Positions 1 through 43,096 of a stretch of 43,096 nucleotides of DNA are shown one piece after another. Every line of letters starts with the position of its first letter. Within the stretch, counting starts at the first letter, position 1. A program made the position numbers and the translations under genes. The notes under the pieces were generated by a model. It was not told the DNA's origin and ran no database searches. It worked only from the letters and a program-made list of their open reading frames with translations. The stretch is from Bacilli bacterium (GTDB taxonomy: Bacteria > Bacillota_I > Bacilli_A > RFN20 > CAG-826), in assembly GCA_044341785.1 (NCBI GenBank), contig JBIIRB010000003.1, forward strand, positions 1-43,096, read 5' to 3'.

Positions 1-1
1 T

Positions 2-388
2 CCCTTGATTGCGTTTTTTGAAGATCAAGCTTTTGATGAACTTCAAGAAAAAGCTTTGATATTACTTACTCGGTTTTCCAAGCCATTATTAAGCGAAAGT
101 GTCACCTTATTGGAAAAAGCATTTCCCAATCAAATCGATGAAACAGCTTGGTTTCAAGATTTTAAACTGCTGGGTCAACAACTGGGGTTGGCATCGTCTG
201 CAAAAGAAATGAAGTTGAACCCTACTTTGTATCAAGGCCATATCGGAGATTTAGCAGAGATTCTGCGTGTGGTATTAACTGGACAAACGCAATCGCCTTC
301 ATTATTTGAAGTGATGAAAGTGTTAGGTTTTGATCGTTTCCTCAAGCGAATCCATTTCATGAGAGCATTACTGAAGCGGCGTTCTTAA
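2..388 (+). CDS. gltX: Glutamyl-tRNA synthetase, C-terminal anticodon-binding part (5'-truncated by window)
   Basis: Frame is open from the window start; C-terminal motif ILRVVLTGQTQSPSLFEVMKVLG is typical of GluRS; tRNA-Glu follows directly. Confidence 0.88.
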   Translation, partial: PLIAFFEDQAFDELQEKALILLTRFSKPLLSESVTLLEKAFPNQIDETAWFQDFKLLGQQLGLASSAKEMKLNPTLYQGHIGDLAEILRVVLTGQTQSPSLFEVMKVLGFDRFLKRIHFMRALLKRRS

Positions 389-393
389 TTCAC

Positions 394-469
394 GGCCCGT
401 TGGTGAAGTGGTTAACACATAGCCCTCTCAAGGCTACATACATGGGTTCGAAACCCATACGGGTCACCA
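394..469 (+). tRNA. tRNA-Glu (anticodon CTC)
   Basis: Acceptor stem GGCCCGT/ACGGGTC, anticodon arm TAGCC-CT-CTC-AA-GGCTA, T-arm GGTTCGAAA, encoded CCA. Confidence 0.96.
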
Positions 470-490
470 TCCTATTTCACTGAGTTTCGC

Positions 491-519
491 TTGTAAAAAA
501 TGTAAAAATCTTATAAAAT
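491..519 (+). promoter_or_regulatory. sigmaA-type promoter of the glycan operon
   Basis: TTGTAA (491-496), 17-bp spacer, TAAAAT (514-519). Confidence 0.65.
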
Positions 520-587
520 AAGAGTAATTTATAGTCCATTCAAAAGCGGTTTATTCGATTAAATAATCCCGTTTGAATCGCATATAA

Positions 588-603
588 ATTGAAACGTTTC
601 GAT
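588..603. promoter_or_regulatory. LacI-family operator (cre-like palindrome)
   Basis: ATTGAAACGTTTCGAT, a near-perfect palindrome with central CG, upstream of an operon that encodes a LacI regulator. Confidence 0.75.
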
Positions 604-653
604 AAAGGTATGTTCAATCATTCTTCCTCAAAAAAGGAAGAGAATGGAAAAGG

Positions 654-1880
654 ATGACTTCAATAAATCCCCTCATTGAAAAGATTCAAAAAACCGGATT
701 TCAGTTTTTTCAAGATTTTAGCAATTTCCGATCCGAAAAAGGTTATGGATTAACCGTCGATCATACAGGTAATCTTGATTTAGCTTCGATAGCCTCAACC
801 GGGTTTGCTCTTTCTAGTTATGTCATTGGTGTCAAGAATGGTTATATTTCTCATGGGGATGCCTTAATCAAAGTTGTGGGTACGTTAAAAACATTGCATG
901 ACAATGTTCCTCATTATCATGGTTTTTTTGCTCATTTTTTAGATATTCACACTGCTGAGCGAAGTAAAAAATGTGAGTATTCTACCATTGATACAGCGTT
1001 AGCCTTAAATGGTGTGATCACGGTGGCTGGTTATTTTAAAGAAAAAGAAGTTCAACACTTAGCAAATGCCATTCTTGCCCGTGTAGATTGGGATCACCTG
1101 ATTCATTTGCATAAGGGGAAAAAACGTTTATACATGGCGTTTAACCCTGACGCGGACGGCGATTATGTCAACGGTAAACCAGGTTTTATTCATCACTGGA
1201 GTATGCTTGCCGAACAACTTATGATGTATGTCATGTATGCGGGTACGCATTCTCAACGCGATGCACTTGAATTGTATGAATCGTTTGAACGCAAACGGGT
1301 TCAATATGATGATGCATCTTATCTGAGTTCCCCAGGCAATGCCTTGTTTGTTTATCAATATCCACTCGCGTGGCTCAATTTAAAAGACATTACGGATCAT
1401 CAAGGTATTTCATGGTTTCAAAACGTACAACAAGCCATTTTAGGTCATTACCGATTATCCCGTGATATCGCTAAAGATTATCCAACCTTTGGCAAACATT
1501 ATTTTGGATTAACGGCGTCCTATGGGATTCAAGGGTATCAAGTTTGTGAAGCCTTACCCAACGTGAATCACCGATTGCATACCGACGGTTCTGTTGCCCC
1601 TAACGCGATGATTGGTTCATTACCTTTTCAAGCTGAATTGAGTTTAAAAGCCATCGAGCTTTTGTTCAAAGAAGAGCATGTGTGGGATGAACGGTATGGA
1701 TTCAAAAACGCTTTTAATAATGTTCCTCAACGATGGATTGCCCAGCGTTACCTCGGTATCGATAAAGGTTTAGAAATGCTCATGGCCAACGCCTATCTCA
1801 CTCAAGATGTTTATGATGCTTATCATCACCACCCATTAATCAAACGAGGCATGGAAATCTTACAATGGAAAAAAAGATAA
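654..1880 (+). CDS. Glucoamylase-like (alpha/alpha)6 glycoside hydrolase, GH144-related putative beta-1,2-glucanase; no signal peptide
   Basis: Motifs SIASTGFAL, HGFFAHF, STIDTAL, LFVYQY, GLTAS, YGF..AFN, GIDKG; clustered with GH94 and GH3 genes. Confidence 0.7.
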   Translation: MTSINPLIEKIQKTGFQFFQDFSNFRSEKGYGLTVDHTGNLDLASIASTGFALSSYVIGVKNGYISHGDALIKVVGTLKTLHDNVPHYHGFFAHFLDIHTAERSKKCEYSTIDTALALNGVITVAGYFKEKEVQHLANAILARVDWDHLIHLHKGKKRLYMAFNPDADGDYVNGKPGFIHHWSMLAEQLMMYVMYAGTHSQRDALELYESFERKRVQYDDASYLSSPGNALFVYQYPLAWLNLKDITDHQGISWFQNVQQAILGHYRLSRDIAKDYPTFGKHYFGLTASYGIQGYQVCEALPNVNHRLHTDGSVAPNAMIGSLPFQAELSLKAIELLFKEEHVWDERYGFKNAFNNVPQRWIAQRYLGIDKGLEMLMANAYLTQDVYDAYHHHPLIKRGMEILQWKKR

Positions 1881-3502
1881 ATCGTTCGTGGTGGAAAAAT
1901 GCTTTTGTTTATCAAATTTATCCTTTGAGTTTTTGTGACTCTAATGGTGACGGCATTGGCGATATTCAAGGCATCATCAGTCGATTAGATTATTTAAAAG
2001 AACTCGGCATCGATGTGATTTGGCTATCCCCAGTTTTTCAATCCCCGATGGAAGACAATGGGTATGATATTTCAAATTATGATGACGTGAATCCGATGTT
2101 TGGAACCAAAACTGATTTACAACAATTAATTCAAGAAGTTCATCGTCGTGATATGAAAATCATCTCCGATGTGGTCGTCAATCATACTTCCATTCAACAT
2201 CCGTGGTTTCAACACGCAATGAAAAATAAACAAAGTCCTTATCGGCCTTATTATATTTTTTCTAAAACCCCCAATGATATTACTTCCATTTTTAGTGGTC
2301 CAGCATGGGAAAAAAATCCTTATGATCCCACCGAATATTATTTTCATTTATTTGCCAAAGGCCAACCCGATTTAAATTGGTCTTTTCAACCGATGCGAGA
2401 AGCGATTTACGCTATGATTAATCGGTGGTTAGATTTTGGATTTGATGGCTTTCGCTTAGATGTGATTGACCTTATTGGTAAACAAATTGAAACCAAACAA
2501 CCCATTCATATGCCAACTTTAATGAAGTATTTGAAGGAAATGTATGAAGCATGTTTTAAAGGCAGAGACGTTTTTACCGTGGGTGAATTAGCAGGTTCTT
2601 CAGTTGAACAAGCTTCACACATTACTGATGAAACCAATGGTTTTTTAACGATGGGTTTTCAATTTTCTCATCTATGGCTTGATGAAATGCCCGGTCAAGG
2701 TAAATGGGCATTAAAATCCATCGATTGGGTGGAGTTAAAAAAACTATTTGTTAAGCTGGATGCTGTTTACGCCAAACAAGGATGGAACGCCATCTTTATG
2801 TCTAACCATGATCAACCGCGACCCGTTTCACGATATGGCAATGATCAACACTATCGCCTTCAATCGATGAAGATGCTCATGCTATTGTTTTATGGTTTAC
2901 GGGGTACACCTTACGTCTATCAAGGCGATGAGATGGGTATGACAAATTATCCGTTTGTTGCCTTGAATGAATTCAAAGATATTGAATCACTGAACTATGC
3001 CAAAGAAGCAATCGCACACGGAAAAACATTAGACCAAGTGATGGTGTCTCTACGTGCTAAGGGTCGTGACAATGCACGGACACCAATGCAATGGAACAAT
3101 GCTCCCCATGCTGGTTTTTCAACCCGTCAACCTTGGTTAGCCGTGAATCCAAATTTTGTGTCCATTAATGCTGAGTCTGATCGTAACAATAAAGATGGCA
3201 TTTATCGATTTTTACAAACTTACATTACGTATCGAAAAAAACATGCCGTATTTTCGATGGGTGATGTCCAATTTTCATTCATTGACCATCCCCATGTGGT
3301 TGCCTATACACGAACCTCATCGGAAGAAAGTATCCTCATCTTGTTGAATACGAGTCCGCTATCGATTCCTTTTTCATTGTCGATGTTTTCAGATTATCAT
3401 TTTGAATTAGGCAATGGCCGTAGCATCACACTCAACCAACAAACAATTTTACCCCCTTATTTCGGAGGGGTATTTAGAAAAGGAAACCATGGCCACTATT
3501 AA
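1865..3502 (+). CDS. GH13 oligo-1,6-glucosidase / alpha-glucosidase
   Basis: YQIYPLSFCDSNGDGIGD, VVNHTS, QPDLNW, GFRLDV, TVGE, NHDQPR, GRDNARTPMQW. Confidence 0.92.
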   Translation: MEKKINRSWWKNAFVYQIYPLSFCDSNGDGIGDIQGIISRLDYLKELGIDVIWLSPVFQSPMEDNGYDISNYDDVNPMFGTKTDLQQLIQEVHRRDMKIISDVVVNHTSIQHPWFQHAMKNKQSPYRPYYIFSKTPNDITSIFSGPAWEKNPYDPTEYYFHLFAKGQPDLNWSFQPMREAIYAMINRWLDFGFDGFRLDVIDLIGKQIETKQPIHMPTLMKYLKEMYEACFKGRDVFTVGELAGSSVEQASHITDETNGFLTMGFQFSHLWLDEMPGQGKWALKSIDWVELKKLFVKLDAVYAKQGWNAIFMSNHDQPRPVSRYGNDQHYRLQSMKMLMLLFYGLRGTPYVYQGDEMGMTNYPFVALNEFKDIESLNYAKEAIAHGKTLDQVMVSLRAKGRDNARTPMQWNNAPHAGFSTRQPWLAVNPNFVSINAESDRNNKDGIYRFLQTYITYRKKHAVFSMGDVQFSFIDHPHVVAYTRTSSEESILILLNTSPLSIPFSLSMFSDYHFELGNGRSITLNQQTILPPYFGGVFRKGNHGHY

Positions 3503-4448
3503 AGATGTTGCCAAAAAAGCGGGTGTTTCGATTTCAACGGCAAGTTATGCGTTGAACAATGTTCCGTATGTTAAACCTTCCACAAAAGCGAAAGTACTCA
3601 AAGCCGCGCAAGAATTAAACTTTACGCCAAACGCGAATGCACGTAATTTAAAAACAAAAAAATCCAACAATATCGGTGTGTTTGTATACGGATTTAGTGG
3701 TCCTGTTTTCTCTGACTTATTGGAAGGGGTAAATAAAGCCGTTCATCAATTAGGCTACAACATCATCGTCACGAGTGGTCCCTCTTCAGCAACATTACTT
3801 CGTGAACGGCAAGTGGATGCCGCTATTATTTTCGATAGCATGCTCGACCAAGATGTGTTAGTGCAATATGCAACACAATCGCCTGTGGTTGTCCTTGATC
3901 GGCAATTAGAAGGTAACAATGTTTTTCACTCCTTTATTAATAATGAAACACTCGTGAACCAACTCATCCATCAAGTGATTGATCGTGGGTACAAAAAATT
4001 AGCGTACTTAAGTGGACCTAAAGATGCTTTTAACAATCAAGAACGTTATAAAGGATTTCTCAAAGCATTACATGAAAGGAATTTAAAACCTTTCGCTCAA
4101 TATCAAGGTGATTTCACCATACAATCCGGATACCTTCTCGGTAAAAAAATAGCCCATGCCACTTCCCGGCCTGATTTTGTTTTTTGTGCCAACGATGAAT
4201 CTGCGCTCGGACTCATGCGTTCCCTTAAAGAGAGTAGCATCCGTATCCCAGAAGATATCGGTATCGCAGGTTTTGACGGGGTTTACTTAAAAGATACGTT
4301 CGTTCAACCCTCGCTTACGACGATTGCCATTGACCATTTTAAGTGGGGTCAAGATGTTGCCGAGTTTTTAATCGATTTGTTAAACGAGAAGAAGTTGAAA
4401 CACGTTGTACCTCCTGTGGGTATGATTGTCATGAATGGGAGTTGTTAA
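3489..4448 (+). CDS. LacI-family transcriptional regulator
   Basis: MATIKDVAKKAGVSISTAS HTH, IPEDIGIAGFD, PSLTTI; start moved to ATG 3489 after AAAGGA. Confidence 0.95.
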   Translation: MATIKDVAKKAGVSISTASYALNNVPYVKPSTKAKVLKAAQELNFTPNANARNLKTKKSNNIGVFVYGFSGPVFSDLLEGVNKAVHQLGYNIIVTSGPSSATLLRERQVDAAIIFDSMLDQDVLVQYATQSPVVVLDRQLEGNNVFHSFINNETLVNQLIHQVIDRGYKKLAYLSGPKDAFNNQERYKGFLKALHERNLKPFAQYQGDFTIQSGYLLGKKIAHATSRPDFVFCANDESALGLMRSLKESSIRIPEDIGIAGFDGVYLKDTFVQPSLTTIAIDHFKWGQDVAEFLIDLLNEKKLKHVVPPVGMIVMNGSC

Positions 4449-4449
4449 T

Positions 4450-6588
4450 ATGGCAAATGTGAAGAAAATTTTAGCGAGTCTTTCCTTAGAAGAGAAGATT
4501 GGACAACTTGCCCAATTACCTCCGTTTTTCTTCATGAAGGATTTAAAGAAAGAGGTTTCTGGTCCTCTCGCTAAACTTTCGATTACCGAAGCGCAAGTAT
4601 TTTCTGCAGGCAGTGTGTTAGGCATTGGTGGTCCTGAAGAAATGAAGCAAGTGCAGGATGCTTATCTTGCCCGTTCGCGGCATAAAATTCCGTTGATCTT
4701 TATGGCGGATGTCATTCATGGTTATAAAACAATTTTTCCAGTTCCATTAGCCATTGCCAGTTCTTGGAATCCTTCCTTAGCCAAACTAGCATCCAAAGTT
4801 GCCGCTGCCGAAGCTTCAAGTAGCGGCATTCATGTAACGTATGCTCCGATGGCCGATCTCAGTCGTGATCCACGGTGGGGTCGTGTGATGGAAGGTTATG
4901 GTGAAGATGGTTTAATCGCCTACCGGATGGCTTATGCCATGACGGAAGGTTTTCAAGGCGATAGCTTACTCGATGAAAACTCGATTGCTGCTTGTGTTAA
5001 ACATTTTGCTGCGTATGGCGCGGCGGAAGCGGGACGAGACTATAACACGGTGGATATGTCGCGTTATGCGTTACTCAATTACTACTTAAAAGGGTATCAA
5101 GGTGCCATTGATGCTGGGGCACGTTTGGTGATGACGTCGTTTAATACCTTTGAAGGAATACCGGCAACCACGAATGAATATTTACTGCGTAATGTCTTAA
5201 GAAAATTTTTAAAATTTGATGGGGTGGTCATCTCGGATTATGATTCGGCATTAGAGACGATAGAACATCGAACCAGTGTGGATCAAAAAGATGTTGCTTA
5301 CCAAGCCATGCGAGCAGGTTTAGATATAGAAATGGCTTCTCCAACCTATTTGAAATATTTAAAGTCGCTCATTGAAGAAAAACGGGTCCCGCTGAAATGG
5401 CTGGATGAGGCCGTGCTTAGAATCTTAAATCTAAAAAATGATTTAGGCTTATTTGAAAACCCATACAAATCGATGTCCATTGAAAAAGAAAAATCACTCG
5501 TCTATTCCCATGCTCACATGGATGCCGCATTGAAAGTTGCATTAGAATCGATCGTCTTACTCAAGAACAACAATCAAATTCTTCCGTTAAAAAAAGGAAC
5601 TAAAATCGCCCTGTTAGGTTCCCATCATGAGACTGGACAATTGTTAGGTCCATGGTCGTGGCATGGTGATCGCACGGTGACTACTTCGATCAAATCTGCG
5701 ATGGCTGATCAAGGCATTTATTTTTCTTCCGCGATTGAAGACTTAGCACAATACACCAAGGATGATCTGCGAAAATTAAAGAAGTCCGATGTGATTGTTT
5801 TATGTACGGGTGAACTTGAATCGATGTCTGGAGAAGCTCATTCGCGTGCGAATCCGGTGATGTTTAAACATCAAATTGAATTTATTAAGCAGTTAAAACA
5901 ATTGCAAATTCCGATTGTCCTTGTCCTTGTGAATGGTCGTCCATTAGTGCTAACTGACATTTTGACGCATGTGGATGCCATTGTCGAAACGTATTTTTTA
6001 GGTTCACAAAGCGCGCTTGCAATTGCTAAAACCTTGTATGGTGAGAATAACCCTTCCGGTAAATTAACGATGAGTTTCCCTCGTAGTGTTGGACAAATTC
6101 CAATTTATTACAACCATCTCAATACGGGTCGTCCTTTTAATGGCGATAAGAAATCGTATACCAGTTTTTACTTAGATGAAGACAATGAACCGCTTTTTCC
6201 ATTCGGCTTTGGTTTAAGTTATACCCAATTCCAATATGGCAATCTTCATGTCTCGAGTCCTAAATTTTCAGTGAAAAAACCGCTCACCATCACCATGAAT
6301 GTTAAAAATGCTGGTCTTATGGATGGTTATGAAATAGTGCAGCTTTATGTCACCGATTTAAAATCAGAAGTGGCTTTACCGGTTCGCGAATTAAAAGATT
6401 TTAAAAAGGTTTGGATCAAAAAAGGAAAAGTTGAAGAAGTGGTGTTTACGTTAACGGTGGACCAACTTCAGTACGTTCATTCAGATGGCAAGGTGGGTTG
6501 GGATGAAGGCGAATTTGTCATTGCTGTCGGACCTTCGAGTGTGAATTTGAAAACGGTGACGGTCACCTTAACCAAGGAGCAGCTATGA
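4450..6588 (+). CDS. GH3 beta-glucosidase (BglX-like)
   Basis: DVIHG, RDPRWGR, CVKHF, VISDY, NPSGKL, PLFPFGFGLSYT, C-terminal FnIII-like domain; start set at ATG 4450. Confidence 0.94.
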   Translation: MANVKKILASLSLEEKIGQLAQLPPFFFMKDLKKEVSGPLAKLSITEAQVFSAGSVLGIGGPEEMKQVQDAYLARSRHKIPLIFMADVIHGYKTIFPVPLAIASSWNPSLAKLASKVAAAEASSSGIHVTYAPMADLSRDPRWGRVMEGYGEDGLIAYRMAYAMTEGFQGDSLLDENSIAACVKHFAAYGAAEAGRDYNTVDMSRYALLNYYLKGYQGAIDAGARLVMTSFNTFEGIPATTNEYLLRNVLRKFLKFDGVVISDYDSALETIEHRTSVDQKDVAYQAMRAGLDIEMASPTYLKYLKSLIEEKRVPLKWLDEAVLRILNLKNDLGLFENPYKSMSIEKEKSLVYSHAHMDAALKVALESIVLLKNNNQILPLKKGTKIALLGSHHETGQLLGPWSWHGDRTVTTSIKSAMADQGIYFSSAIEDLAQYTKDDLRKLKKSDVIVLCTGELESMSGEAHSRANPVMFKHQIEFIKQLKQLQIPIVLVLVNGRPLVLTDILTHVDAIVETYFLGSQSALAIAKTLYGENNPSGKLTMSFPRSVGQIPIYYNHLNTGRPFNGDKKSYTSFYLDEDNEPLFPFGFGLSYTQFQYGNLHVSSPKFSVKKPLTITMNVKNAGLMDGYEIVQLYVTDLKSEVALPVRELKDFKKVWIKKGKVEEVVFTLTVDQLQYVHSDGKVGWDEGEFVIAVGPSSVNLKTVTVTLTKEQL

Positions 6589-9500
6589 ATCCATTAAAGC
6601 AAACCCTGTCGTTACAATCCCTTTCTTTACCCTCAGGAAAGGTGAGTTTTCATTTGTTACCAAGTGGAGATGTCCATCGCATTGATACCCAATTACGGAC
6701 TGACTTAACGTATCAAGTGAATTTATTGAAAGGTAATCTGATTGATGGTCAAGTCGCCAATCTTTACTTAAGAAAGAAAACTGACTCAGGATATGTTTTT
6801 GAAAAATTGCTCGGTATTCATAGCCCAAGCTCATGGACGATGGTTCAACACCAGGCGATTTACCAAGGACAAGCGTTAGGGGTGACTTACCAAGTGACTT
6901 TGACCGTGCACGAACGCGGATGGACGTATGATGTCCTTCTTCAACCTAACGGGACGCTGGATACGTATGATTTAACGTATGGCCAAGATGTTGGTATTGC
7001 CCATCCAGGCGGTATTACCGCCAATGAAAGTTATACGTGCCAGTACATTGATCATCAGGTGTTTAAACAGGATGCATCGATTGCTGTCTTATCGCGACAA
7101 AATCAAGGTGACCCCATGTATTTACAAGTGGGTTCTACTGGCCCAATCCAAAGTTATTGCACCGATGGATTTCAATTTTTCGGTTTGAGTTTTAAAGAAA
7201 ACTTTATCCCGGAAGCGATGCTTAAACCAGATTTAGCCAATGAAAATTTACAATATGAATTTGCTTATTTAACCTTTCGAACCCCTGCTTTTCAATTACA
7301 AAAACAAGCTTTTCATACGCGGTTTTATGGTTTAGTGGAAACACAACCGACCGCGTTTTTAAAATCCGCTTTACCGGTGTCTTTTTTGGATCGTTCTTTG
7401 CCTTGGCAAGCTGGTTTAACGTTGCAAAAAATGGCGTTTAAAATCAATCCTAAACACGTGTTAAGTGGGCGGGATGTATCGCTTAAGGATATTGAACTGC
7501 GTTATCCCGAACGTGTCCAAGAAGAATGGTTATCCGAACAACTCGTCTCTTTCTTTACCCCAGCGAAACGCCATGTTGTATTAAAAAATAAAGAAATTGT
7601 TACCCAGCGTCCTCATGCTCATATTCTTTTAGGCGGTGACATCGAACATGCAGGTGATCATGTATTGGCGAGCACCAACTATATGTTTGGCTTGTTTCAA
7701 TCGCATTTCACCTTAGGGAATGCAAATTTTCATAAGTTGTTAGGGGATTCGCGAAATGCGCTGAATGTCCAAACGATTTCAGGTCAACGCTTATATGTTT
7801 TCATTAAGGACCGCTATTATTTACTCGGATTACCATCGATTTATGAATTAGGGTTTAACTACGCAAAATGGATCTACGAATTGGGTGAGGATACGATTGA
7901 AGTGCTTGTGGATATCGATTTAAAAGGCCAAGCAACTCAATTACATTTTCATTCACTTCAAGGGATTCAATATGACGTCATTGCCACCCATCAATTGATC
8001 ATGAATGAAGCAGAATATCGTCAAGATATTCATGTGCGTATGCAAGACCAATCGCTGGTCATCGATGCCTCAACCAATGGTTTTATTACTGATCATTATC
8101 CACATTTAAAATATCGTATTGCAAGTTCCACTCCGTTTACGGTTGGGGATGAATCGCAATTCATCTTGACCGAAGAACCGATGCAGGGTTTGCTGACGTT
8201 GAGTTTTAAACAATGTTCGCAATTTGCAATCACCATCGAAGGTACATTCAAAAAAACTTTTCCCAAGCTTACTACCTTACCATTCCAAGAAAGCGTCCAA
8301 CAATACGATGCATTCATTTTAGATTTTGCTTCATTCAACATTCACCACCCCAATCACACCATCCAACAAGAGTTAAAAAAATTAGAACTCATTACGCCTT
8401 GGTATACGCACAACGCATTAGTGCATTATGCTTCGCCTCATGGTTTAGAGCAATTTAATGGTGCCGCCTGGGGAACACGGGATGTTTGTCAGGGGCCAAT
8501 TGAATTGTTCATGGCTTCGTTGCGATATGACTTAGTGAGAGAAATATTAGTCAAAGTTTTTTCACGAGCCTTTGTCGATCGCGGTGATTTCCCACAATGG
8601 TTTATGTTTGATGCGTATTATCGAATTCAAGCGCATGAAAGTCATGGTGATGTGATTCATTGGCCCCTTCGTGCCCTCGCTTATTATTTAAAAGAAACGA
8701 ATGATCGAACGATTCTTGATGAAAAAGTGACGTATTTTGATAAGAAAAAGAATCAATTTACGGTTAAAACGTATACGATTCGCCACCATGTCCAAACCGC
8801 TTTGAAAACGATTAGTGAAGAAGTCATTCCCGGAACAACCTTGCCTCAATATGGCGGGGGTGATTGGGATGACACCCTTCAGCCTGCCAATCGTGAACTG
8901 ACCCAAAAAATGGTTTCGGGTTGGACGGTCGCCCTTTACTATGAAATGCTTTCTGTATTAGCAAGTGTCCGTCCTTTTGAAACCAAAGCTGCAAATGAAG
9001 AACTGAAAAACTTATCGATGAAAGTGAAAAAAGACTATCAATCCTATCTCATGCCAGAAGGCACACCTGCGGGATTCGCCATTTTTGAATCGATTAAAAA
9101 ACGGACGTATCTCCTTCATCCGCTTGATGAAAATACCGGTTTAAAATATCGATTATTGCCGTTCAATCGTGGATTCATTAGTCAATTATTTTCTCCTGAT
9201 AAAATCGCAGCGTACTTAACCATCATCCGTCAACACTTAAAACATCCAGATGGGGTCCGTTTGATGGATACGGCGGTCACTTATCGCGGTGGGCAAAAGA
9301 CGTATTTTACTCGAGCAGAAACGGCTGCAAACTTTGGGAGAGAAATCGGTATTCAATATGTTCATGCCCACATTCGGTATATTGAAGCGATGGCCAAAAT
9401 CGGACAACCGATGGAAGCCTATTGGGGCATGTTTGCCATCAATCCAATCAATTTGCGAGATATGGTTCCTCATGCTTTACCACGTCAATCCAATGTCTAT

Positions 9501-9869
9501 TTTTCAAGTTCAGATGCTGATTTTCTCAATCGTTATCAAGCCAAAGATAATTTTGAAGCGGTTCGGTTAGGTAAGATAGCGGTCAAAGCAGGCTGGCGAC
9601 TCTATTCCAGTGGTCCAGGCATTTATATCCACCAATGGATTAGTCATCTCCTCGGCATTCGTCATGAACAAGGCCAGCTCTTTCTTGATCCAGTCTTGCC
9701 ACACCAATTGGACCAACTGTCCGTTGAGTTTTTTGGCAAACGTTTTCCGACGCGCATCGAATTCAGCTACAAAAAACTTCAAGCGTCTCCTACCATCAAC
9801 GAAAATATCTATCGATCTCGCGCTAAGGTGGAATTATCTAGCAAAAAGCTCGTTAAAATATCGTTTTAG
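6585..9869 (+). CDS. GH94 phosphorylase, probably 1,2-beta-oligoglucan phosphorylase
   Basis: 1094 aa; SPHGLEQFNGAAWGTRDVCQGP, FPQWFMFD, YGGGDWDDTLQP, GREIGIQYVHAHIRY, GWRLYSSGPG, resembling the Listeria SOGP type. Confidence 0.85.
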   Translation: MNPLKQTLSLQSLSLPSGKVSFHLLPSGDVHRIDTQLRTDLTYQVNLLKGNLIDGQVANLYLRKKTDSGYVFEKLLGIHSPSSWTMVQHQAIYQGQALGVTYQVTLTVHERGWTYDVLLQPNGTLDTYDLTYGQDVGIAHPGGITANESYTCQYIDHQVFKQDASIAVLSRQNQGDPMYLQVGSTGPIQSYCTDGFQFFGLSFKENFIPEAMLKPDLANENLQYEFAYLTFRTPAFQLQKQAFHTRFYGLVETQPTAFLKSALPVSFLDRSLPWQAGLTLQKMAFKINPKHVLSGRDVSLKDIELRYPERVQEEWLSEQLVSFFTPAKRHVVLKNKEIVTQRPHAHILLGGDIEHAGDHVLASTNYMFGLFQSHFTLGNANFHKLLGDSRNALNVQTISGQRLYVFIKDRYYLLGLPSIYELGFNYAKWIYELGEDTIEVLVDIDLKGQATQLHFHSLQGIQYDVIATHQLIMNEAEYRQDIHVRMQDQSLVIDASTNGFITDHYPHLKYRIASSTPFTVGDESQFILTEEPMQGLLTLSFKQCSQFAITIEGTFKKTFPKLTTLPFQESVQQYDAFILDFASFNIHHPNHTIQQELKKLELITPWYTHNALVHYASPHGLEQFNGAAWGTRDVCQGPIELFMASLRYDLVREILVKVFSRAFVDRGDFPQWFMFDAYYRIQAHESHGDVIHWPLRALAYYLKETNDRTILDEKVTYFDKKKNQFTVKTYTIRHHVQTALKTISEEVIPGTTLPQYGGGDWDDTLQPANRELTQKMVSGWTVALYYEMLSVLASVRPFETKAANEELKNLSMKVKKDYQSYLMPEGTPAGFAIFESIKKRTYLLHPLDENTGLKYRLLPFNRGFISQLFSPDKIAAYLTIIRQHLKHPDGVRLMDTAVTYRGGQKTYFTRAETAANFGREIGIQYVHAHIRYIEAMAKIGQPMEAYWGMFAINPINLRDMVPHALPRQSNVYFSSSDADFLNRYQAKDNFEAVRLGKIAVKAGWRLYSSGPGIYIHQWISHLLGIRHEQGQLFLDPVLPHQLDQLSVEFFGKRFPTRIEFSYKKLQASPTINENIYRSRAKVELSSKKLVKISF

Positions 9870-9925
9870 CTTGCTTTTTTAATTTAAAAATTAACCCCGT
9901 TTTCTATCTTTTTTGCATGATTTTA

Positions 9926-9934
9926 TGCTAAAAT
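9926..9934 (+). promoter_or_regulatory. Extended -10 promoter element
   Basis: TG-C-TAAAAT upstream of AGGAGG RBS and ATG 9965. Confidence 0.55.
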
Positions 9935-9964
9935 TATTTTGCGAATGATCATAGGAGGAAAACC

Positions 9965-12061
9965 ATGAGAAAAGCATTGACCGTCTTAGGCTGGTTCTTT
10001 GTGTTCAGTTTAGTTTTATTATGGGGTTCTAGTTTATATGTTTCAGCGTGGAATCTGAATGCCAGTTTGCATGTCTTTATTAATATTTGGAACTCGATTC
10101 GCCGATTTTTTTTGGGCTTTCACACGTTATCTGAAATTCAATTTTTTATTGCATTAACGGGTGTCGGTTTAATCCTCCTCGCTTCGTTGATTCTTTTCGT
10201 GAAGTTATTAAACCAACGAAAGATCATCGTTGCCTTACTAAGCTTGCTCATGCTCGTATATCTTAACTTTGCTGGTCTATTAGGGTTTATTCCTTTCTTA
10301 GATAACTTTCATCTCGGGGTTGTTGATCCCTCGACCGAAGGGCTTACTTTTTATAGTTATCTTCGGGAGATTATTTTTAATCCTGCCAGCGAGATTGAAG
10401 GATATGTCTTCTTATCTTTCTATGTCTTGGTTGGACTGATTGGTCTCATTTTTATCTTTATTACGTTAACCGATATTATTGAAACGCCTTACGCGATTGC
10501 GCACGTTAAAAAGATGAAAATTGTTCCCGTTCCAGTGAAAGATCCTGTGGAAACGGAATTAAAGAAATTTGAAGTTCCAGGCGTGGTACCTACGCCTCCT
10601 ACTCCCGTGAAAGAAGTTGTGCCCATGGTCACGCCACCGGTTCAAGTTCCTCCAGCAAGCGCTCCAGTTGTCTCACCGGCCAATGTTTCATTAGCGGAAC
10701 AAATGCGGCTCATGATCCAAGAAGAATTGAAAAAAAACGCGCCGAAAGACGGCGATCCTTTTAAGAATGGTCCAGTGATGGTCGCGACCCCTTGGGGCAT
10801 GCAACCGTATACCGGGGTTTTACCGACACAAAACCCTGTTGGTATTTACCCACAGCAAACTGCTCAGCAAGGCATCACTGCGACCAACCATGAAGAAGTT
10901 CGATCAATTGTCATTCAAGAAATTGATCGGTCGGTCGCGTTAAAAAAAGAAATTGCCAAACTTGTCGCCGAAGAACTCGTTAAGTTATCACCGCCATCCA
11001 AAGATTCGGTGTATTCCATCATCAATGATGAATTGGTCAAGTATGATGCTTTAAATCGAGAAGCGATTGATAGTTTAATCGATGAAAAAGTTGAAAAACA
11101 CCAACACAGCGCGATTGAATCCATTAAGACCAATAATGAACAGGTGATGCATGCTTTAGTTGATGCGCGCTTAGAAACCTTGAAAAACTCGCTATCGCAA
11201 AGCCAAGAAAAAGTGATTCATGAAGAAATCGCACGCATCGGCGCAAGTTTACCTTCTTCAAGTGCTTCCCCGGTTAGCCAACCAAGTTTATCGGAAGCCC
11301 AAATCAAACAATTCATCCTCAATGAACTGAACTTGGTCCAAACGAATCAATTAGGCGTCATCCGTTCGATCTTTGCAGAAGAACTTAAAACGTTTATTGA
11401 AGAGAGAAAAAAAAACAACGCTGAAAGTAAACCGACCATTTCACCAATAAATCCACCCGTCGTTCCGCAAGTCATCCAAGATGACGAAGAGGATTTAGAA
11501 GAAGCAGATGACGAAGCGCTCGAAGACGAAGATATCGAAGACGATGATGACGAAAGTGAAGAAAATCAAAGTCCCACCAATGCCGGTTCTCGACTTCCTC
11601 AATTTGTATCGGTGGTCCCCAAAGATTCCTTAGTGACCAAAACCGGAAAGAAAAAAATTATTAAGATTCCTTTTCGTGAACGTATGAAAACGACTACCTT
11701 TGATCTCAAAGAAAATTATGATGAATTAAAAAATTATATTTTGAGTTATCAAGTTAAATCTCGTATTTCGCATTCCGGAGATACTTTCCGCTTGCATCGT
11801 AAAGATTTTATTAAAATGACGATTGCCGGCAAAGGGTTGAAAATTTACTACGCCTTAAATCCTCAAGACTATCAAAACTCCACGTTCCCCGTTGGGGATG
11901 CATCCCGTAAGGCGATGTATCGTGAAATGCCACTATTCTTTAAAGTGAAATCAAGTTTATCCGTGAAACGTGCGAAAACGCTCGTGGATGATTTGATGAA
12001 AAAACGAAATTTAGTTCAACGCGGCATGCTGAATATTAAATGGTCAGAGGAATATAAATAA
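9965..12061 (+). CDS. Uncharacterised membrane protein: about 4 N-terminal TM helices, Pro-rich region, helical repeats, acidic tract, basic C-terminal domain
   Basis: Strong AGGAGG RBS; 698-aa ORF; composition read directly from the translation. Confidence 0.85.
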   Translation: MRKALTVLGWFFVFSLVLLWGSSLYVSAWNLNASLHVFINIWNSIRRFFLGFHTLSEIQFFIALTGVGLILLASLILFVKLLNQRKIIVALLSLLMLVYLNFAGLLGFIPFLDNFHLGVVDPSTEGLTFYSYLREIIFNPASEIEGYVFLSFYVLVGLIGLIFIFITLTDIIETPYAIAHVKKMKIVPVPVKDPVETELKKFEVPGVVPTPPTPVKEVVPMVTPPVQVPPASAPVVSPANVSLAEQMRLMIQEELKKNAPKDGDPFKNGPVMVATPWGMQPYTGVLPTQNPVGIYPQQTAQQGITATNHEEVRSIVIQEIDRSVALKKEIAKLVAEELVKLSPPSKDSVYSIINDELVKYDALNREAIDSLIDEKVEKHQHSAIESIKTNNEQVMHALVDARLETLKNSLSQSQEKVIHEEIARIGASLPSSSASPVSQPSLSEAQIKQFILNELNLVQTNQLGVIRSIFAEELKTFIEERKKNNAESKPTISPINPPVVPQVIQDDEEDLEEADDEALEDEDIEDDDDESEENQSPTNAGSRLPQFVSVVPKDSLVTKTGKKKIIKIPFRERMKTTTFDLKENYDELKNYILSYQVKSRISHSGDTFRLHRKDFIKMTIAGKGLKIYYALNPQDYQNSTFPVGDASRKAMYREMPLFFKVKSSLSVKRAKTLVDDLMKKRNLVQRGMLNIKWSEEYK

Positions 12062-12067
12062 ACCTAT

Positions 12068-12646
12068 ATGGAAGTTATCAATCGATTAGGCTGGATCGAA
12101 GTTATCTGTGGTCCAATGTTTGCCGGTAAAAGCGAAGAACTGATTCGCCGTGTTAAACGCTTAGAATATGCTAAGAAAAAAGTGTTAGTTTTTAAACCAG
12201 GCATGGACAATCGCTATTCGGAAACTGAAGTGGTGTCTCATTCCCAACTTAAAACCAAATCGATTGCTATCAAAGAAGCTAAAGACATCTTAAAGTATAT
12301 CTCTCCAGGAAGTTATGCCGTTGCCATTGATGAAGTCCAATTTCTTGATGACTTTGTTCTCGATGTTGCATCGAGTTTGGCTGCATCCGGTATTCGGGTC
12401 ATCTTGGCTGGATTAGACACTGATTTTCGTGGTGAACCCTTCGAGGTGATTGGTAAGATTGTAACTGTTGCCGAATATGTGACCAAACTCACAGCCATAT
12501 GCGTGGTCTGTGGAGCACCTGCGACAAAGACCCAACGCATCTTAAATGGCAAGCCGGCTAATTATTCAGACCCGATTATTCAGGTCGGGGCGTCTGAGTC
12601 TTATGAACCTCGTTGTCGGCATTGCCATGAGATCATCAAGAAATAG
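12068..12646 (+). CDS. tdk: Thymidine kinase
   Basis: [29 protein letters not shown], Zn Cys motifs CVVC and CRHC. Confidence 0.97.
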
Positions 12647-12703
12647 TCATCCATCAAACATGCTATTATCATCTTAGTTTTACAAAGGAGTTTCTTACTA
12701 TTC

Positions 12704-13723
12704 ATGACTGCTGAAGACCCTATCTTGTGGCTTGTGCTATTCCTCCTCATCCTCTTGGGAGGCTATTTTTCCTCGACTGAAACTGCCTTTAGCAAAGCCA
12801 ATCTCATCAAATTAAAAATTCTCGAAGATAAAGGTTCGATTGAAGCTAAAAAAGTTGTTTATTATATTGAACATTTTGACAAAATGGTCGTGCTCACGGT
12901 CATCGGGAGCAATTTAGTTTCGGTTGCCTTATCCACGTTTGCCACGCTTTTGTTCATCAATGCGTTGGGTGAAGCGTTAGCAGAAGCTACTTTTTTAGCG
13001 ACCATTACCTCCGCATTCATCTTTTATTTGTTTATTGATACCTTTCCTAAGTCACTCGCTCGTGGCATCCCCGAATCACTTGCCCTATGGAATGTTCGAT
13101 TCTTATTTATATTTGAATGGTTGTTTAAACCCCTAGCGATGGTCTTAACTTGGGTCATCCAATGGGTTAATTTAGTGTTTAAATCTCCACCCGATCCTTT
13201 AATCACCGAAGCCGATTTTTCTACGGTTGTTCAAGAAGCAACCAAAGAAGGAACATTAAAAAAAGAAGAAAGTGAACTGATTCAATCCGCGTTAGAATTT
13301 GATGATACAACGGTGAAAGAAGTGTTCACGCCGATGGAAAAAGTTTTTGCGTTAGACATTGCTCATTATGATCCCAAAATAGTCAGTCAAATGCTTGCTA
13401 AAACGCGTTTTACCCGTATTCCAATTTATGAAGGGACGCTTCAACATATTGTAGGAACTTTGACGATTAAAAATTATTTTAAGGCGTTGGTAAGTAATCC
13501 ACAGGTTGATTTACGCTCCATCATGACCAAGCCTTATTTAGTAGGAACCAAAGTATTGCTTGATGACTTATTTGCTGGTTTTAAGAAACATCATACGCAT
13601 ATGGCGATTGTGATTGATGATAAAAAAGTGCCTGTGGGTATCGTAACGATGGCCGATGTTTTAGAAGAAATTGTTGGTCAAATGAATGAATACGTGAAAC
13701 GAAAAGAGACGACCCATGGTTAA
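12704..13723 (+). CDS. CNNM/DUF21 + CBS membrane protein (HlyC/CorB family) lacking the C-terminal CorC_HlyC domain
   Basis: FSSTETAF, FPKSLA, VKEVFTP, TRIPIY, HMAIVID...GIVTMADVLEEIVG, then an early stop. Confidence 0.85.
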   Translation: MTAEDPILWLVLFLLILLGGYFSSTETAFSKANLIKLKILEDKGSIEAKKVVYYIEHFDKMVVLTVIGSNLVSVALSTFATLLFINALGEALAEATFLATITSAFIFYLFIDTFPKSLARGIPESLALWNVRFLFIFEWLFKPLAMVLTWVIQWVNLVFKSPPDPLITEADFSTVVQEATKEGTLKKEESELIQSALEFDDTTVKEVFTPMEKVFALDIAHYDPKIVSQMLAKTRFTRIPIYEGTLQHIVGTLTIKNYFKALVSNPQVDLRSIMTKPYLVGTKVLLDDLFAGFKKHHTHMAIVIDDKKVPVGIVTMADVLEEIVGQMNEYVKRKETTHG

Positions 13724-14990
13724 TCCAATGCATGTGATGATCATCGTTGTGCTTTTAATTCTTTCATTGATGTTAAGTTTCTTTTTTTCAGCTTCTGAAA
13801 TTGTCTTTACGAGTGTTTCGGAACGGCAATTAGAAATGATCAAACATCCGCAAAGTTTGAAAAGCTTAAAAATGACTCGCCAATTTCCCACCATTTCAAC
13901 CGCGTTATTGTTTGGTAATGGTTTAGTCAATATCTTCTCGGCTTCGCTGGCCACCTTACTTTCACAATTACTTCTAAAGGACGTGATCGGTGAAGGTTGG
14001 GCTTCCACAGTTTCCTCGTTCATCATCTTTATTTTTGTCATCATTGTTGGAGAAATCATCCCGAAAACGTTAGGTCGTAAATATGCCTTGTCTTGGTCCT
14101 TGGTTTTGGTTCCCTATATTGTGTTTTTTAGAGTAATCTTTTTCCCAGTTGTTTTTATTGTCAATGTTGTCATATCGCTTTTTTCATGGCTTTGGATTCG
14201 TCAAAAAGCACCAGAAGTCGTCACCGATGAAGAATTAGAGTTCATGGTGGATAAAATCGAAGAGAAAGGTCTATTTGATAAAGAGCATGGTAATTTAATT
14301 CGCTCTGCAATTGGATTTTCAGAAACCCAAGCTTATGAAGTCATGACACCTCGAGTTGATATCTTTGGATTTAATGTTGAAGAAGAACTCTCTGTTTTAC
14401 TCGATCATCCTGAAACGTTCTCTTTTTCGCGCATCCCGGTTTATGACCATACGATGGATAAAATTGTCGGGATTTTGCCCACACCCCTGCTCTATGAAAC
14501 GTTGGTGAATGGCCAACCCGTTGACGTGAGAAAACTTTGTCAAAAAGCGTTGTTCGTTCCGCGGACCCAATCGATTAGTACATTATTAAAAACGATGAAT
14601 GAAACCGGTCAGTCAACCGCAATCATCATCGATGAGCATGGCGGTACCGAAGGTTTAATTACGTACGAAGATATTGTGGAAGAACTTCTTGGAGAAATTT
14701 ACGATGAAAGCGATGTGATCAAAGAATGGATCATCAAAAAAGCTGATCATGTTTTTTTGGTCGATGGCAATATGAATGTCGAAGATTTCTTTAAAGAAAT
14801 GAAGATGAAAGTCAAAGTGAGTCCTGATTTTACCACTGTCAGTGGCTGGTGTTTAAAACAACTTGGCCATTTTGCAAAAGTCGGGGATGTATTTACATTT
14901 CGAAAATGGAAAGTGACTATCATCGAAGTCAGTCAGTTTACGGTCGAAAAATTGCAAATCGAATTAAAGGAAGTGCCTCCTAAACCTTAG
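13716..14990 (+). CDS. HlyC/CorB (CNNM) family Mg2+/Co2+ transporter, full length
   Basis: FFSASE, GEIIPK, EVMTPRVD, SRIPVY, IDEHGGTEGLITYEDIVEELLGEIYDE, C-terminal TVSGW...LGH domain. Confidence 0.9.
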   Translation: MVNPMHVMIIVVLLILSLMLSFFFSASEIVFTSVSERQLEMIKHPQSLKSLKMTRQFPTISTALLFGNGLVNIFSASLATLLSQLLLKDVIGEGWASTVSSFIIFIFVIIVGEIIPKTLGRKYALSWSLVLVPYIVFFRVIFFPVVFIVNVVISLFSWLWIRQKAPEVVTDEELEFMVDKIEEKGLFDKEHGNLIRSAIGFSETQAYEVMTPRVDIFGFNVEEELSVLLDHPETFSFSRIPVYDHTMDKIVGILPTPLLYETLVNGQPVDVRKLCQKALFVPRTQSISTLLKTMNETGQSTAIIIDEHGGTEGLITYEDIVEELLGEIYDESDVIKEWIIKKADHVFLVDGNMNVEDFFKEMKMKVKVSPDFTTVSGWCLKQLGHFAKVGDVFTFRKWKVTIIEVSQFTVEKLQIELKEVPPKP

Positions 14991-15018
14991 TTATGCTAAA
15001 ATGAGGACTTGATATTGT

Positions 15019-15954
15019 ATGAAATACACCTCATTTTTAAAAGAAAAAATCGATGATTTGACAGGACAAATTCATGTCATTACTGGTGCGAATTCTGGAC
15101 TTGGTTTTTGGGCTGCAAAACAACTTGCCTATCGTGGTGCAACGATCGTTTTAGCGGTTAGAAATCTTGACGAGGGTATCCGATCTTTGACCACCATTCA
15201 ACACGATATACCTCAGGCCAAAGGATGGGTTTTGTCATTAGATATGGCTTCATTTGAAAGCATTAAAAGTTTTGTAGCAGCATTAAAAAAAACCGTCCAT
15301 CATGTGGATGCTTTACTTCTCAATGCGGGTGTTTATTGTCCAGATCAATCGGCAACAACCATCGAAGCATTTCCGCTCACCACAGGGGTTAATTTTTTTG
15401 GTGCTTATTATCTTTTAAGAGAATCCATCGGCTGGTTAGATACGCAAGGTAAAAAACCAACACGATTAGTTTTTGTGGGATCTAATGCTGCTCATCGCAC
15501 GAATGTGGCTTCGCTTCAAAGTCTGTTAGATGTTAACACTGATTTAAGACTACAATACGGTTTATCCAAAGTTGCCTTATCGCGTTTATTTCATGTGATG
15601 CAACTCAACTTAAACTTGTTTGATTTTCCTGATCGCAAAAACATCAGTTCATTACTCGTGAATCCTGGTTTATCTTCCACGTCTCTGTTTCGCAATCTTC
15701 AACCCACGTGGATCAAAAACATCGTTTTATGGTTTGCAAAAACTTTCTTTCCTGAACCCGAGCAAGCATCGCTTGTGTTAACCTATGCCATGGGTAATCG
15801 TTATGTTGTGAATGGAAGCTATTATGGTGTGCATGGTTTATGGAATGGATTCGGACAACCTTCCAAGATGACCATCCCCAATCACTTCATTGAAGGTTCT
15901 GCTAAACTCATGTATGACACAGGTAAATTAATTAAAATGAAAGAGGTTCGCTAA
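15019..15954 (+). CDS. Short-chain dehydrogenase/reductase (retinol-dehydrogenase-like)
   Basis: ITGANSGLG, LNAGV, catalytic YGLSK, NPG; extended -10 TGCTAAAAT at 14994-15002. Confidence 0.88.
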   Translation: MKYTSFLKEKIDDLTGQIHVITGANSGLGFWAAKQLAYRGATIVLAVRNLDEGIRSLTTIQHDIPQAKGWVLSLDMASFESIKSFVAALKKTVHHVDALLLNAGVYCPDQSATTIEAFPLTTGVNFFGAYYLLRESIGWLDTQGKKPTRLVFVGSNAAHRTNVASLQSLLDVNTDLRLQYGLSKVALSRLFHVMQLNLNLFDFPDRKNISSLLVNPGLSSTSLFRNLQPTWIKNIVLWFAKTFFPEPEQASLVLTYAMGNRYVVNGSYYGVHGLWNGFGQPSKMTIPNHFIEGSAKLMYDTGKLIKMKEVR

Positions 15955-15955
15955 C

Positions 15956-17548
15956 ATGTTAGAAGTCGCCAAAGTCTCGCTCCAGTTTGGGGGTCGCATC
16001 TTATTTAAGGAAGTATCATTATCGTTTACCAAAGGAAATTGTTACGGCATTATTGGCGCAAATGGTGCAGGTAAATCAACTTTTTTACGCATTCTATCCG
16101 GTGAACTTGAGCCCTCTGCAGGCGAAGTGGTCCGCGATAAAAAAGAACGGATGTCGGTTTTAAAACAAGATCAAAACGCTTTTAACGAATTGACCGCTGT
16201 GGATACAGTATTAGAAGGTTATCCACGTTTAAAAGAAATTCGTAAAGAACTCGATGCGATTTATGCTAAAGAAAATTTTACTGAAAAAGATGGCATGAAA
16301 GCCGCTGATTTAGAAGCTATTTACTTAGAGCAAGGTGGGTATGAATCCGATAGTGCTGCCCGCTCGTTATTAAATTCTTTAGGGGTCCGAAAAGAAAAGC
16401 AAGACATGCTCATGAAAGACCTTGATGGGAAGATGAAAGTCAAAGTGTTGTTAGCCCAAGCATTGTTTGGTAATCCAGACATTTTGATTTTGGATGAACC
16501 AACGAATAACTTAGATGCCATTGCCAGTCATTGGTTAGAAAACTTTTTACTCAATTTTGAAAATACCGTCATCATCGTCAGCCATGATCGCCACTTTTTA
16601 AATAAGGTTTCCACGCGAACCTTGGATGTGGATTTTGGCAAGATTTCAATGTACGTTGGCAACTATGATTTTTGGTATGAATCCTCGCAACTTATTCAAC
16701 GACAAATGAAAGATGAAAATAGTAAAAAAGAAGGTCGCATGAAAGAGTTGGAAGAATTTATTGCCCGTTTTTCTGCTAACGCTTCTAAATCTAAACAAGC
16801 CACGTCACGAAAAAAAGAACTTGAAAAGATTACCCTTGAAGACATTAAACCTTCAACAAGACGCTATCCATTCATCGATTTTAAGTTTGAAAAGGATTTA
16901 GGCAATGATGTTGTTATCGTGAATGGTTTAGGAAAAAAAGGATTGTTTAAAAATGTTTCTTTTACCATCAATAAAGGCGAAAAAGTTGCCTTTATTTCGA
17001 ATAATAGTCTAGTGATTACTGCTTTATTTGAAATCCTTTTAGGTAAACTACAAGCGGATGAAGGAAGCTTTAAACTAGGTGTCACGGTCACGCCCACTTA
17101 TTTACCTTTAGATAATAGTCAATTTTTCAAAGAGCGCATTACCTTAGTGGATTGGTTACGCCCGTATTCAAAAGAACAATCTGAAAGTTACTTACGCGGT
17201 TGGCTCGGTCGGATGCTGTTTGCCGGTGAAGAAGCACTGAAGTTTGCCACCGTGCTCTCAGGGGGCGAAAAAGTGCGTTGCATGTTTGCAAAAATGATGC
17301 TGACATCAGGCAATGTGTTGTTCATGGATGAACCGACGAACCACCTTGATTTGGAATCCATCACAGCATTAAATAAAGGACTGCAAGCTTATAAAGGGGC
17401 ACTTTTGTTTACTTCCAATGATCAAGAACTTGTGTCCACGGTCGCCAATCGCATCATTTATTTTGAAGAAGAAAAAGTCTTTGATAAGAAGACTACCTAT
17501 GATGACTTTATTGATTGGTTAGAGGAACGTAATCGATTAGCGGATTAA
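15956..17548 (+). CDS. ABC-F family ATPase (YbiT/YkpA-like)
   Basis: Two ABC domains and no TM helix; GANGAGKST, LDEPTNNLD, FIARFSANASKSKQATSR linker, LSGGEK, DEPTNHLD. Confidence 0.93.
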   Translation: MLEVAKVSLQFGGRILFKEVSLSFTKGNCYGIIGANGAGKSTFLRILSGELEPSAGEVVRDKKERMSVLKQDQNAFNELTAVDTVLEGYPRLKEIRKELDAIYAKENFTEKDGMKAADLEAIYLEQGGYESDSAARSLLNSLGVRKEKQDMLMKDLDGKMKVKVLLAQALFGNPDILILDEPTNNLDAIASHWLENFLLNFENTVIIVSHDRHFLNKVSTRTLDVDFGKISMYVGNYDFWYESSQLIQRQMKDENSKKEGRMKELEEFIARFSANASKSKQATSRKKELEKITLEDIKPSTRRYPFIDFKFEKDLGNDVVIVNGLGKKGLFKNVSFTINKGEKVAFISNNSLVITALFEILLGKLQADEGSFKLGVTVTPTYLPLDNSQFFKERITLVDWLRPYSKEQSESYLRGWLGRMLFAGEEALKFATVLSGGEKVRCMFAKMMLTSGNVLFMDEPTNHLDLESITALNKGLQAYKGALLFTSNDQELVSTVANRIIYFEEEKVFDKKTTYDDFIDWLEERNRLAD

Positions 17549-18073
17549 ATGTTTTTGATAATAATGAAATACTTTGTCGGCGACTTCTTCAATTGACACT
17601 GCTTCTGAATTGATCACATAATCCATTTTAAGAAGATGTTGCTTGTCAAATTGGGCGCGATCGTTTTCAATTCGCTTTTTTGCATCTTCAAGTTGATCGC
17701 CACGGTAAAGCATCCGATTGAGTCTGGTGGTTTCAGAAGCCTCTAAAAGAAAAGTCACGATACGCGGATTTTTTAAGGCCATAAACGATTGAAAACCTTG
17801 AGCATCCACAATCAAGACCTTGTCATCACTTACTTCGGGTTTTGACGTTCCATAGGTGTTGCCATTATAAAGTGTGGTTTCAACAAAAAAATTCAACTGG
17901 ATTAAGGATTGCATTTGTTCGGGGGTGACAAAATGATAATCGACCCCATTTTTTTCGTTAATACGCATCGGTCGTGTGGTGTGGGTAATGACTTTGTGGA
18001 TGTGGTATTTAGAGGCAAGGACATGGGCAACTTCTGTTTTGCCACTTGCGGATGCGCCAATAAGTAAAATCAT
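17537..18073 (-). CDS. gmk: Guanylate kinase
   Basis: GASASGKT, THTTRPMRINEKNGVDYHF, YNGNTYGT. Confidence 0.9.
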   Translation of the reverse strand: MILLIGASASGKTEVAHVLASKYHIHKVITHTTRPMRINEKNGVDYHFVTPEQMQSLIQLNFFVETTLYNGNTYGTSKPEVSDDKVLIVDAQGFQSFMALKNPRIVTFLLEASETTRLNRMLYRGDQLEDAKKRIENDRAQFDKQHLLKMDYVINSEAVSIEEVADKVFHYYQKHLIR

Positions 18074-18143
18074 GTTTATATTATATAAGGTTTCACGCTT
18101 CTTTCACTAAAAAACGCAACCATGAAAAAAGTTATCATTTTCA

Positions 18144-18172
18144 ATGACATTCTTTCAAAAATTCTTTATAAT
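18144..18172 (+). promoter_or_regulatory. sigmaA promoter of the pdh operon
   Basis: ATGACA, 17-bp spacer, TATAAT; AAGGAG RBS before ATG 18218. Confidence 0.65.
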
Positions 18173-18217
18173 ACTCAATGCTGACTAAAAAAATGTTCAG
18201 CGTAAAGGAGCCATCAA

Positions 18218-19309
18218 ATGGTATTAGGAAAATTCGATCCATTAAAGAAACAACGGTTTGGTATTTTGGATGAAAACGGCGTGATTGTGAATCCTGAATA
18301 TGAACCCAAGATTGATGACAAAACACTTCTGCACATGTATGAAATGATGTCATTAGCGCGGATTGCGGACATTAAAGCATTACAATTCCAACGTCAAGGT
18401 CGGATGTTGACCTTTGCACCGGTTCAAGGACAAGAAGCCGCCCAAATTGGTGCCATGGCTGCCTTAGAACCAACCGACTGGGTATCACCAGCATTTCGTG
18501 AACATGCTGCCATGCTTTATAAAGGCGTAACTTTAGAACAACTCTACTTATACTGGTTCGGTAACGAACGCGGTAGCCGTTTTGATGACAACGTTAATTT
18601 CTTACCGGTTAATATTCCTATTGGTAGCCAAATTGGCCACGGTGCTGGTTTAGCCTATGCTTCCAAAGTCTTAAAGAAAAAACAAGTGGTCGTCGCTTAC
18701 ATCGGTGACGGTGGAACTTCACACGGTGAGTTTTACGAAGGGATGAACTTTGCTGCCGTTTTTAACGCTCCGCTCATCACCATCATTCAAAACAACCAAT
18801 ACGCCATTTCTACCCCACGTGCCAAAGCAACCAAAGCTGAAACACTTGCTCAAAAAGCAGTTGCCTTTGGAATCCCCGGCATTCAAGTCGATGGTAACGA
18901 CGTCTTAGCGATGTATGTTGCGGTTAAAGAAGCAGCTGAACGCGGCCGCAAAGGCGAAGGTGCAACGTTAATTGAAGCTTTTACCTATCGTATTGGGCCT
19001 CACACGACTTCTGACGATCCAACCATTTACCGTAAAGACGCAGAAGTTGAAGAATGGAAACTCAAAGATCCACTCATCCGCTTCCGTAAATATTTAGCAG
19101 GTAAAAAACTTTGGGATGATAAAAAAGAAGAAGCGCTTCAAACGAAGTTGAATGACTTTGTCATGGAAACATTTAAAAAGGTTGAAGTGGAAGGTGTCAA
19201 AGTTTCACTCGATGAAATTTTTGATTATACCTATGCCAACTTAACGGAAGATTTAAAAGAACAAAAAGAAAACTGGAAGCAATTCCTCAAAGAAGTGGAA
19301 GGTAAATAA
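18218..19309 (+). CDS. pdhA: Pyruvate dehydrogenase E1 alpha
   Basis: QRQGRM, GQEA, GDGGTSHGEFYEGMN...QNNQYAIS, HTTSDDP. Confidence 0.95.
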   Translation: MVLGKFDPLKKQRFGILDENGVIVNPEYEPKIDDKTLLHMYEMMSLARIADIKALQFQRQGRMLTFAPVQGQEAAQIGAMAALEPTDWVSPAFREHAAMLYKGVTLEQLYLYWFGNERGSRFDDNVNFLPVNIPIGSQIGHGAGLAYASKVLKKKQVVVAYIGDGGTSHGEFYEGMNFAAVFNAPLITIIQNNQYAISTPRAKATKAETLAQKAVAFGIPGIQVDGNDVLAMYVAVKEAAERGRKGEGATLIEAFTYRIGPHTTSDDPTIYRKDAEVEEWKLKDPLIRFRKYLAGKKLWDDKKEEALQTKLNDFVMETFKKVEVEGVKVSLDEIFDYTYANLTEDLKEQKENWKQFLKEVEGK

Positions 19310-19311
19310 CC

Positions 19312-20295
19312 ATGGCAGAAATGACATTATTGCAAGCAATCAACGCTGCATTATTTGAACAGATGAGAAAAGACAAAACCGTCGTCGTCTTTGGTGAAGA
19401 CGCGGGTTTTGAAGGTGGTGTCTTCCGTGTCACCAAAGGATTACAAGAAGAATTTGGGGTCGATCGTTGCTTTGACACGCCGATCTCGGAAGCCGGGATT
19501 GTCGGTAGTGCTATCGGGATGGCCATGAATGGTTTAAAACCCATTGCTGAAATGCAATTCGAAGGATTCATGCACAACGGTTATAACCAAATCGTCGTTC
19601 ACATGGCGCGTATGCGTAACCGTTCCAGAGGTCGTCACACGATTCCTATGGTGCTTCGCATGCCTTATGGTGGGGGTATCCGTGCGCTTGAACATCACTC
19701 AGAAGCGATTGAAACGTTACTCGTTCATATTCCAGGTTTAAAAGTTGTCATTCCTTCAACGCCTTATGATGCGAAAGGTTTAATGGCCGCTGCCATCCAA
19801 GATCCAGACCCAGTCATTTTCTTAGAACCTAAACGTATTTATCGCGCGTTCAAACAAGAAGTTCCTGAAACAGAATATTTAGTACCCATTGGTAAAGCAC
19901 GCCTCGTTCAAAAAGGAACATCATTGACCTTAGTCACTTATGGTTCCATCGTTCAAGATGCTCAAAAAGCAGCGAAAGAATTAGAAGCCCAAGGCATTTC
20001 AACCGAAATCATCGATTTACGTTCATTAGCACCCATCGATTATAAGACAGTCATCGATTCCGTTAAAAAGACGGGTCGTTTACTCGTGGTCCATGAAGCT
20101 GTTAAAACGCTTGGTTTAGCTTCCGAAATCATCACCCGTGTGAATGAAAAAGCATTCTTAAACTTAGAAGCGCCACCCGTTCGCTTAACAGCTCCTGATA
20201 TTACCGTCCCACTTCCACGTGGCGAACATTTATACATGATCAATCAAAAGATGATTGTCCATGAAATTAAAAAACTCGCTGCATATAAAATTTAA
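19312..20295 (+). CDS. pdhB: Pyruvate dehydrogenase E1 beta
   Basis: FGED, GGVFRVT, DTPISE, EHHSE, FLEPKR, IDLRSL. Confidence 0.95.
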   Translation: MAEMTLLQAINAALFEQMRKDKTVVVFGEDAGFEGGVFRVTKGLQEEFGVDRCFDTPISEAGIVGSAIGMAMNGLKPIAEMQFEGFMHNGYNQIVVHMARMRNRSRGRHTIPMVLRMPYGGGIRALEHHSEAIETLLVHIPGLKVVIPSTPYDAKGLMAAAIQDPDPVIFLEPKRIYRAFKQEVPETEYLVPIGKARLVQKGTSLTLVTYGSIVQDAQKAAKELEAQGISTEIIDLRSLAPIDYKTVIDSVKKTGRLLVVHEAVKTLGLASEIITRVNEKAFLNLEAPPVRLTAPDITVPLPRGEHLYMINQKMIVHEIKKLAAYKI

Positions 20296-20306
20296 GGAGG
20301 CCGACC

Positions 20307-21650
20307 ATGTACGATTTTAAATTTGTCGATATTGGTGAAGGCCTTCATGAAGGTCAAATTCTCAAATGGTTTTTTAAAGTTGGCGATCGAGTCAAAGAAG
20401 GTCAAACGTTATGTTTGGTTGAAACGGACAAAGTCAATGCTGAAATTCCTTCTCCTGTTGCCGGTGTCATTACCAAATTAGGTGCTGAAGTCGGTCAAAC
20501 CATTCACGTTGGTGAAACCTTAGTGATGATTGATGAATCCGGAAAAGGTGGTCAAGCGACTGCTCCGGTTGAAACCAAAAAAGAAGCCCCCAAAGCGGTT
20601 GCTGTCGGTGAAGGCAATGGAACCAAAAAGGTTAATGATGGTCCTGCGGGTGTTGTCGGTGCGATTGTGGTTTCCGATGAACTCATCGCTTCCTCGAATG
20701 AAGGATTTGAAAATAATGATGCTCCTACCACATCTTCACAAGGTGGAAAAGTGTTAGCGACTCCTGTGGCCCGCAAAATGGCCGCTGATCTTGGTGTGGA
20801 TTTAACCCAAGTCAAAGGTAGCGGTGAACAAGGTCGTATCATGAAAGACGATATCCTCAAAGCTTCTAAAAATGGAAGTAAGCCAACCGCTCAAACGCCG
20901 TCTGTGGTCGCTGCCGTTTCCGTGGCGATGCCCTCCTTTTCAGGAGATGGTATTAAACGCGTTAAAATTTCCAAACTTCGTAAAGCGATTGTCAATGCGA
21001 TGACGGTTTCGAATCAAGTCATTCCTGCAACCACATTGATGGATGAATTCGATGTGAGCAAATTGGTCGCTTTCCGTGCTGCTCAAAAAGCAGCCTTAGA
21101 AGCCAAAGGTGTTAAATTAACCTATTTACCTTTCATCATTAAAGCCGTTTCGATGGCCTTAAAAGAATTCCCAGTCTTTAACGCGAGTTATGATCATGAT
21201 ACCGAAGAAGTCGTTTATAAAGCCTATCAAAATATCGGTATTGCTGTGGATACACCGGATGGTTTAATTGTCCCGAATATCAAAAATGCGGATACGAAAT
21301 CCATTGTGGGATTAGCCCAAGAAATTGAAACCCTTGCGAAAGCTTCACGCGAACGCACGGTCAAAATGGATGATATTTCCAATGGTACCTTCACCATCAC
21401 CAATTACGGTGTGGCAGGTATTAAATATGGTAACCCAGTCATTAAACATCCTGAAGTTGCCATTCTTGGCGTCGGAGCGATTGTCAAAAAACCAGTCGTT
21501 GAAAAAGATAATGTCGTCATTCGTGATGTCCTTCATCTCTCCTTATCCATTGATCACCGTATCATTGATGGTGCGGATGGTGGCCGTTTCTTAGCTAAAG
21601 TGCGGGAACTCTTATCCGATCCCCTTCAAATTTTCTTATTCTTAAGTTAA
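20307..21650 (+). CDS. pdhC: Dihydrolipoamide acetyltransferase E2
   Basis: Single lipoyl domain ETDKV, E3-binding ATPVARKMA, catalytic DHRIIDG. Confidence 0.95.
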   Translation: MYDFKFVDIGEGLHEGQILKWFFKVGDRVKEGQTLCLVETDKVNAEIPSPVAGVITKLGAEVGQTIHVGETLVMIDESGKGGQATAPVETKKEAPKAVAVGEGNGTKKVNDGPAGVVGAIVVSDELIASSNEGFENNDAPTTSSQGGKVLATPVARKMAADLGVDLTQVKGSGEQGRIMKDDILKASKNGSKPTAQTPSVVAAVSVAMPSFSGDGIKRVKISKLRKAIVNAMTVSNQVIPATTLMDEFDVSKLVAFRAAQKAALEAKGVKLTYLPFIIKAVSMALKEFPVFNASYDHDTEEVVYKAYQNIGIAVDTPDGLIVPNIKNADTKSIVGLAQEIETLAKASRERTVKMDDISNGTFTITNYGVAGIKYGNPVIKHPEVAILGVGAIVKKPVVEKDNVVIRDVLHLSLSIDHRIIDGADGGRFLAKVRELLSDPLQIFLFLS

Positions 21651-21662
21651 AAAGGAGACATT

Positions 21663-23036
21663 ATGCAATCATTTGATGTTCTGATCATCGGCGGTGGTCC
21701 GGGTGGTTATGTTGCTGCCATTAAAGCAGCGCAACTCGGGATGAAAGTCGCGCTCGTTGAAAAAGAAACCGTCGGTGGTGTGTGTTTGAATTGGGGTTGT
21801 ATTCCTACGAAGGCGATGTTAAAGTCGGCCAAAGTGTATGACACGTTTAAACATGCGAAAGAATATGGCATCACCGCCGATCCAAATAGTTTTTCACCCA
21901 ACTATCCTGAAATGATTAAACGTAAAGATTCGATTGTACGTCGTTTGACGGGTGGCGTTGCTGGATTATTAAAGAAAAATGGCGTGACTGTTTTTAATGG
22001 ATACGCTGAAGCGCTTGATGCGCACACCGTGGTCGTCAACGATGAACAATTAACGACTAAAAAGTTAATCATCGCCACCGGCGCATCGTGCTATCTCCCT
22101 CCGATTCCAGGTTTAAAAGAAGCCTTTGATCGTGGCAATTTAGTCACTTCCAAAGAGATTTTAACCAAGACCGCCTTACCCAAATCGCTTGCCGTCATTG
22201 GTGGTGGCGTCATCGGCATGGAATTTGCAACCATCTTTAATACCCTAGGTGTACCGGTCACGGTCTTTGAACGGGAAAGTTCGATTCTCACAACTGTAGA
22301 TGAAGAAATTCGCGGATTATTCTTTAAGAAGATTACCAAAGAAGGCATTAAAGTACTGACCAATGTGAATATTACGACCATTCATCAAGATGGATTAACC
22401 TATGTCCACAATGGTGAAACGTCAGTCTTAAAAGCCGAGATGATTTTATTAGCAACCGGCATGCGTCCGAACACCAAAGGTTATGAAAAGTTAAATGTAA
22501 AATTTAGCAAAGTGGGTGTTGAGGTCAATGAATACATGCAAACTTCTGTCGAAGATGTGTATGCGATTGGTGACGTCATCGGTAAGTATATGCTTGCCCA
22601 CGTGGCCTCTCGTGCCGGCATCGTCGCCGTCGAACATATCAACGGCAAAAAAGATAAACTTGATTTCAAAGTTATTCCGTCTGGAATTTATACATTCCCT
22701 GAAATTGCGCAAGTCGGTGTAACCGAACAAGAAGCCAAAGCCCAAGGGCTTGATTATAAAGTATCTACCTTCCCGTTAGCCGCCAATGGAAAAGCGTTAG
22801 CCGAAAATGAAAAAGATGGTTTAGTCAAAATCATTGCGGATAAAAAATATGGAGAAATTCTCGGTGTTCACATCTATTCCGCTTCCGCGACTGAAATGAT
22901 TACAGAAGCATCACTCGCGATGGTGCTTGAAGCGACTGCCGAAGAAATTGTGGCTACCATTCATCCCCATCCTTCATTATCAGAAATGATTCATGAAGTG
23001 ACGCATGGCATTGTCTTAAAGCCGATTCATATCTAA
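21663..23036 (+). CDS. pdhD: Dihydrolipoamide dehydrogenase E3
   Basis: GGGPGGY, GGVCLNWGCIP, HPHPSLSE. Confidence 0.96.
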   Translation: MQSFDVLIIGGGPGGYVAAIKAAQLGMKVALVEKETVGGVCLNWGCIPTKAMLKSAKVYDTFKHAKEYGITADPNSFSPNYPEMIKRKDSIVRRLTGGVAGLLKKNGVTVFNGYAEALDAHTVVVNDEQLTTKKLIIATGASCYLPPIPGLKEAFDRGNLVTSKEILTKTALPKSLAVIGGGVIGMEFATIFNTLGVPVTVFERESSILTTVDEEIRGLFFKKITKEGIKVLTNVNITTIHQDGLTYVHNGETSVLKAEMILLATGMRPNTKGYEKLNVKFSKVGVEVNEYMQTSVEDVYAIGDVIGKYMLAHVASRAGIVAVEHINGKKDKLDFKVIPSGIYTFPEIAQVGVTEQEAKAQGLDYKVSTFPLAANGKALAENEKDGLVKIIADKKYGEILGVHIYSASATEMITEASLAMVLEATAEEIVATIHPHPSLSEMIHEVTHGIVLKPIHI

Positions 23037-23051
23037 ACCAATCAATTAAAT

Positions 23052-23080
23052 ACGCTGCTTCATCGGCAGCGTTTTTCTTT
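23052..23080 (+). terminator. Rho-independent terminator between convergent pdhD and lplA
   Basis: ACGCTGC-ttcatcg-GCAGCGT followed by a T-tract. Confidence 0.8.
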
Positions 23081-23085
23081 TCCTT

Positions 23086-24078
23086 TTAATTAAAACAACA
23101 AGCGAGTAAGTTATCTAATGTGATCTTTAAAAAATAGTCATCCAGGTTGACGTCTTTTAGGCGGTGCTGAAATGCCTCGCGTGTAAAGGGGAGATTCAGC
23201 AACAGTTTTTCGAGACCGATGATATCTTGCGTGCCTAAGAAATCACCAAAGATTTTTACTTGTTTGACGTTGCCTTCTTCGATATTGAAACGTAATGAGA
23301 CCCCTCCCCCTTCATAACGACCATATTTTTCGATGCTAAATTTTGGAGATTCTCCATAATTCCAAGCCCATGTAGAAAATTTAGTTTCCATCAATTGCCG
23401 AATACGTTTTTCATCTTCTTTAGTCAGTTGATACACATAAGGTTGAATGTCTTGTGTGTTTAAGAGGGATTGAAGTAAACGATCTTTAAAATCTTTCATT
23501 GAGACAGGTGTTTTTAAATAGGGTTTGATGTTGGTCACGCGTGCGCGAACCGATTTGATGCCTTTGGATTCGATTTTATCAGGTTTTGGAACGAGGATTT
23601 TTCCAAGCATCGTTAAATCAGCATCCATTAAGATGGTTCCATGATGGAGAAAACGATTTAAATAAAACGCTTGGGCGTTACCACTGATTTTCATGCCGTC
23701 CACGAGAATATCATTGCGCCCCCCAAAGACAGCGGGCACACCGAGGTCGTTTAATGCTTTGATCACAGGGTCGGTAAACTTACGGTAATTATTCACATTA
23801 TCAATCGTTGTGTTGGTGATAAATGAAAAGTTGAGATTCCCTAAATCGTGATAAACCGCGCCGCCCCCAGTAATGCGACGGACAACGCTGACCTTATGTT
23901 CATTGACGTATTGGGCGTTGACTTCTTCAATCGTATTCTGATTTCGGCCAATGATGACACTATTCGCATTTTGCCATAAAAAGATAAAATCTTCGTTGGT
24001 TTTAAGATACTTAAGCACATATTCTTCAAGCGCTAAGTTATATCGAGGATCTAACGATTCATTGAGGATGGTTTTCAT
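23086..24078 (-). CDS. lplA: Lipoate-protein ligase A
   Basis: NLALEE, IGRNQN, RRITGGGAVYHDLGN, KISGNAQ, HHGT, KGIKSVRARV; start moved to ATG 24078 after AGGAG. Confidence 0.94.
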   Translation of the reverse strand: MKTILNESLDPRYNLALEEYVLKYLKTNEDFIFLWQNANSVIIGRNQNTIEEVNAQYVNEHKVSVVRRITGGGAVYHDLGNLNFSFITNTTIDNVNNYRKFTDPVIKALNDLGVPAVFGGRNDILVDGMKISGNAQAFYLNRFLHHGTILMDADLTMLGKILVPKPDKIESKGIKSVRARVTNIKPYLKTPVSMKDFKDRLLQSLLNTQDIQPYVYQLTKEDEKRIRQLMETKFSTWAWNYGESPKFSIEKYGRYEGGGVSLRFNIEEGNVKQVKIFGDFLGTQDIIGLEKLLLNLPFTREAFQHRLKDVNLDDYFLKITLDNLLACCFN

Positions 24079-24160
24079 AATTTCTCCTGGCATTATTGTA
24101 GCCGAATCCCTTTGCTTCCTCAATGACCTTAATGAGACAAAAAAAGCACAAACTTGGGAT

Positions 24161-24190
24161 TTTTATTGTGTTGGGTTCATTACAATAAAA
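24161..24190. promoter_or_regulatory. Inverted repeat overlapping a TACAAT -10 box upstream of the pilus-like operon
   Basis: TTTTATTGT-N12-ACAATAAAA; TACAAT at 24181-24186. Confidence 0.45.
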
Positions 24191-24215
24191 CTAATCATGA
24201 ATGAAAGGAATTCAT

Positions 24216-24560
24216 ATGAACATTCAAAAAGACATGGGTTTGAAATTGTTATCGCGCTTGGTTTCGGATTTGACGTGGCATTATCACATTGCCAAAATCC
24301 ATCGGTTTGTCGGAAAAGTGGCTGATCAAGTTGTTGCTAAACCTTCGTATTATCGCTTTGAAAAAGAAGAACAGTTTTTAGAAGCGTATGAACTCATTCT
24401 TAACCGGCTCACGCCTGAAGAACGTGAAATCATCACCAACGATTTTATTACCAAGAAACAACCTATTTGGTGGCAAGAACGGTATGCGCGAAGCACCTAT
24501 TACCGCATCAAGCATAAAACACTCATCGAGTTCACTTCCTTTTTTGAACAATATCGATGA
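24216..24560 (+). CDS. Small sigma70-region-4-like HTH protein (resembles MG284/MPN403 and ArpU-like families)
   Basis: LNRLTPEEREII...WWQERYARSTYYRIKHK; GAAAGGA RBS before ATG 24216. Confidence 0.65.
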   Translation: MNIQKDMGLKLLSRLVSDLTWHYHIAKIHRFVGKVADQVVAKPSYYRFEKEEQFLEAYELILNRLTPEEREIITNDFITKKQPIWWQERYARSTYYRIKHKTLIEFTSFFEQYR

Positions 24561-25507
24561 AATGGTTTTGGCATTCTTTCATCAGTTCAATCATCCTCCT
24601 TACCGGTTGGTATCAGGCAACCCCAGTGAGTTATTTTCGCAATATGCGATGGGAACCTTACGTCAAGAATCAGACGTATCTATTTAATTTGGAATTTGCC
24701 TATCCACCGGGTGGACCGATGGCCATTGAAGTTCGCTTATCCAATACTGTCTATAATCGCGCGTTAATCATCGCACTCAACATGAATGCCTCCACACTCA
24801 TTCAAACACCTGTGGTCATTTATCCTTATCTTTTTGATCAGTCAGGAAGTTTGATGTTATATTTTCGAGCCTATCGCAATCAATTTGAAAGTACCCTTCA
24901 AGTAAGAGTGTATGAAAAAGAAAGTAAAAACTATCTGATTCATGATCAACTTCTTTCCGTTGGATCAAATAAACCTACCGCAGAAGTTAATGCGGTAGGT
25001 GTCATTAGTTACCGTCATGAAACGATTGCGTTACAAGGGTTTCAATCGCTCATTGTTGAGCCATATTTTTATGCGATGCACTTTCGTTATTGGACATTAA
25101 AAAGTCAGCATGCATGGAAGAAATTGACCAATATCCATGTCACTTTTACCATTTTGTCGACCCATCCCGCGTTCATTTTAATTGACCCAACTAGCCAAAT
25201 GAATAAAAAAATTGGCTTGCATTTTACCGCGGAAATGGATGTATTCAAGTCGCGCCTTAGAGAACCCTTATATGTGGATCTGCAGACGCTAATTCCATCT
25301 TCCTTAGTCCAGGAAGGATATGTTGAAACTGAATCTTTGTTTTTTCCAATCAACTCATTTGCGAGTTTAAAAACCATCGAATTTAAGATGGACTTAGTCG
25401 TTGCTGCCATCCATCAATACACCTTAACGTATTTTTTTACGTATGAAACGTTGAAACCACTTTTAGGTCCTTGTTATCAAGCGCGATATTGTGTAGGTGT
25501 TGCATGA
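24557..25507 (+). CDS. Hypothetical secreted or anchored beta-rich protein with a C-terminal Cys pair
   Basis: N-terminal hydrophobic segment; ends LLGPCYQARYCVGVA; ATGA-coupled to both neighbours. Confidence 0.7.
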   Translation: MKWFWHSFISSIILLTGWYQATPVSYFRNMRWEPYVKNQTYLFNLEFAYPPGGPMAIEVRLSNTVYNRALIIALNMNASTLIQTPVVIYPYLFDQSGSLMLYFRAYRNQFESTLQVRVYEKESKNYLIHDQLLSVGSNKPTAEVNAVGVISYRHETIALQGFQSLIVEPYFYAMHFRYWTLKSQHAWKKLTNIHVTFTILSTHPAFILIDPTSQMNKKIGLHFTAEMDVFKSRLREPLYVDLQTLIPSSLVQEGYVETESLFFPINSFASLKTIEFKMDLVVAAIHQYTLTYFFTYETLKPLLGPCYQARYCVGVA

Positions 25508-25902
25508 CGATGTTATTCCTTGTCACGTTCATTAGCTTAATGACCTTTAGTTTCATGCAAGTCAGTCGCATGGTGAGACGTGTTGATCTTACTTTATATG
25601 GTTTAGTACCCAGTGTTTTTGAGGCCGCTGTGGATTTAGGACATTGGATTGAAACGAATGAATTCGTTTTTGATTCCATTGAATTAGTAACGTCAATTGA
25701 ACGCCATCTGGTTGCAAGTTTATCAGACTTACCTATCACCTATTCAATCTCACTCGACTATCACCATTATGATTCAAAAATCCCTTGTGAGTCACTTTGT
25801 GATGCTGTTATTTTCCAATTTGAAGGGAACATCTTCAATCAATGGCCATTATTAAGGTCCTTTGAAGTTTACATCATCGATTATGAAAACAACGTCAATT
25901 AA
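25504..25902 (+). CDS. Hypothetical single-TM protein, possible minor pilin
   Basis: N-terminal TM helix, CESLC pair; ATG 25504 overlaps the upstream TGA. Confidence 0.6.
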   Translation: MTMLFLVTFISLMTFSFMQVSRMVRRVDLTLYGLVPSVFEAAVDLGHWIETNEFVFDSIELVTSIERHLVASLSDLPITYSISLDYHHYDSKIPCESLCDAVIFQFEGNIFNQWPLLRSFEVYIIDYENNVN

Positions 25903-26812
25903 ACAATATCTAGAATCTTCTTTTTTAAGACCGTTGCTTTCCCAAGAAGATATAACCGATGTTTCCTTTAATGGAACTCATATTTTTTATCAAAGTAGTC
26001 GCTGGGGAAGAAAACTGAGTGACCTTATCATTGAAGAAAAATCGATCTACGACATGATGATGCAACTTGCTAATTTAAGTGATCAGCATTTCACGCATAC
26101 CCAGCCCGTGCTCGATTTAGCCGTAGAAGGTTATCGTATTCACGCTGTAGGACCTTCCATCAGTCGCTATGGTTTTCAAAAAGTGACGACGTTTTCGTTG
26201 AGGATTAGTCGCACCCGACAACTAAAAAATCATTACCCACCATCCTTACTCGCATGCGTGGATGAGTTAATCAAATTAAGACAGTCCATCCTCATTTTTG
26301 GAGAGACAGGGTCAGGAAAAACCGAATTTCAAAAAGCAATCTTAACCTCTTTTCCACTCCACGCTCGGGTCGTTGTGGTGGATAATGTGCTTGAACTTGA
26401 TGGACTCATTTCACAAAAAAAATTAGACATGAATGTATGGCAAGCCCAACCGCATGTGTCGGTTTCCGCGCTCATTGAAAGTGCATTACGATCCAATCCG
26501 GATTGGTTGATACTTGCAGAAGCCAGAGGAAAAGAAATGATGGATGTTTTAAATGCGTCATTAACGGGTCATCCTGTCATTACCACGTTGCACGCGCGTG
26601 ACATTGAAACCCTTCTCCCTCGCATCACACGGATGGTGATGATGAATGGCAATCACATTGGTTACCAAGAAACGTTAGAGGATATCGAACGGGCATTTCC
26701 TTTTTCCATCCATGTTGTCAAAGGCATGAATGAGGACGGTTCCATCGCTCGTTCCATCCAAGGAGTATACGAACGAAAAAATAAACAATGGATTCAAAGG
26801 TATGGAACTTAA
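25883..26812 (+). CDS. CpaF/TadA (VirB11-like) secretion ATPase
   Basis: DITDVSFNG, Walker A GETGSGKT, ALRSNPDWLILAEARGKE, His box TGHPVITTLHA. Confidence 0.85.
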   Translation: MKTTSIKQYLESSFLRPLLSQEDITDVSFNGTHIFYQSSRWGRKLSDLIIEEKSIYDMMMQLANLSDQHFTHTQPVLDLAVEGYRIHAVGPSISRYGFQKVTTFSLRISRTRQLKNHYPPSLLACVDELIKLRQSILIFGETGSGKTEFQKAILTSFPLHARVVVVDNVLELDGLISQKKLDMNVWQAQPHVSVSALIESALRSNPDWLILAEARGKEMMDVLNASLTGHPVITTLHARDIETLLPRITRMVMMNGNHIGYQETLEDIERAFPFSIHVVKGMNEDGSIARSIQGVYERKNKQWIQRYGT

Positions 26813-27512
26813 ATCAAAACTTCAATCCGGTTTATATGCTTTGATTGCAACCGCAGTGGTCACTTTTTTATGGTGGTGGATGGTGAGCGACATTCTGGGT
26901 GTGATTTCACTCAGCCTCTTCACTTTTCCATTGCTGTTTTATGGTTTTCAAGTCCAACGGCGATTCATCCATCGTGATCAATTAAGAAGTTTATCTTTTT
27001 ACTTTATGAATCAATTCATTCTCACTTTAAGTGTCAAAACGTCCATCGCTTCAACCTTAAGTGAACTCTATCCTTCGCTTCACCCGCGCATCCAACGCGC
27101 GCTTGATGAAGATGAAGGACTGCCAGCGATGGATACGCTTAAACGGCTAGAAGTGATTTTTGATTTTCCGTTATATGCCATCTTCATCCATATGATTGAT
27201 ATTCATGTTCACTATGGCGGATCCATCATTGATATGACGGATATGTTGCTTTCACGCGCCAGGCGAGAAGAAATTGAATGGAATGAAAAACGCATGTACA
27301 TCAAAAAAAAGTGGGGTCAATTTTTCTTGCTTTGGCTGCTGAACTTAATCATACTTTTTTTTGTGCGATTTGGATTGTCCGAAGTATTTAAAGACGTTTT
27401 CCCCACCGTCATCTTTAAAGGTTTATTAGCCTTTTTCTTTTTGATCTTTGTTTTTTCATTGCTACTTTTTTTTGAAAAAGCTTACGGAGGAAAAATTCGT
27501 GTTAGCGAATGA
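26802..27512 (+). CDS. TadB-like (T2SSF-type) membrane platform protein
   Basis: 2 TM, soluble helical domain with YGGSIID, then 2 TM; directly after the CpaF gene. Confidence 0.6.
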   Translation: MELKSKLQSGLYALIATAVVTFLWWWMVSDILGVISLSLFTFPLLFYGFQVQRRFIHRDQLRSLSFYFMNQFILTLSVKTSIASTLSELYPSLHPRIQRALDEDEGLPAMDTLKRLEVIFDFPLYAIFIHMIDIHVHYGGSIIDMTDMLLSRARREEIEWNEKRMYIKKKWGQFFLLWLLNLIILFFVRFGLSEVFKDVFPTVIFKGLLAFFFLIFVFSLLLFFEKAYGGKIRVSE

Positions 27513-28158
27513 ATGGCGTGGTCATCCTTCCTTTCAAATGTTAAAAAAACAGTTTTATGGCTTGGTTGGTATTGCATTCATCTTCACCATCACAGGCGTT
27601 TATTTTGGCTATGGGTTGTGGAGCGCGATGGGTTTTGTGATGGCGTTGGTCCTCCTTTGGTTATGGTTTGATGTTGAACAAGAAAAACGCAAACATCAAA
27701 TTGCTCAACAACGAAAAATTGCCATGATGGAAACGATGGCCTATGTGAAAATATTTCTGTTTAGTGGTTTGACGGTTTATCAATCCTTGAAGCAATCCCA
27801 AGTGCATGCGTCTGCTTGGATGCGCGCTCGTTTAGAAGCCATGCTCATCAAGATGGATGAAGATAAAAGTTTTCGTCCGTTTTATGATTTAGCACGACCT
27901 TTAAACACCTTGGCCATGGAACAATTGATGATTGCGCTTTATCAAATTACTCAAACCGGGATCACGAGTGTTTATTTATCCCATTTCTTTTATGTTTTTG
28001 ATCAACTTGAAGGAAGTATCAGTCGCTTATCGTTTACCCAATTTGAAGAAGAACTAGAAGGTCACCATACGTGGGCCATGATTGGAACCTCCATCATCAC
28101 TTTAACGATTTTATATAGCATCATTACTCTCATTCAAGGATTTATCCATGGCTTATAA
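27499..28158 (+). CDS. TadC-like membrane platform protein
   Basis: 2 TM, LFSGLTVYQSL (T2SSF-like), C-terminal TM; GTG start after GGAGG. Confidence 0.6.
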   Translation: MLANEWRGHPSFQMLKKQFYGLVGIAFIFTITGVYFGYGLWSAMGFVMALVLLWLWFDVEQEKRKHQIAQQRKIAMMETMAYVKIFLFSGLTVYQSLKQSQVHASAWMRARLEAMLIKMDEDKSFRPFYDLARPLNTLAMEQLMIALYQITQTGITSVYLSHFFYVFDQLEGSISRLSFTQFEEELEGHHTWAMIGTSIITLTILYSIITLIQGFIHGL

Positions 28159-28486
28159 AACGTCATTTATTTTATCGCTCATCTTTGTGATTCAACTCCT
28201 ACTCTTAATTGGAGATTTACTGATGATTCAAGTGGCGCACGCACGGTTGGATGCGATTGGCCTTGCCGCGAGTGCCTTAATCTCTAGACAAGGTGGAATT
28301 AATGAAGAGATTGTGTCATTTACAGAACAGCAATCGACCACCTTGACCTGTCTTTCGATGTGTAGTCCACGGCTTGGTGATGTCCTGACTTTTCGATTAG
28401 AAAAAACGATCGATCCCTTCATCATCAGTGAAGATACGATCCAACTCAGTGTCATCTACCATGCGGTGATTGGCTTTTATGCTTAG
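28148..28486 (+). CDS. TadE-like / minor pilin-like protein
   Basis: N-terminal hydrophobic helix followed by GDL..IQ...LD.......ISRQGG; CLSMC pair. Confidence 0.5.
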   Translation: MAYKTSFILSLIFVIQLLLLIGDLLMIQVAHARLDAIGLAASALISRQGGINEEIVSFTEQQSTTLTCLSMCSPRLGDVLTFRLEKTIDPFIISEDTIQLSVIYHAVIGFYA

Positions 28487-28501
28487 AAGAAAGGAGGAAT
28501 T

Positions 28502-28642
28502 ATGGCCGAACTTAAAGGACAGATTTTAGGTGTCTTGCTCGTCTTGATCTTGTTTGGTGCGATGACGGTCGCATTCAGCACGATCTTCGATGACGCCGCG
28601 AGTAACTTAGCCACCCAAGTATCCAATCAATTCTATCTTTAA
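28502..28642 (+). CDS. 46-aa Flp/type IV pilin-like protein (not in ORF track)
   Basis: AGAAAGGAGG RBS; MAELKGQILGVLLVLILFGAMTVAFSTIFDDAASNLATQVSNQFYL; last gene of the operon, before a terminator. Confidence 0.75.
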   Translation: MAELKGQILGVLLVLILFGAMTVAFSTIFDDAASNLATQVSNQFYL

Positions 28643-28647
28643 TCCTT

Positions 28648-28670
28648 AGGGGCGTAAGCCCCTTTTTGTT
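28648..28670 (+). terminator. Rho-independent terminator
   Basis: AGGGGC-GTAA-GCCCCT then TTTT; GNRA tetraloop. Confidence 0.88.
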
Positions 28671-28692
28671 TTGCTTTCATTAAGGTTTATGA

Positions 28693-28721
28693 TTGCGAAG
28701 ATTTGTTGAATATGATAATAT
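28693..28721 (+). promoter_or_regulatory. Promoter of the tRNA pair
   Basis: TTGCGA, 17-bp spacer, TAATAT with a TG extension. Confidence 0.55.
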
Positions 28722-28752
28722 TTTTATCGCGCCTAAGACTTATAAAGAGCAT

Positions 28753-28827
28753 GCCTACTTAGCTCAGCGGTAGAGCAATCGGCTGTTAACCGATTGGTCG
28801 TAGGTTCGAATCCTACAGTAGGCGCCA
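28753..28827 (+). tRNA. tRNA-Asn (GTT)
   Basis: Acceptor GCCTACT/AGTAGGC, anticodon arm ATCGG-CT-GTT-AA-CCGAT, GGTTCGAATCC, CCA. Confidence 0.97.
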
Positions 28828-28833
28828 TTATGA

Positions 28834-28910
28834 GGCCCGTTGGAGAAGCGGCTTAACTCACCACCCTTTCAAGGTAGCATTCATGGGTTCGAATCCCATA
28901 CGGGTCACCA
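28834..28910 (+). tRNA. tRNA-Glu (TTC)
   Basis: Acceptor GGCCCGT/ACGGGTC, anticodon arm CCACC-CT-TTC-AA-GGTAG (one C:A mismatch), GGTTCGAATCC, CCA. Confidence 0.95.
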
Positions 28911-28921
28911 ACGTTTAAAAT

Positions 28922-28950
28922 AGCAACCCTAAGCCGGTTGCTTTTTATTT
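28922..28950 (+). terminator. Rho-independent terminator after the tRNAs
   Basis: AGCAACC-ctaagcc-GGTTGCT then TTTT. Confidence 0.82.
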
Positions 28951-29401
28951 TCTAAGAATCCTTGTTTCATTCATGGACGATTCAATAAAGGAATGATGGA
29001 TAACACCATCATGAATATGCCCGTGATCAATATGCCCAATGACTTATCGGTGATTTCAGCAAGCAGGCCAAAGATGAGCATTCCTCATGGCAAACTTCCG
29101 TTGTTCATTAAACCAAATAATGAGAATACTCGCCCTAAATATTCGGGCTTTTTTTTCTTGAATAAGACCCATCATCAGAGGGTTGCTCGTGGCAATAAAA
29201 AAACCGACAAACCCCAAACGCCAGCAAAAGGAGCCATGTTCAAAGCATGAATGAAGATGGTTATAACCATATACGTCGTCATTAAACTGCTCAAGATTAA
29301 AAGCCTGACGTACCACATAATTACGTACATCACGAGTAATGAACCTAATCACGAGACGGTTTGACTAAAAAAATCGTGATGCGTGTTTGCTAATAGTTCA
29401 T
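28929..29401 (-). pseudogene. Decayed MFS transporter (MefA/DHA3-like) with a large internal deletion
   Basis: Minus-strand fragments MNY*QTRITIFL / SQTVS*LGSLLVMYVIMWYV and NPLMMGLIQEK / PEYLGRVFSLFGLMNNGSLP*GMLIFGLLAE; several stops and frameshifts. Confidence 0.75.
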
Positions 29402-29510
29402 AATAACGCATAATATCACAACCATACAAAAAATATCCTGATTAAAAATTAGGTCATTTTGATTGAGGTTCTAGCGCATTTAGGTTAAGTTAAATCTATT
29501 GAGGTAATGT

Positions 29511-30023
29511 ATGAAAACCATCGCAATTTTAGTGGCCGATTTTTATGATGATTTAGAACTTTATTATCCTTTCTATCGTTTGCAAGAAGAAGGTTGGAAT
29601 GTGCATCTCATTGGTGCCATCAAACAACAAGGGTATAAGAGTAAACACGGGATGATCGCGACGAGTGAATTTGCTGCTCATGAGGTTCAACCTTCATCCT
29701 ATGATGGCTTGATCATTCCTGGAGGTTTTTCGCCTGACTACATGAGACGTTCAAAAGAGATGGTGGCGTTTGCAAAAGGGTTTGCCCAACTCAAACGTCC
29801 TATCGCTGCGATTTGCCATGGTCCGTGGTTAATGGCCTCCGTGTGTGATTTAAAAGGACGAAAATTAACAAGCTTTTATTCGATTCAAGATGATCTAGTG
29901 CATGCTGGAGCTATCTATGTGGATGCGCCTGTGGTCATTGATGGCAATTACGTCACATCACGAACACCCAAAGACTTGCCAGTTTTCGTGAAAGCTTTTA
30001 TTGGTTTAGTCAAAGGTTCTTAA
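29511..30023 (+). CDS. PfpI/DJ-1 family protein (type 1 glutamine amidotransferase-like)
   Basis: DLELYYP, IPGG, AICHGP, VTSRTPKDLP. Confidence 0.92.
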   Translation: MKTIAILVADFYDDLELYYPFYRLQEEGWNVHLIGAIKQQGYKSKHGMIATSEFAAHEVQPSSYDGLIIPGGFSPDYMRRSKEMVAFAKGFAQLKRPIAAICHGPWLMASVCDLKGRKLTSFYSIQDDLVHAGAIYVDAPVVIDGNYVTSRTPKDLPVFVKAFIGLVKGS

Positions 30024-31378
30024 GCAAAAATAAATCGTTGATCGTCAATCATCCGTAACGGATAATTTTTTCCTAAATGGCATGCGTATAAATCTTGTTC
30101 AAGCGGATTCATTAACCAGGGTTGATAAATCAAAGGAACAGGTAGATGGTTTAATTCCGGACACCAGCGTTTGACATAATCCCCTTGGGGATCATATTTT
30201 TTAAACTGTAAGGTTACATTAAAGACACGATTTTCTCGTGGGTCTGCTCCGACACCGGCTAAATATTGCCAATTCCCTAGATTACTCGTTGCGTCATAAT
30301 CCAGTAAGGCGTTTCGAAAGTAAGCTTCACCCCACGCCCACGGCAAGCCTAGCCCATGCACGAAAAAAGAAGCAACATTCTGTCGTCCTCGATTCGACAT
30401 CCAACCCGTTTGTTTGAGTTCGCGCATCGCGGCGTCCACGAGGGGGAAACCCGTTTCTCCTTCGATCCATCGGTGCATCTTGTTGTCATTCCAATTCACG
30501 TTGATTGAAGTATTCATCGGCGTTGCATGCAGTAAAAAGTAAAAATAATCTCGCCATAAAAGTTCAAACCAAATCCAATATGTGGAATCATTGGCACCAT
30601 ATTTTTTTTCAGCATCTTTTAAGGCATGGTAAATCGTTCTTGCACTGACATTGCCCCAAGCTAAGTAAGGCGAAAATCGTGTTGAGTCTTGAAAGTGCAG
30701 CATCCCATTGCGTGTTTTTTTATACGTTAAAGCAAGTTTTCGAACATGAAAATAATCATGGATATGGTTTAAAGCGGCAGTTTCTCCCATCGGTTGAACG
30801 AGTGTTGTCCTGTCAGTGAGTAATGTATTCAAGCGTTCCCAATGAGGATCAAACTCAATCTTGCAAGGAAGCGGTTGCGGTTTTTCCAACGGTGAAGACA
30901 CACGAATGTTATTTTCGACTTGCATACGAAAGTTGGTGTACGTCGCAGGTAAGTTTGCCAGTTGAAAAGGTAAATCGGTTAACGCTAGAAGAGTTGGATG
31001 GTCAAACACATGCAGCATTAAATTCGGAAAATGATTGTTTAATGCATTGATAAACAACGGATTCCATCTTGATGAGCGATAAAAACTGATTGAGGTTAGT
31101 GCATATTGAAGTGCAAACTTGTTGATGACGTCAATCGCATGACCTTGCTCTAAGGTTAAAGCGATATTCAGCGTCTGAAGTTGCAGCGATAAATCTTGTA
31201 AACTTTCAAAAAGAGCTTGCCGCTTAAACGATGCGGATTGGCGGTTAAGATGCTCTTCAGGAATGACATAAAGCGCTAACACAGCACTTTCGTGTTCTTG
31301 AGGAACAGCCCACCCCATATGGTCTAAGATTCGAAAATCTTTATCCAATAAAACGATGCGTAAACGGGGTTTATCCAT
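30020..31378 (-). CDS. CRY-DASH-like cryptochrome/photolyase
   Basis: YKKTRNG, STRFSPYLAWG, FELLWRDYF, TGWMSNRGRQNVASF, DYDATSNLGNWQYLAGVGADPRENRVFN. Confidence 0.85.
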   Translation of the reverse strand: MDKPRLRIVLLDKDFRILDHMGWAVPQEHESAVLALYVIPEEHLNRQSASFKRQALFESLQDLSLQLQTLNIALTLEQGHAIDVINKFALQYALTSISFYRSSRWNPLFINALNNHFPNLMLHVFDHPTLLALTDLPFQLANLPATYTNFRMQVENNIRVSSPLEKPQPLPCKIEFDPHWERLNTLLTDRTTLVQPMGETAALNHIHDYFHVRKLALTYKKTRNGMLHFQDSTRFSPYLAWGNVSARTIYHALKDAEKKYGANDSTYWIWFELLWRDYFYFLLHATPMNTSINVNWNDNKMHRWIEGETGFPLVDAAMRELKQTGWMSNRGRQNVASFFVHGLGLPWAWGEAYFRNALLDYDATSNLGNWQYLAGVGADPRENRVFNVTLQFKKYDPQGDYVKRWCPELNHLPVPLIYQPWLMNPLEQDLYACHLGKNYPLRMIDDQRFIFA

Positions 31379-32849
31379 GGCGTTTTATCATCACTTTCGC
31401 TTCTTCGCGGATACGGTTTTGATCAGACTTTTTCATTTTTTCCCAAAGTCGCACCATCATCCCCATGCGCGGATTTTGTTTTAATGGGGTTTGATGACGT
31501 GATATAAAATCCCAATATAAAATGTTAAACGGACAAGCTTTTTCACCTTGTTTGATTTCGACTTTGAATGTGCATGTGTCACAATAATTAGACATTTTAT
31601 GGATATAAGCGCCGGAAGCAATATACGGTTTGGTTGACATGGTTCCACCATCCGCGTAGAGTCCCATGCCCATGACATTTGGTGCGACAATCCATTCCAT
31701 GGAATCGATGTACATTTCATTGAACCAACGTTGCAAGGCAGCGGGTTCAACGCCAAGTAAATTAGCCGCATTGCTAAGCACCATTAATCGTTGGATGTGA
31801 TGATTATAACCGTATTGAATGGTTTCATGGATGGTGACTCGTAAACAATTGAGGTCGGTTTTACCATCGTAATAAAAGGAAGGTAATGGATGGTGATGTT
31901 GAAAATAATTGTTTTTTAAATAATCCTTTGACGACTGTAAATAAACACCACGAACATACTCGCGCCAGCCTAAGATTTGCCGGATGAAACCTTCCACAGC
32001 AGGTAACGGGAGTTGTTTTTGATGGTAAGCTTTTTCGGCTTTTTGAATCACTTCTAAAGGAGTCAACAACCCTAGATTGATAGAAGAAGAAAGCATGGAA
32101 TGGGACATCCAAGGTAAGCCGTCATGCATGGCATCCTGATACCGTCCAAAGGTCGCTAACCGATAATCGACAAAATGCTCAAGGGCTTCAATTGCTTGTT
32201 TTCTTGTCACCGGATAAGGCATGGTTTCCAGTAATCCTGGATGGTGAGGAAAACGATGTTTGACTTCTGCGATGATTGTTTGGGTGAGTTGATCTTCTTG
32301 AAACGTTAAGGCTGGAAAAATTTCTGGCTTTTCATCAATCCCTTGACGATTGTCACCATCGTAAGAATACTGACCTCCGATGGGTTTGTCACCGTCCATG
32401 AGAATATGAAATTTTTTTCTGAATTGACGATACAAGGGATCTAATTTCCATGTTTTGCCAATAGGCAATAACGTTTTCCAATTAGCAGGATTGATTAAAA
32501 ATAAAGGATCGTCCAATAAGGTGACGTTCTGAATCTCATCGATCCAGTCTTGTTCATAACGATTCGTGGGTTTAAAGATGATGATCTGATCATTAGAAAA
32601 TGTGGTGAAAGCTTCTTGAAGGGAATGAGCTTGAATCCATTGGGTTTGGTAACCTTGACGCTTGATATGGTCATGAAAATGGCGATAAGCAGATAAATGG
32701 AGTGCGATACGTTGCAGATGAAACCGATAGTACGTCCACTGATCATCCGAATCAATGAATAAAACAATATCGTGCTGACGATCGATACCACTTTGTTTTA
32801 AATAAAGATCATGAAGTTGATGTGAAAATAAAAAAAGGATTTTACGCAT
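31371..32849 (-). CDS. FeS-BCP cryptochrome / bacterial (6-4) photolyase
   Basis: FGRYQDAM, EGFIRQILGWREYV, HHIQRLMV, KPYIASGAYI; four Cys in LNCL, YCDTC and ACPF. Confidence 0.9.
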   Translation of the reverse strand: MRKILFLFSHQLHDLYLKQSGIDRQHDIVLFIDSDDQWTYYRFHLQRIALHLSAYRHFHDHIKRQGYQTQWIQAHSLQEAFTTFSNDQIIIFKPTNRYEQDWIDEIQNVTLLDDPLFLINPANWKTLLPIGKTWKLDPLYRQFRKKFHILMDGDKPIGGQYSYDGDNRQGIDEKPEIFPALTFQEDQLTQTIIAEVKHRFPHHPGLLETMPYPVTRKQAIEALEHFVDYRLATFGRYQDAMHDGLPWMSHSMLSSSINLGLLTPLEVIQKAEKAYHQKQLPLPAVEGFIRQILGWREYVRGVYLQSSKDYLKNNYFQHHHPLPSFYYDGKTDLNCLRVTIHETIQYGYNHHIQRLMVLSNAANLLGVEPAALQRWFNEMYIDSMEWIVAPNVMGMGLYADGGTMSTKPYIASGAYIHKMSNYCDTCTFKVEIKQGEKACPFNILYWDFISRHQTPLKQNPRMGMMVRLWEKMKKSDQNRIREEAKVMIKRHG

Positions 32850-32931
32850 AGTTCTATTTTACTTGATAACTCTTAAAAAAAACTTAATCGTGATTTAACC
32901 TTTTTTCTTTGTGAAGATTTATAATTATTTT

Positions 32932-33981
32932 ATGACGGATGTTCAATCAGATTGTATTCATCTCGCATCGTTAGGATTAGGAAAAGTTTTTGATCGTCCT
33001 TTGGTTGGCGTGATTGCCAAGGGCAAAGAAAACAAGTCATGGTATGAAGGGGATACCCTTTCTTTTTCATTATGGATTCAAACTTTACCAACATCATTGG
33101 ACTCGTTATTTTTCTCCTATGAAATTGATTTAGCTTTACTACAAAAAACGTCTTTTGCTTCATCCGTATCGTTTACTTTTTATTCGCCCCATGCAACAGT
33201 TCCTGGCCAGACGGTTGCGTGGTTAAAACGCCAAGGCCATCACGTTACTTTAATTGAAAATCCATTAGCGATCGAACTTAATCATGTGGTGTATGCTACA
33301 CAAAGGAACGATATTCCATTTATTGCTCAAAGTTTTGGTATGTCACTCGATGGTAAAATTGCAACGTATACGGGAGATTCAAAATATATTTCTGGTCCGG
33401 AAGTGTTACAAGCAATTCATCGGTTACGGCATCGATATCAAGCCATCATGGTCGGCATATCTACCGTGTTACTCGATCATCCCAAATTAACCACGCGCCT
33501 TCGTGACATACAAGGGCATTCACCGATTCGAATTATCTTGGATACGCATCTGCGCATCGCTTTAGACGAACCCCTTTTGTCCATCCAAGAAGGAGCCACT
33601 TGGATCGTCACGTCCATCGATGTGAATGAAAGCAAAATGCATGCAATCAAAAGTAAAGGTGCTAAAATTATACAAGTTCCGTTAAAAGGCGATCATCTTG
33701 ATCTAGCGCTCGTTTTAAAAACCATCAAACTTCATGGGATTCATTCAGTCCTCGTGGAAGGTGGAGCAACGTTGCATGGTTCATTTCTCGATCAAGGATT
33801 CTCGCATCGCGTGTATGCTTCGATCTCTCCACTATTCATTGGAGGCAAAGAAGCCAAATCCCCAATCGCCGGTCAAGGATTTAAAACTCTTAGCGAAAGT
33901 TTAAAACTTGCCTTTATCAATATCGAAACGTTCGGTGAAGATATCTTACTCACCGCAACGATCAAAGGAAAGAAAACATGA
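32932..33981 (+). CDS. ribD: RibD-derived protein: degenerate deaminase domain plus intact pyrimidine reductase domain
   Basis: SLDGKIAT, HRLR...IMVGISTVLLDHPKLTTR, VEGG present; HAE and PC...C Zn motifs absent; ATG 32932 preferred over GTG 32911. Confidence 0.85.
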   Translation: MTDVQSDCIHLASLGLGKVFDRPLVGVIAKGKENKSWYEGDTLSFSLWIQTLPTSLDSLFFSYEIDLALLQKTSFASSVSFTFYSPHATVPGQTVAWLKRQGHHVTLIENPLAIELNHVVYATQRNDIPFIAQSFGMSLDGKIATYTGDSKYISGPEVLQAIHRLRHRYQAIMVGISTVLLDHPKLTTRLRDIQGHSPIRIILDTHLRIALDEPLLSIQEGATWIVTSIDVNESKMHAIKSKGAKIIQVPLKGDHLDLALVLKTIKLHGIHSVLVEGGATLHGSFLDQGFSHRVYASISPLFIGGKEAKSPIAGQGFKTLSESLKLAFINIETFGEDILLTATIKGKKT

Positions 33982-35198
33982 TTAACAAACTAACCATTGA
34001 ACAGACGTTAGGCAAGCTCAAAAAAGGCGAAGCGGTGATTCTTGTCGATGATGAAAAACATGATGCTCATGTTCATGTTTTTCAAATCGCACAATATGCT
34101 TTTGAGCATCAAACGCTAGCCACGCTTCACGATATTCCTGGTGCAACCACCCTTGTCTTAGGTTATGAAAAATTTGGTGTGATCACCCATTCACAAAAAA
34201 ACGCTGCTTTTGAATACGATGAACCGGTGGCAACGATTGGTTCACTCAACGCGGGATTATCGTTAACGCTTCCCTTTTTTACGAAGACGATTGAAACGTT
34301 AATTAATCCGAAAGCAGATGATCGCCACTTTCGAACCGATGTAGGATATCAAACCCTTCCTGTTCGCCTTGGTGGAGCATTAAAACGTGCTGCTGCGGCT
34401 GAAGCGACCATGGATATTGCGACCATTTTAAAAGCCGAACCTGTGGCCATCATGGTGCCAAAGTTAGATCCCAAAGGTCGAATCTTGATGTTTAAAAATC
34501 TTTTAGAGGATAAGCAAACCTATGACATTTTTAGTATTTCGGATTTGATTGCCTATCGCTTGAAGTTTGAAGTTCACATCGAAAAAATTGCTGAAGCGAA
34601 AATGCCAACGAAGTTTGGCGAATTTAAAATGATTGGTTTTGTGAATAAACTCAATGGCGAACATCACGTTGCCTTAGTCAAAGGTAACGTGTCCACCCAA
34701 GAACCCGTCCTCTTACGCGTTCACTCGGAATGTTTAACGGGTGATTCGTTTGGTTCGCTGCGATGCGATTGCGGTAATCAATTACATACCGCCTTGAAAC
34801 GGATTGAAAAACAAGGCCGAGGCATCCTGCTTTATATGCGACAAGAAGGTCGCGGTATTGGTTTGATTAATAAAATTCGTGCTTATGCGCTTCAAGATAA
34901 AGGGATGGACACGGTGGAAGCCAATCTCGCATTAGGTTTCCCTGATGATTTGCGCGATTATGGGACCGGGGCTCAAATTCTTCAATCACTCGGTGTGACC
35001 AAACTTGAAGTGATGACGAATAATCCTTTAAAAATTCGCGGTTTAAGCGGCTTTGGTATTGAGATTGTGAAGCGACAACCGATCCAACCTAATCATAACG
35101 AACGTAGTGATCGTTACATGCAAGTGAAAAAAGATAAAATGGGTCATATCCTCAATTTAAAAAAGAATCCTAAACCTAAATCAAAATCTAAAGCCTAA
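33978..35198 (+). CDS. ribBA: RibBA-derived protein: degenerate DHBP synthase domain plus intact GTP cyclohydrolase II
   Basis: RVHSECLTGD...RCDCG, QEGRGIGL, RDY, TNNP intact; RibB catalytic motifs replaced. Confidence 0.9.
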   Translation: MINKLTIEQTLGKLKKGEAVILVDDEKHDAHVHVFQIAQYAFEHQTLATLHDIPGATTLVLGYEKFGVITHSQKNAAFEYDEPVATIGSLNAGLSLTLPFFTKTIETLINPKADDRHFRTDVGYQTLPVRLGGALKRAAAAEATMDIATILKAEPVAIMVPKLDPKGRILMFKNLLEDKQTYDIFSISDLIAYRLKFEVHIEKIAEAKMPTKFGEFKMIGFVNKLNGEHHVALVKGNVSTQEPVLLRVHSECLTGDSFGSLRCDCGNQLHTALKRIEKQGRGILLYMRQEGRGIGLINKIRAYALQDKGMDTVEANLALGFPDDLRDYGTGAQILQSLGVTKLEVMTNNPLKIRGLSGFGIEIVKRQPIQPNHNERSDRYMQVKKDKMGHILNLKKNPKPKSKSKA

Positions 35199-35203
35199 CG
35201 CTC

Positions 35204-35947
35204 ATGAATAAAATTGATATCTTAGACTTATTTAAGATGCCCATCGCGCATCGTGGTTTTCATCACGACCGTATCGAAGAAAACACCTTGAAAGCCTTTC
35301 AATTGGCTATCGAAAAAGGGTATGGCATTGAACTGGATGTTCGCTTGACCGTGGATGGAAAAATCGTGGTTTATCATGATCACGATTTAAATCGTTTGAA
35401 CGGCAAGAATGTTTTGATTCATGAGCAAACGCTACAACAACTGCAATCGATTCCTTTTCTTGTTTCTCAACAAGTCATGCCATCTTTGGACGATGTTTTC
35501 CAATTGGTGCAAGGACGTGTGCCCTTATTAATTGAATTAAAATACGACGCTAGGTTCACCACACCCTTAGCCGATGCATTAATCAACGTTTTAAAAACGT
35601 ATCGCTATCCTAACACCATTGCCTTGCAATCGTTTAATGCTCATGCGGTGCGTTATCTTACTCAAAAACGCAAGGTGCCATTTCCGGTAGGTCAATTGGC
35701 GAGTCATCGCATTGGGCAGCCGCATTCGTTTTTGAATCAGTTATATACGAAACTTTGGATCCGTCATTGGTCAAAACCTGACTTTATCGCCTATGATATT
35801 GAAAGTTTGCCACTTCCTGCGTTAGTTCGCCTGCGTAAGCAGGGTTATCGCGTTTTAACTTGGACCGTCAATACTCAAGAAAAATTGCTCAAAAGTAAAC
35901 GCTATGCCGATCAAATTATCTTTGAAAAAATAGCGCTTTCATCTTAA
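35204..35947 (+). CDS. Glycerophosphodiester phosphodiesterase family protein
   Basis: IAHRG, ENT, IELDV, VYHD, IELK, SFN, WTVN. Confidence 0.9.
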   Translation: MNKIDILDLFKMPIAHRGFHHDRIEENTLKAFQLAIEKGYGIELDVRLTVDGKIVVYHDHDLNRLNGKNVLIHEQTLQQLQSIPFLVSQQVMPSLDDVFQLVQGRVPLLIELKYDARFTTPLADALINVLKTYRYPNTIALQSFNAHAVRYLTQKRKVPFPVGQLASHRIGQPHSFLNQLYTKLWIRHWSKPDFIAYDIESLPLPALVRLRKQGYRVLTWTVNTQEKLLKSKRYADQIIFEKIALSS

Positions 35948-36025
35948 GCGATTTATTTGGATTTCATCTATATTTTTGATTTTAATCGGTTTATACTTTT
36001 CTTGTACTTAAAGGAAGGGCTGTGC

Positions 36026-37348
36026 ATGAATATTTTTAGTAGCCTCGTGCCTGTTAAGTTAGATGGGCATAAAACCCTGACCTCCCATGACGCGGTTAAA
36101 GTTGTTTCTAACCATGCGATACAACAAGTTTTTATTTCCATTGTTGCCCCTAATGGAGTGGAAATTGAATTGTTTGTCAAAGAAGGCGATGCGGTTCAAG
36201 TAGGGACAATCTTGGGTCGAAGAAAAGATATGTATGTGCCTTTTTTCTCGTCCGTTTCAGGAAAAATTACCGCGAAGGTCAATCTTTATAATCCCGTGAT
36301 TGGTCGAGCGACGGCGCATTTACAAATTGATAATGATTTTTTAAACACCCCGGCCAAACCGTTAACGATTTATTCTTTTGAATCCTCAGCGGATGATTTA
36401 ATTCAAGGTATTAAAGAGGCTGGCATTACGGGTTTAGGTGGCGCAGGCTTTCCAACGTATATCAAATATGAAGGCGCAAAAGGAAAACCCGTTGATTTTG
36501 TCATCATCAATGGGGTGGAATGTGAACCGTATTTATCCACGGATTATCATGCCGCCCAAATGTATGCTCTCGACGTCATGCAAGGGGCTGAACTGCTACG
36601 ATTAGCGGCGCACGCTAAGTATGCTTTAATCGCCTTCAAGAACACCAAGATGGCTATTAAAGACGCCTTAACGCCATTTCTAGATCGCTTTCCCCACGTA
36701 AAAATCAAAACCGTTCCTGATGCGTATCCCATGGGTTGGGAAACCACGTTAGTCAAACAGTTAACGGGCCGTACTTTTCAAAAATTACCCATTGAAGCTA
36801 AATGCATTGTGAACAATATTACAACCACCATGCATGTGGCACGGGCGTTGCTGCAAGGCAAACCGATTCTTGAACGCATTGTGACGGTTTCTGGCGAAGG
36901 CATTAAACATCCTGCGAATGTGAAAGCACCGCTAGGAACGCTCATGTCTAAACTCGTTGAAGATCTCGGTGGCTATGGCCTTGATGAAGCAACCGCATTT
37001 TTAGGTGGTCCGATGAGTGCAAAAGCCATCGTGGATGATAAGTTTGCTTTGCAACCTCATTTTGGCGCTTACACCGTATTAGCCCCCCAAGAAAATAGTG
37101 AAGAACCTTGCTTACGATGTGGAGCATGTACGGCGGCGTGCCCAGCATTTTTACAACCGATTGAAATTAAAAATGCCTTAGACAGCGACAACACCGCACG
37201 CTTACTAAAACTCGATGCGATGAAATGTGTCGAGTGTGGGATTTGTTCCTATGTTTGTCCTTCAAAAATTGAAGTCACCGAAGCGGTTAGAAAATCAAAA
37301 GTCAAAGTGCGCATCGCGATGGCCAAAGCCGCGATGATCAAAAAGTGA
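36026..37348 (+). CDS. rnfC: Rnf complex subunit C
   Basis: GITGLGGAGFPT, NGVECEPYL, GGPM, CLRCGACTAACP and CVECGICSYVCP; ATG 36026 after AAGGAAGG, TATACT at 35992. Confidence 0.92.
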   Translation: MNIFSSLVPVKLDGHKTLTSHDAVKVVSNHAIQQVFISIVAPNGVEIELFVKEGDAVQVGTILGRRKDMYVPFFSSVSGKITAKVNLYNPVIGRATAHLQIDNDFLNTPAKPLTIYSFESSADDLIQGIKEAGITGLGGAGFPTYIKYEGAKGKPVDFVIINGVECEPYLSTDYHAAQMYALDVMQGAELLRLAAHAKYALIAFKNTKMAIKDALTPFLDRFPHVKIKTVPDAYPMGWETTLVKQLTGRTFQKLPIEAKCIVNNITTTMHVARALLQGKPILERIVTVSGEGIKHPANVKAPLGTLMSKLVEDLGGYGLDEATAFLGGPMSAKAIVDDKFALQPHFGAYTVLAPQENSEEPCLRCGACTAACPAFLQPIEIKNALDSDNTARLLKLDAMKCVECGICSYVCPSKIEVTEAVRKSKVKVRIAMAKAAMIKK

Positions 37349-37358
37349 GAACGCGCGG

Positions 37359-39206
37359 ATGAAATTTATTAACACCCCAGGACCCTTCCTAAGAGATAAA
37401 CAAGCGAGTGTCAAACGCGACATGTTGGCTTACACGCTCGCGTTAAGTGTGGTTTGGATTTTTGCGATGGTTTATCAAGGGCTCGTTTTAGGACCTCGTT
37501 ATGCATTAGCCATTTTCATGATCATGCTGATTGCGCATGTCACGACATTACTCGCTGATATTTTAGTCGCGTTGTTACGCTATCAACCCTCGATGGGATC
37601 TCTCGGCAAACACGTGTTTCATGTTATTGGTGGCAATTATTCTTATGTGACGGCTACCTTGTTTGCCTTAATTATTCCTGTCGGCACACCGATGTATGCT
37701 GTGATTACCGGTGCATTATTTTCAACGTTACTGGTCAAATACGCGTTTGGTGGTTTTGGGGCCAATATTTTTAACCCTGCTATCTTTGGACGATTATTTG
37801 TAAGTATGGCCTTTGGATCATTACCCACCTTTCTACCGGGCGATACCTTCGCGTCGATTCCAACGTTAACCGAAACGGGTGCCACGATTACGTCGGCGTT
37901 AAACGCCCAAGGCTGGTTAGTGGATTCGCTGGAAGGGATGAATGTCAGTTTAAACAATTTGTTACTTGGGTTTTATTCGGGTGCGATTGGAGAAACGCCG
38001 ACCCTTTTAATTCTAGTGTTAGGTGCGATTTTAACTATTAAAAATGTTCATAATTGGCGTCCTACGGTGTTTTTCTATTCAACAATAATATTAACCACCC
38101 TCATCATGGGTTCGTTAGGTGGCGTCGATCCTTGGATGTTTTCGCTGATCTTTTTTTCCTCAGGATCAATCGCGTTTGGGGGTTCATTCATGCTAACGGA
38201 TCCTGTTACCTCACCCACGTCTAATTTTGGAAAATCACTCATCGGTGTCATCGCTGGATTTTTAGTGGTGTTAATTCGTTTTCAAACTCCTAACCCAGAA
38301 GCGGTTGCTTATGCAATTGCTCTCGTGAATATCATTTCACCGTCGATTGATCGACTCGCTACGGGACTCATTAATCAAAATCTCTTAGGTAAATGGGGCG
38401 TGATTGGTGCGACTGCGTTAGCCTCGTTTGGCATCAACGGATCATTAGTCTTGGCGAGTCTTGATGCTAGTGAATCAAGTTCGGTTTCAAGCAGTTCATC
38501 AGCCTCAGAATCAAGTTCAGAACCGGTCACCTACTTTAAAACATTCACAGGAACGGCAACGAACGGCAATTGTGCCAATGATGATGAAAATTGCACGGAT
38601 GCGGTTTACCATGACGATACGATTGTCGTTGATATCCACGTGAATGAATCCTATCAAATTCAAGCCATTGATGTGACGGGAACTGTCACCACCTCCGGTT
38701 ATTGGCGAACACAATGGAACAACCAAATTGTTGGGCTCCTTGAAGCCTATGGTGCCCTAAGCATTCAAGGCATTCAACAATTGGATGCGTTAGCCTTACC
38801 TTCCGAACTCAATATTTTGAATGTGACTAATTCTTCCATTCGCCTTGCCACGGCTCTCCAAGATGCCCTCCAAGATGTCGAGGTGAATGAAGGTCAATTT
38901 ACGTCCATCATTCCTGACCACCCTGAGTTGGGTGAATACACGATGAACGTTTTGGTTTATGTTGAGGATGGCACGATTGCAGCCATTGATCTAGCCTTAG
39001 ATGGCCAAGTGAGTGATCATCAACCGTACATCGACACGTGGGTGGCAGGATACGAGGACTTAGTGAACGCTTATCAAGGTTATGATGTGCAATCTTTCTT
39101 AGCGCTTGTAGAGATGCCTAATGATTTCACCACGGTCGGAGTCACGGTCAGTAGTTCGCGTTTATTTCAAGCCATTCAACACGCCCTTGCAGGTTATGGA
39201 GGTTAA
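37359..39206 (+). CDS. rnfD: Rnf subunit D fused to a Ser-rich linker and two FMN-binding-like domains
   Basis: FGGFGANIFNPA, TGAT, GAIGET, FMLTDPVTSP; roughly 250-aa C-terminal extension. Confidence 0.88.
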   Translation: MKFINTPGPFLRDKQASVKRDMLAYTLALSVVWIFAMVYQGLVLGPRYALAIFMIMLIAHVTTLLADILVALLRYQPSMGSLGKHVFHVIGGNYSYVTATLFALIIPVGTPMYAVITGALFSTLLVKYAFGGFGANIFNPAIFGRLFVSMAFGSLPTFLPGDTFASIPTLTETGATITSALNAQGWLVDSLEGMNVSLNNLLLGFYSGAIGETPTLLILVLGAILTIKNVHNWRPTVFFYSTIILTTLIMGSLGGVDPWMFSLIFFSSGSIAFGGSFMLTDPVTSPTSNFGKSLIGVIAGFLVVLIRFQTPNPEAVAYAIALVNIISPSIDRLATGLINQNLLGKWGVIGATALASFGINGSLVLASLDASESSSVSSSSSASESSSEPVTYFKTFTGTATNGNCANDDENCTDAVYHDDTIVVDIHVNESYQIQAIDVTGTVTTSGYWRTQWNNQIVGLLEAYGALSIQGIQQLDALALPSELNILNVTNSSIRLATALQDALQDVEVNEGQFTSIIPDHPELGEYTMNVLVYVEDGTIAAIDLALDGQVSDHQPYIDTWVAGYEDLVNAYQGYDVQSFLALVEMPNDFTTVGVTVSSSRLFQAIQHALAGYGG

Positions 39207-39208
39207 GT

Positions 39209-39841
39209 ATGAATGACCCTATTCAATTAAATCCCAAACTACCTGAAGTGAATGCGACAAAGAAAACGATTCATTTAACGACGTTTTTAGGAGGCATTTG
39301 TTTACTTGCCACGGCAGCGTTAGCCTCAGTCAATGCATGGACGGCACCGATCATCGCTCAACGAGAAGAGGACACACGTCAAGCAGGGTATTTAGCGTTA
39401 CTCGATTTAGAATCAAGCTCGGGATACAACATTGATCAAACGGAAGCCATTAGTTCATCACTATCGACGGTTGGGGTGACAAAGATGACCATTTTTTATG
39501 AAGAAAATACCGTCAATGTTTTTGGTTTGATTTACGATGTCAGCACAACGGGATGGGAAGCAGGTTTAAATTTCCAAGTCGGTTTCAAAGCAGGTTTATA
39601 TTCTGGTTTTAATAATGTATCCAATGGAGAAACTCCCAATATTGGTCGCATTTTTATCAACGATTTTGATGCAATCTTAACCGGATTATCTGCCGATGAT
39701 ATTAGCGTGGTGAATGATGCCGTCAATGCTTATTTAACTTCACGAACGTTATCGTTAACGTTTGCCAATGTCACGCGTGAGGTTATTGTGGATGCCTTAG
39801 AGGTCATGGCCCAAGATTATTTAGGGAGGATTGCTTCATGA
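39209..39841 (+). CDS. rnfG: Divergent Rnf subunit G
   Basis: FLGGIC...LASVNAWTAPII N-terminus, GW..G, ETPNIG; position in rnfCDGEA order; no TGAT motif. Confidence 0.75.
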   Translation: MNDPIQLNPKLPEVNATKKTIHLTTFLGGICLLATAALASVNAWTAPIIAQREEDTRQAGYLALLDLESSSGYNIDQTEAISSSLSTVGVTKMTIFYEENTVNVFGLIYDVSTTGWEAGLNFQVGFKAGLYSGFNNVSNGETPNIGRIFINDFDAILTGLSADDISVVNDAVNAYLTSRTLSLTFANVTREVIVDALEVMAQDYLGRIAS

Positions 39842-40470
39842 AAAGTTCCAAATTGAAACTTGTGTTTCAATCCGCCATTACCAATAACACGACTTTTTCA
39901 ATGATGTTAGGTTTATGTTCCGTGCTTGCTTCATCCAATTCATTATCGACCTCGGTCGGTATGGGTGTGGCCGTTATCATCGTCATCATGATCACCAACA
40001 TGCTCGTAAGTGCCGTTCGTAAAATTACTCCTGATGAAATTCGCATACCCGTATATATTGTTTTAATTGCATCCGTGGTGACCATCATCCAAATGCTCAT
40101 GCAAGCGTTTACGCCTCAATTAGCCATGAGTCTAGGTGTTTATTTACCGCTCATCGTCGTGAACTGCATCATTATGGCGCGTGCTGAAGTATTTGCTTCT
40201 CGCAATGGCGTATTGGATTCTTTATTCGATGGACTTGGAACCGGTTTAGGTTATTTTTTGTCGATTATTGTGATCTCGCTGGTGCGTGAAATCATAGGGA
40301 CTGGAATCTTACAATTCGTCGAACCCTTTGGTAACACAGAACTTTTCAATGTGCGGATTATCCCCCAAGAATTTGCCTTATCCATTCTGGTAACACCGAC
40401 AGGCGCTTTCATCACGATAGGATTACTCCTTGCCCTCGTCAATGCGATTGCCAAACGAAAGGATGGATAA
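39838..40470 (+). CDS. rnfE: Rnf subunit E
   Basis: LGLCSVLA, IRIPVYI, PLIVVNCII..RAE, REIIG. Confidence 0.94.
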   Translation: MKSSKLKLVFQSAITNNTTFSMMLGLCSVLASSNSLSTSVGMGVAVIIVIMITNMLVSAVRKITPDEIRIPVYIVLIASVVTIIQMLMQAFTPQLAMSLGVYLPLIVVNCIIMARAEVFASRNGVLDSLFDGLGTGLGYFLSIIVISLVREIIGTGILQFVEPFGNTELFNVRIIPQEFALSILVTPTGAFITIGLLLALVNAIAKRKDG

Positions 40471-40473
40471 ACC

Positions 40474-41049
40474 ATGGAATTATTAGGTCTTGCGATTTCG
40501 GCAATCTTTGTTTCCAATATCGCTTTAGTTCGCTTCTTAGGTATTTGTCCGTTTCTGGGTGTTTCCAAAAATACCGAGAACGCGATTGGAATGGCTTTTG
40601 CTGCTGTGTTTGTGATTTTCTTTGCCTCCATCATCTCTTACACGGTGCATTACCTGGTTTTAGAACCTTTAAACTTGGCTTATCTTGATTTATTAGCGTT
40701 TATATTAATCATTGCCGCATTCGTTCAATTTGTCGAAATGTTCATGAAGAAGTTCCTGGTTGGTTTATACAAATCGTTAGGCATTTATTTACCGTTGATC
40801 ACGACGAATTGTGTGGTCTTGGGTGTTGCATTAGAAAACATCACCATGCAACTCGACTTTTGGGAAATGCTCGTGTATTCCTTGGCAGTTTCGGTTGGAT
40901 TTGCTATGATTTTAGTGGTCTTCTCCGTGATTCGTGAACGGCTTGCCGCGCTCAACCGCATTCCTAAACCGTTCCGCGGTTCTGCAATTGCGTTCATCAT
41001 CACCGGATTGATGGCTATGGCCTTTATGGGCTTTGGAGGATTAGTATAA
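40474..41049 (+). CDS. rnfA: Rnf subunit A
   Basis: FLGICPFLGVS, LGIYLPLITTNC, IRER, MAFMGF. Confidence 0.95.
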   Translation: MELLGLAISAIFVSNIALVRFLGICPFLGVSKNTENAIGMAFAAVFVIFFASIISYTVHYLVLEPLNLAYLDLLAFILIIAAFVQFVEMFMKKFLVGLYKSLGIYLPLITTNCVVLGVALENITMQLDFWEMLVYSLAVSVGFAMILVVFSVIRERLAALNRIPKPFRGSAIAFIITGLMAMAFMGFGGLV

Positions 41050-41051
41050 AT

Positions 41052-41261
41052 ATGGATTTATCATCATTACCTGAATGGTTACGCTTAACGCTTGGTTTTG
41101 GCTTAATCGGAATTTTACTTGCCTTTTTTACATGGGCCACAGTGACCAATGCTAAAACAGAAAAACCTGATAATTGTAAAACGGTGGATTCCGGATGCTG
41201 TGGCAATACCGGTGCATGTAGCTGGGATAGTAAATTAAACGCAGTCAGTAAAGGAAAATAA
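41052..41261 (+). CDS. Small single-TM protein with a 4-Cys tail
   Basis: Fills the gap between rnfA and rnfB; GGAGG upstream; CKTVDSGCCGNTGAC. Confidence 0.7.
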   Translation: MDLSSLPEWLRLTLGFGLIGILLAFFTWATVTNAKTEKPDNCKTVDSGCCGNTGACSWDSKLNAVSKGK

Positions 41262-41266
41262 TATCG

Positions 41267-41581
41267 ATGGAAATCATCCACGCAGTGATGGTGATGATGC
41301 TTCTAGGGGCAACGCTTGGTTTAGTCTTAGGCGTATCATCAAAGCTGTTGATGGTCCACATCGATTCGCGTGAAGAAACATTGGAAGCGATGCTACCTGG
41401 TTTAGATTGTGGTGCGTGTGGTCACCCTGGTTGTAAAGGGATGACGCTAGCCCTCTTATCAGGAAAAGAATTCAAAGTTTCTGTATGTAAACCATCGAAA
41501 CTTGAACAACGACTGTCCATCCAAAAATATTTAGCAGAACATCCCGGACCTGACGGTAAAACGCTTCACGTTGAGGCGTAG
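41267..41581 (+). CDS. rnfB: Truncated RnfB (TM anchor and first Fe-S domain only)
   Basis: LPGLDCGACGHPGC...VCKP; 104 aa; no ferredoxin-type motifs. Confidence 0.8.
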   Translation: MEIIHAVMVMMLLGATLGLVLGVSSKLLMVHIDSREETLEAMLPGLDCGACGHPGCKGMTLALLSGKEFKVSVCKPSKLEQRLSIQKYLAEHPGPDGKTLHVEA

Positions 41582-41592
41582 GTGTTGAGATT

Positions 41593-41967
41593 GTGATGAG
41601 ACCCTTTTCACTTCATAAAACTTCTTTTGACGTTTATGCCTTTGCTATTTTAATTATCTTTACTTCACTCATCGTCGTGTGGACGAATGTCTATAATCGT
41701 CCGTTAGGTGCGCTTTACGCGAATGTGTACATTGAGACTGAACAAGTTGAATCCTTATCGCTATCCGTGGATCAAGAAGTGACGTTTTTTCAAGAGGATT
41801 ATCCAGTGTTATTAGGCGACATCACCCTTGAAATCATGTCACGTCGTGTCCGCATCAAAGAAGAAGTTTCACCACTTCATTATTGTTCACTGCAAGGTTG
41901 GATTGATCAACCAGGTTTACCCATCGTCTGTGCGCCTAATCAATTTTTAGTGGTCATCGAGGCCTAG
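41593..41967 (+). CDS. NusG domain II-containing exported protein
   Basis: N-terminal TM; SPLHYCSLQGWIDQPGLPIVCAPN. Confidence 0.8.
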   Translation: MMRPFSLHKTSFDVYAFAILIIFTSLIVVWTNVYNRPLGALYANVYIETEQVESLSLSVDQEVTFFQEDYPVLLGDITLEIMSRRVRIKEEVSPLHYCSLQGWIDQPGLPIVCAPNQFLVVIEA

Positions 41968-41968
41968 C

Positions 41969-42487
41969 ATGAATCGTCAACGCATTCTTCAATTAACACG
42001 GTTATCCGTCCTCCTTGCCATGGGGGTCATCCTCAATTACATTGAAACCTTTTTTATTCCGACGGCTTTTATTGCTCCTGGTATTAAACTTGGCTTAGCC
42101 AACGGCGTCGGATTAATTGTGCTATATTATTTTGGCGATACCGAGTTTTTAACGATTGGTGTTTTACGCGTCATCTTATCGGGTTTATTCACCGGATTTG
42201 GTTTTGCTTTTTTAATTGGGTTAAGTGGTTTTTTTGTCAGTGCATTGATGGTGATCATCGCTAAATATTTTCACTTATTTTCCATTTTTGGTTTATCGAT
42301 GATCGCGGCGGTTTTTCATGGGTTTGGTCAAATCTTGATGGTAACCTATTTATATGAATCCATTTATATGTTGAACTATTTACCCATTCTCATGGTGACC
42401 GGTCTCATCGCAGGTTTATTCATCGCTTGGATTGCCAAAGAAGTTTTAGAACGGTTGCGACTCTCTAGTCGATTACTTGAGGAATGA
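41969..42487 (+). CDS. Gx transporter / heptaprenyl-PP synthase component I family membrane protein
   Basis: PGIKLGLAN, LRV, S..G.S...AVFH..GQ. Confidence 0.82.
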   Translation: MNRQRILQLTRLSVLLAMGVILNYIETFFIPTAFIAPGIKLGLANGVGLIVLYYFGDTEFLTIGVLRVILSGLFTGFGFAFLIGLSGFFVSALMVIIAKYFHLFSIFGLSMIAAVFHGFGQILMVTYLYESIYMLNYLPILMVTGLIAGLFIAWIAKEVLERLRLSSRLLEE

Positions 42488-42489
42488 GT

Positions 42490-43096
42490 ATGAAAACCTG
42501 GATGCAGATGCTTTATAAAATTTTAAAACCACAAGAATGGTTGATCGTGCTGGTGTCTTTACTCATCTCAGGAATGATTGTCTCCTCGGTGATTGGGTTG
42601 CCGAGTGCTTCCATCTCCGAAACGTTAGCGTATGAACATATCGGTTATGCGATTCGCATTGAAACGACCACACAAAAAAAAGTGACACCTTTTTATACGA
42701 TTTTCCAAGTGGTTTATGAAAAGCAACGTCCCAAAGTTGAAATCGATCGGGTGAAAACGATTGTTGAAACGATGATTCCTACCTTGCACCAATTGGCGGA
42801 TCGTCACCATGATTTTTATGCAGATGAAACTAAAACAACCTTGGTCAATAACATCAAGCGGGTGAATGAAACGCTCGCGACTGGTGAACCGATTACCATT
42901 GATTTTCATTTATATGAAATGCTACGGGTAGGTATCGAAATGGGGAAACTCACCCAAGGACAATTTAATATGTTCATCGGAGAACTTTCGGCGTTTTGGG
43001 ATGACCTGATTGATGATCCTGATTATGGGCTTAACGTGCAATCATGGGACCCTTTTTATAATGAAGATGCGCAAGCAGACCTCAATCATTACTTAA
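42490..43096 (+). CDS. apbE: FAD:protein FMN transferase ApbE (3'-truncated by window; not in ORF track)
   Basis: Open frame to the window end; N-terminal TM; NNIKRVN...GEPITIDFHLYEML...TQGQFNMFIGELSAFW; rnf/NusG-II context. Confidence 0.75.
   Translation, partial: MKTWMQMLYKILKPQEWLIVLVSLLISGMIVSSVIGLPSASISETLAYEHIGYAIRIETTTQKKVTPFYTIFQVVYEKQRPKVEIDRVKTIVETMIPTLHQLADRHHDFYADETKTTLVNNIKRVNETLATGEPITIDFHLYEMLRVGIEMGKLTQGQFNMFIGELSAFWDDLIDDPDYGLNVQSWDPFYNEDAQADLNHYL

What the first reader, a model, noticed from the sequence alone, without database searches (positions are those of the whole stretch)
30020..35947. Candidate new pathway: two half-dead riboflavin genes head-to-head with two photolyases
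Seen: ribD and ribBA are both full-length open frames, but each keeps only one conserved half (the reductase and GTP cyclohydrolase II). No riboflavin synthase or lumazine synthase gene is adjacent. The 82-bp divergent spacer cannot hold an FMN riboswitch and is shared with an FeS-BCP + DASH operon. Known: GCH II makes 2,5-diamino-6-ribosylamino-pyrimidinone 5'-phosphate; FeS-BCPs (Agrobacterium PhrB, Rhodobacter CryB) use 6,7-dimethyl-8-ribityllumazine as antenna and DASH proteins use MTHF. Inference: the two surviving activities form a coherent two-step route from GTP to 2,5-diamino-6-ribitylamino-pyrimidinone phosphate that cannot reach riboflavin alone. It may have been repurposed to make an antenna chromophore or UV-protective pigment, for example an 8-ribityl-pterin-type compound. 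The co-transcribed GDPD might take part.
Basis: partly seen in the sequence, partly recalled or inferred. Interest (0 to 1): 0.82.

Follow-up and report, generated by a model that had tools for sequence, protein, structure and literature searches.

The report
Two-gene GTP-to-ribitylaminopyrimidine module beside photolyases
Two riboflavin genes that each keep only one working half form a conserved gene pair that here most likely starts ordinary vitamin B2 synthesis, yet related bacteria keep the same pair without any other B2 gene, so it may also have a job of its own.

Summary
The RibD-like gene keeps only its reductase, and the RibBA-like gene keeps only GTP cyclohydrolase II (GCHII). They lie head-to-head with an FeS-BCP and DASH photolyase operon.

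The "new pathway" reading is only partly supported. These are the genome's only GCHII and only RibD-type reductase. ribE-ribB-ribH lie on contig C38, which ends inside ribE. In 6 of 6 same-genus loci that operon starts with an FMN riboswitch and a stand-alone RibD-type deaminase. Here the pair therefore most likely feeds normal riboflavin synthesis.

Three results were unexpected:
- The reductase has Ser where eubacterial RibD has the Lys that selects the deaminated substrate (16 of 16 genus members). Ser-type reductases form one clade and never carry a live deaminase. This points to the archaeal/fungal order, reduction before deamination.
- The same gene pair occurs in six genomes of two other families (93-99% complete). 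No deaminase, RibB, RibH or RibE was found in them.
- Both dead domains are under purifying selection.

Photolyase linkage is genus-specific: 16 of 16 in the genus, 0 of 6 elsewhere, and 2 of 80 FeS-BCP loci in general. The GDPD gene belongs with rnf, not with the pair.

The parts
29511..30023 (+). DJ-1/PfpI family gene, left edge of the variable interval
   Evidence: PF01965 159 bits and TIGR01382 158.7, above cut-off 139. Kept next to DASH in 6 of 6 congener loci.
30020..31378 (-). DASH-type cryptochrome/photolyase, second gene of the photolyase operon
   Evidence: TIGR02765 367.5 bits, above cut-off 317.05; PF03441 205 bits.
31371..32849 (-). FeS-BCP (PhrB/CryB-type) (6-4) photolyase
   Evidence: PF04244 141 bits. 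PDB 8IJY, 4DJA and 3ZXS score 367-390 bits. Four invariant Cys with spacing 88/3/13.
32850..32931 (.). Divergent spacer: 82 bp to the ATG, 61 bp to the GTG at 32911
   Evidence: Sequence read; no Rfam match; no promoter-consensus hit in the spacer. Congeners have only 36-38 bp here.
32932..33315 (+). Relic of a RibD deaminase domain with its zinc site lost
   Evidence: No HAE or PCxxC motif. Co-linear with RibG residues 22-42 and 109 onward. hhalign E 0.005 against stand-alone deaminases. 86.7% identical to P0007, against 90.5% for the reductase part.
33316..33981 (+). Ser-type pyrimidine reductase (RibD_C)
   Evidence: PF01872 156 bits and TIGR00227 191.7 bits. It is the only RibD_C in the genome. 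Ser sits at the BsRibG Lys151 position.
33978..34571 (+). Dead DHBP-synthase-like domain of the RibBA-like protein
   Evidence: PF00926 only 36.6 bits. All RibB-invariant motifs are replaced in 7 of 7 congeners and in 6 of 6 genomes of other families. dN/dS is roughly 0.07-0.15, with dS saturated.
34572..35198 (+). GTP cyclohydrolase II domain
   Evidence: PF00925 250.8 bits and TIGR00505 266.4, above cut-off 205.85. It is the only GCHII in the genome. 225 bits against E. coli RibA 2BZ0, with the zinc Cys kept.
35204..35947 (+). GDPD gene; a neighbour of rnfC, not part of the module
   Evidence: PF03009 97.9 bits. Absent from 6 of 6 congener loci. Directly upstream of rnfC in G121, a genome of another genus that lacks the module.
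35957..43095 (+). rnfC, rnfD, one unassigned frame, rnfE/A, rnfB-like, NusG_II, Hpre_diP_synt_I and ApbE (cut by the window end): a flavoprotein cluster downstream

Best explanation
The RibD-like and RibBA-like genes form a conserved two-gene module. It combines a GCHII that carries a catalytically dead DHBP-synthase domain with a Ser-type pyrimidine reductase that carries, in this species, a dead deaminase domain.

In this genome the module supplies the first committed steps of ordinary riboflavin, DMRL and FAD synthesis. The remaining steps sit at a second locus: a stand-alone deaminase (inferred from congeners) followed by ribE, ribB and ribH, under an FMN riboswitch. ribF is on contig C21.

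The likely order is GTP -> DAROPP (GCHII) -> DARIPP (reductase) -> ARIPP (stand-alone deaminase). That is the archaeal/fungal order rather than the eubacterial one.

The module itself has no FMN riboswitch. In this genus it lies with the two photolyase genes in a variable interval between conserved flanks, just upstream of the rnf-apbE flavoprotein cluster.

Shown: domain states, gene content, synteny, riboswitch positions, the Ser/Lys pattern. Inferred: the reaction order, the presence of the deaminase in this incomplete assembly, and any co-regulation with the photolyases.
For: - The window holds the only GCHII and the only RibD_C in G000.
- ribH, ribB (276 bits) and ribE (cut by the contig end) are on C38. 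ribF is on C21.
- 13 of 17 congeners have a stand-alone RibD-type deaminase scoring 94-130 bits. It lies directly upstream of ribE-ribB-ribH in 6 of 6 loci examined, behind an FMN riboswitch in 6 of 6.
- Each congener with a GCHII match has one GCHII gene, found in 15 of 17 (in G004 it is split over two contig ends), and its frame of about 400 aa carries the dead domain.
- The module loci have no FMN riboswitch in 13 of 13.
- Ser occupies the Lys151 position in 16 of 16 genus members, whereas the bifunctional RibD of G031 has Lys.
- Among the 30 best loci of the class sample, 7 of 7 Ser-type lack HAE and PCxxC, and 22 of 23 Lys-type have both.
- 29 of 30 Ser-type sequences fall in one clade with SH-like support 96.
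- The stand-alone deaminase has Tyr at the BsRibG Lys79 phosphate-binding position in 7 of 7 (role of Lys79 from PMC8256712, passages read).
- Literature rule (Lys for AROPP, Thr/Asn for DAROPP, and a T35K swap that flips the preference): PMC3631187, passages read.
Against: - No RibD-type deaminase and no FMN riboswitch are in the G000 assembly itself. Their presence is inferred from congeners and from C38 ending inside ribE. The assembly is 84% complete.
- 4 of 17 congeners also show no such deaminase; they are 70-80% complete.
- The Ser-for-Lys rule rests on one mutagenesis study with a roughly 3-fold effect. Ser itself has not been tested.
- The stand-alone deaminase keeps the DPN motif that contacts ribose in RibG.
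- The reductase scores higher on the bacterial domain model (TIGR00227, 191.7) than on the archaeal DAROPP-reductase model (TIGR01508, 138.1, below cut-off 186.45).
- Six genomes keep the module without the rest of the pathway. Riboflavin supply therefore cannot be its only selected function everywhere.
Confidence: 0.65

Rival explanations
1. The module is a self-standing two-step pathway. Its product, DARIPP or its dephosphorylated form, has a riboflavin-independent role, for example a redox-active or dicarbonyl/NO-scavenging pyrimidine, or a precursor of an unknown pteridine. In this genus that role would exist alongside the supply of riboflavin synthesis, or instead of it.
For: - Six genomes of two other families (93-99% complete, one a single contig) keep reductase plus dead-DHBPS/GCHII as an adjacent pair.
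- In those genomes there is no RibD-type deaminase (0 of 6 at E <= 1e-10, apart from one 49.8-bit TadA-like hit), no RibH above cut-off (0 of 6), no true RibB (only the dead domain at 34-54 bits) and no RibE (0 of 6). RibF is present in 5 of 6.
- The control genomes gave matches for these families (14 of 14, 14 of 14 and 11 of 14).
- The GCHII domains are 70-78% identical across families.
- No FMN riboswitch lies at any module locus.
- Precedents for non-riboflavin uses of GCHII products: yeast RIB1 and NO tolerance (PMC7138843) and faba bean VC1 (PMC12202586). Only the search-listing abstracts were seen.
Against: - In this genus the riboswitch operon has no GCHII or reductase of its own, so the module is needed for riboflavin here.
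- No conserved third gene accompanies the module across families.
- No product is known.
- Only six genomes show the orphan state, and they come from just three genera (g165, g161, g188), so they are not independent.
Confidence: 0.35
2. One reading: the pair makes an antenna chromophore or UV-protective pigment for the adjacent FeS-BCP and DASH photolyases.
For: - The reductase lies head-to-head with the FeS-BCP gene in 15 of 15 congeners that have the FeS-BCP, and in G000.
- Within the sampled order, both gene sets occur only in this genus: 0 of 13 other genomes.
- All four genes lie in one variable interval between conserved flanks.
- FeS-BCPs bind DMRL (PMC4619345, passages read).
- Photolyase regulons are known to include the pterin gene folE (PMC9758184, passages read).
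Against: - The module occurs without any FeS-BCP in 5 of 5 genomes of other families that were searched, and no photolyase lies within 8-10 kb in 6 of 6.
- Only 2 of 80 FeS-BCP loci across bacteria have a rib gene in the flanks.
- Conservation inside one genus is shared ancestry, not independent evidence.
- DMRL, the known antenna, needs the whole second locus.
Confidence: 0.08
3. An ordinary eubacterial pathway order (deamination first) that is simply split into four monofunctional genes. Under this reading the Ser and Tyr substitutions have no functional meaning and the orphan pairs in other families are decaying leftovers.
For: - The deaminase is RibG-like over its full length, scoring 100-114 bits against solved RibD structures, and keeps the DPN motif.
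- The reductase passes the bacterial TIGR00227 cut-off.
- Split or half-dead rib genes are known: RibBX (PMC10012899, passages read) and AtRIBA2/3 (PMC3509567, abstract read).
Against: - Ser associates perfectly with loss of the deaminase: 7 of 7 against 0 of 23 in the class sample. In the top 150 library hits, all 19 Ser-type lack the zinc motifs.
- Ser-type sequences are monophyletic.
- The orphan pairs are intact, with strongly conserved GCHII, in three genera. That does not fit decay.
Confidence: 0.25

Closest known systems
RibBX of Proteobacteria (Shewanella, Aeromonas, Bradyrhizobium)
   Same: A RibBA-derived fusion in which one half is catalytically dead but retained, while a separate gene supplies the missing activity (PMC10012899, passages read).
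   Different: It is the mirror image. There the GCHII-like half is dead and RibB works. Here the DHBPS half is dead and GCHII works. This protein is not a member of that family.
Arabidopsis RIBA3 (monofunctional, bipartite RIBA that lost DHBPS activity)
   Same: The same domain state: a dead DHBPS domain with an active GCHII (PMC3509567, abstract read).
   Different: It is a plant paralogue that sits beside a bifunctional RIBA1. Here the protein is the only GCHII, it is bacterial, and its gene is paired with a reductase gene.
Plant PyrR/PyrD split of RibD
   Same: Deaminase and reductase activities lie on separate RibD homologues. The statement that PyrR keeps an inactive deaminase domain is recalled. 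PMC6793443 (passages read) confirms only that there are two homologues and that DEK33 has a deaminase domain.
   Different: By the literature rule plants use the eubacterial order with a Lys-type reductase. A COG3236 domain is reported on one of the two plant homologues; none is present here. Here the specificity residue is Ser.
Fungal Rib7 and archaeal (M. jannaschii) DAROPP reductases
   Same: A small polar residue instead of Lys at the specificity position, and a reductase with no live deaminase attached (PMC3631187; alignment to 2AZN).
   Different: Ser rather than Thr or Asn. The score is below the TIGR01508 cut-off (138.1 against 186.45). The relic N-terminal domain shows descent from a bifunctional bacterial RibD.
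Toxoflavin-type clusters that use a GCHII and a RibD homologue (recalled, not checked here)
   Same: GCHII plus a RibD-like enzyme recruited outside riboflavin synthesis.
   Different: No methyltransferase or other tailoring genes accompany the pair in any locus examined.

Membership tests
Bifunctional RibD (TIGR00326) | CDA-type zinc site (H-A-E and P-C-x-C) in the N-terminal domain | tested here: not met
   No HAE or PCxxC. Residues 37-87 hold no His or Cys. The HAE stretch is deleted relative to the RibD of G031.
Bifunctional RibD (TIGR00326) | Score at or above the curated cut-off | tested here: not met
   145 bits, below 156.35, with alignment only from model position 97.
RibD C-terminal reductase domain (TIGR00227 / PF01872) | Score above cut-off and the SLDGK...GDSKYI substrate motif | tested here: met
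   191.7 bits, above 150.15; PF01872 156 bits. Motif seen.
Eubacterial AROPP-specific reductase | Lys at BsRibG 151 / EcRibD 152 | tested here: not met
   Ser in 16 of 16 genus members and in 6 of 6 module copies of other families.
Archaeal DAROPP reductase (TIGR01508) | Score above cut-off; Asn or Thr at the specificity position | tested here: inconclusive
   138.1 bits, below 186.45. The residue is Ser: small and polar, but untested.
Bifunctional RibBA (NF006803 and related models) | Score above cut-off and intact DHBPS catalytic motifs | tested here: not met
   365.8 bits, below 569. All RibB-invariant motifs are replaced.
GTP cyclohydrolase II RibA (TIGR00505 / NF001591) | Score above cut-off; three zinc Cys and the catalytic Tyr | tested here: met
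   266.4 bits, above 205.85, and 272.3 bits, above 148. C-x10-C-x-C and the Tyr are kept against 2BZ0. The residue roles are recalled.
FeS-BCP (PhrB/CryB) photolyase | Four Cys ligands of the 4Fe-4S cluster and the DPRP N-terminal domain | tested here: met
   C335, C423, C426 and C439 are invariant in 7 of 7. PF04244 scores 141 bits and 4DJA 386 bits. C350, C438 and C441 are named as cluster ligands in PMC4619345; the fourth is recalled.
FeS-BCP (PhrB/CryB) photolyase | DMRL bound as antenna | not testable with these tools
   Needs chromophore analysis of the protein.
Cry-DASH (TIGR02765) | Score above cut-off | tested here: met
   367.5 bits, above 317.05.

The most novel reading that the evidence does not exclude
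The pair is an autonomous two-enzyme pathway, conserved in Acholeplasma-like bacteria, that turns GTP into 2,5-diamino-6-ribitylamino-4(3H)-pyrimidinone 5'-phosphate. Riboflavin auxotrophs keep it for a purpose other than vitamin B2, for example a redox-active or dicarbonyl-trapping pyrimidine or an unknown 8-ribityl-pteridine. The window's genus has secondarily plugged a deaminase-ribE-ribB-ribH operon into it. That would give the first bacterial riboflavin route that runs in the archaeal/fungal order.
Probability: 0.3. Interest if true: 0.8.

Novelty: new variant of a known kind. Interest (0 to 1): 0.6.

Why it matters
Textbooks hold that bacteria deaminate before they reduce in riboflavin synthesis, and that GCHII and RibD reductase exist only to make vitamin B2. 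This work finds a monophyletic bacterial clade of reductases that lacks the specificity lysine, is never joined to a live deaminase, and is always paired with a half-dead RibBA. In six near-complete genomes that pair stands without the rest of the pathway.

Both points can be tested directly with cultivable Acholeplasma-type strains and simple enzyme assays. The result bears on three things: genome-based vitamin auxotrophy calls, since these proteins are auto-named "bifunctional RibD" and "RibBA"; predictions of which bacteria can make riboflavin-pathway intermediates; and how bifunctional enzymes partition after duplication.

Tried and rejected
- Structure prediction of the RibD-like protein from a 7-row alignment gave mean pLDDT 54.7, and under 50 across the relic. 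It was not used and no fold search was run.
- A metagenome-contig scan for close relatives of the RibD-like gene found nothing. dN/dS of the relic therefore could not be computed; protein divergence against P0007 was used instead.
- dN/dS on the RibBA-like gene: dS is 0.8 or higher in every pair, so the ratios are rough.
- RNA evidence: no RNA holder was listed. Of three metatranscriptome runs, one gave two short contigs, one of them spanning 33790-34033 across the reductase/RibBA-like junction. This is too little to claim a transcript.
- The promoter/terminator scan found no more sites than shuffled sequence would give, and none in the spacer.
- A word-index search with the dead DHBPS domain found only 4 close relatives.
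- A search for a conserved third gene next to the module across families found none.
- Denser sampling of G326's order added no further Ser-type genome: 1 of 151.
- Rejected: GDPD as part of the unit.
- Rejected: an FMN riboswitch hidden in the spacer.
- Rejected: a GCH-III-like change of the GCHII, because the Tyr is kept.
- Paper supplements were closed and not consulted. The alignment figures of PMC3631187 were not visible, so the Thr/Asn/Lys pattern is taken from its text.
- Literature searches for the orphan pair found only PMC3942410. It notes (passages read) that A. laidlawii is annotated with the pyrimidine-converting proteins plus RibF, without analysing them.

Full report
**What is in the window.** The frames are DJ-1/PfpI 29511-30023 (+), DASH 30020-31378 (-), FeS-BCP 31371-32849 (-), RibD-like 32911 or 32932 to 33981 (+), RibBA-like 33978-35198 (+) and GDPD 35204-35947 (+). 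They are followed by rnfC, rnfD, an unassigned frame, two Rnf-Nqr membrane subunits, an rnfB-like FeS protein, a NusG_II protein, a Hpre_diP_synt_I protein and ApbE, which the window end cuts. The window is contig C75 of a 944-kb, 105-contig assembly rated 84% complete.

**The two "half-dead" genes are real.**
- The RibD-like protein matches only RibD_C (156 bits, residues 136-347). It passes the bacterial RibD C-terminal domain model (TIGR00227, 191.7 against a cut-off of 150.15) but not the bifunctional model (145 against 156.35, aligned from model position 97 only).
- Its first ~135 residues are a co-linear relic of the deaminase domain. Residues 16-36 pair with B. subtilis RibG 22-42 (below threshold), and residues 88 onward pair with RibG 109 onward. 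hhalign against six stand-alone deaminases gives E 0.005 and 28% identity.
- The HAE stretch is deleted and the EPC...C loop is replaced. Residues 37-87 hold no His or Cys.
- The RibBA-like protein has a strong GCHII domain (250.8 bits; 225 bits against E. coli RibA with the zinc cysteines and the Tyr kept).
- Its DHBPS-like domain scores 36.6 bits yet spans the whole profile. Every motif that is invariant in seven true RibB proteins is replaced.

**The rest of the pathway exists.**
- In G000 the window holds the only GCHII and the only RibD_C.
- Contig C38 carries ribH (139 aa), a stand-alone ribB (213 aa, 276 bits) and ribE, and it ends inside ribE. ribF is on C21.
- The three CDA-fold deaminases in the assembly look, from motifs and neighbours, like tadA (next to serS), a dCMP deaminase, and cdd (in a ybeY-cdd-era-recO row). 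That is my reading; they were not scanned against families.
- No RibD-type deaminase and no FMN riboswitch are in the assembly.
- In same-genus genomes, 13 of 17 have a stand-alone RibD-type deaminase of 137-145 aa scoring 94-130 bits. In 6 of 6 loci examined it lies directly upstream of ribE-ribB-ribH, behind an FMN riboswitch in 6 of 6.
- The piece missing from G000 is thus most simply an assembly gap beyond C38. This is inferred, not shown.
- The riboswitch operon has no GCHII or reductase of its own. Each congener with a match has one GCHII gene (15 of 17; in G004 it is split over two contig ends), and it lies in a frame of about 400 aa that carries the dead domain.

**Photolyase linkage.**
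- The order DJ-1 >, < DASH, < FeS-BCP, reductase >, RibBA-like >, rnfC >, rnfD > is kept in 6 of 6 congener loci at 40-58% protein identity.
- By coordinates the reductase is head-to-head with the FeS-BCP gene in 15 of 15 congeners that have the FeS-BCP.
- Outside the genus the link fails. Of 13 genomes from other genera of the order, none has an FeS-BCP or a GCHII.
- Of 80 FeS-BCP loci from across bacteria, only two have any rib gene in the flanks. One is the best hit, L056 (genome G031), where a conventional ribBA-ribH lies tail-to-tail with DASH-FeS-BCP. The other is a Synechococcus locus with ribH 4 kb away.
- G031 also has a canonical bifunctional RibD behind an FMN riboswitch.
- GDPD is absent from 6 of 6 congener loci. 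It sits directly upstream of rnfC in G121, a genome of another genus that has no module.
- In G534, homologues of window frames 25862-28486 lie 3.3 kb from rnfC with none of DJ-1, the photolyases or the module between them. The photolyases and the module thus occupy one variable interval between conserved flanks.

**The dead domains are under selection.**
- For the RibBA-like gene, the DHBPS-like half aligns without a single gap over 198 columns in seven species. Its dN/dS is roughly 0.07-0.15, against 0.01-0.05 for the GCHII half, in the least saturated pairs (dS is 0.8 or higher in every pair, so these are rough).
- Among species representatives of the genus, only G000 has the deaminase relic; the other 15 have frames of 234-259 aa.
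- A database protein at 89% identity (P0007) keeps the relic with no indel. It is 86.7% identical over residues 1-105, against 90.5% over the reductase.

**The unexpected part: a Ser-type reductase clade.**
- At the position of B. subtilis RibG Lys151 / E. coli RibD Lys152, the window's reductase and all 15 congeners have Ser (motif TLS[F/Y]GMS[L/M]DGK). The bifunctional RibD of G031 has Lys.
- PMC3631187 (passages read) states that this Lys is conserved in eubacteria and favours the deaminated substrate AROPP. Fungi have Thr and archaea Asn, and both reduce DAROPP. A T35K change in yeast RIB7 shifts the preference about 3-fold.
- A full HMMER search of 1.84 billion representative proteins gave 150 best hits; 14 had no recognisable motif and were left out of the tabulation. 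The 15 highest scorers with a motif (255-419 bits) and four more have Ser, and all lack HAE and PCxxC. Thirteen of these 19 are 336-371 aa with a dead N-terminal domain of 110-145 aa. Every hit that has both zinc motifs has Lys, except two with His.
- In a sample of 400 genomes of the class, the 30 best loci split into 7 Ser-type, none with zinc motifs, and 23 Lys-type, 22 with both. The exception is cut by a contig end.
- A FastTree tree of 149 reductase domains puts 29 of 30 Ser-type rows in one clade with SH-like support 96. Rows without the motif, or shorter than 180 residues after it, were left out.
- The stand-alone deaminase of the genus is changed too. It reads EPCAHDDY[F/Y]PSC (EPCAHDDLYPSC in one of the seven) instead of EPCxHxG[K/R]TPPC, so RibG Lys79 is a Tyr in 7 of 7. 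PMC8256712 describes Lys79 as the phosphate binder (passages read). The ribose-contacting DPN motif is kept.
- Together these results fit a reduction-first order, but no enzyme has been assayed.

**The same pair stands alone in other families.**
- The six Ser-type genomes outside the genus (G326 in family f25; G243, G292, G348, G320 and G362 in f26; 93-99% complete, one a single contig) all have the reductase gene followed by a dead-DHBPS/GCHII gene. The same motifs are lost, and the GCHII is 70-78% identical to the window's.
- In these genomes no RibD-type deaminase was found (0 of 6 at E <= 1e-10, apart from one 49.8-bit TadA-like hit). Nor was any RibH above cut-off (0 of 6), any true RibB (only the dead domain, 34-54 bits) or any RibE (0 of 6). 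RibF is present in 5 of 6. The same family searches gave matches in the control genomes.
- No FeS-BCP was found in the 5 of these genomes that were searched. No FMN riboswitch lies near the pair. No third gene is shared next to it across families.
- The distribution is patchy. No match at E <= 1e-20 was found in 0 of 40 other genomes of the window's own family. Only 1 of 151 genomes in G326's order has a Ser-type score; in G326's own genus, 6 of the 9 other sampled genomes give only a weaker match (174-191 bits), and the one of them read (L163) is Lys-type with both zinc motifs.
- One Ser-type protein cluster includes a protein that NCBI names RibD of Paracholeplasma brassicae.
- PMC3942410 (passages read) notes that A. 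laidlawii is annotated with the pyrimidine-converting proteins plus RibF, without comment on the missing steps.

**Reading.** In this genome the pair most likely starts ordinary riboflavin synthesis, and the second locus depends on it. In riboflavin-auxotrophic relatives that unit must serve some other purpose, which remains unknown. The photolyase and GDPD links are not part of what is conserved.

**Known relatives in kind.**
- RibBX is the mirror image (PMC10012899).
- AtRIBA3 has the same domain state (PMC3509567).
- Plants split RibD into PyrR and PyrD (PMC6793443).
- Fungal and archaeal Rib7 carry a small polar residue at the specificity position (PMC3631187).

I found no paper on the orphan pair or on a Ser-type bacterial reductase in searches. 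That library lacks most subscription journals.

Noticed in passing
window 37359-39206 and 39209-39841: The rnfD frame is 615 aa, about twice the usual length; the Pfam match covers only residues 7-333. The next 210-aa frame has no Pfam hit and may be a divergent RnfG. The long form is shared by congeners, where tblastn covers residues 3-613.
   Followed up: no
window 41593-43095: NusG_II, Hpre_diP_synt_I and ApbE (flavin transferase, cut by the window end) follow the rnf genes. Flavoprotein genes therefore flank the rib pair on both sides.
   Followed up: partly
window 18218-24123: A pyruvate/2-oxoacid dehydrogenase complex (E1 alpha, E1 beta, E2, E3) with a lipoate-protein ligase on the opposite strand.
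   Followed up: no
window 24557-28486: A row of small genes that includes a T2SSE-type ATPase (competence or pilus-like). Homologues keep the same order upstream of rnfC in G534.
   Followed up: partly
L044-L049 (congener loci), spacer between the FeS-BCP and reductase genes: The divergent spacer is only 36-38 bp in five of the six congeners (about 100 bp in L047) and carries a conserved AATGTAGCAYAAGTAGTAT-like stretch in those five, so both genes may have very short leaders or none. The 82-bp spacer of G000 does not share it.
   Followed up: no
L136 3159-3755 (G031): A frame that starts with an FAD-binding GGGxGG motif, resembling a phytoene desaturase, lies two genes upstream of the FMN riboswitch and ribD.
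   Followed up: no
L174 11941-12140 and 15802-15876 (G362): Three c-di-GMP-I riboswitch matches (42.8-46 bits, gathering score 35) lie within 4 kb, a few kb from the orphan module.
   Followed up: no
G326:C1:1299730-1300041 and four other orphan-module genomes: In 5 of 5 genomes searched, a frame (385-776 aa; 465-488 aa in three of them) gives a weak FAD_binding_7 match of 21-30 bits. This may be a divergent photolyase-like protein. In G326 it lies about 30 kb from the module.
   Followed up: no
L170 10245-10760 and L171 14285-14797: In genus g161 a glutathione peroxidase gene lies upstream of the orphan module: immediately upstream in G243, about 3.7 kb away in G292.
   Followed up: no

Follow-up and report, generated by a model that had tools for sequence, protein, structure and literature searches.

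Canonical Rnf complexes (7zc6, 9eri, 8ahx) have six subunits, usually encoded in the order C-D-G-E-A-B. [quoted passage not shown] Departures from this plan have been reported. For clusters with multi-flavinylated RnfG, a second path to extracytosolic acceptors was proposed (Meheust et al., 2021; PMC8238504). Two-subunit NQR/RNF-like systems are described in which NqrB/RnfD is fused to an NqrF-type NAD-binding domain (PMC8238504; PMC10979944), and Methanosarcina Rnf has an extra outward conduit in the multihaem cytochrome MmcA (PMC12174285; PMC8238504). Flavin-based extracellular electron transfer in Listeria uses EetB, FmnA, FmnB/ApbE, PplA, Ndh2 and demethylmenaquinone (DMK). Genes for NusG_II, PF07456 and ApbE proteins after rnf form a known flavin-trafficking module, which is reported to adjoin Rnf in 572 Clostridia genomes (PMC9973259).

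We analysed a window of 43,096 nt, the whole stretch of DNA presented above, together with its small source genome (G000; 84% complete, 944 kb assembled). Positions 36026-43096 hold a single plus-strand operon of rnfC, rnfD, rnfG, rnfE, rnfA, a microprotein gene, rnfB, a NusG_II gene, a PF07456 gene and apbE. All six Rnf subunits are encoded in the usual order. The operon runs past the window end into contig C76, which holds the remainder of apbE and a lipoprotein gene with a flavinylation-type motif. All 14 related loci that were fetched share the gene order (one has no rnfB, and one ends at a contig end before apbE), so the arrangement is not due to chance. The extended RnfD encoded here is rare: a search of 1.84 billion representatives gave 21 clusters at E ≤ 1e-3. 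Within the order, it was detected in 19 of 301 genomes (G000 included), and within the same family in 16 of 164. Extended sequences form one clade in an RnfD tree (18 rows, SH-aLRT 99; from a quick rather than a careful tree search). The Rnf described here is a conserved, lineage-specific variant with flavin-type domains on RnfD that probably face outward.

The cofactor motifs of RnfC and the core of RnfD are those of canonical Rnf. rnfC (36026..37348, plus strand) encodes 440 aa from the ATG at 36026, with an NADH/FMN domain and two 4Fe-4S motifs of the CxxCxxCxxxC type; the protein matched Complex1_51K (E 8e-35), TIGR01945 (E 1e-89), RnfC_N, SLBB and Fer4_7. An alternative TTG start at 35957 is also open. 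rnfD (37359-39206, plus strand) encodes 615 aa, of which PF03116 spans residues 7-333 only (E 7e-54). The core (residues 1-335; 37359..38363) carries the canonical flavinylation site T-G-A-T at T176 (nt 37884-37886), and all nine close relatives compared have it unchanged. Downstream of the core are an extra hydrophobic helix (approximately residues 345-368) and a Ser-rich tether (approximately residues 369-388), together encoded at 38391..38522. A hydropathy peak lies at residues 348-366, and the helix is kept in relatives. Helix and tether should bring the tail from the cytoplasmic side, where the canonical RnfD C-terminus lies, to the outside.

The tail itself consists of two FMN_bind-fold domains, domain 1 at residues 390-505 (38526..38873) and domain 2 at residues 506-615 (38874..39206). 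Pfam gave no FMN_bind match in the window's own tail, whereas the tails of 7 of 21 distant relatives matched at E ≤ 0.01, five of them above the 22-bit cut-off. A confident AF2 model (pLDDT 90.7, pTM 0.86) has an FMN_bind fold, with the same order of strands and helices in both domains, and profile-profile comparison by hhalign indicated that the two are homologous (99.8%, E 6e-28). Domain 2 superimposed on the crystallised flavinylated FMN domain 8p2a_A with a Z score of 9.3 (VIA; rmsd 2.2 over 89 residues) and on the RnfG structure 7zc6_G with a Z score of 8.6 (VIA; rmsd 2.3 over 93 residues). Candidate flavinylation residues are T490 in N-V-T (nt 38826-38828) and T596 in G-V-T (nt 39144-39146). 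At the domain 2 position, Thr/Ser was found in 15 of 15 orthologues and Gly in 14 of 15; at the domain 1 position, Thr/Ser was found in 10 of 15, the Thr being lost in the other five. Both motifs are non-canonical, as is that of RnfG. A review reports that an Ala-to-Val change in a tested substrate left ∼50% flavinylation (PMC12052999, citing Bertsova, 2019). A first, sequence-only reading of this DNA had proposed that RnfD, a subunit on the NADH side, gained two extra FMN-binding-like surface domains, and the relatives' matches, the predicted fold, the homology of the two domains and the conserved Thr position bear this out. In multi-flavinylated RnfG clusters the extra covalent-flavin-type domains also sit on an Rnf subunit, whereas here they are fused to RnfD via a new membrane helix; two relatives (L032 and L035) have multi-domain RnfG of 620-625 aa, the form for which the second path had been put forward.

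rnfG (39209..39841, plus strand) encodes 210 aa with a membrane anchor and a divergent FMN_bind fold. The protein had no Pfam match at E ≤ 0.1, and its match to TIGR01947 (E 1e-6, 29 bits) was under the cut-off of 102. Its AF2 model (pLDDT 89) matched 9eri_G in Foldseek (E 1.3e-5), which identifies the fold as that of RnfG. A phmmer comparison with 9eri_G gave E 0.09, and T189 (nt 39773-39775) aligned to the part of A. woodii RnfG where the flavinylated Thr lies. The literal TGAT motif is absent, as the sequence-only reading had noted, and reads A-N-V-T; the threonine and the fold are nevertheless kept.

That reading had also taken the ferredoxin arm (RnfB and RnfG) to be eroded, which the conserved residues contradict. 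rnfE (39838..40470, plus strand; 210 aa; PF02508 E 3e-56, NF009070 E 3e-68) keeps the 2Fe-2S ligands C27 and C110, and rnfA (40474..41049, plus strand; 191 aa; TIGR01943 E 3e-68) keeps C25 and C113. Both reach the level of conservation seen in other genera (E 1e-54 to 1e-81), in contrast to 1e-16 and 5e-32 in the sister G256. The 104-aa RnfB (41267..41581, plus strand) was correctly noted as short: it has a membrane helix and a single-cluster FeS shuttle domain, and differs from canonical RnfB in having no C-terminal polyferredoxin domain. Only PF04060 matched (residues 43-76, E 6e-9), and TIGR01944 was matched at model positions 3-89 of 190 only. The cluster ligands C48, C51, C56 and C74 are present, and the four Cys are kept in 22 of 22 sequences. 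Between rnfA and rnfB lies the Cys-rich microprotein gene (41052..41261, plus strand; 69 aa, one hydrophobic helix and four Cys), which canonical operons do not have. The microprotein appears to be of a distant FeoB-associated type (PF12669); the family matched 14 of 22 orthologues (best E 8e-4) and did not match the window's own copy. The gene has this position in 14 of 14 loci with the RnfD extension and in 8 of 8 other Rnf loci of the order. Short RnfB and microprotein are the order-wide norm beside ordinary RnfD and RnfG, and are therefore not part of a specific rewiring. Judged by its sequence, the ferredoxin side is slimmed down yet intact in G000.

The genome also encodes PFOR (contig C50, interrupted by the contig end). 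Of 15 genomes with the extension that were tested, 14 gave a PFOR; the sole miss was G256, in which the Rnf has lost rnfB and all four RnfA/E cysteines. No separate polyferredoxin was found, and the assembled 944 kb of G000 contain no ferredoxin-type CxxCxxCxxxC ORF other than RnfC. The relative G197, assembled as a single contig, gave a PFOR but neither [FeFe] hydrogenase nor flavodoxin_1, which makes Rnf the obvious sink for PFOR electrons.

The NusG-II, Gx transporter and ApbE genes named in the sequence-only reading all gave profile matches after rnfB. The NusG_II-domain protein (41593..41967, plus strand; 124 aa; PF07009 E 5e-16) is membrane-anchored, with a hydrophobic segment at residues 11-29; its gene is present in 14 of 14 loci and travels with the PF07456 gene and apbE. 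The PF07456 protein (earlier ‘Gx transporter’; 41969..42487, plus strand; E 3e-31) is an EetB-type ECF-S protein and, by analogy with Listeria, where the role of the family is reported as demonstrated (PMC9973259), is a probable FAD exporter feeding ApbE. apbE starts at 42484 and is cut by the window end at 43096 (plus strand; N-terminal 204 codons with a membrane anchor; PF02424 E 1.6e-5). Its remainder lies on C76 at 2836-3648 in reverse orientation (PF02424 E 2.6e-24), with identical residues overlapping the window part. The lipoprotein gene that follows (C76:1898-2728; 276 aa) encodes a lipobox, a Ser-rich linker and a [ST]GAT-type motif whose Thr was invariant in 20 of 20 aligned relatives. 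Pfam gave no FMN_bind match for this protein, and its link to that family is weak, hhalign reaching at most 38% and Atlas giving a score of 0.85 at rank 8. In 9 of 14 loci, and in L050 as well, apbE is followed by another kind of lipoprotein, which has two repeats and D-G-A-T-type motifs. The operon has in common with Listeria a gene of the EetB family, ApbE and a surface lipoprotein bearing a flavinylation-type motif, whereas the membrane step there is Ndh2 with demethylmenaquinone and here is Rnf, and the sequence of the lipoprotein does not mark it as PplA or FMN_bind.

Three sister operons (L026, L002 and L049) have no rnfB and retain extended RnfD and RnfG. All three are short of RnfA/E Cys ligands (all four are missing in L026, one each in L002 and L049). 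RnfC is retained in L026 (E 6e-178) and is a fragment in L002; L049 begins inside rnfD, so rnfC is not visible. This pattern needs two changes on the quick RnfD tree. Since these sisters have lost rnfB and RnfA/E cysteines and kept extended RnfD and RnfG, the NADH-to-outside half can apparently stand alone. They are comparable to the NQR/RNF-like systems, described as a cut-down RnfD-based NAD(P)H route to an outside FMN domain. Those differ in that the NADH module here is RnfC, with no PF00175 domain, and in that their subunit is reported to have lost the flavinylation Thr that RnfD here keeps.

We favour, at about even chances, a complex in which the canonical electron loop is complete and an outward branch has been added, for which the two extra flavin-type domains of RnfD are probably the exit. 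In the loop, electrons would pass from a low-potential donor to the [4Fe-4S] of the minimal RnfB, the [2Fe-2S] of RnfA/E, the FMN on RnfG, the FMN on RnfD, RnfC and NAD(H). For the branch, an 11th helix would thread the normally cytoplasmic RnfD C-terminus through the membrane, and the Ser-rich tether would display both FMN_bind-fold domains on the surface of the cell. The EetB-type exporter may supply FAD to the co-encoded ApbE, which would attach FMN to T176, T490 and T596 of RnfD, T189 of RnfG and the Thr of the lipoprotein. From the extracytosolic flavins, electrons could then hop by way of the tethered flavins and the lipoprotein to an acceptor outside the cell; their source could be NADH, through RnfC/RnfD, or PFOR-derived carriers, through RnfB, RnfAE and RnfG. 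As in Methanosarcina the conduit would lead outward from Rnf, except that it would be made of flavins fused to RnfD rather than of haems.

Several observations speak against such a branch. Every ligand of the normal ferredoxin:NAD+ loop is present in G000, where a search for a terminal acceptor or extracytosolic reductase found none (PF04205 gave NqrC matches only, and PF00890 matched N-terminal Rossmann stretches only). The missing Pfam FMN_bind matches for the RnfD tail, RnfG and the lipoprotein, the non-canonical motifs, the domain 1 Thr lost in 5 of 15 orthologues, the weak tie of the lipoprotein to FMN_bind and the 84% completeness of the genome weigh the same way. The kept ligands, the negative search for an acceptor gene, the PFOR distribution and the gene content of G197 would suit an ordinary ion-translocating ferredoxin:NAD+ oxidoreductase, with no electrons leaving. 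Its fused FMN domains would work inside the complex only, for example as a reservoir or as further stepping stones that link RnfA/E, RnfG and RnfD. We regard this as rather unlikely, though to be taken seriously. A substitute shuttle is not needed because RnfG is retained everywhere, the long flexible tether and co-operonic lipoprotein fit a relay away from the complex, and the tail persists in sister operons after loss of rnfB and RnfA/E cysteines. The opposite proposal, made in the sequence-only reading, was that the ferredoxin arm is already defunct in G000 and the complex a one-way NADH-to-outside oxidoreductase. G256 really is in such a state, and the missing ferredoxin-accepting domain of RnfB, the degenerate RnfG motif and RnfC as sole CxxCxxCxxxC ORF point the same way; we nonetheless consider it improbable for G000, given the conserved RnfB and RnfA/E cysteines and RnfG T189, the order-wide short RnfB, the PFOR gene and RnfE/RnfA conservation at the level of other genera. 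What stands of that proposal is a putative outward route from NADH, with its surface domains, set of flavinylation genes, lipoprotein and rnfB-less sisters.

The non-canonical motifs, the loss of the domain 1 Thr in a third of orthologues, the lack of a Pfam FMN_bind match in the window's own sequence and the fast evolution of the tail (28% identity even inside the genus) might instead indicate flavin-free surface domains of FMN_bind ancestry, which would be structural or adhesive decoration and have no redox role. This seems improbable, as the position in domain 2 is almost invariant and the tail is in every case part of a redox subunit encoded beside apbE and the FAD exporter gene. An inward branch, or one that ends on oxygen, is very improbable; in it, flavins at the cell surface would pass electrons from reduced external shuttles to NAD+ or serve as a protective oxidase from NADH to O2. 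A review describes Rnf as reversible (PMC12174285), several relatives have peroxiredoxin or thioredoxin-reductase-type genes beside the operon, and the presence of two photolyase-type genes in the window suggests a habitat exposed to light and hence often oxic; the basis is gene neighbourhood, and this would be a variant of the branched complex rather than a separate architecture. The NADH-producing PDH that had been noted in the window is also present, with E1a, E1b, E2 and E3 genes at 18218-23036.

The 36026–43096 region carries ten tightly packed genes in one direction. All six Rnf subunits (RnfC, D, G, E, A, and B) were found in one co-directional block by Pfam and NCBIfam searches, RnfG being recognized weakly by sequence and supported by its fold. 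RnfC contains an NADH/FMN domain (Complex1_51K, E 8e-35), matched TIGR01945 (E 1e-89), and has two [4Fe-4S]-type CxxCxxCxxxC motifs. In the 615-aa RnfD, PF03116 was the sole Pfam family match and was confined to residues 7–333; the core contains a flavinylation-type T-G-A-T site (T176) that is invariant in 9/9 close relatives. The PF00175 NAD-binding domain was not found in this RnfD by Pfam search, which sets it apart from the NQR/RNF-like system, where NqrB/RnfD is fused to PF00175 (Meheust 2021). A 69-aa ORF of the operon was assigned to no family in Pfam or NCBIfam. Downstream of rnfB lie genes for a NusG_II protein, a PF07456 protein (E 3e-31), and the start of an ApbE truncated by the window end. 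The ApbE frame is completed on contig C76 of the same genome (G000), whose reverse strand shares the final residues of the window part (PF02424, E 2.6e-24 for the C76 part; the family was matched on both ApbE halves). PF07456 is the EetB family, described in PMC9973259 as the FAD-export subunit serving ApbE in Listeria; the same paper reports EetB-family genes adjoining Rnf in 572 Clostridia genomes. The EetB-family ECF-S protein and ApbE-type flavin transferase of Listeria-type flavin-based extracellular electron transfer are also encoded in the window cluster. The gene inventory of an earlier sequence-only reading was correct: the rnf-operon genes that it listed are present, as are genes for PDH E1a, E1b, E2, and E3 (18218–23036, with an adjoining lipoate ligase gene). 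Riboflavin genes at 32911–35198 (+), encoding RibD (its C-terminal reductase domain alone recognized) and RibBA, immediately precede the rnf operon. A RibD/RibBA-type pair also precedes rnfC in G256, a genome of the same genus.

Past its core, RnfD continues with a hydrophobic segment (residues 348–366), a Ser-rich stretch, and then ∼230 residues. This tail is rare: when 1.84 billion representative proteins were scanned in full with HMMER, only 21 clusters were obtained at E ≤ 1e-3, mostly RnfD proteins of ∼600 aa. PF04205 (FMN_bind) was detected at E ≤ 0.01 in seven of these 21 relatives (P0014, P0016, P0019, P0022, P0024, P0026, and P0029), with five matches exceeding the 22-bit cut-off; the window's own tail gave no PF04205 match at E ≤ 0.1 in the Pfam search. 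We performed AlphaFold2 prediction on a 25-row tail alignment (A5), which included 13 of the 14 fetched loci and 11 of the 33 database relatives P0001–P0033 and omitted the near-duplicate locus L029 and the remaining database relatives. The resulting model (pLDDT 90.7, pTM 0.86) shows two units with the same strand/helix order. A Foldseek search with the two-domain model returned nothing at E ≤ 0.001, IscU-like folds coming first and 8p2a at rank 30. In an exhaustive VIA search, unit 2 was superimposed over 89/89 residues on 8p2a_A, a crystallized ApbE-substrate FMN domain (Z 9.3, rmsd 2.2), and also matched RnfG (7zc6_G, Z 8.6; 8ahx_G, Z 7.5) and NqrC (4xhf_A, Z 7.4); IscU-type folds were close behind at Z 7.6, and the fold alone is not specific. 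Unit 1 is homologous to unit 2 (hhalign 99.8%, E 6e-28), its N-V-T being aligned on G-V-T. We concluded that the RnfD tail, as modeled, has the FMN_bind fold.

The candidate flavinylation motifs of the tail are L-N-V-T (T490, unit 1) and V-G-V-T (T596, unit 2), compared with D-x-x-[ST]-G-A-[ST] of FMN_bind; the Thr is retained. Among 15 orthologues, Thr/Ser was found in all 15 at unit 2 (with the Gly in 14/15) and in 10 at unit 1. The ApbE review PMC12052999 reports that ∼50% flavinylation was left in a test substrate after Ala-to-Val and Gly-to-Ala changes. In the C. tetanomorphum Rnf the last 10 RnfD residues are cytoplasmic (PMC9588780). Since the canonical RnfD C-terminus is cytoplasmic and one helix has been added, the tail should be extracytosolic, where ApbE works, if this predicted topology holds. 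In two loci (L031 of G197 and L033 of G177) RnfD is 738–763 aa long, the added helix being separated from the two FMN-type domains by ∼130 further residues. The whole L033 RnfD gave a weak RnfG match (E 3e-6). These extra residues may form a third flavin-type domain.

The window RnfG is a 210-aa protein with no Pfam match (no PF04205) and a sub-threshold TIGR01947 match (E 1e-6); it reads A-N-V-T at the place of the canonical [ST]GA[ST]. By phmmer, A. woodii RnfG was aligned end to end (E 0.09), with T189 opposite its Thr-containing segment. The AlphaFold2 input for RnfG comprised 15 rows; L029, the three long RnfGs, and four non-extension loci (of eight) were omitted from it. The model (pLDDT 89) is a single domain, whose best Foldseek matches were 9eri_G (E 1.3e-5), 8rb9_G, and 7zc6_G, followed by NqrC. 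In 12 aligned short RnfG orthologues Thr occupies the flavinylation column, mostly as [STA]-G-x-T, with A-N-V-T or A-S-V-T in the nearest relatives. The proposal that RnfG is eroded held in that the TGAT motif is absent, but the RnfG fold and the aligned T189 indicate a divergent rather than a gutted subunit. RnfG is longer elsewhere: multi-domain forms of 620–625 aa are encoded in L032 and L035, and one of 337 aa in L027. In these three loci, as in the multi-flavinylated RnfG-type Rnf (Meheust 2021), RnfG has several FMN domains, whereas the window RnfG has one and the extras are located on RnfD.

The [2Fe-2S] ligands of RnfA/E (RnfE C27 and C110; RnfA C25 and C113) are all present in 22 of the 23 rows that comprise the window and 22 loci, L026 (the G256 operon) alone being without them; the four RnfB Cys are conserved in 22/22. 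RnfB of the window is 104 aa long and ends after the FeS domain PF04060 (TIGR01944 matched over positions 3–89 of 190). Unlike canonical Rnf, it has no C-terminal ferredoxin-accepting domain. The 2025 review PMC12174285 describes the portion kept here as a flexible one-cluster shuttle domain and the missing portion as the ferredoxin-accepting domain, with 2–7 clusters in characterized complexes. A PFOR gene was found on another contig of G000 (C50:1839–2960, +), with 374 codons ahead of the contig end that truncates it. The remainder of this PFOR, including its ferredoxin-type domain, is absent from the assembly, which comprises 944 kb and is 84% complete. PFOR was present in 14/15 tail-bearing genomes tested. 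The conserved ligands and the PFOR contradict the sequence-only reading's claim that the ferredoxin arm is dead in this genome. [FeFe] hydrogenase was found in 2/5 genomes and flavodoxin_1 in 2/5, neither of them in G000; a search for PF00258 flavodoxin was negative in G000, G256, and G197. The separate polyferredoxin completing RnfB that the same reading had allowed for was found in neither G000 nor G197. No separate polyferredoxin or small ferredoxin was found in the G000 assembly, RnfC being its only CxxCxxCxxxC ORF and only Fer4_7 match; the further Fer4_7 matches of G197 are PFOR, an FrhB/FdhB-like protein, and two glycyl-radical activases, with no small ferredoxin. The order-wide minimal RnfB raises the question of its docking partner; PFOR is present and no small ferredoxin was found in the relatives examined. 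Speculatively, PFOR could dock directly on the one-cluster RnfB.

We estimated the spread of the variant across the order. The tail was found in 19/301 sampled genomes, G000 included, two of the 19 being weak matches in short frames from other families; within the family of G000 it is present in 16/164 genomes, and by genus in 9/65. A 3-row alignment used as locus query gave one locus in genome contigs and two in metagenome contigs. All 14 fetched tail loci encode RnfC, a tailed RnfD (604–763 aa), RnfG, RnfE, RnfA, a Cys-motif microprotein, a NusG_II protein, and a PF07456 protein. A short RnfB (104–123 aa) is encoded in 13/14, and ApbE likewise in 13/14, the remaining locus being truncated at a contig end. 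PF04060 was detected in 208/301 genomes of the order, with most listed matches in frames of ∼100–150 aa. In the eight tail-less Rnf operons, RnfB is short in all (94–124 aa), RnfD is 354–397 aa in seven, and the microprotein is present in all, three copies being detected by phmmer and five by reading the rnfA–rnfB gap. The short RnfB and the microprotein are not special to the tailed variant. A canonical G-A-T RnfG was readable in five of the eight (L040, L044, L045, L046, and L047); L041 and L042 had no RnfG ORF in the gap as delimited, and the L043 motif is G-T-S. Locus L043, from a genome of another family of the order (G007), encodes a 647-aa RnfD and a 316-aa two-part RnfG, unmatched by the window tail, and may represent an independent extension of RnfD and RnfG. 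In the microprotein, a helix precedes a Cys motif in which three to four Cys are conserved. PF12669 (FeoB-associated) was a weak match in 14/22 orthologues (best E 8e-4), the window copy having none at E ≤ 1. An NqrM-like role would be an analogy only; no PF04400/NqrM match was present among the listed families.

Some operons with the tail have no rnfB. G256 is 92% complete; its operon contains no rnfB, no PF04060 or PFOR match was found in the genome, and all four RnfA/E Cys are lost. It retains RnfC (E 6e-178), the tailed RnfD, RnfG with T-G-A-T, and the microprotein, NusG_II, PF07456, and ApbE genes. In L002 and the metagenome locus L049, rnfA is the last operon gene with convergent genes next, and the second RnfA Cys is lost. 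A quick RnfD tree placed the tailed RnfD in one clade (support 99), with the grouping (L026, (window, (L002, L049))) at support 99 and 100. Under this grouping the losses need two changes. As read from gene content, the RnfC-RnfD(tail)-RnfG half is kept when the other arm goes, a pattern that these few events among close kin illustrate more than prove. The operons form a natural series: full Rnf with a normal RnfD, full Rnf with the tail (in the window), and tailed Rnf that has neither rnfB nor the RnfA/E cluster ligands. This series is ready-made material to dissect the roles of the Rnf halves.

The simplest account is a complete Rnf to which an outward flavin branch has been added, and we put its chance of being right at about one half. 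It extends the proposal made for multi-flavinylated RnfG in PMC8238504. The competing explanation, an ordinary Rnf with no outward branch, seems to us rather improbable; it stays viable because no acceptor was found. PF00890 matches, searched as candidates for an extracytosolic fumarate-reductase-type acceptor, covered N-terminal nucleotide-binding stretches only. A further-reaching version of the outward-branch account, which is possible and which we regard as doubtful, places this Rnf midway to a quinone-free, cytochrome-free respiratory exit, as a hub with three terminals: NADH, low-potential electrons derived from PFOR, and the outside of the cell. In such a hub, electrons would enter via the minimal RnfB and RnfA/E and leave via the tethered surface flavins, and extracellular electron transfer itself would be coupled to ion pumping; two neighboring lineages would have independently dropped the ferredoxin arm, retaining an NADH-to-outside half-Rnf alone. 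Should the surface domains be flavinylated and relay electrons, bacteria with tiny genomes could dump NADH/ferredoxin electrons outside the cell. Export would then be by Rnf alone, without the quinones or cytochromes of other extracellular electron transfer systems. The literature searched (including PMC8238504) describes Rnf with MmcA, NQR/RNF-like fusions, and multi-flavinylated RnfG. In that literature, the large PMC8238504 supplementary table aside, no tandem FMN_bind fusion on RnfD and no one-cluster RnfB was found.

Beyond the window end, locus L048 (C76:1–3648, read in reverse) encodes the ApbE C-terminal half, a 276-aa lipoprotein, and YqeY-like and NUDIX-like proteins; the gene order is the same in G256. 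The lipoprotein, whose gene follows apbE, carries a lipobox and a Ser-rich linker resembling the RnfD one, and reads T-G-V-T close to its C-terminus. This Thr is invariant in 20 aligned relatives, with [ST]-G-A-T in 17/20, T-G-V-T in the G000 protein, and T-T-A-T and T-S-A-T in the other two. Two distant members have Acholeplasmataceae as source name, and one is named "Major membrane immunogen, membrane-anchored lipoprotein"; kinship of the host to acholeplasmas is suggested by such source names of homologues. In other genera a different two-repeat lipoprotein (330–383 aa, D-G-A-T-type motifs) follows apbE in 9/14 loci and in L050. Neither lipoprotein type matched Pfam at E ≤ 1, and six distant homologues had no match at E ≤ 0.1. 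The lipoprotein had no match among PDB sequences, reached ≤38% hhalign probability against the tail domains or RnfG, and in the Atlas met an FMN_bind cluster at rank 8 (0.85). The Pfam, PDB-sequence, hhalign, and Atlas results did not link either lipoprotein type to FMN_bind, and a flavin-bearing lipoprotein is a lead only. Complex prediction of the RnfD tail (A5) with lipoprotein residues 44–276 gave a score of 0.01 against a mark of 0.32, which is neutral as to binding.

The candidate flavinylation codons of the two tail units and of RnfG are at 38826–38828, 39144–39146, and 39773–39775. At these three predicted sites and at that of the lipoprotein, Val is found where relatives mostly read Ala, and two of the four also have Asn in place of Gly; T-G-A-T is unchanged in the RnfD core. 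The Ala-to-Val pattern may reflect the specificity of, or co-evolution with, the species' own ApbE.

G000 also carries a second Rnf/Nqr-type operon, NqrB-C-D-E-F without NqrA (L001, C55:24281–28265, −), whose NqrC is the only PF04205 match in the genome. An NqrC homologue is present in the congener G256; in four other genomes with the tail, the L001 NqrC query detected none. Peroxiredoxin (AhpC/TSA-type) or thioredoxin-reductase-like genes flank the rnf operon in L027, L030, L002, and L049. In the window, a glycan-use cluster at 654–9869 (+) encodes a glucoamylase-like protein, an alpha-amylase, a LacI regulator, a GH3 protein, and a 1094-aa SOGP/GH94-type glycoside phosphorylase. At 24201–28486 (+), ORFs that mostly lack Pfam matches surround a T2SSE-type ATPase (25862–26812), possibly forming a competence or pilus-like system. 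Two photolyase-type genes at 30020–32849 (−), one DNA_photolyase/FAD_binding_7 and one DPRP photolyase-related, are unusual for a ∼1 Mb genome and hint at a light-exposed habitat.
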